Shown one piece after another: positions 1 through 64,000 of a stretch of DNA of 64,000 nucleotides. Source of the stretch: Okamejei kenojei (Eukaryota); assembly GCA_035221665.1 (NCBI GenBank), contig CM069155.1, positions 30,628,001-30,692,000 on the forward strand. The letters are read 5' to 3'. Within the stretch, counting starts at the first letter, position 1. Each line of letters opens with the position of its first letter. The translations under genes were made by a program, and so were the position numbers. The notes beneath the pieces are model-generated. The model did not search any database, had not been told where the DNA came from, and saw nothing but the letters and a program-made list of their open reading frames with translations.

Positions 1-2418
1 ACCTATTTCCTAAGAGTCCTGTTATTTATGGTTATGAAAAGAACATTGGGCGATTAGTTGGAAAGATAGAACATGCATAAACAGGCAAAATTCTGGTTGG
101 AAAGTTGTAAAAACTGATGTGTCTCATAGATCAGTGCTGGAGCCCCAATTTCAAAAAATGCTAGAAAAAATGTTGGCTGTTGAATTTGCTAAAGACATGA
201 AGAACGAAACAAGACCAACGTGTATGTGGATAGTTCCAGTGAATGGGCAAAGGCCTGTTAAATGCGGGATGTGGGAACATGTAAAATGTCAATTTTTACA
301 GGGTAAGTGATATAAAAGAATGTTCTTTACAATATAGATACAAAAAGCTGGGGTAACGCAGCGGGACAGGCAGCATCTCTGGAGAGAAGGAATGGTTAAC
401 GTTTCGGGTCGAGGCCCTTCCTATTTACATTATGACAGTTTGCAGTGTTTTGAGATGCAGAATTATTTCGAGTTAATGGTGAAGATTCGCCACAGGTTAG
501 AAACAGGTACAACAACTACCTTGGAAAGGTCACAGTGTCAGCATCTAACGCCAAAAAAACCGAATACAAACGAGAGAGGGTCTTATTGCTTCAGTTATAC
601 TTCATCGCAGAATCGAGCAGACTGTTGAACTGTAAATGCCTTTGAAGCAATTCAGAAAATGATTACTCGTAGACCCATATCTTTAACGAGTGAGTTGTTT
701 TATGAAGAATTGCTCGACGGTTAGAAGCGTGAGAGGTGCTTTAATTGAAGCACAGGTGATTATGCGGGGTCTTAACAGCATGTGAAGGGAGAGGACAATT
801 CGTCTGGGGTAATCTAAAACTGAACGTCACCGGTTACACAAAAATAAATGCCCACTTCAAAAGTGAAGAAACAAAACACATCTCTCAGAATGTAGAAAGT
901 CTCCTCAATTACGTTTCTGAAAATGTGGCAGAAGCAGTCTTTATTATTTTTCAAAGGTAGAAATATTCCAAATAAACAAGGTGGGGTAGCGATATGATAC
1001 CAGAGGTGGATGGGACCGCAGATCAAAGGTTGCAATCAGGTTAGTCACCATTTTATTGTTTGGTGAATTAGCTTCAAGTGACCGAGTGCGGATGGGGAAC
1101 ATCATCTCCTCCCCATTGACCACCAACACAGTGCATCTCAAGGCCGCGTGATTTGCACCCTGTTCTACTTCCTTTACACACATGGAATGAAGCACAGCTC
1201 CAAAGTAATCTATTATCCACCCCCAACACCATTCTGTTTGGATAAATCACTGATGGTGCTGGTGTCACCATGGAGAAGAGAGATAGAACACTTGGTTGAG
1301 TGGTATCAGAACAACAACCTTTTGCTCCAAAGCAACAAGACCGAAGTGGTCGCTGACTTCAACCAAACTCCTTGGCAAATTTATAGATGTAAACCCTGGG
1401 GGTACTGAGAACTTCAGGTGCTGATATTAAAAAAAACCACAATGTGCTGGAGAAACTCAGCGGATCTCTAGAGAACATGGAAACCTGGGGATGGATGTAT
1501 CCTGTCTGTATCAAGGGCAAGTCCGTTGGCGCGGCTCTGTCAGACCTACTCACCCCAGTCCGGGCCCACGTTCAGGGTGTCCTTGCAGAAAGCTGGTATC
1601 AGTTGCCTGTGCAGATCTGAACAAATAAGCTTGGTGAGTGCGGACATGTGAATGGAGGATGTAGATGGCAAATGCACCTCATGCAGGTCTGAAGTAATGT
1701 CACTAATGGAAGTGGAGAATGATATTCATGTATATTTCGTGTTATTCTCCCCTGTCCAATGTGGAACACCATTATTGTCCATTCGTGACACAGAATAAGA
1801 CAGGCAAAACAAACATTAATATTCTTTGATTTAATGAATCACGCATCTTACCGTAGACTTTTTGATATCCAGCTCAATTGGAGATAACTGAATTCAATAT
1901 AAGTCTGTGATTTGGCGCTGATATCGGAGTTAAAGTAAATCTGAAATTAAAAGCTGGAATTGGTAACGCGAGCATGACGCTATTGGGTTGTAATTAAAAG
2001 TAATTTCAGTTACTTTAAGAAGGAAAAGTCTAAAATGTATCTGAACCCAGACCTACAATTACTCAGAATTTGCCGAACGGGTCCTTCAAATACAATAAAC
2101 TGTGTAATGGAGAAAGGCAACAATACATGCAAAGCAACCACTTTGCATTGACCAGAGCTTCGAGTTTTGGGCAAGTCATGGATAAAGTAAACCCAATCAA
2201 ATGTCCAAAATCCTGTTTGCTACTGTATTCATGTTTGTCGAAAAAAATTAAAGGCTCTCCCGGAGATATATAAGGTAACATTATTTTTATTCACATTCAG
2301 TATGCACGAACATTTTCGCCAATTATTTCATTCTCCTCTATCCCCATACTTAGTTGAGTTCTGTACCGACAGCAATATATTCACATCAACAATCATGATA
2401 GAATACCGGCTTACACGC

Positions 2419-2420
<2 letters not shown>

Positions 2421-2494
<74 letters not shown>
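2421..2494. repeat. (GA)n microsatellite
   Basis: Perfect GA dinucleotide run. The duplicate is at 20628-20708. Confidence 0.98.
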
Positions 2495-2498
<4 letters not shown>

Positions 2499-3173
2499 TA
2501 CTCAGCGTGCACTTCAAATTTAAATATGACAGGAGAATGAGCAAATGAATGATGGATGAAATCTATTACAGAGAAGTATGAGCTGGTATATTTTGCCTCG
2601 TGTATGGAAGGGGGGGGGGGCAATGTGCTTCATGGTGCGCAGGAACAGAGGGACTTTAGGTTCATGAGCACACATCTGCCAAAGTAGAAAGATATATCGC
2701 GAGAGTAGTGAGCAAAACCTGTGATATATGTTGGGTTGCAAAGAACATAGTATCGAGTAAGCGGACAGGTTAGCTGTCACGCTGGTTAGACCGTAATAGA
2801 ATCAGAAAACTGTGAACGGGGAATATTTTTATGCAGTGAAAGATTCCGCCAAATCGCTCCCTGCAAATGTGAAGAAATTGCAGATAAGGTTTCAAACCGA
2901 AATCACATCACTACGAACGAAGAGGCCTTCATTCAGACCTATTTCAACAAAGAAAGTGTGGAATCTAGATTCTGTTAAGTGTCTAGAATCTTTCAAAAGA
3001 AACATTGCGGTGCATGATTGTTTATTACAAAACAACTGGATCCCAAATATATCCTTCAAGGGGAAAATAATCAAATGATTGCTGTCTGGCCTATACGTGA
3101 GCTCAGACACAATATTGCGGTTGACCCATTTCAGAATAGGCGTGTCGACCTTCAGCACAGAAGTAAGGTACTG

Positions 3174-3190
3174 CACCGCCATCTACTGTT
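3174..3190 (-). promoter_or_regulatory. Candidate CTCF site
   Basis: Minus strand AACAGTAGATGGCGGTG resembles the CTCF core CCAG(C/T)AG(A/G)(G/T)GGCRC. Conserved at 21391-21407. Confidence 0.4.
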
Positions 3191-3434
3191 AAAATCGGAG
3201 ACTGCATCAGTATCTTCTGCCCACGCGGTCGATTTATATTACCTCCTTTACCCAGTGAGAGCTGCTTGTATGTTTTTTGTCCGAACACTTTTTTTAAGAC
3301 TATGTCACTATGAATTGCACTTACGAGGAAAAATATGTTGTGTTTGTTGCTCCAAGTGCAATCCAGCATTCAGTAAGTTCATTGCCTCCGTTCCTTTTAC
3401 TGTCATGTGTCAAAAGATAAAGCCGCTCCTCACT

Positions 3435-5704
3435 TAGTATAACCATATAACCATATAACAATTACAGCACGGAAACAGGCCCTCTCGGCCCTTCCAGTCC
3501 GTGCCGACCATTTGTTTTCCCCTAGTCCCATCTACCTGCACTCAGACCATACCCCTCCATTCCCTTCACGTCCATAATCCTATCCACTTTACTCTTAAAT
3601 GTTAAAATCGATCCTGCCTCCACCACTTCTGCTGGAAGCTGATTCCACACGGCCACCACCCTCTGAGTAAAGAAGTTCCCCCTCACGTTACCCCGAAACC
3701 TCTGTCCCTTAATTCTCATGTCATGCCCTCTTGTTTGAATCTTCCCTACCCTCAATGGGAAAAATGTATCCACGTCAACTCTGTCTATCCCTTTCATCAT
3801 TTTAAAGACCTCAATCAAGTCCCCCCTTAACCTTCTGCGCTCCAAAGAATAAAGACCTAACTTGTTCAACCTTTCTCTGTAACATAGTTGCTGGAACCCT
3901 GACAACATTCTAGTAAATCTCCTCTGTACTCTCTCTATTTTGTTGACATCCTTCCTATAACTAGGCGACCAAAATTGTACACCATACTCCAGAATTGGTC
4001 TTACCAATGCCTTGTACAATTTTAACATTACTTCCCTACTCCTATATTCAATGCTCTGATTTATAAAGGCCAGCACACCAAAGGCTTTCTTTACCACCCT
4101 ATCTACATGCGATTCCACCTTCAGGGAACTGTGCACAGTTATTCCTAGATCCCTCTGTTCCACAGCATTCCTCAATTCCCTACCATTTACCATGTACGTC
4201 CTATTTTGATTTGTCCTGCCAAGATGTAGCACTTCACACTTATCAGCATTAAACTCCATCTGCCATCTTTCAGCCCACTTTTCCAAATGGCCCAAATCTC
4301 TCTGTAGACTTTGAAAATCTACTTCATTATCAATTTCCCTAGTTACCGCTTCAAAAAATTCAAGAAGGTTTGTCAAACATGACCTTCCAGGCACAAATCC
4401 ATGTTGACTGTTCCTGATCAGACCCTGTTTATCCAGATGCTTATATATATTATCTCTAAGTATCCTTTCCATTAATTTGCCCACCACTGACGTCAAACTA
4501 ATAGGTCTATAATTGCTAGGTTTATTCTTTGAACCCTTTTTAAACAATGGAACAACATGCGCAGTACGCCAATCCTCCGGCACTATTCCCGTTTCTAATG
4601 ACATTTGAAATATTTCTGTCATAGCTCCTGCTATTTCTACAATAACTTCCCTCAATGTCCTAGGGAATATCCTGTCAGGACCTGGAGACTTATCCACTTT
4701 TATATTTTTCAAAAGTGTCAGTACTTCCTCCTCTTTGAATCTCATAGTTTCCATAGCTACTCTACTCTTTCCCCTTAACTCACCGAGTTCAATATCCTTC
4801 TCCTTGGTGAATACCGAAGAAAAGAAATTGTTCAATATCTCCCCCATCTCTTTTGGCTCTGTAGATAGCTGTCCATTCTGGTTCTCTAATGGTCCAATTT
4901 TATCCCTCGTTATCCTTTTGCTATTAATATAGCTGTAGAAACCCTTTGGGTTTACTTTCACCTTTCTTGCCAAAGCAACCTCATATCTTCTTTTAGCCTT
5001 CCTAATTTCTTTCTTAAGATTCTTTTTACATTCTTTATACTCCTCTAGCACCTCATTTACTCCATGCCTCCTATAATTATTGTAGATATCTCTCTTTTTT
5101 CGAAACGTGTCCAATTTCCCTTGAAAATCATGGCTCGTTCCAATTTTTACTATTTCCTTTCAACCTAACAGGGACATAAAGATTCTGTACTCTTACAATT
5201 TCCCCTTTAAATGTCCTCCATTTCTCTTCTACATCCTTCCCATGAAACAAAGTGTCCCAATTCACTCCTTTAAAATCCTTACGCATTCCCTCAAAGTTAG
5301 CCTTTCTCCAATCAAAAATCTCTACCCTAGGTCCAGTTCTGACTCTCTCCATAATTATATTGAAACTAATGGTATTGTGATCACTGGTCCCGAAGTGCTC
5401 ACCAACGCATACCTCCGTCACCTGACCTGCCTCATTTCCTGTCCAGCACTGCCCCTTCTCTGGTCGATACCTCTATGTACTGCTGCAAAAAACTATCCTG
5501 CACACATTTTACAAACTCCAAACCATCCAGCCCATTATGCCTTCCCCAAAAGAGGTCCCAGTGATCAAGAAACTTGAATCCCTGCCCACTGCACCAGTCC
5601 CTCAGCCACGCATTTATCCTCCACCTCATTTCATTCCTACTCCCACTGTCACGCGGCACAGGCAGTAATCCTGAAATCGTTACCCTTTTGGTCCTTCTAG
5701 TATA
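3435..5704 (-). mobile_element. CR1 LINE, 5'-truncated and multiply internally deleted
   Basis: ORF1 esterase-like piece (VTISGLLPVPR...INAWLRDWC), endonuclease piece (GEHFGTSDHN) and ORF2 motifs (KSPGPD, NYRPISLTS, QHGF, YGVQFWSP). Has an (ATATGGTT)n 3' tail and is flanked by TAGTATA at 3435-3441 and 5698-5704. Confidence 0.95.
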
Positions 5705-6711
5705 GCGGCAGGGACCACAGAAGATCGTCGAATGCAGCGCCACATCATGCAGGATGAAATTTTATTCGAAGCTACATCTTGGGTTGTTGTGAGCGGCCAG
5801 ACAACGTTATTTTACGATACAGAGATAAGTGCTCCTGCTCACCAACCCCCGCATTCCTCTGCCAACTGGGCTTCTTTTTGTTCAGGTCCCGATGATTTGT
5901 GCAGATCCGCTGTCAGCATGTATCACTTGGAATTATTCAGTATGGAAACAGCCGTTCGGCCCAACAAGTACCACCTGCCCGCGTTTGGCACGTACCCCTC
6001 TCAACCTTTCCTATCTTTGTACCTGTCGAAATGATTATTAAATGTTGTTATAGTACCTGTTTGAACTACCTCTTGTGGCAGCTCGTTCCATATACTCACC
6101 AATCTCTGTGCGAAAATGTTACCCCTCAGGTTCCTATTAAATCATTCATCTCTCACCTTAAACCTACGTCCGCTACTCTTTTACCCAGAGGTAAAAGCGG
6201 TTGTGAACTGCGATCCATCCACTTGTGATCATATAAGCATAGGAATTGTTCCCAATTATATTGTTGTTTACGAATGATCTGCATTCAAATAAATGCAATT
6301 TCGTAAACTTCCCAATAATTTATTTACGTAATATTATGTGAGAGTTGTACTACCATTTCTTCTGTGAAATTAAATCTAACGGGACATGAGAGATATTGCC
6401 CTCTGGGTTTTCTTCCGGAAGACGACCAAATTGCAGAACAAATGAGAATTTTCACGAGAGCTCTCAGGTTGTTACGCAGATTTATGAGTTGTAAATGCAG
6501 TGCATGATGGATATAACAACTGGTGAAATTTACTAAAGTACAGTAATGCAATTGAATATATATCACAGTAGCTTCCAGTCGAAGCACCTTTAAAAGATGT
6601 AGTTATATAATTTGATTCTCGCCTAATTTCATTGAAAACACCATTATTCATTTCAACAGATTAACTACCTCAAAAGGAGGAAATTTGTAATAAATAGCGA
6701 ATCATACAAAA

Positions 6712-7735
6712 GTGTCAGTCTCAATAACAATCAGCACAGGAGCACCTCAAGGCTGCGTGCTTAGCCCCCTGCTGTACTCACTCTATACTCATGATTGCGT
6801 AACCTGTCATAGTGCGAACTCCATCATCAAGTTCGCTGATGACACCACTGTTGCGGGACGTATCACTGATGGGGACGAGTCAGAGTATAGAAGTGAGATC
6901 GACTGACTGGCCAAATGCTGCCAGCACAATAACCTGGCCCTCAAGACACCAGCAAAACCAAGGAACTGATTGTGGACTTTGGAAGGGGTAGGATGGGGAC
7001 CCACAATCCCGTTTATATCAACGGATCGATGGTGGAAAGGGTCAAGAGCTTCAAATTCCTGGGTGTGCACATCTCTGAAGATCTCTCCTGGTCCAAGAAC
7101 ACCGATGCTATTACAAAGAAAGAAAGCACATCCGCAATCTTCCTGAGAAGATTACGGAGAGTCGGTATGTCAAGGAGGACTCCCTCTAACCTCCACAGGT
7201 GCACAGTAGAGAGCATGCTGACCAGTTGCATCGTGGCTTGGTTTGGCAACTTGAGTGCCCAGGGCCGAAAAAGACTACAAAAAATAGTAAACACTGCCCA
7301 GTCCATCATCGGCTCTGACCTCCCTACCATGGAGGCGATCCATCGCAGTTGCTGCCTCAAAAAGACTGGCAGCATCATCAAGGTCGCACATCAGCCTGGC
7401 CACACACTCATCTCCCCTCTATCTTCAGGTAGAAGGTACAGGACCCTGAAGACTGCAACGTCCAGGTTCAGAAACAGCTGCTTCCCCACAGCCACCAGGC
7501 TATTGAACTCAACTCAAACAAAACTCTAAACATTAATAGCCCATTATCTCTTTATTTGCACTTTATCTGTTTTATTTATTCATGTGTGTATATATTTATA
7601 CAATGGTGTATGGAAACACTGATCTGTTCTGTATTTATGCCTTCTATATTCTGTTGTGCTGAAGCAAAGCAAGAATTTAATTGTCCTATCTGGGACACAT
7701 GACAATAAACTCTCTTGCATCTTGAATCTTGAATC
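6712..7735 (+). mobile_element. Rex1/Babar-clade LINE, 3' portion
   Basis: RT motifs TGAPQGCVLSPLLYSLYTHDC and IIKFADDTT, plus FKFLGVHISEDLSW. Premature stop. AATAAA followed by a (TTGAATC)n tail. Confidence 0.9.
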
Positions 7736-9433
7736 ATGCACAAAGAATATATCAACTGGATAAAGCAGGAGGTCTCAAATTCTGGACCTAAAAGCATCCC
7801 TGGCTTTCACTATTTTTATTATTGGCGTCAGTCTTCCCCTGGCAAATCCCAAATCTCTGGAATTTCACCCCGACATATCTTCATCTCACTACTTTGTACT
7901 CCTCCTTGTAGCTGACCTCAAAAGCCATCTCTGTTGACTAAATTCTAGACCCCTGCTCTTTTTTATTACTTAGGAAGTGACATTTCCTTCTGCAACTGTT
8001 GCAGTTTTATACATATATTTCAAATTTATTTATTTTAATGGTCATTTAAAAATGTGGATTATTGGATCAGGTTACACCATAGAAACTCATTGGATTCAGC
8101 TTACACCATCTGACACCATTGGAAGTGGAACAATGTTAACATGGAAATTGTCCTTCATGTCTGGTCTGACCAACCTACTTCCACAAACTGCATTGTAATT
8201 CCACTGTACCAGAACCAACACAATCTCACCAAATACAGTCGGAACGCAGAAGAGCCTACCATTGATGTGAACAATAAAGCCATTGAAGAAAAAACTAAAC
8301 GCTGACCAGTATTTTCAAAATACCCGTCGCCCATCAAAAGCAAACGAAGCCTCGCGGGGGTAAGGGAAAATGGGGACAAAGCTTGGATATGTTCCACTTG
8401 CAACTGGGTGTAGGATATCAATGTTGATCATCGACAAATCATTTATTTTGCCCTTTCTGGTGAATGGGTCTGGTCTAGTTGTAGACCGCGAATTAATTCT
8501 GAGGTACCGACATGCATTAAGAAGACCACTATCACCTCGGTGGGAGAACTCATGCCTTAATGACTACCGTCTCGATGTCTTGACCGAATTGCTTCTAGAG
8601 CAACCAGATTGACTACCAAGCAGCCTTGATCTACAGCAGTTCTACAGCAGCACAACAGACTGCTGATGCCAGGATGAGACCACCTACATCAGACCTACAT
8701 AGAGCCCTGCTTTCAATACCATTACCCTAAGCAAGCTCATCTCCAACCTATTGGAACGGAGTCAGCACTTCGTGACCAATGGACCACAATCTGTGTGGAT
8801 AGGTGACCAATCAGCTACCCGAGCGAAATGTGTTGCTATTCCTCCAATGTGCGTGTACACTCACTCTGACAATGGAGGAGGCCCAGGCCAGAAAGGTCAG
8901 TGCAAAGGGAAGGGAGGGGGGTAAAGGGGCTAGCCACCGGGGGATCTAGTAGGCCTTCGCAAGTTCAGTTAAACGGCCGCCGAGTCTACGCTTGGTCTAG
9001 CCGATGTTCAGTAGCCCACATCCGGAACACCAGATCTAGGAGATAAGGTTAGAGAATGTGCATGTGCATCTCACTGCCGAGGTCGCTGGGTGGAGCTGAG
9101 GGTGACGGAATAAGGACAGATATTAAATCTCCCGCGGTTGCAGGGTAAGTTGGCTGGAGTGGGAGTGGCTTCAGTGGAAAGCGACGAATGAAACAAGGAG
9201 ATGCGGAGGGAATGGTCTCTGCGGAAGGTGGAAAAGGTTGGAGATTGGAAGATGTGTTTAGTGGTGGGATCACGTTGGGAGGTGACAAAAAAATGTTTGT
9301 GGAATTACTGCTCTGATCTGTCAGAGACTTTGTTTTATTCAACAAAGTCTAGTACAAGCTCTGGCATTGAATGGGTTGGGAGAAGGGTATGATGAGGTTG
9401 GACTGTAGAGCGACAGCCTGTTTCAAAATAATT

Positions 9434-9692
9434 AGTTTAGTTAAGTTTAGTAGAAAATAATAATTGAGATACAGCGCCGGGTCAGGCCCTTCGGCCCACC
9501 GAGTCCGCATCAACGAGCGATCCCCGCACATGCTTTGGAAACAACTTAGGAAACCGAATTTCACGGAGAAACCCCACGTAGGTCACGGGAAGAACCAATT
9601 CGGTACAGAGAAGCTCCAGGAGCCGGGATCGAACCGTGTCTCTGGCGCCGAGAGCGCTGTGCAACTCTACCGCTGCGCCACCGTGCCCGCCC
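9434..9692 (-). mobile_element. tRNA-derived SINE (elasmobranch HE1/V-SINE-like)
   Basis: Minus strand has A box TGGCGCAGCGG, B box GGTTCGATCCC, a CR1-like 3' end (gggccgaagggcctg) and a (CTAAA)n-like tail. Duplicate at ~27705-27971. Confidence 0.8.
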
Positions 9693-11552
9693 ATGAATTA
9701 GTATGGTGTGAATTGGAGGGACCAAGAATAGATCCCTGGGAGGTTCAGGGGTTGATGGGGAGGGGGCGGGGGCCGGGGAGGGGGCGGGGTCGCTGTTTTC
9801 GGAGCAAATCAGACAGTTCTGTCTTATTTTTGCAACTGAACTAGGAAGTGAAGAAACGGAGGATCATTTGAATCCAGTGGACGGAAGTGTTTAGTTTACT
9901 TCACTACAGCAAGGAAACAGGCCCTTCGGCTAATCTAGTCAACACCGACCAGCAATCTATCCAATTGGGACAATTAACAGAAGGCAATTTTACAAGGGGT
10001 TGTAAAACTATAAAATACGAGATTGTTAATTTTTTTTTAATCGTATTTTGTAAAATAATTATATCGTTGAAAAAGCTGATTCAAGAAAATGAAAATAGTA
10101 CATATTTAAGGATAAAACGCTACTTTTCTTTCTACTCTCAGTTTCTAATTTCGACTCTCCGTTTAATCAATGTTATGAGATTAATGTTATGTCGGACAAG
10201 AAGTGGATTGAAGAGTTAAATTCGATCAGAGAGGTGGTCATAATACTGGACAAATCCAGCAAACAAGACTTCGCCATTACACGCTACATGACTCGCCGCG
10301 TCAGGCAGCATCTGATTAGAATGGCGAGGCATCATTTCTGGTCGAGACCCTTCTGCAGACTCATTAGAACAGAAGGGAGAAAGCTGGAAAATAGATATGA
10401 GGTGTGATACAACCTGCCAAGTGATAGGCGGATACATGTGAGAGGGGGTTGATTAGCAGATGGGGATGGGGGGATTAATTGGCAAAGGCTGGGGGTGAAA
10501 AGGGAACAAAAAGTGAAATCAGCCACAAAATAAGTGGGAAAGGCAGTGAATGATAACCGTGGGGGAAGGGATGGGGTGAAAATAGACAGCACACGTCTCC
10601 AACCTATTATTTTACTTCTGGAAATTGACATGGTACTGGAAGGTCTCTCCAGATAGGACTTACCCACATCGCAAGCGGATTTCCCCAGCCACAATACATA
10701 ACTTTTCACAATTTATACCCCCTATTAAACATTTTTTTAATTCCCAGAGAAGAACATCCAAGCAGTTGCCATATCTCGAAAGCTGTTTATCCCATTTCTG
10801 GGAATCGCGAAGTAACTACTTTTACTTCGGTTAATTGTTGGTGCGAAGCCCCCCTTCAAAATGAGTCTAGCGCTCACCCCTACGAGCCCGAACTTTATTC
10901 CTCTCGTTAAACTGTTTAAATATATGACCACCTCTGCTGATTAATGTTGAGTTGGTATAGGAGTCCCCGGTAATGCCGCGGTTAACTAATTCGTCAAACC
11001 ACACTTTTCATCGCGTTTTTCATGGATTAAACTGATATCTTGTGATATTTTGTGCAGTAAGGTTGGACATATTTGGGTACTTTAAGCATATTAGCGCAAT
11101 GCCACGACTGCACTTCCGGATTTCTGGGATATCCAAAGTAGGAGACAAGGATTTGCACCTAATTTCTTCAATCTGGGGGTACTTGCAAACATCCCCTTCA
11201 GCTGTCCTAACACATGGGTCAACATCAATCATGAAAACGCAGTTTATTTGAAATATAACAAAGTTTCACAAAATGCCAGTTTATACTCCGGACATTATTG
11301 CTTTTATTCTATTGAAGGCAAGGACATTTGCACAGAAAATTACAACGATGCATCGTAAATAGAATAATCGGTTTTATTGCATTAAATGTTACATTATTGT
11401 TTTTGAGCTCACCGTAAAATACGGACAGCGCATTCAAGGCACCGAAATGCACATGTGCTGCGTTTGAACGAATAGTAAAGCGAACAGTCGATATCTGCAT
11501 ATTGGATTAATTTACAAAGAAATGTAGCAAATCGTGAATTTGATCCTTTAAA

Positions 11553-11875
11553 TTAGAGGCAACTGGATCTGGCGATATTGGCCTTAATCGGGGTTGTCTG
11601 GGTTTCGTGTTTAACCACACATGAATAAAGATCGTGTGAGTTCCAGTAGGCGGCTGGCAGAGTCAGGTAACTGCTCGCACTGAACGAGTTGTCCTTCTCC
11701 TGCTGGACCCGGCTGGTCGCAGCGCCATCACTTCTCGCACTGCCATCCACGGTCCACTCAATGTCCACAGCGCCCGGATTGAACCCGCTCACCAAACACA
11801 CCAGGGTGGCGGTACTTTTTGCGGAGACTTCATCCATTGATGGCGCCAGAATGGAAACGGTGGGGGTGCGCGGAC
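11553..11875 (-). CDS. Ig light chain (lambda-like/type II) constant exon, cluster 1
   Basis: C1-set domain PRTPTVSILAPS...ATLVCLVSGFNPG...WTVDG...YSCVVKHET...SSCL* with a penultimate inter-chain Cys. Acceptor tttccag|GT is phase 1, matching the J donor. AATAAA signals lie downstream (e.g. 11373-11378). Confidence 0.97.
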
Positions 11876-14256
11876 CTGGAAATAAGAATAGAAATAAATA
11901 CAAATGGATTATTTATCAGTTTACGTTAAGTCAGAATCGATACAGCTGGAATGACTCCAGACAAGATTTATGTCGACGGTGCCAGGTTTCGAACGGCTGA
12001 ACTATTGGCATCGATTGGATATGCAAGGATGTTAGTCCTTGGAGTGTAGAATACCTTCGGGTGATCGCATGGCGGTGTACAATATCGCGAGGGGGATACA
12101 TAGGGTTAGCGCACTGAGTATTTCCCCCATAGTAGGAGAATGGAGAACTAGAGTGCTTAAGTTCAGTGCAACACTTGGACTCAACATGCGTCGACTCCGT
12201 GGAATGTGTTCACCAGAGAAGTTGATGCGGCAGGTACAATAACACCATTTAAATGAACATTTGAATTAATACTTCGATAAAAAAGGTTCAAAGAGATATC
12301 GGCCTGGCATGCGCAAATGGGAAACTCGGTCGGATGAATTAGGTGGACTTAAAGTCTGTTCCACCGCTGCATAACTCCGTGGCTCGATGGCCGTGGACTG
12401 CACTGGCTTTACAATTACCGTTGATTTATAAACCTCATTTTATACAGCAGAATCATGATAAGTTATTTTCAGTGTGAATATCCGACGTTTGGTAAAACAT
12501 GTAGACTACGATTTTCTTCAGATCATGGAAACGGTCGGAAAAAAATGGAATTACAACTCATCCTTGCAGAATGAGCAGCATTTACAAATTAATGCTTGTT
12601 CAAATAGTAATTCAATTTTTTTCCCATGAATTGTCTTTAGAATGTTACTTATTAGTGAATATTCCACATCGTCCAGAAAGCCCATGATTCAATGATGGTG
12701 GCGGTCAGAAAAATGAAAGGTAAAACTAAAGAAATGTTTTGGTGTGATTCAAATTCTTTCTGACACGTATCCAGACAGCTCTGGGTTTAACATCCAACAT
12801 ATTCGAACTTTAAAAAACATTTCAACCTAATGCTGAATTTAAAGACGCTGTACTATTTCCTCCCAATCTTTCGATTCTGAGCAATTCAGCAATAACCTCG
12901 TATACTTGTGTGTCCATTTCTGCACTAATTTATCCGAAAAAAGCCAAAATCATGTCTCGCTCTTTTAAGCTTTTTGACATGTCGGTCAACCGTAAAAAAA
13001 AATCAACAATCAGAGGGATCATGTTTAACAGCATAATAAACAGTCTGCGTTTTCTGCTGTATCATACACTCGGTGACAATCGGAGAACCAGCATCAAAAT
13101 CCCTTGCAGGTTCTACAAGGTGGGTACAAAGAGTCTGACGACATAGCCGCACAAATGTGATCAGCTAAGGTAGCAATGGCGAGCTGAACGAGAAATGAAC
13201 CCGAATACGATTCTGCTCTTGTTTCTAATTTCGGAGCTGAATCAGACTTGCAACAATCCTCCACACTTTCGCGCAGAGAGAATTAAAATGGTTCCGTGCG
13301 AAGCGTTTAAATATTTGTTTTTTACCTTTTCCCTGACAATTAGTTTTAGCGCTGTTGTTGGGAGCGCATGTAAACCTGTCGAAACGCCACTTCACCCTCA
13401 TGGTATCATTAAAACGATCAGAAATCAACTTCACGCAATTTGCCCTATTTGCCCTAATGGGTATTTGCAATTTCAAAAATATCCCATTTAAATTCACCAA
13501 CCTCCCTTGCCAAATGTTTATTAACTTTCCTTTCGATGCTTGCAATGATTCTATTAGGCCCACTCTCAGAGTTGGTATTCTCAGTGTCCACAATATACCG
13601 TAAGCTAATAAAATCTCATAATTTTCCGAGCATTTTTTCAAGTAACAACAAGAGCTTTCGTTTGCATTACGCTTATATTGTAGCAAAATGGTCAATAGCA
13701 GCAGTCTCGAATGAAACCCGCCACTTGAGGATACATCAAATCAGAGAATCAGCATTTCGGGTTAAACGAGCAGGTTTCATGAATATCAGGGAAGAAAGGG
13801 GAAAATAGAGCTTCAGGAGATCATTCCAGAATTTAACAACTTTGATGCACAGCTGTCAGTGTGTGAAGACGTTAAATTCCAGGATGATCATGAAGCCACG
13901 GTTAGGTGAGCGCAGTTTTCTCGGAGTGTTGTAGGGATCGAGGTAAAGGATCATAAACACCAAGTTCACGTAGGAGAAACAAGTTGGTAACTTGAGTACA
14001 GCACAAAGAGCTGAAGTAATCCAGCGGATCAGACAGCATCTCTGGAGGACATAGAAAGACGATATTTCCGTTCGGGAAAGTCGCACAAAGAGACTTTGTT
14101 CCGACACGAAACATTGCCCAACCATACGTCTACCGCTGCTGGCTGACCCGTTGTGTTCTACTTAGGTTTATAGGATCTTTCTACCGAGGATTTATGTTGG
14201 AAAGCAAAACTTAACTTCAACGATTCGTTATTTCAAAACGTGAATATTTTACTTAC

Positions 14257-14598
14257 TGCTTAGATTCAGTTTGGTTCCTCTCCCAAAGGTGAATTTACTG
14301 TCATCCCACACAGCACAGTAATAATCGGCAGCGTCCTCCGATTGCACGTTGGTGATGGTTAAATGCATTTGGTTCGTGGATGACTCCACGGAACCCGTGA
14401 ATCTGTCTGGAATTCCGGTGCCTCTGGTTGAGCCTTCATACCACACGAAGACAGGAGCGCTGCCCGGCTTCTGCCAGTACCAGCTCGTGTACCAGCTACT
14501 GATGCTGCCCCCTGACAGGGTACAGGTGATTTTGACGGTTCTTCCCGGCGAGGTTGATATAGACGGGACCTGAGTCAAGGTAGTCTCCGCGTTTATAG
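14257..14598 (-). CDS. Ig light chain germline-joined VJ exon, cluster 1
   Basis: ETTLTQVPSISTSPGRTVKITC...WYWQKPG...DAADYYCAVWDDSKFTFGRGTKLNLS. V and J (FGxGT) are contiguous and in frame with no RSS. Acceptor ttctatcag, donor A|gtaagt. Confidence 0.97.
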
Positions 14599-14694
14599 CT
14601 GATAGAAAAAAACAGATAAATATACAGAACCATTAAAAAAAAACACAGCAGAATGTAAAACGATACAGCATTAATCATTCTGCGCTCTACTCAC

Positions 14695-14740
14695 AGTGGA
14701 AACAGGTCACCAAGGCGAGAACCCAAACCCATTCAGCCAT
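14695..14740 (-). CDS. Ig light chain leader exon, cluster 1
   Basis: ATG at 14740, MAEWVWVLALVTCFH, donor T|gtgagt. A 96-bp phase-1 intron joins it in frame to the VJ exon (…FHSINA/ETTLTQ). Confidence 0.93.
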
Positions 14741-14804
14741 GTCGAAGGTGATAAAGGAATATTTTGCTGCACAAATGCGGTTTTGAGCCGGTTCGAAGTT
14801 TCTC

Positions 14805-14870
14805 TTTTAAAGTCTTCAGCATCCCAACGTCACTAATTATTCATTATTCATGCAAATCTTTATCCACGTG
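14805..14870 (-). promoter_or_regulatory. IgL V promoter: TATA-like, CRE half-site, octamer, E-box
   Basis: Minus-strand TTTAAAA (14805-14811), TGACGT (14827-14832), octamer ATTTGCAT (14850-14857, light-chain orientation) and CACGTG (14865-14870). Confidence 0.85.
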
Positions 14871-16199
14871 ACATCGATTCACTGAATTATTGGCTCGATG
14901 TAAAATTATATTTCTGCAGCTCCAGTCCTTTGGGAGAAAGACATTTTCATGTTGTTTTAAGTGGAGGAGAATAGCAGACAACGGTGAACTCAACGGCTTC
15001 GGGGGGAGGGGGAGAGAAGCTCTGAGACTCATACGGCAACTGTTGTGTGAGAGCAGGCTCTTACTTACTGAGTAAAAGGGGTCAGCTGTGTTGAATGATG
15101 GGACTGTGGAGACTTTGCACTAATCCCCTTAAGCTTCCAAATAATTATAAAATAAAACATTTCCCCTTTTCCTACAAATAATTCGTTGTCGAGTAATATC
15201 GCAAGGCACCATTCCACTAAGCCCCTTCACTGGATTTAAAGTGTCAACTTGTATGATCAAATTAAACGGCACAAGAAAGTCTGTTAATATGTCTTCATCG
15301 CATGTGCGAGAGGACCAGAAGATGTTCACGCTTCAGACGGTCGAATTGAAGGGCATGGGAAGAACAATACATAATTAATTAAAGTAGAAATGTGAGGGAG
15401 TGAGGGAATGCTGTAGAGGGGTAAATGCATGCCATGGAACGGAGCCAGCTGAATGTGTTGTGTTCTTTTTACATGTATGGCTGCACGTTAACTCAAATAT
15501 CACTGCATCTTAATTGCTGCGTGTGACATTAAATGTGAACTTGAACTTGAAATCCACTAGCAAATTCAATTAAAATATCGGAAATTCCAGATTTCAATGT
15601 GAGCTTTCATTGTGAGCATTCAAAAGACAGATCCTACACACGTGCCACAAGAAATAAAATCCAAGTGCATGACACAGCCACGATTATCTAAACATGTTAC
15701 AGACAGCAGTAAACTAAGAGCAAAAACATTTTCTATGAGCAAAGTTGAATGGAAATCAGAAAATTGAGCAGCGAATTGTAAACAAATATGACAAAGGGAT
15801 CAATGAACATTAAAGGGGAATATCGAGATGACAGATAATAGAAACTGTAATTTTTCATCGGTCTGCACTACAGAACACGGACAACATCCCAGAAACGGCT
15901 GCAGACATGGTAGTGGAAGCAAGGGCCAAACTCACAAAAGTTGCAATCATTAGGAAGGTGATAGAGCCACGGGCTGACAGGTTCTTAAGATGTATTGTAT
16001 TTCATTCTAGAATCTTAATTCATCCCATTGCAGCGCTGAATTCATTGGTTTGAATTTTTATTTCAAAACTACCATGGAAGTTCCTTGCTGTTCATTTTCA
16101 TTCAGAACGGAAGAGAGACAGAAATGTTCCAAGCTATTACTAAAACGTTATAAAGGGTACTGACAAAATGATCAAAAAGGTCATCTCGCAAAAGTCAAA

Positions 16200-16990
16200 A
16201 TGTTGTTGAGAAAGAAAGAAAATTCAGAAATGAGAGGAGCAAAGGGGCTTGGGAATGCTGGTGCAGGATTCCCCAAAAGTTAATTTACAAGTCGGTAGTC
16301 AGGAAGGCGAATGCAATGCTAGCATTTCTATCGAGAGGGCCAGAACACAAAAACAAAATACAAAAACAGGGATATAATGCTGAGTCTTTATAAGGCACTG
16401 GTCAGACCGCATTTGGAGTGTGGTGAGCAGTTTTGGGCACCAATCTGAGGAAGGATGAGCAGGCTTTGGAGAGGGTCCAGAGGAGGTTTACGAGGGTGAT
16501 CCCAGGGATCCCAGGGACGACACAACCCTGATTAGACTGATCCAGGATGGGGAGGAATCTGCCTACAGACAGGAAGTGACAGCTGGCGTCCTGGTGCCTT
16601 CATAACAATCTGGAGCTCAATGACGGTGGAATTGATAGTAGACTTCAGGAGAGCGCCCCCTCCCCTCCTGGATAGAGTGGATATGGAGTGAATGTTTCGA
16701 CGAGCGGGGAGTCCAGGGCCAAAGGTTTATAGCCTCAGAATAAAAGGACGTACATTTACAAAAGGTGATGATGAGGAATGTCTTTAGTCAGAGGGTGGTG
16801 AATCTGCGGAATTCATTGTTACAGAACGCTGTGGAAGCCAAGTCAATGGATAGTTTTAAGGTGGAGATTGATTGGTTGTTGAGTGTTGTGGGTTATGGGA
16901 AGAAGTCAGGAGAATGGGTTGAGAGGGAGAGATAAATTAAGCATGATAGAATGGCGGGGTAGAATTGATGGGCCAAATAGCCCAATTCTG
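16200..16990 (+). mobile_element. Degenerate CR1 3' fragment interrupted by a Rex1-like piece
   Basis: CR1 motifs (gtcagaccgcatttggag...gtccagaggaggtttacgagg; gagggtggtgaatctg) surround a Rex1-like segment at ~16520-16670 (ggggaggaatctgcctacagac). Confidence 0.65.
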
Positions 16991-17139
16991 GTCCGACAAT
17001 TTATGAATTTATGAAGGTTGTTTCACCAATTTAACGAAAGGCTTTGAAGAAGTAGCATGCCGGGCAGGTATAATTTCGAGCAGGCATTTGATAAGGTGAT
17101 AAATCAAAGGTTGATCTGGTAAATAATATGGTAATATTG

Positions 17140-18235
17140 GGGATAGGGTATTGACGTGGATGGAGAACTATATGGCAAACAGTAAGCAAAGAGTAGGAAT
17201 TAACGGGTCCTTTTCAGAATGGCAGGCAGTGACTAGTAGGGTGCCACAAGGCTCAGTGATGGGGCCTCGGTTATTAAATATATATATTAACGATTATGAT
17301 GAAAGATTTAAATGTAACATCTCCATATTTGCTGATCACACAAAGCTGGTTGGCAGTGTGGGCTGCGAGGAGGACGCTATGAGGCTGCAGGGTGATTTGG
17401 ATAGGATGGGTCAGTGGGCAGATGCATGGCAGATGCAGTATCACGTAGAAAAATGTGATGTTATCCACTTTGATGGCAAAAACAGGAAGGCAGATTATTA
17501 CCTGAATGGTGTCAAATTAGGGAAAGGGGAGGTGCAACGAGACCTGGGTGTCCTTGAACATCAGTCACTGAAAGAAGGCATGCAGGTGCAGTCGGCAGTG
17601 AAGAACAGCGAATGGCACGTTGGCCTTCATAGCGAGAAGATTTGAGTATTGGAGCAAGGTGGTCCTACTGCAGTTGTACAGGGCCCTAGTGAGACCACAC
17701 CTGGAGTATCGTGTGCAGTTTTGGTCTCTAAATCTGAGGAAGGACATTCTTGCTATTGAGGGAGTGCAACGTAGGTTCACCAGATTAATCCCCGGGATGG
17801 TGGGACTGACATATGATCGAGTGGGCTTATATGCACTGGAATTTTGAAGGATCAGAGGGGATCTTATAGAAACATATAACATTCCTAACGGATGGATGCG
17901 CTAGATGCAGGTAAAATGTTTCCGATGATGGGGGAACCCAGGACCAGGGGTCCCAGTTTAAAAAAAAGGCTAGGCCATTTAGGACAGAGATGCGGAAACA
18001 CTTTTTTTACGCAGAGAGTTATGAATCTGTGGGATTCTCTGCCACAGAAGGCAGTGGAGGCCAATTCACTGGATGTATTCAAGAGAGAGTAAGAAATAAC
18101 TTTTCGGACTGATGGAACCAAGGGGTATGGGGAGAAAGCAGGAACGGGGTACTGCTTTTGGATGATCAGCCATGATCATATTGAATGGCGGTGCTGCTTG
18201 AAGGGCCGAATAGCCTATTCCTGCACCTATTTCCT
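17140..18235 (+). mobile_element. CR1 LINE 3' portion
   Basis: QRVGINGSFSEWQAVTSRVPQGSV, FADHTKL, RPHLEYRVQFWS, FFTQRV. Frameshifted, with the CR1 3' end cctgcacctatttcct. Confidence 0.93.
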
Positions 18236-20625
18236 AAGAGTCCTGTTATTTATGGTTATGAAAAGAACATTGGGCGATTAGTTGGAACATGGGCAAAATT
18301 CTGGTTGGAAAGTTGTAAAAACTGATGTGTCTCATAGATCAGTGCTGGAGCCCCAATTTCAAAAAATGCTAGAAAAAATGTTGGCTGTTGAATTTGCTAA
18401 AGACATGAAGAACGAAACAAGACCAACGTGTATGAGGATAGTTCCAGTGAATGGGCAAAGGCCTGTTAAATGCGGGATGTGGGAACATGTGAAATGTCAT
18501 TTTTTGCAGGGTAAGTGATATAAAAGAATGTTCTTTACAATATAGATACAAAATGCTGGGGTAACGCAGCGGGACAGGCTGGGACATCTCTGGAGAGAAG
18601 GAATGGTTAACGTTTCGGGTCGAGGCCCTTCCTATTTACATTACGGCAGTTTGCAGTGTTTTGAGATGCAGAATTATTTCGAGTTGATGGTGAGGATTCG
18701 CCACAGGCTAGAAACAGGTACAACAACTACCTTGGAAAGGTCACAGTGTCAGCATCTAACGCCAAAAAAAACGAATACAAACGAGAGAGGGTCTTAGTGC
18801 TTCAGTTATACTTCATCGCAGAATCGAGCAGAGTATCGAACTGTAAATGCCTTTGACGCAATTGAGAAAATGATTACTAGACCCATATCTGCAACGAGTG
18901 AGTTGTTTTATGAAGAATTGCTCGACGGTTAGAAGCGTGAGAGGTGCTTTAATTGAAGCACAGGTGATTATGCTGTATCTTAACAGCATGTGAAGGGAGA
19001 GGACAATTCGTCTGGGGTAATCTAATACTAAACGTCACCGGTTACACAAAAATAAATGCCCACTTCAAAAGTGAAGAAACAAAACACATCTCTCAGAATG
19101 TAGAAAGTCTCCTCAATTACGTTTCTGAAAATGTGGCAGAAGCAGTCTTTATTATTTTTCAAAGGTAGAAATATTCCTAATAAATAAGGTGGGATAGTGA
19201 TATGTTACCAGAGGTGGATGGGACCGCAGATCAGAGGTTGCAATCAGATTAGTCACCATTTTATTGTTTGGTGAATTAGCTTCAAGTGACCCAGTGCGGA
19301 TGGGGAACATCATCTCCTCCCCATTGACCACCAACACAGTGCATCTCAAGGCCGCGTGCTTTGCACCCTGTTCTACTTCCTTTACAGCCATGGAATGAAG
19401 CACAGCTCCAAAGTAATCTATTATCCACCCCCAACACCATTCTGTTTGGATGAATCACTGATGGTGCTGCGTCACCATAGAGAAGAGAGATAGAACACTT
19501 GGTTGAGTGGTATCAGAACAACAACCTTTTGCTCCAAAGCAACAAGACCGAAGTGGTCGCTGACTTCAACCAAACTCCTTGGCAAATTTATAGATGTAAA
19601 CCCTGGGGGTACTGAGAACTTCAGGTGCTGATATTTAAAAAAAACACAATGTGCTGGAGAAACTCAGCGGATCTCTAGAGAACATGGAAACCTGGGGATG
19701 GATGTATCCTGTCTGTATCAAGGGCAAGTCCGTTGGCGCGGCTCTGTCAGACCTACTCACCCCAGTCCGGGCCCACGTTCAGGGTGTCCTTGCAGAAAGC
19801 TGGTATCAGTTGCCTGTGCAGATCTGAAGAAATAAGCTTGGTGAGTGCGGACATGTGAATGGAGGATGTAGATGGCAAATGCACCTCATGCAGGTCTGAA
19901 GTAATGTCACTAATGGAAGTGGAGAATGATATTCATGTATATTTCGTGTTATTCTCCCCTGTCCAATGTGGAACTCCATTATTGTCCATTCGTGACACAG
20001 AATAAGACAGGCAAAACAAACATTAATATTCTTTGAATAAATGAATCACGCATCTTACCGTAGACTTTTTGATATCCAGCTCAATTGGAGATAACTGAAT
20101 TCAATATAAGTCTGTGATTTGGCGCTGATATCGGAGTTAAAGTAAATCTGAAATTAAAAGCTGGAATTGGTAACGCGAGCATGACGCTATTGGGTTGTAA
20201 TTAAAAGTAATTTCAGTTACTTTAAGAAGGAAAAGTCAAAAATGTATCTGAACCCAGACCTACAATTACTCAGAATTTGCCGAACGGGTCCTTCAAATAC
20301 AATAAACTGTGTAATGGAGAAAGGCAACAATACATGCAAAGCAACCACTCTGCATTGACCAGAGCTTCGAGTTTGGGCAAGTCATGGATAAAGTAAACCC
20401 AATCAAATGTCCAAAATCCTGTTTGCTACTGTATTCATGTTTGTCGAAAAAAAATTAAAGGCTCTCCCGGAGATATATAAGTTAACATTAATTTTATTCA
20501 CATTCAGTATGCACGAACATTTTGGCCAATTATTTCATTCTCCTCTATCCCCATAGTTAGTTGAGTTCTGTACCGACAGCAATATATTCACATCAACAAT
20601 CATGATAGAATACCGGCTTACACGC

Positions 20626-20627
<2 letters not shown>

Positions 20628-20708
<81 letters not shown>
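20628..20708. repeat. (GA)n microsatellite
   Basis: GA run with a single interruption. Confidence 0.97.
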
Positions 20709-20711
<3 letters not shown>

Positions 20712-21652
20712 TACTCAGCGTGCACTTCAAATTTAAATATGACAGGAGAATGAGCAAATGAATGATGGATGAAATCTATTACAGAGAAGTATGAGCTGGT
20801 ATATTTTGCCTCGTGTATGGAAGGGGGGGGGGGGTGCAATGTGCTTCATGGTGCGCAGGAACAGAGGGACTTTAGGTTCATGAGCACACATCTGCCAAAG
20901 TAGAAAGATATATCGCGAGAGTAGTGAGCAAAACCTGTGATATATGTTGGGTTGCAAAGAACATAGTATCGAGTAAGCGGACAGGTTAGCTGTCACGCTG
21001 GTTAGACCGTAATAGAATCAGAAAACTGTGAACGGGGAATATTTTTATGCAGTGAAAGATTCCGCCAAATCGCTCCCTGCAAATGTGAAGAAATTGCAGA
21101 TAAGGTTTCAAACCGAAATCACATCACTACGAACGAAGAGGCCTTCATTCAGACCTATTTCAACAAAGAAAGTGTGGAATCTAGATTCTGTTAAGTGTCT
21201 AGAATCTTTCAAAAGAAACATTGCGGTGCATGATTGTTTATTACAAAACAACTGGATCCCAAATATATCCTTCAAGGGGAAAATAATCAAATGATTGCTG
21301 GTCTGGCCTATACGTGAGCTCAGACACAATATTGCGGTTGACCCATTTCAGAATAGGCGTGTCGACCTTCAGCACAGAAGTAAGGCACGGCACCGCCATC
21401 TACTGTTAAAATCGGAGACTGCATCAGTATCTTCTGCCCACGCGGTCGATTTATATTACCTCCTTTACCCAGTGAGAGCTGCTTGTATGTTTTTTGTCCG
21501 AACACTTTTTTTTAAGACTATGTCACTATGAATTGCACTTACGAGGAAAAATATGTTGTGTTTGTTGCTCCAAGTGCAATCCAGCATTCAGTAAGTTCAT
21601 TGCCTCCGTTCCTTTTACTGTCATGTGTCAAAAGATAAAGCCGCTCCTCACT

Positions 21653-23928
21653 TAGTATAACCATATAACCATATAACAATTACAGCACGGAAACAGGCCC
21701 TCTCGGCCCTTCCAGTCCGTGCCGACCATTTGTTTTCCCCTAGTCCCATCTACCTGCACTCAGACCATACCCCTCCATTCCCTTCACGTCCATAATCCTA
21801 TCCACTTTACTCTTAAATGTTAAAATCGATCCTGCCTCCACCACTTCTGCTGGAAGCTGATTCCACACGGCCACCACCCTCTGAGTAAAGAAGTTCCCCC
21901 TCACGTTACCCCGAAACCTCTGTCCCTTAATTCTCATGTCATGCCCTCTTGTTTGAATCTTCCCTACCCTCAATGGGAAAAATGTATCCACGTCAACTCT
22001 GTCTATCCCTTTCATCATTTTAAAGACCTCAATCAAGTCCCCCCTTAACCTTCTGCGCTCCAAAGAATAAAGACCTAACTTGTTCAACCTTTCTCTGTAA
22101 CATAGTTGCTGGAACCCTGACAACATTCTAGTAAATCTCCTCTGTACTCTCTCTATTTTGTTGACATCCTTCCTATAACTAGGCGACCAAAATTGTACAC
22201 CATACTCCAGAATTGGTCTTACCAATGCCTTGTACAATTTTAACATTACTTCCCTACTCCTATATTCAATGCTCTGATTTATAAAGGCCAGCACACCAAA
22301 GGCTTTCTTTACCACCCTATCTACATGCGATTCCACCTTCAGGGAACTGTGCACAGTTATTCCTAGATCCCTCTGTTCCACAGCATTCCTCAATTCCCTA
22401 CCATTTACCATGTACGTCCTATTTTGATTTGTCCTGCCAAGATGTAGCACTTCACACTTATCAGCATTAAACTCCATCTGCCATCTTTCAGCCCACTTTT
22501 CCAAATGGCCCAAATCTCTCTGTAGACTTTGAAAATCTACTTCATTATCAATTTCACCACCTAGTTACCGCTTCAAAAAATTCAAGAAGGTTTGTCAAAC
22601 ATGTCCTTCCAGGCACAAATCCATGTTGACTGTTCCTGATCAGACCCTGTTTATCCAGATGCTTATATATATTATCTCTAAGTATCCTTTCCATTAATTT
22701 GCCCACCACTGACGTCAAACTAATAGGTCTATAATTGCTAGGTTTATTCTTTGAACCCTTTTTAAACAATGGAACAACATGCGCAGTACGCCAATCCTCC
22801 GGCACTATTCCCGTTTCTAATGACATTTGAAATATTTCTGTCATAGCTCCTGCTATTTCTACAATAACTTCCCTCAATGTCCTAGGGAATATCCTGTCAG
22901 GACCTGGAGACTTATCCACTTTTATATTTTTCAAAAGTGTCAGTACTTCCTCCTCTTTGAATCTCATAGTTTCCATAGCTACTCTACTCTTTCCCCTTAA
23001 CTCACCGAGTTCAATATCCTTCTCCTTGGTGAATACCGAAGAAAAGAAATTGTTCAATATCTCCCCCATCTCTTTTGGCTCTGTAGATAGCTGTCCATTC
23101 TGGTTCTCTAATGGTCCAATTTTATCCCTCGTTATCCTTTTGCTATTAATATAGCTGTAGAAACCCTTTGGGTTTACTTTCACCTTTCTTGCCAAAGCAA
23201 CCTCATATCTTCTTTTAGCCTTCCTAATTTCTTTCTTAAGATTCTTTTTACATTCTTTATACTCCTCTAGCACCTCATTTACTCCATGCCTCCTATAATT
23301 ATTGTAGATATCTCTCCTTTTTCGAAACGTGTCCAATTTCCCTTGAAAATCATGGCTCGTTCCAATTTTTACTATTTCCTTTCAACCTAACAGGGACATA
23401 AAGATTCTGTACTCTTACAATTTCCCCTTTAAATGTCCTCCATTTCTCTTCTACATCCTTCCCATGAAACAAAGTGTCCCAATTCACTCCTTTAAAATCC
23501 TTACGCATTCCCTCAAAGTTAGCCTTTCTCCAATCAAAAATCTCTACCCTAGGTCCAGTTCTGACTCTCTCCATAATTATATTGAAACTAATGGTATTGT
23601 GATCACTGGTCCCGAAGTGCTCACCAACGCATACCTCCGTCACCTGACCTGCCTCATTTCCTGTCCAGCACTGCCCCTTCTCTGGTCGATACCTCTATGT
23701 ACTGCTGCAAAAAAAACTATCCTGCACACATTTTACAAACTCCAAACCATCCAGCCCATTATGCCTTCCCCAAAAGAGGTCCCAGTGATCAGGAAACTTG
23801 AATCCCTGCCCACTGCACCAGTCCCTCAGCCACGCATTTATCCTCCACCTCATTTCATTCCTACTCCCACTGTCACGCGGCACAGGCAGTAATCCTGAAA
23901 TCGTTACCATTTTGGTCCTTCTAGTATA
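21653..23928 (-). mobile_element. CR1 LINE, duplicate of 3435-5704
   Basis: Same motifs and TAGTATA flanks. An extra 4 bp near 22556 splits the ORF into 260-aa and 257-aa pieces. Confidence 0.95.
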
Positions 23929-24935
23929 GCGGCAAGGACCACAGAAGATCGTCGAACGCAGCGCCACATCATGCAGGATGAAATTTTATTCGAAGCTACA
24001 TCTTGGGTTGTTGTGAGCGGCCAGACAACGTTATTTTACGATACAGAGATATGTGCTCCTGCTCACCAACCCCCGCATTCCTCTGCCAACTGGGCTTCTT
24101 TTTGTTCAGGTCCCGATGATTTGTGCAGATCCGCTGTCAGCATGTATCACTTGGAATTATTCAGTATGGAAACAGCCGTTCGGCCCAACAAGTACCACCT
24201 GCCCGCGTTTGGCACGTATCCCTCTCAACCTTTCCTATCTTTGTACTTGTCGAAATGATTATTAAATGTTGTTATAGTACCTGTTTGAACTACCTCTTGT
24301 GGCAGCTCGTTCCATATACTCACCAATCTCTGTGCGAAAATGTTACCCCTCAGGTTCCTATTAAATCATTCATCTCTCACCTTAAACCTACGTCCGCTAC
24401 TCTTTTACCCAGAGGTAAAAGCGGTTGTGAACTGCGATCCATCCACTTGTGATCATATAAGCATAGGAATTGTTCCCAATTATATTGTTGTTTACGAATG
24501 ATCTGCATTCAAATACATGCAATTTCATAAACTTCCCAATCATTTATTTACGTAATATCATGTGAGAGTTGTACTACCATTTCTTCCGTGAAATTAAATC
24601 TAACGGGGAATGAGAGATATTGCCCTCTGGGTTTTCTTCCGGAAGACGACCAAATTGCAGAACAAATGAGAATTTTCACGAGAGCTCTCAGGTTGTTACG
24701 CAGATTTATGAGTTGTAAATGCAGTGCATGATGGATATAACAACTGGTGAAATTTACTAAATTGCAGTAATGCAATTGAATATATATCACAGTAGCTTCC
24801 AGTCGAAGCACCTTTAAAAGATGTAGTTATATAATTTGATTCTCGCCTAATTTCATTGAAAACACCATTATTCATTTCAACAGATTAACTACCTCAAAAG
24901 GAGGAAATTTGTAATAAATAGCGAATCATACAAAA

Positions 24936-25957
24936 GTGTCAGTCTCGATAACAATCAGCACAGGAGCACCTCAAGGCTGCGTGCTTAGCCCCCTGCTGTA
25001 CTCACTCTATACTCATGATTGCGTAACCTGTCATAGTGCGAACTCCATCATCAAGTTCGCTGATGACACCACTGTTGCGGGACGTATCACTGATGGGGAC
25101 GAGTCAGAGTATAGAAGTGAGATCGACTGACTGGCCAAATGCTGCCAGCACAATAACCTGGCCCTCAACACCAGCAAAACCAAGGAACTGATTGTGGACT
25201 TTGGACGGGGTAGGATGCAGACCCACAATCCCGTTTATATCAACGGATCGATGGTGGAAAGGGTCAAGAGCTTCAAATTCCTGGGTGTGCACATCTCTGA
25301 AGATCTCTCCTGGTCCAAGAACACCGATGCTATTATAAAGAAAGCACATCAGCGCCTCTACTTCCTGAGAAGATTACGGAGAGTCGGTATGTCAAGGAGG
25401 ACTCCCTCTAACCTCCACAGGTGCACAGTAGAGAGCATGCTGACCAGTTGCATCGTGGCTTGGTTTGGCAACTTGAGTGCCCAGGGCCGAAAAAGACTAC
25501 AAAAAATAGTAAACACTGCCCAGTCCATCATCGGCTCTGACCTCCCTACCATGGAGGGGATCCATCGCAGTTGCTGCCTCAAAAAGGCTGGCAGCATCAT
25601 CAAAGACGCACATCATCCTGGCCACACACTCATCTGCCCACTACCTTCAGGTAGAAGGTACAGGAGCCTGAAGACTGCAACGTCCAGGTTCAGAAACAGC
25701 TTATTCCCCACAGCCACCAGGCTATTGAACTCAACTCAAACAAAACTCTAAACATTAATAGCCCATTATCTCTTTATTTGCACTTTATCTGTTTTATTTA
25801 TTCACGTGTGTATATATTTATACAATGGTGTATGGAAACACTGATCTGTTCTGTATTCATGCCTTCTATATTCTGCTGTGCTGAAGCAAAACAAGAATTT
25901 CATTGTCCTATCTGGGACACATGACAATAAACACTCTTGCATCTTGAATCTTGAATC
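24936..25957 (+). mobile_element. Rex1/Babar-clade LINE 3' portion, duplicate
   Basis: GAPQGCVLSP, FADD and KKAHQRLYFLRRL motifs. Same tail as 6712-7735. Confidence 0.9.
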
Positions 25958-28900
25958 ATACACAAAGAATATATCAACTGGAAAAAGCAGCAGGTCTCAA
26001 ATTCTGGACCTAAAAGCATCCCTGGCTTTAACTATTTTTATTATTGACGTCAGTCTTCCCCTGGCAAAACCCAAATCTCTGGAATTTCACCCCAACATAT
26101 CTTCATCTCACTTCTTTGTACTCCTCCTTGTAGCTGACCTCAAAAGCCATCTCTGTTGACCAAATTCTAGACCCCAGCTCTTTTTTATTAATTAGGAAGT
26201 GACATTTCCTTCTGCAACTGTTGCAGTTTTATACATACATTTCAAATTTATTTATTTTAATGGTCATTTAAAAATGTGGATTATTGGATTCAGGTTACAC
26301 CATAGAAATTCATTGGATTCAGCTTACACCATCTGACACCATTGGAAGTGGAACAATGTTAACATGGAAATTGTCCTTCATGTCTGGTCTGACCAACCTA
26401 CTTCCACAAACTGCATTGTAATTCCACTGTACCAGAACCAACATAATCTCACCAAATACAGTCGGAACGCAGAAGAGCCTACCATTGATGTGAACAATAA
26501 AGCCATTGAAGAAAAAACTAAACGCTGACCAGTATTTTCAAAATACCCATCGCCCATCAAAAGCAAACGAAGCCTCGCGGGGGTAAGGGAAAATGGGGAC
26601 AAAGCTTGGATATGTTCCACTTGCAACTGGGTTTAGGATATCAATGTTGATCATCGACAAATCATTTATTTTGCCCTTTCTGGTGAATGGGGCTGGCCTA
26701 GTTGTAGACCGGGAATTAATTCTGACGTAGCGACATGCATTAAGAAGACCACTATCACCTCGGTGGGAGAACTCATGCCTTAATGACTACCGTCTCGATG
26801 TCTTGACATCCACCATTACGAATTGCTTCTAGAGCAACCAGATTGAGCCTACCAAGCAGCCTTGATCAACAGCAGTTCTACAGCAGCACAACAGATCCAC
26901 TGCTGATGCCATCTCTCTGGCCATACACTTTTCCCTGGAACATCTGGATGAGACGAGCACCTACATCAGATCTACATAGAATAGAGCCCTGTTTTCAATA
27001 CCATTACCCTAAGCAAGCTCATCTCCAAACTATTGGAACGGAATCAGCACTTCGTGACCAATGGACCACAATCTGTGTGGATAGGTGACCAATCAGCTAC
27101 CCGAGCAAAATGTGTTGCTATTCCTCCAATGTGCGTGTACACTCACTCTGACAATGGAGGAGGCCCAGGCCAGAAATGTCAGTGCAAAGGGAAGGGGGGG
27201 GGGGGGGGGGGGGTGGTTAAAGGGGCTAGCCACCGGGGGATCTAGTAGGCCTTCGCAAGTTCAGTTAAACGGCCGCCGAGTCTACGCCGATGTTCAGTAG
27301 CCCACATCCGGAACACCAGATCTAGGAGATAAGGTTAGAGAATGTGCATGTGCATCTCACTGCCGAGGTCGCTGGGTGGAGCTGAGGGTGACGGAATAAG
27401 GACAGATATTAAATCTCCCGCGGTTGCAGGGTAAGTTGGCTGGAGTGGGAGTGGCTTCAGTGGAAAGCGACGAATGAAACAAGGAGATGCGGAGGGAATG
27501 GTCTCTGCGGAAGGTGGAAAAGGTTGGAGATTGGAAGATGTGCTTAGTGGTGGGATCACGTTGGGAGGTGACAAAAAATGTTTGTGGAATTACTGCTCTG
27601 ATCTGTCAGATTCAACAAAGTCTAGTACAAGCTCTGGCATTGAATGGGTTGGGAGAAGGGTATGATGAGGTTGGACTGTAGAGCGACAGCCTGTTTCAAA
27701 ATAATTAGTTTAGTTAAGTTTAGTAGAAAATAATAATTGAGATACAGCGCCGGGTCAGGCCCTTCGGCCCACTGAGTCCGCATCGACGAGCGATCCCCGC
27801 ACATGCTCTGGAAACAACTTAGGAAACCGAATTTCTCGGAGAAACCCCACGTAGGTCACGGGAAGAACAAATTAGGTACAGAGAAGCTCCAGGAGCCGGG
27901 ATCGAACAGTGTCTCTGGTGCCGTGAGCGCTGTAATGCTGCAACTCTACCGCTGCGCCACCGTGCCCGCCCATGAATTAGTATGGTGTGAATTGTAGGGA
28001 CCAAGAATAGATCCCTGGGAGGTTCAGGGGTTGATGGGGAAGGGGGCGGGGGCCGGGGTCGCTGTTGTCGGAGAAAATCAGACATTTCTGTCTTATTTTT
28101 GCAACTGAACTAGGAAGTGAAGAAACGGACGAGCATTCCAATCCAGTGGACGGAAGTGTTTAGTTTACTTCACTACAGCGAGGAAACAGGCCCTTCGGCT
28201 AATCTAGTCAACACCGACCAGTAATCAGTATATCTATCCAATTGGGACAATTAACAGAAGGCAATTTTACAAGGGGTTGTAAAACTATAAAATACGAGAT
28301 TGTTTATTTTTTTAAATCGCATTTTGTAAATTAATTATATCGTTGAAAAAGCTGATTCAAGAAAATGAAAATAGTATATATTTAAGGATAAAACGCTACT
28401 TTTCTTTCTACTCTCAGTTTTAATTTCGACTCTCCATTTAATCAATGTTATGAGATTAATGTTATGTCGGACAAGAAGTGGATTGAAGAGTTAAATTCGA
28501 TCAGAGAGGTGGTCATAATACTGGACAAATCCAGCAAACAAGACTTCGCCATTACACGCTACATGACTCGCCGGGTCAGGCAGCGTCTGATTAGAATGGC
28601 GAGGCATCATTTCAGGTCGAGACCCTTCTGCAGACTCATTAGAACAGAAGGGAGAAAGCTGGAAAATAGATCTGAGGTGTGATACAACCTGCCAAGTGAT
28701 AGGCGGATACATGTGAGAGGGGGTTGATTAGCAGATGGGGGTGGGGGGTTAATTGGCAAAGGCTGGGGGTGAAAAGGGAACAAAAAGTGAAATCAGCCAC
28801 AAAATAAGTGGGAAAGGCAGTGAATGATAACCGTGGGGGAAGGGATGGGGTGAAAATAGACAGCACACGTCTCCAACCTGTTATTTTACTTCTGGAAATT

Positions 28901-29866
28901 GACATGGTACTGGAAGGCCTCTCCAGATAGGACTTACCCACATCGCAAGCGGATTTCCCCAGCCACAATACATAACTTTTCACAATTTATACCCCCTATT
29001 AAACATTTTTTTATTCCCAGAGAAGAACATCCAAGCAGTTGCCATATCTCGAAAGCTGTTTATCCCATTTCTGGGAATCGCGAAGTAACTACTTTTACTT
29101 CGGTTAATTGTTGGTGCGAAGCCCCCCTTCAAAATGAGTCTAGCGCTCACCCCTACGAGCCCGAACTTTATTCCTCTCGTTAAACTGTTTAAATATATGA
29201 CCACCTCTGCTGATTAATGTTGAGTTGGTATAAGACCCCGGTAATGCCGCGGTTAACTAATTCGTCAAACCACACTGTTCATCGCGTTTTTCATGGAATA
29301 AACTGATATCTTGTGATATTTTGTGCGGTAAGGTTGGACATATTTGGGTACTTTGAGCATATTAGCGCAATGCCACGACTGCACTTCCGGATTTCTGGGA
29401 TATCCAAAGTAGGAGACAAGGATTTGCACCTAATTTCTTCAATCTGTGGGTACTTGCAAACATCCCCTTCAGCTGTCCTAACACATGGGTCAACATCAAT
29501 CATGAAAACGCAGTTTGTTTGAAATATAATAAAGTTTCACAAAATGCCAGTTTATACTCCGGACATTATTGCTTTTATTCTATTGAAGGCAAGGACATAC
29601 TCCGGACATTATTGCTTTTATTCTATTGAAGGCAAGGACATTTGCACAGAAAATTACAACGATGCATCGTAAATAGAATAATCGGTTTTATTGCATTAAA
29701 TGTTACATTATTGTTTTTCAGCTCACCGTAAAATACGGACAGCGCATTCAAGGCAACGAAATGCACATGTGCTGCGTTTGAACGAATAGTAAAGCGAACA
29801 TTCGATATCTGCATATTGGATTAATTTACAAAGAAATGTAGCAAATCGGGAATTTGATCCTTTAAA

Positions 29867-30189
29867 TTAGAGGCAACTGGATCTGGCGATATTGGCCTTA
29901 ATCGGGGTTGTCTGGGTTTCGTGTTTAACCACACATGAATAAAGATCGTGTGAGTTCCAGTAGGCGGCTGGCAGAGTCAGGTAACTGCTCGCACTGAACG
30001 AGTTGTCCTTCTCCTGCTGGACCCGGCTGGTCGCAGCGCCATCACTTCTCGCACTGCCGTCCACGGTCCACTCAATGTCCACAGCGCCCGGATTGAACCC
30101 GCTCACCAAACACACCAGGGTGGCGGTACTTTTTGCGGTGACTTCACCCATTGACGGCGCCAGAATGGAAACGGTGGGGGGGCGCGGAC
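29867..30189 (-). CDS. Ig light chain constant exon, cluster 2
   Basis: Intact C1-set ORF with 3 aa differences from cluster 1 (T>P, D>G, S>T). Acceptor conserved. Confidence 0.95.
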
Positions 30190-31411
30190 CTGGAAATAAG
30201 AATTGAAATAAATACAAATGGATTATTTATCAGTTTACGTTAAGTCAGAATCGATTCAGCTGGAATGACTCCAGACAAGATTTACGTCGACGGTGCCAGG
30301 TTTCGAACGCCTGAACTATAGGCATCGATTGGATATGCAAGGATGTTAGTCCTTGGAGTGTAGAATACCTTCGGGTGATCGCATGGCGGTGTACAATATC
30401 GCGAGGGGGATACATAGGGTTAGCGCACTGAGTATTTCCCCCATAGTAGGAGAATGGAGAACTAGAGTGATTAAGTTCAGTGCAACACTTCGACAGAATA
30501 TGCGTCGACTCCATGGAATGTGTTCACCAGAGAAGTTGATGCGGCAGGTACAATAACACCATTTAAATAAACATTTGAATTAATACTTGTATGAAAAAGG
30601 TTCAAATAGATATCGGCCTGGCATGCGCAAATGGGAGACTCGGTCGGAATGAAATAGGTGGACTTAAGGTCTGTTCCACCGCTGCATAACTCCGTGGCTC
30701 GATGGCCGTGGACTGCACTGGCTTTACAATTACCGTCGATTTATAAACCTCATTTTATACAGCCAGAATCATGATAAGTTATTTTTCAGTGTGAATATCG
30801 ACGTTTGGTAAAACATGTAGACTACGATTTTTCTTCAGATCATGGAAACGGTTCGGAAAAAAATTGAATTACAAACTCATCCTTGCAGAATGAGCAGCAT
30901 TTCCAAAATTAATGCTTGTTCAAAATAGTAATTCAATTTTTTTTTCCATGAATTGTCTTTAGAATGTTACTTATTAGTGAATATTCCACATCGTCCAGAA
31001 AAGTCCATGATTCAATGATGGTGGCGGTCAGAAAAATGAAAGGTAAAAACTAAAGAAATGTTTTGGTCTGATTCAAATTTTTCTGACACATGTCCAGACA
31101 GCTCTGGGTTTAACATCCAACCATATTCGAACTTTAAAAAAACATTTCAACCTAATGCCGAATTTAAAGACGCTGTTACTATTTCCTACCAATCTTTCGA
31201 TTCTGAGCAATTCAGCAATAACCTCGTTTACTTGTGTGCCCATTTCTGCCACTAATTTATCCGAAAAAAGCCCAAAATCATGTCTCGCTCTTTTCAAGCT
31301 TTTTGACATGTACGGTCTTACCCAACCGACTGCCTGACCGTAAAAAAAAAATCAACAATCAGAGGGATCATGTTTAACAGCATAATAAACAGTCTGCGTT
31401 TTGCTATATCA

Positions 31412-31847
31412 CTCTCTGGAATTTATGGAGATTAAGAGGGGATCTTATAGAAACTTACAAAATTCTTAGGGTTGGACAGGCTAGATGCAGGATGATTGTA
31501 TCCAGATTGTTGGGGAAGATCCAGGACAAGGGGGGTCACAAGCTTAAGGATTAAGGGTGGGAATCCTTTAAGACCGAGATGAGAAGACTTTCTTCACACA
31601 GAGAGTGGTGAGTCTCTGGAAACTCTCTGCCACAGAGGGTAGTTGAGGCCAGGTTCATTGGCTATATTTAAGAGTGAGTTGGATGTGGCCCTTGTGGCTA
31701 AGGGGATCAGAGTGTATGGAGAGAAGCAGGTTCTGGATACTTGAGTTGGATGTTCAGGCCATGATCAAATTGAAAGGGGCGGTGCAGGCTCGAAGGGTTG
31801 AATGGCCTACTCCTGCACCTAATTTCTGATGTTTCTCTGTTTTATCA
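31412..31847 (+). mobile_element. CR1 3' fragment inserted in the J-C intron of cluster 2 only
   Basis: CR1 3' end (ggggatcttatagaaacttac…cctactcctgcacct) is absent at the equivalent site in unit 1 (~13060). TATCA on both sides (31407-31411, 31843-31847). Confidence 0.85.
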
Positions 31848-33088
31848 TACATCGAATGACAATCGAAGAACCAGCATCAAAATCCCTTGCAGGTTCTACA
31901 AGGTGGGTACAAAAGAGTCCTGGACGACATAGCGCCAAATGTGATCAGTCTAGGAGCAATGGCGAGCATGAACGAGATATGAACCCGAATACGATTCTGC
32001 TCTTGTTTCCTAATATTTCGGAGCTGAATCAGACTTGCAACATCCTCCACACTTTCGCGCAAATTGGAGAATTAAAATGGTTCGTGCGAAGCGTTTAAAT
32101 ATTTGTTTTTTACCTTTTCCTGACAATTAGTTTTAGCGCTGTTTGTTGGGAGCGCATTGTAAACTGTCGAAACGACACTTCACCCTCATGGTATCATTAA
32201 AACGATAGAAATCAACTTCACGCAATTTGCCCTTATTTGCCCTAATGGGTATTTGCAATGTCAAAAATATCCCATTTAAATTCAACAAACCTCCCTTGCC
32301 AAATGTTTATTAACTTTCCTTTGGCATGCTTCCAATGATTTCTATTAGGCCACTCTCAGAGTTGGTATTCTCAGTGTCCACAATATACCGGAAGCTAATA
32401 AAATCTCATAATTTTCCGAGCAATTGTTTTTCAAGTAACGAAAAGTTGTCAGGCTTTCGTTTGCATTAAGTTTATATATTGATAGCAAAATGATCAATAA
32501 TAGCAGCATGTCTGAATGAAACCCGCCACTTGAGGATACATCAAATCAGAGAATAACAACATTTCGGTTATACGAGCAGGAGCAGGTTTCATGAACATCG
32601 GGGAAGGAAAAGGGGCAAATAGAGCTTCAGGAGATCATTCCAGAATTTAACAAACACGTTTGATGCACAGTGTCAGTGTGTGAAGATATTAAATTCCAGG
32701 ATGATCATTGGAAGCCACGGTTAGGTGAGCGCAGATTTCTCGGAGTGTTGTAGGGATCAGAGGTAAAGGATCATAAACACCAAGTTTCACGCAGGGAGAA
32801 CAAGTTGGTAACTTGAGTACAGCACACAAAGAGCTGAAAAAGTAATCCAGCGGGATCAGACAGCATTTCCCTGGAGGACATAGAAAGACGATATTTCCGT
32901 TCGGGAAAGTCGCACAAAGAGACTTTGTTCCGACACGAAATATTGCCCATCCATACATCTACCGCAGATGCTGGCTGACCCGTTGTGTTCTAATTAGGTT
33001 TATAGGATCTTTCTACCGGTGATTTATGTTGGAAAGCAAAACTTAACTTCAACGATTCGTTATTTCAAAACGTGAATACTTTACTTAC

Positions 33089-33582
33089 TGCTCAGATTCA
33101 GTTGGGTTCCTCTCCCAAAGGTGTATTTACTGTTGTCCCACACACCACAGTAATAATCCGCAGCGTCCTCGATTGCCATAGGTTGGCAGATTGTAAATGC
33201 ATTTGGTTGTGGATGGACTCCAGGGAACCCGTGAATCTATCTGGAATTCCGGTGCTCTGGTGGTGGAGCTTCCATACCACCGAAGAAGGGCTGCTGTCCG
33301 GCTTTTCTGCCCTAGGACCAGCTCGATGTACCAGCTACCGATGGTGCCCTGACAGGGTACAGGTGATTTTGACGGTTCTTCCCGTGCGAGGTTGATAATA
33401 GACGCGAACCTGAGTCAAAGGTTGTCTCCGCGTTATAGCTGATAGAAAAAAACAGATAAATATACAGAACCATTAGAAAAAACACAGCAGATGTAAAAAC
33501 GATACAGCATTAATCATTCTGCGCTCCACTCAACAGTGGAAAACAGGTCACCAAGGCGAGAACCCAAACCCATTCTGGCCAT
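33089..33582 (-). pseudogene. Ig light chain leader + germline-joined VJ, cluster 2 (frameshifted as assembled; may be intact in reality)
   Basis: Homologous to 14257-14740: VJ 33089-33438, leader ~33535-33582, YYCGVWDNSKYTFGRGT still readable. Many 1-bp indels, at the same density as in flanking non-coding DNA. Confidence 0.75.
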
Positions 33583-33644
33583 GTCGAAGTGATAAAGGAA
33601 ATATTTTGCTGCACAAGCGCTGTTTTGAGCCGTTTCGAAGTTTC

Positions 33645-33711
33645 TCTTTTAAGTCTTCAGCATCCCAACGTCACTGATTATTAATTATTCATGCAAATCT
33701 TTATCCACGTG
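33645..33711 (-). promoter_or_regulatory. IgL V promoter, cluster 2
   Basis: Octamer ATTTGCAT at 33691-33698. TGACGT and CACGTG are conserved. Confidence 0.8.
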
Positions 33712-35391
33712 ACATCGATTCACTGAATTATTGGCTCGGTGTAATATTATATTTCTGCAGCTCCAGCCCTTTGGGAGAAAGAAATATTCATGTTGTTTTA
33801 AGTGGGGGGAGAATAGCAGACAACGGTGAACACAACGGCTTCGGGGGGAGGGGGGGGCGGGAAGCTCTGAGACTCAGACAGGAACTGTTGTGTGAGAGCA
33901 GGCTCTTATTTACTGAGCAAAATGTGTCAGTTTTGTTGAATGATAGCACTGTAGAGACTTTGCACTAATCCCCTTAAGCTTCCAAATAATTATAAAATAA
34001 TATATTTGCCCTTTTCCCTATACAAATAATTCGCAGTGAGTAATATCGCAAGCACCATTCCGCCATAAGCCCCTTCATTGGAATTAATTGTCCACTTTGA
34101 TGGGTCAAATAAAACGGCACAAGAAGTCTGGTTAACATGATCTTCTTCGCATGTGCTAGAGGACAAGAAAGTGTTCAGCTTCAGTCGATCGAATTCGAGG
34201 GCAACGGGAAAGAACGTTGATAATTAATTAAAGTCGTAATGTTGAGGGGGTGAGGGATGCTGTAAGAGGGGGTACATGCATGCTGGAACGGAGCCAGATG
34301 ATGTGTTGTGTTCTTTTTCTTGTATGGCTGCACGTTAACTCAAATATCAATGTACCATAAATGATGCGTGTGAATTAATGTGAACTTGAACTTGAAAGTG
34401 CACTAGCAAATTCAATTAAAATATCGGGGTGGGTGAAAATCCTGTTGTAGACGGAAGCTTTTCAAAGTAATCATTCAAAAGAAGAAAACTACACACGTGC
34501 CACGAGAAATAAAATCCAAGTGCATCACACATCCACGATTATCTAAACATGTTACAGACAGCAGTAAACTAAGAGCAAAAACATTTTCTATGAGCATAGT
34601 TGAATGGAAATCAGAAAATTGAACAGCGAATTGTAAAAAAATATGACGAAGCGTTCAATGAGTCCGAAAATATTAAAGTATTGTTGGACGTCAGCTAGAA
34701 GTGTAAATTAATGATAATAAGAATTTCTGTCATTGTTATTACAACCTACAGAGTGGACAATGGTCTGAAGTAAGGGATCTGGGGTAAAATTAAAGGGGAA
34801 TGTCGAGATGACAGATAATGTAAACTGAAAATTTTCATCGGTCTTCACTACAGAACACGGCAACATCCCAGAAACGACTGCAGACATGTAGTGGAAGCAA
34901 GGAACAAACTCACAACAGTTGCAATCATTAGGAGGTGATAGAGCCACGGGCTGACAGGGTCTTAAGATGTATTGTATTTCATTCTAGAATCTCAATTCAT
35001 CCCATTGCAGCGCTGAATTCATTACTTCGAGTTTTTATTTCAAATCTACCATGGAAGTTCCTTGGTGATCATTTTCATTAAGAATGGAAGAGAGAAAGGA
35101 AATATTGTAAAACTGGTTACCAAAACGATATAAAGGGTACTGGACAAAAATGATCAAAAGGTCATCTCGCTAAAGTCTCAAAATGTTGTTGTGGGAAAGA
35201 GAGGAAAAATTCAGATGAGGAGGAGCAAAAGGGGCTTGGGAATGCTGGTGTTGGTGCAGGATTCCCCAAAAGTTAATTTACAAGTCTGTAGTCAGGGAAG
35301 GCGAATGCAATGCTAGCAATTCTATCTCGAGGGACCAGAACACAACAACAAAATACTAACACAGGGATGGAATACCTGAGAGGTTTTATAA

Positions 35392-35891
35392 NNNNNNNNN
35401 NNNNNNNNNNNNNNNNNNNNNNNNNNNNNNNNNNNNNNNNNNNNNNNNNNNNNNNNNNNNNNNNNNNNNNNNNNNNNNNNNNNNNNNNNNNNNNNNNNNN
35501 NNNNNNNNNNNNNNNNNNNNNNNNNNNNNNNNNNNNNNNNNNNNNNNNNNNNNNNNNNNNNNNNNNNNNNNNNNNNNNNNNNNNNNNNNNNNNNNNNNNN
35601 NNNNNNNNNNNNNNNNNNNNNNNNNNNNNNNNNNNNNNNNNNNNNNNNNNNNNNNNNNNNNNNNNNNNNNNNNNNNNNNNNNNNNNNNNNNNNNNNNNNN
35701 NNNNNNNNNNNNNNNNNNNNNNNNNNNNNNNNNNNNNNNNNNNNNNNNNNNNNNNNNNNNNNNNNNNNNNNNNNNNNNNNNNNNNNNNNNNNNNNNNNNN
35801 NNNNNNNNNNNNNNNNNNNNNNNNNNNNNNNNNNNNNNNNNNNNNNNNNNNNNNNNNNNNNNNNNNNNNNNNNNNNNNNNNNNNNNNNNNN
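35392..35891. other. Assembly gap (500 N)
   Basis: A run of exactly 500 N, a round number that suggests an unsized scaffold join. Confidence 0.99.
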
Positions 35892-36119
35892 GGGTACCGG
35901 GATACTGGTTGATGATCTGCCATGTTCTCATATTGAATGGCGGTCAGGATCGAAGGGATGAATGCCTACGACGCTGCACTAATTTCTATTGTTTCTATGT
36001 TTCTAGTAACTTTTCCCTCATGTTTTGTGCAACAATTTATCGTGATTTCAGACATGTGATGTTACGACCCCCCCCCCCCCCCATTGCCCCCCCCCCCACC
36101 CCCCCCCCCCCCCTATAAA

Positions 36120-36560
36120 ATTAACTCTCTTGGTTTCCCAAGAGGACTATTTCAGGAACCTGGTATATAAACGGATTGGTCGTCTATACTCCAGCGCTAA
36201 ACGCGGTCAGATTGCAGATTGACAGGGTCGATGTATGACAATCTTGGGCACCGATAGCATAGGTGCCATCAGAAATACTTCACAGTGCAGGTATGCTGGA
36301 AAATAACTAAAAGAAAAAAAACGGGCATTTCTCGAGTTACGTTGACAATTGTATTCGGGACAGGACATCCAACCACACAACGGCGTACTGGATAAAACAA
36401 TATTAAAGATAATTGTCCTATTGTGAAGTCTCTCTTAGTCAAACCTCCATGGCTTCAATTCATGGAGCGATGCCTCGCGGCCCAGCAACCCCGGTGCAAC
36501 TGCAGAAGGGTCGCGAACCCAGAAATGTTAACCAATTCTTTATCTCCAGGTGATGCCGTC
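36120..36560 (+). other. Noisy third copy of the receptor ITIM-bearing tail exon
   Basis: Colinear with 58444-58850 (tttcccaagaggactatttcaggaacctggtatata…gtcagattgcagatt…gacatccaac…ttaaagataattgtccta…ccagcaaccccggtgcaactgcagaaggg), but full of indels. Confidence 0.8.
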
Positions 36561-39500
36561 GTGTCCCGTGATTTACTCCGCTTTATGGGTCTCACTTTCA
36601 TTGGTTATTGAGGAGATTACTCTAAATATAGGTTAATTTCAATGTTATACCTGTTGAGTTTGTAAAGGATACACAAGTTCGATATGAGATGCTGTTTCTC
36701 TCCGGTTTGCGGTTAAGCGGGCCATTAATTTTGGCAATAGAGGAGTCTCCGGACACTAACGTTATGTGGGAGAGTTGGAACATTTTGCTCGTTACATTCG
36801 AAAATGGCCGCTTAAAACATTATCTGAGCCCTGAGCACTAATAGGAAATATGGCGTGTGCCGACGGCCGAATGGACTTAAGTGTGCGGTTCCCCTATAAT
36901 TGTTCATGAATCCACGCAGGAGTTTGAGAGATGCTGTGTACATGAGGTGCCGCATCCACAGACTGAGTTTTAAGCTATTGTGTCTGTTATTGATAGTGGA
37001 AGTGGGGTGGTTTTCCCCCTGGGGCTAAGCGAACCCAGCCCGGGTGTAGTGTGGATTATGCTCTTGGATTTAACGCAGTGTTATATTGCGGCATTCGCCG
37101 CAAGGACTGTTTTATTGTGGAATGGTGTGGTTGAAGACTTACGAGCGATCTTGTAGTTGTGTACACTATTTAGAATTACGGTTATGTTATGCAGCTTTAT
37201 TGCATTTTTGATTACCTTTCATATGATGGGTGGTGACTAAACTATGTTTTTATATATATCCCTGATTTCTACATGTGGGATGCTTTGTATACTGTTCAAT
37301 CTCCACGTCTCCAATAATTTAAATGTTACTTGTATCCCATTTTCTATCTAATTTATTAGGAATATATATATATAGAAGCTGAGCTATTAAATATTTGATA
37401 TATTGGATTGGATTATTTTAGAAAATATATGAATTGTGTATGACGATGAAATGTTTTTGTTTTTATGTGTACTTGCTTCTTATATATAGACGTTAGTTTT
37501 TTAATACATTTATGAAAAAAGAGTACATTGGAAGAATTATTATACTACAAATTGTTCATCAGATTCTCTGGATTTCTTAGAGCCATCGGTGATGCTCTTG
37601 ATGGTAGAATTCGTCTGAGGTAAATGCATGGACCACATAGCAAGGTCACTTGGGGAGTTTATTACAGATCTTCTGCCTTTCGCTAAGGTTTCTAGTCCAA
37701 CAGGCAATTTCCTGGCCCATATTGTTTTCCTTCAGTTCCTTCCAGTCAATCCGCCCAGTTTCAGGTCTGGGCCTACCAACTATAAATCTAGGTAAGGATT
37801 GTTTGTGTTTCGCTATTCCTGAGTGAGACTCAGTATCCTCTGAAATGTAAACTGTTCATAAATTCATTCTGACATGTTTCTGGGATTTTCCTACATTATA
37901 ATAATTCAAGCTTTTGTCGCGGTCTTCAAGGGGGTCTCAAGTCTTTGTGGTGTCTTTACGTGTAGTCTTTGTTCTCCTCTGTTCACATGTACTGCTTAAA
38001 GAAGCTTTTTTTAGCTATCGATTTTGCTTTATGTAGTAGATGGGCTAGTCTCTGCTTCGTTACCTCATCGTTTTCCCCTTCCCCATATTGCTTTTTTGTG
38101 TTTTTCTGTTGTTCTTTAAAATTACACAATACTTTGCTGCCCGCTACATCTTTGCGTACGTTTGACTTCTTACGTTTTAATTTTTATATATGTCCCTGGA
38201 CATCCCTGTTGCCTTGGTCGTCCATTTCTCACCTTGGGAATCTTCTTCCTGCATTGGAGGGGTAAACGTGATTCTAGCATATTTGTATATTTTTTCTCTA
38301 CTAGAGTTTTTTTTTTGTTTTTTGATTTTTTTTAATTTCTTTTTGTGTTGTTATTTTTTTGTTTTTTCTGTAATAGCCTGCTACATTTTGTTTGTTGTCC
38401 ACCTGTCATCATCATTGCTACGACTCGATATAAATTGTTTCCGAGTCATACTGTTGGCCAGCTACCTGGCTCATGGCCCATAGTCCGCCTTTTTCAACGT
38501 CAACATCTGCCCTCCGGATTCCCTTCTACCTCTCCAATTGATAGATGTTAAACCTGACCATGTTGATGGTGCACTGCCTCCTCAGAAGGTTCTTTAGAGT
38601 CAAAATGCTCTTTTTTTTTTGGTTTTTTCGAGTTTATTTGGTTGGGTGTGTGTGAATATATGGTTAATTACTTAACGACACTTAAACCCAGAGATTGCCT
38701 TCTTCACTGGATGTAGGGTCTGGCCAATGTTCGAAGATGTGGTGTGTATGAATCGAAGTCACAAAAGGGCATATCTAACTCAAAGAGTCCGCTTTGCTTG
38801 GTGGTCCGAGGTTTACACGAAGACCTTGTTTTTTATCCCAGGATATCCTGATTGTTGTGAGTATGAAATGCTGTCTTTGATAAGCACTTGAAATACACAG
38901 CATTGTACTTTTGCCATGCTGCCAATTTTTAATGTGTCCTGGGTTTCAACTTGCCTTGGGCCTATGTTCCCATGGCTGATGTTGGTGGGGGCCTGGTAGA
39001 TTAGTCCCATTTTTTTATAGTGGTCTTGTTAACCTGCTGTCATATTCCGTAGTTTCTGAATCCATACTGATGTTGGTCCATAAAACTCTTTGTTTCAGAG
39101 GTTCGCCGCCCCTTGCAAGGAGCATTGAATTTCATTTACTCTCCAAAATGTGGCACACAAACACCCCTTACGGCTCCCGCACTCTCTGTTTTGTACTTCT
39201 TTGTCGATAGTTGAGGTGTATATTATCTCCTTGAATATATTACAGATTCCTAGAGCATGGCCCTCTTTTGCTCAGAACATGTCTCTGTAATAATTCCCAA
39301 ACATTCAGTATTTAATTGCCAGTTTTAACTTGTGACTCAGCTCGTTCCGTGCTTTATCCTTAACCTTTGCGCATTCATACTCACATATTCGTTCCCCCTC
39401 AGCACTGCCTCGTTAATTGGGCCCTGTGATCTTACTTTTCTGTGGTCCTATTGTCTCGGGGTTTTCTATAGTTTCCATTAATTGGAGAATTTCATTGATT

Positions 39501-40879
39501 GTAATTTTTCTGTTGTCCTTCCCCTTAACCCTCCGTACTTTATATTTCTCGCAATTTGTCTATATCCAGTCACCCACCCACTGTTTTGTTCTAACCCTAA
39601 GCATGTGTGAGGCTTTCATTAGGGTCTCTTCATTCTGTCTTGTCTGTAGGTGCAGGAGTGTTCTGTCTCGGTGTCTGTTAGGTCCTGTGGATGTAAATTT
39701 GTATATATTTGGTGTGATGTGTGGGTCAGTCGCAGTGTCATCAGGAGCCGGATGGCAATGTAGTGTGTCGCTCCTTTGTTTTACCACTCTTTGAAGACGG
39801 GGAGGAGACTGAATTTCCAGGACCTGACACTCAGGACTCGCTTCTTACCTGATGCATTATGTCTCAGTAGGGTCAAGCGCATCTCTGGAGCTAAAGGATG
39901 GTGATGTTTCGGGTCTTGCTCTTCTAGATGAAAACTAACTTGCATCTCCCATCTTCTCTCAGTTTGGGAGGTTCGCTACACAAACCCGGATGATTTTTAT
40001 TTACTACTAAGCCTTTACTTGGACCTTTCGACCCCCCCCCTCCCCTCCCAGGAGATTCTGTTTTTGTTTCACCATTTGCAGAGCATTTGGCTAGTTTTTT
40101 TTTTTATTTTCTCTCTCATTTGGGAAAGCTCTACTGTAGCTGTCAATCTCGCAGAACTTACTGCTTCGAAGGGCAAGGTTATGATTTATCTTTTTCACTA
40201 ATGTTGTCGCTCTTTGGATTCGGGCAAGTTAACGTGAAGCCATGAATACGAATTATCAAGTCAGCACAATGCATCCGCTTGCCAGACAGTCGATTGAGGT
40301 CTTCCTCTCATGTGATCTTTAATAACATAAAATACTGGACAGTTCAAGTCAGATCACAATATTTGCAGAGTCAGGACACAAAACAGGACACTGGCTTTGA
40401 CCTTTTTATCAGAACTGAAAGGCAGATTTACGAAATTACAGATCAAAAATAACGGCGAACGGAAATACAAGCAACATATTCGCAGAGATTGGATGAGGAT
40501 GCACTGAATTTTAAATCGATGCGCACAGCAAGTGTAAACTGAAAGCGAGGTTTCCATTTCTTAATCCGCGTCCTACCTTTTCTCCAGCGATTCCGAACTA
40601 CAGATTTCGGCATCCATACTATTTTGCATGTCGGTGGTGAAAGTTGTGTCGGAGACAGTGACCAACAGTCACAGTGGACTGTGATTAGATACAGTTACTA
40701 ATAGATCGGTCAGGTTGTCACAACTATTGCCTAGGATTTTCAATAAGCTACAGCTGGGAGTAAACGACAGGTGCTTGCTCTCCATCGCAACTCTGTGTTT
40801 GGGGGCTGGCTTTGCAAATTTTCAGAAGTGAATATTGTACCTGCAAATATAGAAAATGTAGATAGCGGTTAATTGTCCT

Positions 40880-43800
40880 TATTTTACTTCGGAGTCACGT
40901 GAGTGACTACGTGAAGAGCCCACCTGGCGCTGGCAAACGGCATTACGTCGACGCTGACGGCGGAAGGAGGAGCTGCAGTAAGGAGCAGCTCCTCGCAGCG
41001 GTCGGAACGGACCCGCAGGTAAGTGGGGCAAAGTCGGGACGTTCGTTAGAGTACGCTGGGTGGGTCCAGCAGTAAAAGTAAAGTAAAATAAAAGTCAGAG
41101 TCACGTTAAAGATAATTAAACTATGTGGAACTAATAATGGAGCATATGGAGAAAGTTCTCCAAAAAATTATGAGACTAGGGTCACAGTACCCAGAAGGTT
41201 CCAAAAAAGGCCTGAGGGGCTGTTAATTATTTCTGATATGGATGTGGGTTGTGGGCCTAATTGGGAGTTGGAACTCCGGACCCAGGATTTGGGCCGAATT
41301 GGAAGTCTCATGGGGATGAAATCTCCAATTGATTTAGGGCTGCAGAAGGCAGACCCTGCTGATGGGTGATTTTGCATTGAAAGCACACCACAAAATAAAA
41401 AGAAAGGGCCAATGTGCCTGGGATTAGCTAAAGAATTTTGCTATATATGAAGGAATGGTGTGGCTATGGAAGAAAACCTGCTGCCAACATTAATATATGG
41501 TATCTCACCAACTTCATGATTCTGTGATGATTGAACATCAAACTTTCAGAAGTATAAACGCACAGGAAATTGTGCCTCATTGGAAGTGCCTACGGTTTTA
41601 TCCGTTGATATGGCATCCATGACCCCAAGATATGAGAGCTCAAAGAAGTGAGGTTCATAAATCCTCACAAATTATTCTGCTGCCATTATGGCTTTGGGGG
41701 GGAAATGGATATTAGTTTAAAAGAGGGCCTATTGTTGCAATTCTTTCTATGAAATTATTGTATGAGGAAATGGCTATTCGGCCCATATTTCACCCAAGGT
41801 TGCAAGCCTGTGTCGAGCAAGTGGTGTTCAAGCTCCTGCGTTATCTGTTTGGAGTAAATCTGCCTAAATTATTAAAAATTGGATGAAGAAGCTAAAAATA
41901 TTTAGCTGCATGAAACCTTCGTCTTAGACAAAAAAGGTATTTTTCGCCCAGAAGGGGATTTGATTTTGGAAATAGAGGCAGAAATATGTCAAGGAAATAT
42001 TTATTGTCCTGCACAGCCCAATACTTACCCGTATAGGGGAGAAGGAGACCACCACGCTCAAATGGAGAGGTATTAAAGACTTGTTCTATCCTTAAAGAAA
42101 CTGCGGATAAATCTCCAGTATGGAGGGAGATTACAAAAGTTTTTTATAAAGACTGGCTTACTATTACTTCTGATCGGTTTGTTTTACAAGCATTTTCAGG
42201 AGCCACTATATACATTTAAAGAAGAGGTTAATCCTCCAGTACAGATAAACCTGCCTATGCTTTCGTGTTTACTACAAATTGAAAAGCAGAGATTAATGTG
42301 GAAATTGACAAATTATCTGAAAAGGGTTATTGAAAAATTATGAACACGAGCATCAATTGTGTCTAATATTTTCAAAAGACATAAAAAGATGGTGGTTGCA
42401 GAATTATTCTGGACTTCTTACAGATCTAAATAACAGTGGTAGATTACAAACATTTTTAAAATGGAAACATTTAATACTGCAAGATATTAATATTAGCAGG
42501 TTGTTTATGGCTACGATTGATTTGAAAAACGCCTATTATTCTGTACCAATACATCAGTTTCTGGAGGTACTTAAAAATTTAATTGGCTGGGACAATTATG
42601 GCAGTTTTAAAGCTTTGCCAAATGGATTGAGTTCAGCTCCCAGGCTCTTTACTAAACTGTTGAAAACCAGTTTTTAGCCCAATTAAGAGTACAAAAACAC
42701 ATCGTTATGGCTTATCTCGATGACATTCTAATCAATTTATGGCAATCAAGAGTCAGCTGAGAATTAGTTCAGTACAAAAGCTTTGTTAAAGCTAGGGTTC
42801 TTGATTCATCCAATTAAATCCCAGCTGCAGCCAGCACAATCAATTAACTATTGGGGTTTGAAATTAACTCAGAGACTATGTTAATACTTTACCAACAAAG
42901 ATAAAGTTGATGATTTTTGGTGACCTGTAATAATCTCATTCACAAACTTATCCTTCCATCCGAGAAGTACGAAAACTATTGGTAAAACTAGTAGCAGCGT
43001 TTCCTGCAGTAGAATTTGGTCTTTACATTATCAAAATCTTCAAAGGGACAAAATAAGAGCTCTCAAAGAGAGGGGCAGGCCACATTGATAGGCCTATGCA
43101 ATTAACAAAAGAAGCTTTGTTGGAATTACCATGGTGGGTTAAAAATGTCCCACACTAGCTGCTAAAAACATATTTTTTTTCTGATTAAACAGCCTGAAAT
43201 TGTTATAATAGATGCTTATGCTCTCGGATGAGGTGGGTAACAGATTCCTCCTCCAGTTGTGGAGGTAGATGGAAAGTCCAAGAAGAAACGTTTTCTTCAA
43301 ACTTATGGTATTAACTATTTAAAGTTATTAGGGTGCTTTCTATGGTCTAAAAGCATATTGCTGTTCAAAAAAGGGTCTACATGTATTAATACAGTTTAGA
43401 CAATAAAACGGCTGTGGCATATATTAATCACATCTTGGGGGAGTCAGATCAGTATCATGTGATTGTCTGGTCAATGAAATATGGCAATGGTGTATTGATC
43501 GCCAAATTTGGATTTCAGCAAACTACATTCCAGGTAAAGACACTGTGGTGGCAGATAAAAGATCAAGGATATTTAAAGATAACACAGAAAGCTTAATCCA
43601 GCCAATATTTAAGAATATGTAACTCAATTTGGGTTTACTACCAGAAATTGATTTGTTTGCATCAAGGCTTAATCATCAATTGCCTAAATATGTGTCTTGG
43701 GAACACGACCTCCAGATGCAGTAGCAGTAGATGCTTTTTCATTGAACTGGGGGAATATGTTCTTGTAGGCTTTTTCCCCCCACCTTTTGCTTTGGTTCAG

Positions 43801-45855
43801 CAATGTCTGAAGGAAATAGAACAAGATTCTGCCACAGAATGTTGGTAGTTCCAAATTGGCCAACACAACCTTGGTTCCCAATTAATGATTGGTTGAATAT
43901 GATTAAAGAACCATATATGTCAATTCCTAACTGTAGTGATATTTTGATTAATCCAGTAACCAAAGAAATTTATCCATTATATGCATATATGAATTTATTA
44001 ATCTGCAGGTTTTGACCAACCACTACAGGATTGTCGGCTGGGTTTGTCGATAAACTCACAAAAACAAAACTGAGGGGGATGGAACTGGTTTGTGGGCTTT
44101 GGGTTATAGTCGCATCGGGATGGGGGATGGCTGGGGGGGGGGAGAAACTGTTGCGTGCGTCGAAAGGGGTAAAGTGGGTTGGAGGGAAGGAGTGGCATGT
44201 GTTGGGTCCACAAAAACCATTTGTGTGTCATATATGAGTCCCGGGTTCTTGGGGGTCTCTTTAATATTATGGGCGGGGATGTCGGCTTGTGGCTGGGTGT
44301 GGAAATGGGAAGAATGGGGGTTGTATGTGTCTTGGGTTGCACACCTGCCTGTGGTATATCAAATAGCTTGTCGCGTCGGGGCTTTCGAGTTTATGATGTC
44401 TTTTGTTACTGTGAAATATTGCAAATGTATTGGAGTTCCTATGCTAAATTGCATTTTGAGCAACATTTAAGTTACAGTATGTGAGTGCCATTAACACTGC
44501 ACGCAGTGCCTTATCATCTTATTTAGGACTTATGTCTGACCAGAAATCAATTGGATCACATCCACTAATATCTAGATTCATGAAAGGAATCTTTAACATT
44601 AATCCACCCAAACCTAGATACACAGAGAATTTGGGATGTGAGCATTGTACTTACTTACTTAGACAGTGGACTCCAATTAAAGGATTGTCATCGGAAAGAT
44701 TAACATTCAAATTAATAATGTTAATATCATTGGTTTCAGCTCAAAGAGTGCAAACTTTACAAATGTTGCGTTTAGACTGTATGCATGTGACTACAGATAA
44801 CATTGTGTTCTATGTTTACGATCTGATCAACACAAAGCAGACCAGGAAGAACTGGAGCAAAGGTAATCTTTCAAGCTTATCCTATTGATCCTACTTTATG
44901 TGTGGTTAGACATTTGAACCAATATATAAAAGTTACCAAAACTCTTCGAGGAAATGAAATAACGTTAATGATTACGCATAAAAAAATAAAATAAATAAAT
45001 TTAAAAAAAACACACACTAAAGCTTCAGTTCAAACTATCTCAAAGTGGTTGAAACAGGTGTTACTGTTAGCAGGAGTAGACACTGATGTGTTCAAATCTC
45101 ACTCCACCAGGGCTGCAGCTACATCCGCGGCGAAGGTGCGGGACGTACCGCTCAAGCATATTTTTTAAAAATCGCAGGGTGGAGTAAAGAAGAAAACTTT
45201 TTCAAAGTTCTACTACAATAAACCTGTTCACACTATGACAAGTTTTGGCCACGCGGTGTTGGGATCACTAATAGTCACCTGCTTTGTTTACTATTGATTG
45301 CTTATAATCAGTTATGATAGTCACTTATATCTTTTATTCACTTGTAATGATCCCTCGGATATAAGGAGGGTTATTGTGATGTTCTTTAACCATTAAAAAT
45401 TAATTATGGAAAGAACTAAAATTAGTCTGGTTTCTCATGTATGTATTTACTTAGCCGGACTGTCGTACTGATTAAAATTCTACGACATAAAAAACACAGA
45501 AAGCTTTAAAATCTTCACGTAGTCACTCACGTGACTCCGAAGTAAAATAGTAAGATTAAACGAGAACTTACCAGTTCGAAGTTTGATCGTTATTTTATGA
45601 GGAGTTACGATGAGGGATTACGTGCCCTCCACTCCCACCCTCATAAAATAAATGATCATCTGGTAGTTCTAAGTCTATTATGAGCCTTACTATGTTACTT
45701 CGGCTATTTGGTGTTCTGTGTTTTTCATGCTGCTGCTTTGAAGTATGCCGTTTGCCAGCGCCAGGCGGGCTCTTCACGTAATCCCTCATGGTAACTCCTC
45801 ATAAAATAACGATCAAACTTCGAACTGGTAAGTTCTCGTTTAATCTTACTATTTT
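40880..45855 (+). mobile_element. DIRS1-like tyrosine-recombinase retrotransposon, full-length structure, ORFs disrupted as assembled
   Basis: Motifs for RT (ATIDLKNAYYSVPIH; LPNGLSSAPRLFTK; AYLDDILI), RNase H (DNKTAVAYINH), a MT-like domain (IDLFASRLNHQLPKYVSW) and YR (INTARSALS; HPLISRFMKG; HSTRAAATS). Inverted termini at 40909-40943 and 45745-45780. The ICR (45512-45624) is complementary to both outer ends. Confidence 0.93.
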
Positions 45856-46248
45856 GCCATATACGATATTTACCGAGCAGAATGTTTACATTTATGATTA
45901 CTATACACATTGCATTTCACGCGACTTTAACCTGTAATGTTGCGGAAAGCATGTTTTAAAACATTGTTAACTTCATGTCAATGTTAGCTTTAAAATAGGT
46001 CTGCCATTTTCTCATTAATTATATATCATATTTCACAGCGACATATTTCAGTTCATCGAAAAGATGGGGGCTCACTGAGGAATCCCATTCCACCGCTAAT
46101 TCCTCTGTGGCATATTCTCCCACATTCCAATCATCATCCCTCCCTCCCAGATTCTACCACTCCCCTGCAAACTGGGGGGAAATCTACAGCGGCCAGTTAA
46201 TCCTGGGGATCTGGGGGTGGGGACGCACCTGGGGGAAATCCTGTGCCT

Positions 46249-46563
46249 TCATGGGGAGAATGGGGAAAAGTCATCACCTACAGCGTGGCTAGCAGTGTTG
46301 CACGGGAGATAGACACATAAAAGCTGGAGTAACTGAGCGGGACATACAGCATCTCTGGAGAGAAGGAATGTGTGACGTTTCGCGTCGAGACCCTTCTGCA
46401 GTTGCACCGGAGTTGCTGGAGCCGCGACCCAGCGGCGCTCTTGAATGGAGCCAGAGGTTATCGCTGACCACGGAAATTCGCCAGGCGCAGCGATTAGCGT
46501 TCTAAGTGGAAGCTTTAAATTTGACTTGAACATGACACTACTTTGAATCAAAGTATCATGTTC
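46249..46563 (-). CDS. Receptor A, putative last cytoplasmic exon (no ITIM)
   Basis: Acceptor ccgtcatttttag|GAA. EHDTLIQSSVMFKSNLKLPLRTLIAAPGEFPW… crosses the deletion junction into repeat-derived sequence and stops at 46249. Confidence 0.45.
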   Translation of the reverse strand, partial: EHDTLIQSSVMFKSNLKLPLRTLIAAPGEFPWSAITSGSIQERRWVAAPATPVQLQKGLDAKRHTFLLSRDAVCPAQLLQLLCVYLPCNTASHAVGDDFSPFSP

Positions 46564-46704
46564 CTAAAAATGACGGAGAACAACTAAAACAGTAAAAGCA
46601 AACAACGATTAAACACCTTTATATTACACCGGAAAGTATATGTCGTTTGTTTGCACTAAAAACATATGGTGCGTAAAGGGACGTAAATATTGCAGTTACA
46701 CTAC

Positions 46705-46754
46705 CTCCAGTACTGTTCCAGGAGTCGAATCATTGTGCACCATTAACCGTTTTT
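46705..46754 (-). CDS. Receptor A, cytoplasmic exon 1
   Basis: ttctag|AAAAACGG…GAG|gtagtg, (E)KRLMVHNDSTPGTVLE. Differs from the paralog by an in-frame 6-bp indel. Confidence 0.65.
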
Positions 46755-47670
46755 CTAGAATTACCAAATAACCAAGCGTTATTACATGTGATATGTTAAC
46801 ATTTTTGTCAAGACTGCAAATATAATCACAAGGAACTACAGGTGCTGCTTTACACAAAATGACTCAAACTGCTGGACTAATTCAGTGGGTTAAGCAGCAT
46901 CTCTGGCGAGCACTATGAACATAGAATTATCCAATGTAACAAACTTACCCCCCCCCCCTTCTTTTCCCACACCTCCACTGTGCCCCACTTGGTTCCACGC
47001 ATATACCCCCCCCCCCCCCCCCAGTAGTACATTCCTTCCTCTGGCTTCACAATTCGCAACTCTTCAATCTGTTCTTCTCACACTTTCTATTCTAATCCCC
47101 GGCCTTTGTTCCAACTAAATATCAAACCGTGCCTCCACCTGCAAGCTTTGTCCCGCCTCCCCTCTCTTCCTGCTTCCCCCTCTCCTACAGTCAATCTGAA
47201 GAAGGGTCCCAACCCGAAACATCACCTATCTATGTTTTCCAGAGATGCTGCTTGATCCACTGCATCACGTTGTGTCTTTTTAGCAAAACATCTGATTATT
47301 TTATATATATTGCAAATATTGCAGAGGAGCGGCCGACTTGATTATTGGAGTGTAGGTAGTAAGTCCTGCGATATGAATACATACATGAATTATTATAACA
47401 GTCTGTTTTTGTATTAGTAAAATGGTGATACTGATAGAGGAAACTGAGAACTTATTTTTGTTTTTGCTACTTTGAAATCTTTGTAACAGTTACACACTTT
47501 CACGCATTTTAGGTGCCATATTTAAGCACACGATGGGCCAAATCGGGTACTCATTGCTGTGCACTTCGATGATTCATTTTCACTGTTTGAAATTGATCGC
47601 CAACAATGTCAATTTTACCTTAATAATTTGTTAACGACTCTCACATTGGCGGTGAAAGCTTAATACTCAC

Positions 47671-47772
47671 CTGTTATTTTCCAACAGTTTACCGCTATGA
47701 AAATAATGACAAATACCAGGAGGGAAATCATCCGATAAAGCCACGAATGTAGTTCTTTCCGGTAAACAGGAC
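47671..47772 (-). CDS. Receptor A, transmembrane exon (Arg at TM start)
   Basis: tttcaaag|GT…ACAG|gtgagt, 102 nt, phase 1/1. GPVYRKELHSWLYRMISLLVFVIIFIAVNCWKIT. Arg codon at 47732-47734. Confidence 0.85.
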
Positions 47773-49293
47773 CTTTGAAATAAATGTGCACATTTCATGG
47801 TTAATTTATATATATATATAAAATTATAATTGGCAAGTTTTTCTGAAAAGTAAAGGAGTAATATATACCATTGCGCTCTCGAGATGATCCACTACGCCTG
47901 CATCGTTTTGAGATCCTTTACAATATTATATATGTAATCAAACTTCAAATGCCGAGGTTTAGTCTTTTCTCGTTATATTCCGCCGAATTTCGCTTTTCGG
48001 CGGAAGTGCTTTCCATTGAAATGACTAAAGTTTATATCTTTTTTAAAGACAGCGGAAAGATGAGTTTCCTGAAGTAGAAAACTGATCAACTGATATCGCA
48101 AAACACGTTTGGCCGTCAGTGTTTAAAACTAGGAGTTCCCGTCGATGTAAAATTGGCTGCCGAAGGCGCGGAGTATTCACGTGGAACTGGAAGTTGACAA
48201 TATTTTACAATGCACTAGTTATGGTATTCAGGTGAAATGTGAATCAAAACACGTATAATTTAGCAAGATGCTTCCTGACCTGCTGAGCATTTCCAACATA
48301 TTTCAGATTTTACGCATCTGCAATATTTTGTACAAAATTATCATAGGGCAAGATCACCCGATTTGTGTCATTACTAACTTTTGCTGTTGCATTACCTTTC
48401 TTGAATAAACTGTGCAGTGACTTTCTGAAAATCAAAAATCGACTGCAACAATACGAGTAAAATCAAAATGGTTCAACTATACTATATTTTATTTTCATAG
48501 AGAATTGGAGATTCTCATCCACGATAAAGATCTCGGGTCGGGATCCATGTCAATCCAAGTTACAGACATATAGATGTGGTCTGATCTGCATTCACCAACA
48601 TCGTTAACTGTACAGAAAACAGGGCAATACAGGACTTGAACAGGCGCCTCGGCCTACAACGTATGTGCCGAACATGACACCAACTCTTATTTGCCTGCAC
48701 ATGATCCATATCCCTCCTTTCCATGCTTATCCATGTGCCTATCCAAATGCTATTATCTTATCTACCTCCGGCACAATTCCCGTCGTTCCAGGCACTCACT
48801 GCCCTCTGTAACTTTTTTTCACCGCTCACATCACCTTTAAACTTTGCCCTTTCACAAAACTACCAGAGCAGCTTTAATATTTCTGAATTCTAACACTGAT
48901 CAAAAAGATGATGCCAACTCTAATTCAATATAACTACCATAGAGACGTTGCTCACCCGTTTGTATTTATTTTGCAAATGCTGTTTCGTGTTTAAAGTTCG
49001 CCAGTACATTTCGTCCTCGACGAGACCCCGTTTTTTTGGCCCAGGTCAATCCTACCTACACCTTCCCACACTCGGGTACATTACAACGCCAAATACTGGC
49101 AATCATTAATGGTCAGGTGCAACAATCCAACTGACACCCTATTACACAAGACCCCCCCCCCCACTCAAATCCCGAGTCGCTACTGTTGCTCAGTGGCATC
49201 TCTGTCGAGTTTGTTTTGCTAGGATCAGGAACTGAAGGCTGTTGTTCAATTGATTTAATTTGAATTTAAATATGAATAATTGCATAATCCTAC

Positions 49294-49708
49294 CTGTAAC
49301 CATTAATCTGCTTCCGTTGCCGTTGAAACCCAGAGGGGATGGTGGATTCAACGCTATCAATTCACAGTAATATGTGCCGCTGTCTTCTTGCTGAAGATTA
49401 TTTATCGATAATTGGCTTCTGTATAAGTGTTGGTCCCTAGTAAATTCTAGCCCGAAGGAACGGAGTACTTTGGATTTGTTCATGTAAAATACGTAGGTCC
49501 GATTACTTGCATTGCTTGATTCACGAAACCAATTGATTATAAAGTCGTGGATTTTATCAATTAAAACGATACAGTTCAGCTCCGCTGTTCCTCCTTCAGA
49601 CACTGTGAGATGACTAGGAGTCTGGTGAACCAGCAAGTCAGTAACATGCAGTGACCAGGTAGTGCAGAAAGTCCACATATAAAAATATATAAATGTAACG
49701 ATGCTCAT
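49294..49708 (-). CDS. Receptor A, leader + VJ-type IgSF V exon (NKp30/CD28/PD-1-like, family unresolved)
   Basis: Signal-like N-terminus, then V-set hallmarks: VHQTP, EGGTAELNC, NWFR, LSINNLQQEDSGTYYC and a J-like G strand GNGSRLMVT. Phase-1 donor G|gtagga. Confidence 0.9.
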
Positions 49709-50349
49709 GTTTTCGAGACGCTAATGCGGGCAGGCACAAGGAACTGAAGATAATAGTTTACAACAAAAGACACAAAGTGCTGGAGTAACTCAGTGGGTCA
49801 AGCAACATCTCTGGAGGACAAGAGTTTGAAGCAACCGGTTACTGTTCCCCTTTCACAGTTCGGCCGGATGTGAGGTGTGCAGAACTCGGCGCTCTGCAGA
49901 GCCATGCCGCTGTTTATGGGAGCGTGTGGGTTCTGAAAATAGCTGTTGCCCAATAGAAGCAGAAACGGTAGAACCAAGTGTAATCAGAACGCCTCGCCCT
50001 CTGCGCCGAAAACCAACACCTTAACTCGAGCATTGCTGCGCTTGACATTTAAGGTGTGATTTTCTTCAAACCAGCCTACGCTGAAAATAAGAGGAGAAAA
50101 ACTAATAAGTGAAATGCGCAAAATGAATTCAGAAAAAGAAGGGCTACCAGTGATCAGCGAACAAATCTTAATTTGATCAAATCCAATTCAGTCGCAGTGT
50201 CGGAGGGAACTGCGGGTGCCGGTTTAAGCAGAAGATAGACAGAAATTGCTGGAGTAACTCAGCGGGACAGAGATGCTGCCTGTCCCGCTAAGTTACTCCA
50301 GCATTTTGTGCCTCTCTGAAGTAGTGTCCTTCTGATCCCGGTGTCCCGA

Positions 50350-51440
50350 ACATTTCCAACATATTTCAGATTTTCAACATCTGCAATATTTTGTACAAAA
50401 TTATCATAGGGCAAGATCACCCGATCTGTGCCATTACTAACTTTTGCGGTTGCATTACTTTTATTGAATAAACTGTGCAAACTTTCTGAAAATCAACCAT
50501 CGACTGCAACAATTCCAGTAAAATCAAAATGGTTCAACAATACTATTTTATTTTCATAGAGAATTGGAGATTCTCATCCACGATAAAGATCTCGTGTCGG
50601 GAACCATGTCAATCCAAGTTACAGATATATAGATGTGATCTGATCTGCATTCACCAACATCGTTAACTTTATAGAAAACAGTACAATACAGGACCTGAAC
50701 AGGCCCCTCGGCCTATGTGCCGAACATGACACCAAGGCTAACTCTTATTTACATATCCAATCCATTTCCCTCCTTTCCATGGTTATCCATGTGCCTATCC
50801 AAACATCATTTAAATGCCATTATCGTATCTGTCTCCGTCACCATTCCCGTCGTTCCAGGCACTCCCTGCCCTCGGTAACATTTTTTTTAACCGCTCTCAT
50901 CGCCTTTAAACTTTGCCCTTTCACTAAACTAACAGAGCAGCTTTGATATTTCTGAATTCTCACACTGATCAAAAAGATGATGCCAACTGGAATTCAATAT
51001 AACTATAAACGTTGCTCACCCGTTTGTATATCTACCGATCAGGTAACAATATTTAGGTTACAAAATGATGCGTCTAACCATACTCAGGCGCACAATTACA
51101 TTAACGCCAACTACCAAATTAAGTCGACGTGAAGCAGAATATTTTGAGATTATCTCCATTGATCTTCTAAACCAGTTGCAAGTCGAACATTTCCACATGT
51201 TGTTTCCATTTTTTTCTTTCCATCTCCTTCGAAGACTACATTTCTTTTTGTGGGGACATCTAATTTGCAAATGCTGCTTAGTGTTTAATGTTCACCAGTA
51301 CATTTCTCCCTCGAGGAGACCCCGTACTTTTTGGCCCAGGACAATCCTACCTACACCTTCCCACACTCGGGTAGATCGCAACGCGAATTACTGGCACTCA
51401 ATAATGATCGGGAGCAACAATCCAACTGAAACCCTATTAG
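50350..51440 (-). repeat. Orphan third copy of the receptor V-TM intron segment
   Basis: Direct repeat of 48288-49145 with an extra ~230 bp at ~51030-51260. No V exon attached; it ends at a CR1. Confidence 0.85.
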
Positions 51441-51461
51441 TCAAGCCCACCGCTTGTCCAG

Positions 51462-51725
51462 TCCTTTTATAATTTTATATGTTTCTATAAGATCCCCCCT
51501 CGTCCCTCTAAACTCCAGTGAATACAAGCCTAGTCTTTTCAATCTTTCCTCATATGACAGTCCCGTCATCGCAGGGATCAATCTCGTGAACCTACGTGAA
51601 CAATCTCGTGAACTGCCTCAATCACAAGGATGTCCTTCCTCAAATTAGGAGACCAAAACTGTACACAAACTCCAGATGTGGTCTCACCAGAGCCCTATAC
51701 AACTGCAGAAGAACCTCTTTACTCC
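51462..51725 (-). mobile_element. CR1 fragment (minus strand)
   Basis: Reverse complement of the CR1 ORF2 C-terminal region (LVRPHL…GLYSLEFRG). Confidence 0.8.
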
Positions 51726-53317
51726 TGGTTAGGTAAATTGAATGGATTAAAGGCCAATAAATCCCCAGGGCCAGATAGGCTGCATCCCAGAGTACTTAAG
51801 GTAGCCCCAGAAATAGTGGATGCATTAGTGATAATTTAGCAAAACTCTTTAGATTCTGGAGTAGTTCCTGAGGATTGGAGGGTAGCTAATGTAACCCCAC
51901 TTTTTAAAAAGGGAGGGAGAGAGAAAATGACCAGTTAGTCTAACATCGGTAGTGGGGAAACTGCTAGAGTGAGTTATTACAGATGGGATAGCAGCACATT
52001 TGGAAAGTGGTGAAATCATTGAACAAAGTCAGCATGGATTTACGAAAGGTAAATCAAGTCTGACAAATCTTATAGAATTGTTCAAGGATGTAACTAGTAG
52101 AGTGGATAAGGGAGAACCAGTGGATGTGTTATATCTGGACTTTCAGAAGGCTTTCAACAAGGTCCCACATAAGAGATTAGTATACAAACTTAAAGTACAC
52201 GGTATTTGGGGGTTCAGTATTGATGTGGATAGAGAACTGGCTGGCAGACAGGAAGCAAAGAGTAGGAGTAAACGGGTCCTTTTCAGAATGGCAGGCAGTG
52301 ACTAGTGGGGTGCCGCAAGGCTCAGTGCTGGGACCCCAGCTATTTACAATATATATTAATGATTTGGACGAGGGAATTGAATGTATCATCTCCAAGTTTG
52401 CGGATGACGTGAAGCTGGGGGGCAGTGTTAGCTGTGAGGAGGATGCTAGGAGGCTGCAAGGTAACTTGGATAGGCTGGGTGAGTGGGCAAATGAATGGCA
52501 GATGCAGTATAATGTGGGTAAATGTGAGGTTATCCACTTTGGTGGCAAAAACAGAAAAGTAGACTATTATCTGAATGGTGGCCGATTAGGAAAAGGGGAA
52601 ATGCAACGAGACCTGGGTGTCATGGTACACCAGTCATTGAAAGTAGGCATGCAGGTGCAGCAGGCAGTGAAGAAAGCGAATGGTATGTTAGCATTCATAG
52701 CGAAATGATTTGAGTATAGGAGCAGGGAGGTTCTACTGCAGTTGTACAGGGACTTGGTGAGGCCACACCTGGAGTATTGCGTACAGTTTTGGTCTCCAAA
52801 TCTGAGGAAGGACATTCTTGCCATAGAGGGAGTACAGAGAAGGTTCACCAGACTGATTCCTGGGATGGCAGGACTTTCATATGAAGAAAGACTGGATAGA
52901 CTCGGCTTGTACTCGCTGGAATTTAGGAGATTGAGGGGGGATCTTATACAGATTTACAAAATTCTTAAGGGGTTGGACAGGCTAGATGCAGGAAGATTGT
53001 TCCCGATGTTGGGGAAGTCCAGAACAAGGGGTCACAGTTTAAGGATAAGGGGGAAATCTTTTAGGACCGGGATGAGAAATACATTTTTCACACAGAGAGT
53101 GGCGAGTCTCTGGAATTCTCTGCCACAGAAGGTAGTTGAGGCCAGTTCATTGGCTATATTTAAGAGGGAGATGTGGCCCTTGTGGCTAGAGGGAGAGAAG
53201 GCAGGTACGGGATACTGAGTTGGATGATCAGCCATGATCATATTCAATGTCGGTGCAGGCTCGAAGGGCCGAATGGCCTACGCCTCCATCTAGTTTCTAT
53301 GTTTCTATGTTTCTATG
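51726..53317 (+). mobile_element. CR1 LINE 3' half
   Basis: KSPGPD, SQHGF, YLDFQKAF, VPQGSVLGP, FADD, PHLEYCVQFWSP. Contains stops and frameshifts and ends in a (TTTCTATG)n tail. Confidence 0.95.
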
Positions 53318-54029
53318 GTTCACAGTTCACACTTGCTAGAGTTGCTCCTAATTCCTTCTTCCAAATCATTAATATATATGGTAAACAGTTGCAACACCGG
53401 GATCAGAAGGACACTACTTCAGAGAGGCACAAAATGCTGGAGTAACTCAGCGGGACAGGCAGCATCTCTGTCCCGCTGAGTTACTCCAGCAGTTTCTGTC
53501 TATCTTCTGCTTAAACCAGCACCTGCAGTTCCCTCCGACACTGCGACTGAATTGGATTTGATCAAATTAAGATTTGTTCGCTGATCACTGGTAGCCCTTC
53601 TTTTTCTGAATTCATTTTGCGCATTTCACTTATTAGTTGTTCTACTCTTATTTTCAGCGTAGGCTGGTTTGAAGAAAATCACACCTTAAATGTCAAGCGC
53701 AGCAATGCTCGAGTTAAGGTGTTGGTTTTCGGCGCAGAGGGCGAGGCGTTCTGATTACACTTGGTTCTACCGTTTCTGCTTCTATTGGGCAACAGCTATT
53801 TTCAGAACCCACACGCTCCCATAAACAGCGGCATGGCTCTGCAGAGCGCCGAGTTCTGCACACCTCACATCCGGCCGAACTGTGAAAGGGGAGCAGTAAC
53901 CGGTTGCTTCAAACTCTTGTCCTCCAGAGATGTTGCTTGACCCACTGAGTTACTCCAGCACTTTGTGTCTTTTGTTGTAAACTATTATCTTCAGTTCCTT
54001 GTGTCTGCCCGCATTAGCGTCTCGAAAAC

Positions 54030-54444
54030 ATGAGCATCGTTACATTTATATATTTTTATATGTGGACTTTCTGCACTACCTGGTCACTGCATGTTACTGA
54101 CTTGCTGGTTCACCAGACTCCTAGTCATCTCACAGTGTCTGAAGGAGGAACAGCGGAGCTGAACTGTATCGTTTTAATTGATAAAATCCACGACTTTATA
54201 ATGAATTGGTTTCGTGAATCAAGCAATGCAAGTAATCGGACCTACGTAATTTACATGAACAAATCCAAAGTACTCCGTTCCTTCGGGCTAGAATTTACTA
54301 GGGACCAACACTTATACAGAAGCCAATTATCGATAAATAATCTTCAGCAAGAAGACAGCGGCACATATTACTGTGAATTGATAGCGTTGAATCCACCATC
54401 CCCTCTGGGTTTCGACGGCAACGGAAGCAGATTAATGGTTACAG
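54030..54444 (+). CDS. Receptor B, leader + VJ-type IgSF V exon
   Basis: Same V-set domain as receptor A with 3 substitutions. aaacATG context, donor ACAG|gtagga, four N-glycosylation sequons (NAS, NRT, NKS, NGS). Confidence 0.9.
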
Positions 54445-55788
54445 GTAGGATTATGCAATTATTCATATTTAAATTCAAATTAAATCAATTGAACAACAGC
54501 CTTCAGTTCCTGATCCTAGCAAAACAAACTCGACAGAGATGCCACTGAGCAACAGTAGCGACTCGGGATTTGAGTGGAGGGGGGGGGGGGGGTCTTGTGT
54601 AATAGGGTGTCAGTTGGATTGTTGCACCTGACCATTAATGAGTGCCAGTATTTGGCGTTGTAATGTACCCGAGTGTGGGAAGGTGTAGGTAGGATTGACC
54701 TGGGCCAAAAAACGGGGTCTCGTCGAGGACGAAATGTACTGGCGAACTTTAAACACGAAACATCATTTGCAAAATAAATACAAACGGGTGAGCAACGTCT
54801 CTATGGTAGTTATATTGAATTAGAGTTGGCATCATCTTTTTGATCATTGTTAGAATTCAGAAATATTAAAGCTGCTCTGGTAGTTTTGTGAAAGGGCAAA
54901 GTTTAAAGGTGATGTGAGCGGTGAAAAAAAGTTACAGAGGGCAGTGAGTGCCTGGAACGACGGGAATTGTGCCGGAGGTAGATAAGATAATAGCATTTGG
55001 ATAGGCACATGGATAAGCATGGAAAGGAGGGATATGGATTATGTGCAGGCAAATAAGAGTTGGTGTCATGTTCGGCACATACGTTGTAGGCCGAGGCGCC
55101 TGTTCAAGTCCTGTATTGTCCTGTTTTCTGTACAGTTAACGATGTTGGTGAATGCAGATCAGACCACATCTATATGTCTGTAACTTGGATTGACATGGTT
55201 CCCGACCCGAGATCTTTATCGTGGATGAGAATCTCCAATTCTCTATGAAAATAAAATAGCATTGTTGAACCATTTTGATTTTACTGGAATTGTTGCAGTC
55301 GATGGTTGATTTTCAGAAAGTTTGCACAGTTTATTCAATAAAAGTAATGCAACCGCAAAAGTTAGTAATGGCACAGATCGGGTGATCTTGCCCTATGATA
55401 ATTTTGTACAAAATATTGCAGATGTTGAAAATCTGAAATATGTTGGAAATGTTCAGCTGGTCAGGAAGTAACTTTGGCTAAACTATAAATGTTTCGATTC
55501 ACAATTCACCTGAATTCCATATCTGGCGCCTTGTAAAATATTGTCAACTTCCAGTTCCACGTGAATACTCCGCGCCTTCGGCAGCCAATTTTACATCGAT
55601 GGGAACTAGTTTAAACACTGACGGCCAAATGTGTTTTGGGATATCAGTTGATCATTCTACTTCAGGAAACTCATCTTTCCGCTGTCTTTAAAAAATATAT
55701 AAACTTTAGTCATTTCCATGGAAAGCACTTCCGCCGAGAAGCAAAATTCGGCCGAATATAACGAGAAAAGACTAAACCTCGGCATTTT

Positions 55789-55823
55789 AGTCTGAAGAAG
55801 GGTCTCGACCCGAAACGTCGCCT
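55789..55823 (+). ncRNA. Minimal type I hammerhead ribozyme motif
   Basis: CTGAAGA, stem II GGGTC/GACCC, GAAA, palindromic ACGT, GTC cleavage triplet. Confidence 0.55.
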
Positions 55824-56399
55824 ATCTCCTTCGCTCCTTAGATGCTGCTGCACCCGCTGAGTTTCTCCAGCTTTTTGTGTACCCTCGATTCTCCAGCATC
55901 TGCAGTTCCTTCTTTAACACTTTGTCTACTCCACTGCGATATATCCTCAAGGTATGCCAACTTTGAAGAAGTTCTCCTCCTCCCTACGGAGACAGTTTCA
56001 CAACCTCCTCTCTAACTGCTCCCCCTCTGTGATACCCCCTTCCCTCCAACTCTACGACCACATCCTCACCCAGACTCGATACCACAGCCACATCTGCTTC
56101 CTCGGGGCTTGCCTGCGCCTCCATCTCATACCCCGTGGATTCCAGCTCCAATTCCCTGCGTCCCAGTTCGGACCCCAGCCGGACTATCGGTACCGACTGG
56201 CTATCTCCCGCCACACTGTACAATTCTCCAACCGGGCACTAAGATCCACCCTGGTTGCAATGCGCCGACACCAGCAGGACCTCGCATTGACTCTCCCGAA
56301 ACTTCGGGCCTCACTCACCCAGACCTGCAACGGACCCCAACTACACTACATCCTCCGGAAGATAAAAAAATAAAATAAATTAAAAAAAAAAAAAAAAAC

Positions 56400-56434
56400 A
56401 GTCTGAAGAAGGGTCTCGACCCGAAACGTCGCCT
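56400..56434 (+). ncRNA. Minimal type I hammerhead ribozyme motif (second copy)
   Basis: Identical core CTGAAGAAGGGTCTCGACCCGAAACGTC. Confidence 0.55.
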
Positions 56435-56683
56435 ATCTCCTTCGCTCCTTAGATGCTTCTGCACCCGCTGAGTTTCTCCAGCTTTTTGTGTACCCTCGGC
56501 ATTTTAAGTTTGATTACATGTATAATATTGTAAAGGATCTCAAAACGATGCAGGCGTAGTGGGTCATCTCTCCGCGAGCGCACAATGATACATATTACTC
56601 CCTTGATTTTCATTAAAACGTGCCAATTATAGTTTCCTATCAATATTAACTTCAACATTGATATTTGCACATTTCTTGCAAAG

Positions 56684-56785
56684 GTCCTGTTTACTGCAAA
56701 GAACAACATTCGTGGCTTTATCCGCTGATTTGCCTCCTGGTATTTGTCACTATTTCCATAGCAGTAAGCTGTTGGAAAGTAACAC
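56684..56785 (+). CDS. Receptor B, transmembrane exon (uncharged TM, stalk Cys)
   Basis: ttcttgcaaag|GT…ACAC|gtgagt, 102 nt, phase 1/1. GPVYCKEQHSWLYPLICLLVFVTISIAVSCWKVT. Confidence 0.85.
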
Positions 56786-57797
56786 GTGAGTATTAAGCTT
56801 TCACCGCCAATGTGAGAGGCGTCGCCAATTGTCCGCTGTAAATATCGCATATACTCTGGATCTATAATATTCGTTAACACATTATTAAGGTAAAATTGAC
56901 ATTGTTGGCGATCAATTTCAAAGAGTGAAAATGAATCATCGAAGTGCACAGCAATGAGTACCCGATTTGGCCCATCGTATGTGTACTACAATGTGCTCAA
57001 ATATGGCACCTAAAATGCGTGAAAGTGTGTAACTGTTACAAAGATTTCAAAGTAACAAAAACAAAAACAAAAATAAGTTCTCAGAAAATCTCAGTTTACT
57101 CTATCAGTTCCACCATTTTACTAATCCTAAAACAGACTGTTATAATAATTCCTTTATGTATTCATATCGCAGGACTTACTATCTTCACTCCAATAATCAA
57201 GTAGTTTCCTCCTCTGCAATATTTGCAATATATATAAAATAATCAGATGTTTGTGCTAAAAGGACATAACGTGATGGAAAACTCGGTGGATCAAGCAGCA
57301 TCTCTGGAGAACATGGATAGGTGACGTTTCGGGTGGGGACCCTTCTTCAGGCTGATTGTAGGAGAGGAGGAAGCAGGAAGAGAGGGGAGGCGGGACAAAG
57401 CATTGCAGGCAATCGGTGGAGGCACGGTTTGATATTTGGTAGGAACAAAGGCCGGGGATTAGAATGGAAAATGTTAGAAGAACAGATTGAAGAGTTGCGA
57501 ATTGTGAAGCCAGAGGAAACAATGTACAACGAGGGGGAGGGGGTGGAGAAAAGGTGTGGGACCAGGTGGGGCACAGTGGATGTGTGGGGAAAGAAGGGGG
57601 GTTTAATGTGTTATTACGTTGGATAATTCTATGTTCATAGTGCTCTCCAGAGATGCTGCTTGTCTCGCTGAATTAGTCGAGCAGTTTGTGTCATTTTGTG
57701 TAAAACAGCACCTGTAGTTCCTTGTGATTATATTTGCAGTCTTGACACAATGATAACCTATGACTTGAAATAATGCTTGGGTATTTTGTGTTTCTAG

Positions 57798-57841
57798 AAA
57801 AACGGTTAATGGTGCACAGTGATCCTGCAACAGTACTGGAG
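57798..57841 (+). CDS. Receptor B, cytoplasmic exon 1
   Basis: gtgtttctag|AA…GAG|gtagtg, (Q)KRLMVHSDPATVLE, phase 1/0. Confidence 0.65.
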
Positions 57842-57973
57842 GTAGTGTAACTGCACAATTTACGTCCCTTTACGCACCATATGTTTTGAGTGCAAACAAG
57901 TGACATATACGTTCCAAAAGGTGTTTAATCGTTGTTTGCTTTCACTGTTTCCGTTGTTCTCCATCATTTTTAG

Positions 57974-58069
57974 GAAGATGACACTTTGATTCAAAGTAGT
58001 GTCATGTTCAAGTCAAATTCAAAGTATCCACTTAGAATTCTAATCGCCTGCGCCTGGCGAAGTTCCATG
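57974..58069 (+). CDS. Receptor B, putative cytoplasmic exon 2
   Basis: Strong acceptor ttctccatcatttttag|GAA, EDDTLIQSSVMFKSNSKYPLRILIACAWRSSM. The donor ATG|gtcagc is a guess. Confidence 0.4.
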
Positions 58070-58463
58070 GTCAGCGATAACCTCTGATTAGCTAAAAGGA
58101 AATTGAAAAATCAGACAAACAACTAGACTGGGCAAGCCATATTAGCGACATTAGTATTGGAAAAATAAATGTTGAGGATCTAACGAGGCGATAGAATATA
58201 TTCGCCCTAGCTTTGTGCAAAGAGAAAAGATTAATTGATATTCTGGTAATTAAGGTATTTAGGGGGAAAGCAGTGATAAAATGCTAGAAATTTACATGCG
58301 GATTGAAAATAATTGTTGAATTTGAAATCATGATATTATATCTAAACAAAGCAAACTGCGAAGGTATGAGTTGTAACTTTTCCCTCATAGAATGTGGACA
58401 ATATATCCTGATTCAACATGTAGTTACTTAGTTTCGTGAAATTATCTCTCTTGTTTCCCAAAG

Positions 58464-58856
58464 GATATTTCAGGACCTGGTATATATACGAATACGTCTT
58501 CTACAACACCGGCGGAAACCCGTCAGATTGCAGATTCGCAGGTCGTTTATTCTGATCTTGTGATAGCAAAGGACACTAATACTTCTACAGAGCAGGTACG
58601 CTGTAAAAACAAAACCAAAAAAGTGCATTTCGAGCTACATGACAATGTATTCGGACAGACATCCAACTACACAGGCTTTACTGGAAAACATACAATTAAA
58701 GATAATTGTCCTAAGGGAAGTCCAAGTCCAAGTCAATGGCACCATTCAAGAGAGCAGCTGCCTCGCGGCTCCAGCAACCCCGGTGCAACTGCAGAAGGGT
58801 CTCGCCGCGAAACGTCACCTATTCCTTCTCTCCAGAGATGTTGCCCGTCCCGCTGA
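58464..58856 (+). CDS. Receptor B, last cytoplasmic exon with ITIM
   Basis: Acceptor ctctcttgtttcccaaag|GAT (phase 0), then 130 open codons DISGPGIYTNTSS…QVVYSDLVIAK…CCPSR*. ITIM VVYSDL at 58542-58559. Confidence 0.75.
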   Translation, partial: DISGPGIYTNTSSTTPAETRQIADSQVVYSDLVIAKDTNTSTEQVRCKNKTKKVHFELHDNVFGQTSNYTGFTGKHTIKDNCPKGSPSPSQWHHSREQLPRGSSNPGATAEGSRRETSPIPSLQRCCPSR

Positions 58857-61039
58857 GTTACTCCAGGTTTTTGTGTCTATCTCCTGTGCAACACTACTGT
58901 CCACGCTGTAGGTGATGACTTTTCCCCATTCTCCCCATGAAGTCACGGGATTGCCCCAGGTGCTCCCCCCCTCCCCCCCCCCCCAAATCCCAAGGATTAA
59001 CTGGCCGCTGTAGATTCCCCCCAGTTTGCAGGTGAGTGGTAGAACCTGGGAGGGAGGGAGGGATGATGATTGGAATGTGGGAGAATATGCCACAGAGAAA
59101 TAGGCGATGGAATGGGATTTCTCCGTGAGCCCCCATCTTTTCGATGAACTGAAAAATGTCGTTGTGAAATATGATATATAATGATTGAGAAAAGGGCAGG
59201 CCAATTTTAAAGCGGACTGACCTAAAGTTAACATTGTTTGAAAACATGCTTACCGCAACATTACAGGTTAAAGTCACGTAAATTTACTGCAAATTGTAAT
59301 GACTAATATAATAAATGTTCGCTAAATACAGTATACGGCAAAATCTACGTTTTCTATATTTGCAGGTGCAATATTCACTTCTGAAAATTTGCAAAGCCAG
59401 CCCCCAAACACAGAGTTGCGATGGAGAGCAAGTACCTGTCATTTACTCCCAGCTGCAGCTTAAATGAAAAATCTAGGCTAGTTGTGACAACCTGCATCCA
59501 GTAACTGTAAATCACAGTCACTGTGACTGTTGGTCACTGTCTCCGACACAACTTTCACCACCGAAGCAAAATAGTATGGATGCCGAAATCCGCAGTTAGA
59601 AATCGCTGATTAGGTAGGACATGCGGGTTAAGAAATGGAACCTCGCTGTCAGTTACCTTTGCTGTGCGCCGTCATTTTATTCAGTGCATCCTCAGCCAAT
59701 CTCTGCGAATATGTTGCTGTTTCCCGTCGCCGTTATTTTGATCTGTAATTCTTAAATCTGCCTTGATTTAAGTCCTGATAAAAGATCAAACGATTCAAAT
59801 GAAATTGTGTCTCATTCTGCAAATATTGTGATTGACTTGAACATGTCCAGTATTTTCTGTTATTTTTTAATAAATCGGTAACGAAGCTGACACTGCTATG
59901 GCAAACCACTGATCACAGTTTGCACGACCAGTTCTCAGCGACATGACTGGCGCTGGAACAAACATCTGAGGACTTCTATCGACTGTGGCCGCGCTTCTGC
60001 ACGGAGGCATTGCTGTCTTGTAATTGACCCCATGGCTTCACGTTAACTTGGCCCGAATAACAGAGCAACAACATTAGTGTAAATTAAACATCACCTTGCC
60101 CTTCGGAGAGTAAGCTCTGAGCTGACGCTAAAGTTGAGCTCCCAACTGACAGATAATCTATTTTAAAAAAATACACCTGCGGATGCTGCAAATCTGAAAC
60201 ACAAACAGAATCTCCTGCCGAGGGGAAAAAAACAAAAGGTCAAGTAAGGTCTGTAGAAAGAAAAATCTTCCGCGTTTGCGATCCTTCGCCAGAACTGGGG
60301 AAGAGAGTGATGCAAGTTAGTTTTCACTAGAAGAGCAGCCGGGGGAATGGGGAGTAGGAGGGTCCAGACCCGAAACATCACCCATCCTTTATCTCCAGAG
60401 ATGCTGCTTGACCCGCTTAATGCAGCAGGAGGACAGCCAGTCCTTCTGAAGGCTGGTCTGGAACTCCAAAGATCATATAGCGATAGGATCCTCCGCTATA
60501 AGATCTTTGGTCGACCCCCCGCCTTAAATGGTAAAACGAAAGGGCGCGTACCAGTGCCATCCTCTCCTGATGACTGACCCACACATCCACCAACGTTACA
60601 GTTTTAGCCTCAGCAGGACCAACAACCCGAGACAGAAATGCGCCGGCACCTACTGAGACAGATGAAGCCCAACAAGCCGCGACTCCTCCTTCGCCGTGAA
60701 ACTGCTGCAGGTTCACCGCCAGTTTGATCACTATTCGCGTTTCCACCACTCCTAGCTTTTCAGACGCTGATGCCCTCCGCTTGCATTCACATTAACACCA
60801 CACTCTCACCCGGGCACGCCTGCAGAAAGGAACATTCAAGGAGTAATTTAAGTGTTGATGCATAGTCAGCCTCTATGTTGTTTGCGTGCAGACTGCAGCG
60901 TCTGGGTGCATCATCCACCGTTATTACAGGCCACAAAACTGCCCACACAGTCTACCGCGCAACGCCTACGAATGGTTTCTCGCTGGTAGACAAAAATGAT
61001 GGTACCACCCTTAGTCAGGCAGATGGTACCACCTATCAC

Positions 61040-61785
61040 CCTATCAAATTGGGAAAAGGGGAAGTACAACGGGATCTGAATGTCCTTGTTCATCAATCAA
61101 TGAAAGTAAGCATGTAGGTACAGCAGGCAGTGAAGAAAGTGAATGGCATTTTGGCCTTCATAACAAGAGGAGTTGAGTATAGGAGCAAAGAGGTCCGTCT
61201 GCAGTTGTACAGGGCCCTAGTGAGACCACACCTGGAGTATTGTGTGCAGTTTTGGTCCCCTAATTTGAGGAAGGTCATTCTTGCTATTGAGGGCGTGCAG
61301 CATAGGTTTACAAGGTTAATTCCCGGGATGGCGGGACTGTCATATGCTGAGAGAATGGAGCGGCTTGGTTTGTATACTCTGGAATTTAAAAGGATGAGGT
61401 GGGATCTTATTGAAACATATAAGATTATTAAGGGTTTGGACACGCTAGAGGCAGGAAACAGGTTCCAGATGTTGGGGAGTCCAGAACCAGGGGCCACAGT
61501 TTAAGGATAAGGGGTAAGGCAATTAGAACGGAGATTAGGAACCACTTTTTCACACAGAGAGCTGTGAGTCTGTGGAATTCTCTGCCTCAGAGGGCGGTGG
61601 AGGCCGGTTCTCTGGATACTTTCAAGAGAGAGCTGCATAGGGCTCTTAAAGATAGCGGAGTCAGGAGATATAGGGAGAAGGCAGAAACGGGGTACTGATG
61701 GTGGATGATCAGCCATGATCACATTGAATGGTGGTGCTGGCTCGAAGGGCCGAATGGCCTACTCCTGCACCTATTGTCTCTTGTC
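61040..61785 (+). mobile_element. CR1 LINE 3' fragment
   Basis: KLGKGEVQRDL…RPHLEYCVQFWSP…LGLYTLEF, with the CR1 3' end gaagggccgaatggcctactcctgcacct. Confidence 0.92.
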
Positions 61786-62669
61786 AGCATCATCTATTTT
61801 CACCTGATTCAACTTACTCTTCTCCACCAAAATGTCAGCTGTGGATATGTTTACTGATTACTCTGCAATGTTCAGTTTCATTCACAGCTTGTCAGAAAAT
61901 ATAAAATACTGTTCCCATATGTGGCAAGAGCTTAACAGCTTTCAGGTTTACACAGACAAGTGTTCATGTCATAGCAGTACTAGTCTGTAACCAAATCCAC
62001 CAACAGAGATTCTAATCACCACTCCTCCAAATTTATTTCCTGTATCATTGCTTAGCTCACTTCGCCCCCATCATAAAATTTCCTGTCTGTCACCATTTAT
62101 AAGTAAAATAAGCTATTCTCAGTAAAACAATGTAGCTGCTTCTGGATTGTTATGTAGAACATAGGCTGGGTATGCTGTGGGAAGTAACTTATCTGCTGAC
62201 TCATCAAAACATTCACATCATATACAAATCGCAAAATTCACATCATATACAGACCGCTATGTGATCTGTTATGTTTTTCCATTGCTGATGAGTCTAACTC
62301 CATGAGATCTGAAGAAGATGAAAACCATCTAGCACAATGCAACTAAACTGACTAGAAGCCTAGCCACCACTTTAAATATTGACTAATTTTAGCCAATAGT
62401 GCATAATGGCTGAGGTGAGTGCAGTCTACAAAACAGATGTCAACATGTTGCCAACATCTAAAAACATACCAACGTTCAAATTGGGAGCATAGGTAGGAAA
62501 AGGGTGTGACCTGGAACAGTGATTATAGGGAGTTTGGCAAAAGGTTAATAAGGACCTCGAGACCGGTAATCTCCAGATTACTCTCAGTGCCAAATGCTAG
62601 TGAGCACAGGAATAGGTAGGATGGATGAATACATGGCTGACGATTTGGTGCTGGGGCAAGGATTCAGAA

Positions 62670-63240
62670 CCTCTGCCGCACCTGGAAGGACTGCTGGGGT
62701 CCCTGAATAGACTCGAGGGAAAAGCTATCGAGACAGGTGAAACATCTCCTGTAGTTGCAGGAGAAAGTACGTGAGTAGCGGATGGTTTGGGTGGGAAGGG
62801 ATAAGGGAACCACGGAGTTGTAGTGTTCTCTACAAAAAGTGAAAGGGGTGGGAATGGGGAAAATGTGACTGGTATTGGGATTACATTGAAGGTGGCGTAA
62901 TTGTCGGAGAATATAATGTTAGATGCGGATGCTCATGGGGTGAAAGGTAAGCACCTGTGGAACTCTATCCTTGTTCTGTCTGTGGAGAGGGGGATGAGAG
63001 CAGAACTACAGGACACAGGTGAGATGCGGTTGGGTTTTTCATCTACTACAACAGTGGAGAATCCATGTTTACTACAAAACAGGACATCTCAGATGCCCTG
63101 AATGGAAAGCATCACCTTGTGAGCAGATGCAGCAGAGACAGTTAGGCACATTGAAAGAAGGAATGGCACCTTTGCAAGATTCAGGGTGGGAGGAGTGTAA
63201 TCGAAATAACTGTGTGAGTTGGTGGGTTTATAGTAGATCT
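62670..63240 (-). mobile_element. Degenerate Penelope-like internal fragment
   Basis: Similar in wording to the 9050-9420 and 27335-27690 segments (ggtgggaatgggga…ggattacattgaaggtggcgtaa). Family assigned by recognition only. Confidence 0.35.
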
Positions 63241-63459
63241 CACATTTTTTGTCTTTTCATATCCGGCATTTGTCCAGAGATTGAACAGTATACAATTGCA
63301 TCCCAATGTAGATTCAGGAATTAAAATGTTAGTCTGATTATTGAAAGGTATCAAAATGAGTTAAGCTGATAAATATAATTTTGTGTACATAAATACAAGA
63401 CCGTCTAGTTCAAACCTCCAATAATGTTTAAGAAGGAACTGCAGATGCTGGAAAATCGA

Positions 63460-63900
63460 AAAGCGGAAAAGGCTACAAAAAGTTGTAAACACTGCCCAGT
63501 CCATCATCGGCTCTGACCTCCCTACCATCGAAGGGATCTATTGCAGTTGCTGCCTAAAAAAGGCTTCCAGCATCGTCAACTACCCACGCCATCCTGGCCA
63601 CACACTCATCTCTCCACTTGCCTTCAGGTAGAAGGTACAGGAGCCTGAAATCTGCAACATCCAGGTTCAGGAGCAGCTTCTTCCCCACAGCCATCAGACT
63701 ATTAAACACAACTTCAAACAAACTCTGAACAGTCTATTGCACTATCTGTTAATTTATGTGTGTATATATATATTCTATGGTATATGGACGCACTGATCTG
63801 ATCTGTATTTATGCCTACAATATTCAGTTGTGCTGCAGAAAGCATGAATTTCATTGTCCTACCTGGGACACATGACAATAAACTCTCTTGACTTGACTTG
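63460..63900 (+). mobile_element. Rex1/Babar-clade LINE 3' end
   Basis: Homologous to 7265-7720. AATAAA followed by a (CTTGA)n tail. Confidence 0.88.
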
Positions 63901-64000
63901 CCTCCCACCCCTCGATTCACCCCAGTCTCTCTTTTGCATCTTCAAACACTGCCTGGAGCAAATTTGAGGTTTAAATATTCATTGGTTGTATTAAATCAAT

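Follow-up and report, generated by a model that had tools for sequence, protein, structure and literature searches.

The window, a stretch of 64,000 nucleotides from the skate Okamejei kenojei, contains two related receptor genes arranged head to head on inverted arms. The following gene features were modelled:

54030..54444, + strand: right gene, exon with leader and V-set domain
56684..56785, + strand: right gene, stalk/TM exon (AG/GT sites, tblastn of orthologues)
57798..57841, + strand: right gene, cytoplasmic exon 1
58464..58595, + strand: right gene, cytoplasmic exon 2 with ITIM VVYSDL
59366..59467, + strand: right gene, final exon with ITIMs VQYSLL and VIYSQL
49294..49708, − strand: left gene, leader and V exon, within the insert described below
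47671..47772, − strand: left gene, stalk/TM exon, whose TM bears an Arg at its outer edge
46705..46754, − strand: left gene, cytoplasmic exon 1, extended in frame by 6 nt
46451..46452: point where ~650 bp were deleted together with the second cytoplasmic exon of the left gene (phase 0 on either side, reading frame preserved)
40863..45851: 5-kb retroelement in the last intron of the left gene, which we take to be DIRS-like (terminal repeats; RT-, RNase H- and recombinase-like frame matches to a neighbouring element)
40748..40840, − strand: left gene, final exon with ITIMs VQYSLL and VVYSQL

The right gene model yields a predicted protein of 264 aa with 3 ITIMs, while the open frame of the left gene predicts 219 aa and 2 ITIMs. 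If transcribed, the left gene would encode a 219-aa inhibitory receptor in which the ligand specificity of the neighbour is combined with the left TM and a shortened tail, but it may equally be decaying. Read-through past cytoplasmic exon 1 would give a putative tail-less form of either copy.

Judged by sequence, both genes appear to belong to an uncharacterised V-TM-ITIM receptor of cartilaginous fish, possibly the counterpart of CD28HL3. This family of ITIM receptors, which spans sharks, rays and chimaeras, adjoins a light-chain cluster. Two orthologues carry LOC identifiers, for which a literature search found no paper. A fold search with the V model (pLDDT 62.5) returned a V-set fold (Z 13.5, rmsd 2.1, 105 aligned) with tied top rows. 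Naming the family by PDB sequence and fold searches was abandoned, as these gave a generic V-set only, in which PD-1, TCR and CD8 rows tied. An atlas search with the sawfish homologue retrieved a fish cluster together with PD-1 clusters at 0.96-0.97, which we treat as a lead only. In a V tree of 29 rows, to which bony-fish CD28HL3 did not contribute, the skate pair (99/100) and a white-shark pair (97/75) were recovered; deep forks were unsupported and PD-1 was misplaced on a long branch. The PD-1 tail motifs (I/V)(D/E)Y(A/G)(E/V)L(D/E)F and (T/V)EYATI given in the accessible text of PMC12151841 are absent from both tails. Like CD28HL3 as presented in the accessible text of PMC11599192, the genes here combine a single V domain, a TM and a cytoplasmic tail with at least two ITIM-type motifs, and they share with bichir and sterlet CD28HL3 the G-strand GNG at equal spacing from the second Cys. 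Unlike in the CD28HL3 motif YxCxxxxx[I,A,V,L]P of the same source, the residue before the CDR3 Pro is Asn here and N, D, S or T in relatives. For the CD28HL3 block markers (prkab1, tmem233, pla2g1b), Pfam matches to their families, putative orthologues at most, lie on the contig that carries the two genes, but 1.2-1.9 Mb off (AMPKBI at 1.17 Mb, CD225 at 1.21 Mb and a PLA2 cluster at 1.8-1.9 Mb, with DUF4698 at a distance of 27 Mb). None of the CD28HL3 accessions in the accessible text of PMC11599192 was among the nameable database matches listed. According to that text, Quiniou et al. 2024 did not find CD28HL3 in cartilaginous fish.

Alignment of the two arms reproduced much of what the initial annotation had read by eye. 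The V exons differ by 3 substitutions in 415 nt, all of them non-synonymous (49324, N/D129; 49489, F/I74; 49535, I/M58), the TM exons by 12 in 102 nt, and the upstream DNA of the V exon by 8 in 636 bp. This upstream DNA presumably acts as the promoter; it also contains two SINE pieces. The reported near-identity of the inner intron was likewise found (6 substitutions in 808 sites and 2 indels), but over 809 bp instead of ~750 bp, as the tract begins at 48485. Uniform identity along the arms would have spoken against the annotation, yet 17/1859 sites differ inside the tract (48485-50344) and 228/2582 outside (Fisher P=2e-36). Sharp edges had also been claimed. Indeed, identity steps abruptly at 48484/48485, but the upstream edge is a novel joint where homology stops and no conversion boundary. 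Nor does the tract cover promoter and V exon only, as a further 196 bp of right-arm intron are copied at 50348-50543. They form part of a third intron copy in the spacer (50348-51451), which had been overlooked and with which the locus resolves as follows:

53394..55454, + strand: donor segment in the intact right gene, both ends continuing into native flanks
48485..50543, − strand: insert of 2059 bp, copied from right-arm 53394-55454 (donor 2061 bp) in circularly permuted order
48485..50344, − strand: near-identical tract (inner intron, leader and V exon, upstream DNA), corresponding to right 55258 to 53394 (17 substitutions in 1859 sites)
50345..50347: non-homologous joint in which 3 inserted bases link the two far ends of the donor (alignment; read contigs across it)
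50348..50543, − strand: second part of the insert, corresponding to right 55454 to 55259 (three-way alignment)
48485..48535, 50544..50594 and 55208..55258: 51-bp core with the same letters in three copies, holding both switch points
50544..51451, − strand: original intron of the left gene, displaced, stopping 137 bp short of the expected place of the V exon
51452..53320: LINE in the spacer, presumably of CR1 type (RVT_1), 5' part inverted, sitting where V exon and upstream DNA of the left gene are missing

The permuted donor aligns with the insert from end to end (2037 matches, 18 substitutions, 10 gap columns), and apart from the 3 bases the joint shows neither gap nor overlap. In the 196 columns of 50348-50543, the left copy is the odd one out 15 times, this piece agreeing with the right copy, while this piece is odd 0 times and the right copy once. 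Across 608 columns of the displaced intron beyond the core, it is the displaced copy that is odd 64 times, the left 4 and the right 2 times. Thus, the spacer copy equals the right arm before the core and the left copy equals it after the core (P=3e-13). Right-type sequence comes close to the joint, with a right-type letter at 50350, 2 bases away. When the insert is removed, the left intron is 7.6-8.2% from the right one on both sides (16/196 and 53/653), as elsewhere in the arms. After the displaced intron (50544-51451) no V or upstream remnant was found; a search of the spacer for the left V gave only matches of 13-18 nt at E=0.08. The left gene carries a permuted order, coincident switch points and a 3-base joint, its original V is missing, and ITIMs are present in both tails. 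The front ends of the two genes are 99% identical because a ~2-kb piece of the right gene sits, permuted, inside the left one.

We consider it probable that the left gene acquired a circularly permuted 2.06-kb copy of upstream DNA, leader and V exon, and intron of its neighbour at the homologous 51-bp site, likely in one non-reciprocal repair event that re-headed a V-less gene. Gene-conversion-like homogenisation, as initially proposed, therefore holds insofar as upstream DNA and V exon were recently copied, non-reciprocally, between inverted paralogues; it fails as replacement conversion, the product being a 2.06-kb permuted insertion with three intron copies. The event may have started when a double-strand break cut the left intron. 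Each broken end would have invaded the inverted paralogue ~7 kb away; copying would have run inward for 1.86 kb from one end and outward for 0.2 kb from the other, before the extended ends were end-joined rather than annealed. Alternatively, the right gene could have released a 2.06-kb circle that then integrated through a single crossover. Two-ended break repair and a free circle would give the same product, and the sequence cannot tell the two apart; we lean slightly towards break repair. The left V was probably lost before the insertion, a presumption resting only on the identity of the CR1-type LINE to its nearest copies within 464 kb, which is at most 92.2%.

The insertion would postdate the split from a species ~4% diverged (organism B). 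In contigs of that organism the match ends at 48965, and several contigs hold a 226-bp segment missing from both the left and right copies here, which points to a copy later than the split. A 252-nt contig of its run X7 joins left-type outer letters in phase with a spacer-type letter at 50595, as expected for a pre-insertion allele, albeit at one site only. Absence of the joint from X7 and X9, which have no cover at 50311-50346, is uninformative, because the right arm's own upstream end is uncovered as well.

An older history would begin with tandem duplication within the left arm; later, two separate conversions from the right would have replaced V and upstream DNA in one case and 196 bp of the second copy in the other. 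Organism B does contain three intron types, as would likewise be expected from an old layout with three copies, and the white-shark paralogues are alike in V only (1/117 vs 9/51). Inverted arms 3 kb apart are, moreover, a plausible substrate for conversion. However, both tracts would need to stop within one and the same 51-bp interval (P=0.024 for two independent switches in one common marker interval) and both would have to reach the joint, one of them within 2 bases. The phased X7 contig of organism B also speaks against this history, which we regard as unlikely.

We assign a similarly low probability to the idea that the two genes form an opposing pair of the SIGLEC5/14 kind with a shared head kept by selection, which would be compatible with an origin by insertion. 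The left-only Arg at the outer TM edge keeps a paired-receptor idea alive on one point: it is found in 0/10 aligned TM-bearing relatives, and an edge Arg in the TM resembles FcR-gamma-coupled receptors. Further, 9/10 changed TM codons are non-synonymous, two sharks have long/short paralogue pairs, and the genes are adjacent with a near-identical ligand-binding domain, as paired receptors are. A partner without ITIMs was not found, as the right copy has three and the left copy two. The SIGLEC5/14 model put forward in the initial annotation fails because ITIMs are present in both copies; both are predicted to be inhibitory, and an activating/inhibitory pair is therefore unlikely. Siglec-14 couples to DAP12 in place of an ITIM, according to the accessible text of PMC4042635. 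Selection was likewise rejected as unsupported. Random changes in the V exon are non-synonymous in 78% of cases, so that three out of three have a probability of 0.48, and the V exon does not differ from the non-coding part of the tract (3/415 vs 14/1444, P=0.78). TM divergence shows no excess over the flanking introns (P=0.20), and by our estimate the 11/12 non-synonymous changes fit neutrality. The tract edges are fixed by the insertion and not by exon borders. Finally, one V copy in run X1 is interrupted by a stop at codon 75 that is phased with a left-type letter; the re-headed gene may therefore be null there.

Discordance between V and tail trees, a further expectation of that annotation, is weakly seen in two lamniform sharks. 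In protein models of the white and basking shark paralogues, 1 V and 3 stalk/TM sites group by species, while 2 stalk/TM and 3 cytoplasmic exon 1 sites group by paralogue. The skate lineage has no paired orthologues, and at this locus we found no evidence for opposite signalling or repeated conversion in that lineage.

Slightly less probable again is a 2.06-kb tandem duplication in the right gene, whose middle, together with the junction, passed to the left gene through a double exchange at the 51-bp core, the tandem allele being lost later. This route should end in the same product, and tandem duplications with such joints are known (accessible text of PMC8654963), but it requires an extra unseen intermediate, and searches of the genome assembly, which give lower bounds, found just 2 V and 2 TM copies and no additional ones. 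That the near-identity reflects assembly collapse or a mis-join is very improbable: a gap lies at 35392-35891 beside indel-rich sequence, but the joint is crossed by short-read contigs in 2/2 runs of organism A from two samples and studies (X1, 50311-50377, 0 differences, with 30 letters right of the inserted bases, below the bar of 31; X5, 50311-50394, 1 difference), in each run a single contig spans V with 3 differences, a second, diverged contig being absent at 49482-49535, and the arms differ by 17 substitutions and 2 indels, unlike indel noise.

The TM region was less clear in the reads. Among the contigs listed for 4 runs, none had the left-type TM letters at 47706-47759; contigs drop bubbles. 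In X1, X6 and X7, right-type TM letters are joined to left-type intron in what is apparently one contig, by equal depth and length, reflecting either graph mosaicism or an inversion haplotype. A haplotype inversion at 47889-47944 was considered; contigs lose phase in that stretch. RNA runs X15-X20 contained just 0.07-0.16 of the sequence words.

In its boldest form, which we hold to be unlikely, the permuted insertion would have revived a decapitated gene as an expressed chimera, in which the neighbour's promoter and V precede the left gene's Arg-bearing TM and shorter ITIM tail; the receptors would represent the missing cartilaginous-fish CD28HL3, and V-restricted homogenisation would recur in lamniform sharks. 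If so, paired receptors could arise in a single step that mimics gene conversion. Judged by pairwise identity or GENECONV, the locus would be scored as conversion, and it is the third intron copy that reveals a head-transplant insertion with the same signal, all breakpoints of which are preserved and datable. It is a single-locus event, and the function of the re-headed gene is predicted only. The locus nevertheless offers a clear natural permuted duplication aimed by paralogue homology, of which the human survey, in the accessible text of PMC7188851, found none. It also offers an undescribed ITIM receptor family as a testable candidate for the CD28-family member reported absent from sharks, rays and chimaeras. 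A search of the freely accessible literature listed nothing on this gene or on homology-targeted permuted insertions re-heading a paralogue.

Near-identical 5' region and ligand-binding domain with diverged TM and tail in adjacent genes are shared with SIGLEC5/SIGLEC14 and with merohomogenisation, as far as the accessible texts of PMC4042635 and PMC3210942 describe them, whereas here we find an insertion, and ITIMs in both copies. Permuted order is the signature of circle-type (eccDNA) duplication published by Takahashi and Innan 2020 (PMC7188851), whose accessible text cites cattle colour-sidedness as a case of circular permutation. The order efghij-abcd, an opening point without gap or overlap and a novel joint (50344/50348) between the donor's far ends agree with it. 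That text reports neither evidence for local homology where the copies inserted nor a clearly adaptive example. Here, by contrast, the copy opens at the homologous 51-bp site in a paralogue 7 kb off and brings in a first exon that is in frame. When extended ends are end-joined without annealing, duplications of ~1 kb with templated joints arise (Kamp et al. 2021; accessible text of PMC8654963). Aborted SDSA with polymerase-theta end joining resembles our locus in ~0.1-10 kb of copied DNA and a short inserted or microhomologous joint; in those worms the sister serves as template and a tandem duplication results, whereas our locus would have used an inverted paralogue as template, yielding a gene chimera.

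The inverted arms represent two head-to-head receptor gene copies, named left and right gene. The features are as follows (window coordinates; the window spans G000:C25:30628001-30692000, G000 being the source genome and C25 the contig):

Right gene: five exons, predicted 264 aa, ITIMs VVYSDL, VQYSLL and VIYSQL
Left gene: four exons, predicted 219 aa, ITIMs VQYSLL and VVYSQL
48485-50543, insert in left gene: right-arm 55258 to 53394, three inserted bases, right-arm 55454 to 55259
11556-14632 and 29870-33472: germline-joined VJ and C light-chain clusters (array G000:C25:30447000-30662000)

All difference counts of the initial annotation were reproduced: the arms differ at 3 of 415 nt in the leader/V exon (V) and at 12 of 102 in the stalk/TM exon (TM). 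Upstream DNA differs at 8/636 and the inner intron at 6/808 positions, and overall 17 of 1859 sites differ within the near-identical tract (48485-50344) versus 228 of 2582 beyond (P=2e-36). V divergence matches that of the tract's non-coding sequence (P=0.78), TM divergence matches its introns (P=0.20), and three of three non-synonymous differences in V equal chance expectation (P=0.48). The right intron contains a 717-bp insertion (55790-56506), the ends of which are two 99%-identical SINE pieces with a 12-bp target-site duplication.

Self-comparison revealed a partial third intron copy at 50348-51451 (spacer copy), overlooked previously. In a three-way alignment, this copy equals the right arm over the first 196 columns (left arm deviating alone at 15 sites, spacer copy at none, right arm at one), while thereafter the spacer copy is the odd one at 64 of 608 columns, the left arm at 4 and the right arm at 2. 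The left arm switches in the reverse sense (P=3e-13), and both switches lie inside one 51-bp core that is identical in all three copies. Therefore, 48485-50543 is a circular permutation of right 53394-55454, with 2037 matching sites and 18 substitutions. Upon removal of the insert, both flanks are ~8% diverged from the right arm. The two ends of the right-gene segment continue into native flanks, which identifies the right gene as the donor. The displaced left intron ends 137 bp before the V position at an element which we take to be CR1-type; a search of the spacer past this intron detected no remnant of the left gene's own V or upstream region.

Alternatively, two independent conversions could have made the left and spacer copies similar to the right arm, but both ends would have to fall in one marker interval (P=0.024) and one tract would have to extend to 2 bases from the joint (50345-50347, the three extra bases). 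A single event accounts for all features of the insert. The joint is spanned in both short-read runs of organism A, whose samples and studies differ: by an X5 contig that extends 34 letters to the left and 47 to the right with 1 difference, and by an X1 contig with 34 letters on the left, 30 on the right beyond the inserted bases, and 0 differences. Runs X7 and X9 from other organisms lack cover at the joint and are uninformative. V appears in X1 and X5 as one contig each with 3 differences at depths 47 and 42, and pieces listed beyond the tract at 26-36 (X1) and 15-30 (X5), depth being no measure of copy number. One V copy in X1 (sample S1) carries a stop at codon 75 (49482-49489) and, in phase with it, the letter of the left copy at position 49489.

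Contigs of organism B, a related species (X7) diverged by ~3-4% (15/437; 24 in 602), depart from the window at 48965, and three to four carry a 226-bp segment missing from both near-identical copies, so copying postdates the split from organism B. In organism B, the left-type outer intron is linked in phase to the spacer-type letter at position 50595, at this one site the expectation for a pre-insertion allele. However, its three outer-intron types would fit an old three-copy layout as well. In the window, the region of the second cytoplasmic exon recurs in a third, indel-rich copy (36118-36592, + strand; 75.6%, 34 gaps in 483) next to an N gap (35392-35891); given the three intron types of organism B, it may mark a third paralogue concealed by the gap, or be noise. 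Among the contigs listed for four runs, none had left-type TM. As bubbles are merged in the contigs, phase cannot be trusted over any shared stretch that reaches 31 bases. At 47661-48079, an apparent single contig per run (X1, X6, X7) links left-type intron to right-type TM letters, representing either an inversion haplotype or a contig mosaic.

The shared tract is real, young and mechanistically legible, and a single event is its likely origin. A break at the core might have been followed by copying of the inverted paralogue by both broken ends and closure by end joining; alternatively, a circle might have entered the left gene by one crossover. We somewhat favour break repair, because the template is adjacent and the short insertion at the joint repeats bases just upstream. 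The left V was probably lost before insertion, as the CR1 is at most 92.2% like its nearest copy in 464 kb, compared with 0.9% difference for the insert.

The left gene has lost the second cytoplasmic exon by in-frame deletion, harbours a 5-kb retroelement in its last intron and has an Arg where its TM begins on the outer side, a residue found neither in the right copy nor in aligned relatives. White and basking shark each possess one long and one short paralogue (P0158, P0011, P0166, P0012); the basking-shark long model omits the tail exon that the left gene has lost. White-shark paralogues differ at 1/117 residues in V versus 9/51 from stalk to first tail exon (P=1e-4), and the short forms of both species at 6/117 in V and 0/13 in the first tail exon. 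Hence the anticipated discordance, V grouping by species and the first tail exon by paralogue, is seen in another lineage, in a comparison that draws on protein models and a small number of sites; it may also stem from purifying selection or from errors of annotation.

The nearest V relatives are uncharacterised proteins from stingray, sawfish, sharks and one chimaera, and V clusters with two rays in the tree, which makes a ray or skate the likely source. At least two V and at least two TM copies are present in the genome, lower-bound searches finding no further ones. Other single V exons (29-33% identity; L003-L005) are located at G000:C42:14386902, C21:39649047 and C30:14354080; for two of them the match extends into the leader region. 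Horn shark and stingray have another single-V family of uncharacterised proteins (P0093, P0107), with several ITIM-like tail motifs in P0093. The receptor genes adjoin the edge of the light-chain array, for which a 464-kb stretch gave 11 matches to joined VJ and 11 to C, and whose unit is a 13-kb direct repeat (1-13064 versus 18225-31411, 96.4% identity). The light-chain copy at ~33084-33472 beside the gap has many indels (19 gaps in 397), which may reflect low-quality consensus.

Neither predicted tail has the tail motifs of PD-1. A SIR2 gene, the human neighbour of which is presumably PLA2G1B, lies 0.21 Mb from the receptor genes, and family-level Pfam matches to prkab1, tmem233 and pla2g1b lie at 1.17, 1.21 and 1.8-1.9 Mb on the same contig (C25). 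According to PMC11599192, these three genes neighbour CD28HL3, an ITIM-bearing receptor not found there in cartilaginous fish. Domain structure and tail are compatible with the CD28 family as defined in that text. The receptor is a tentative CD28HL3 candidate and no more than that, since its CDR3 differs from the CD28HL3 motif and the tree does not include CD28HL3.

The pattern described initially was right, while the readings as conversion and as SIGLEC5/14-like paired receptors mostly did not hold. Siglec-14 couples via DAP12 in place of an ITIM (PMC4042635), whereas left and right genes both carry predicted ITIMs, so that pairing of this type fails. End joining of extended ends has been demonstrated in worms (PMC8654963), and the permuted order of the insert is shared with circle-mediated duplication, of which it is a described signature (PMC7188851).
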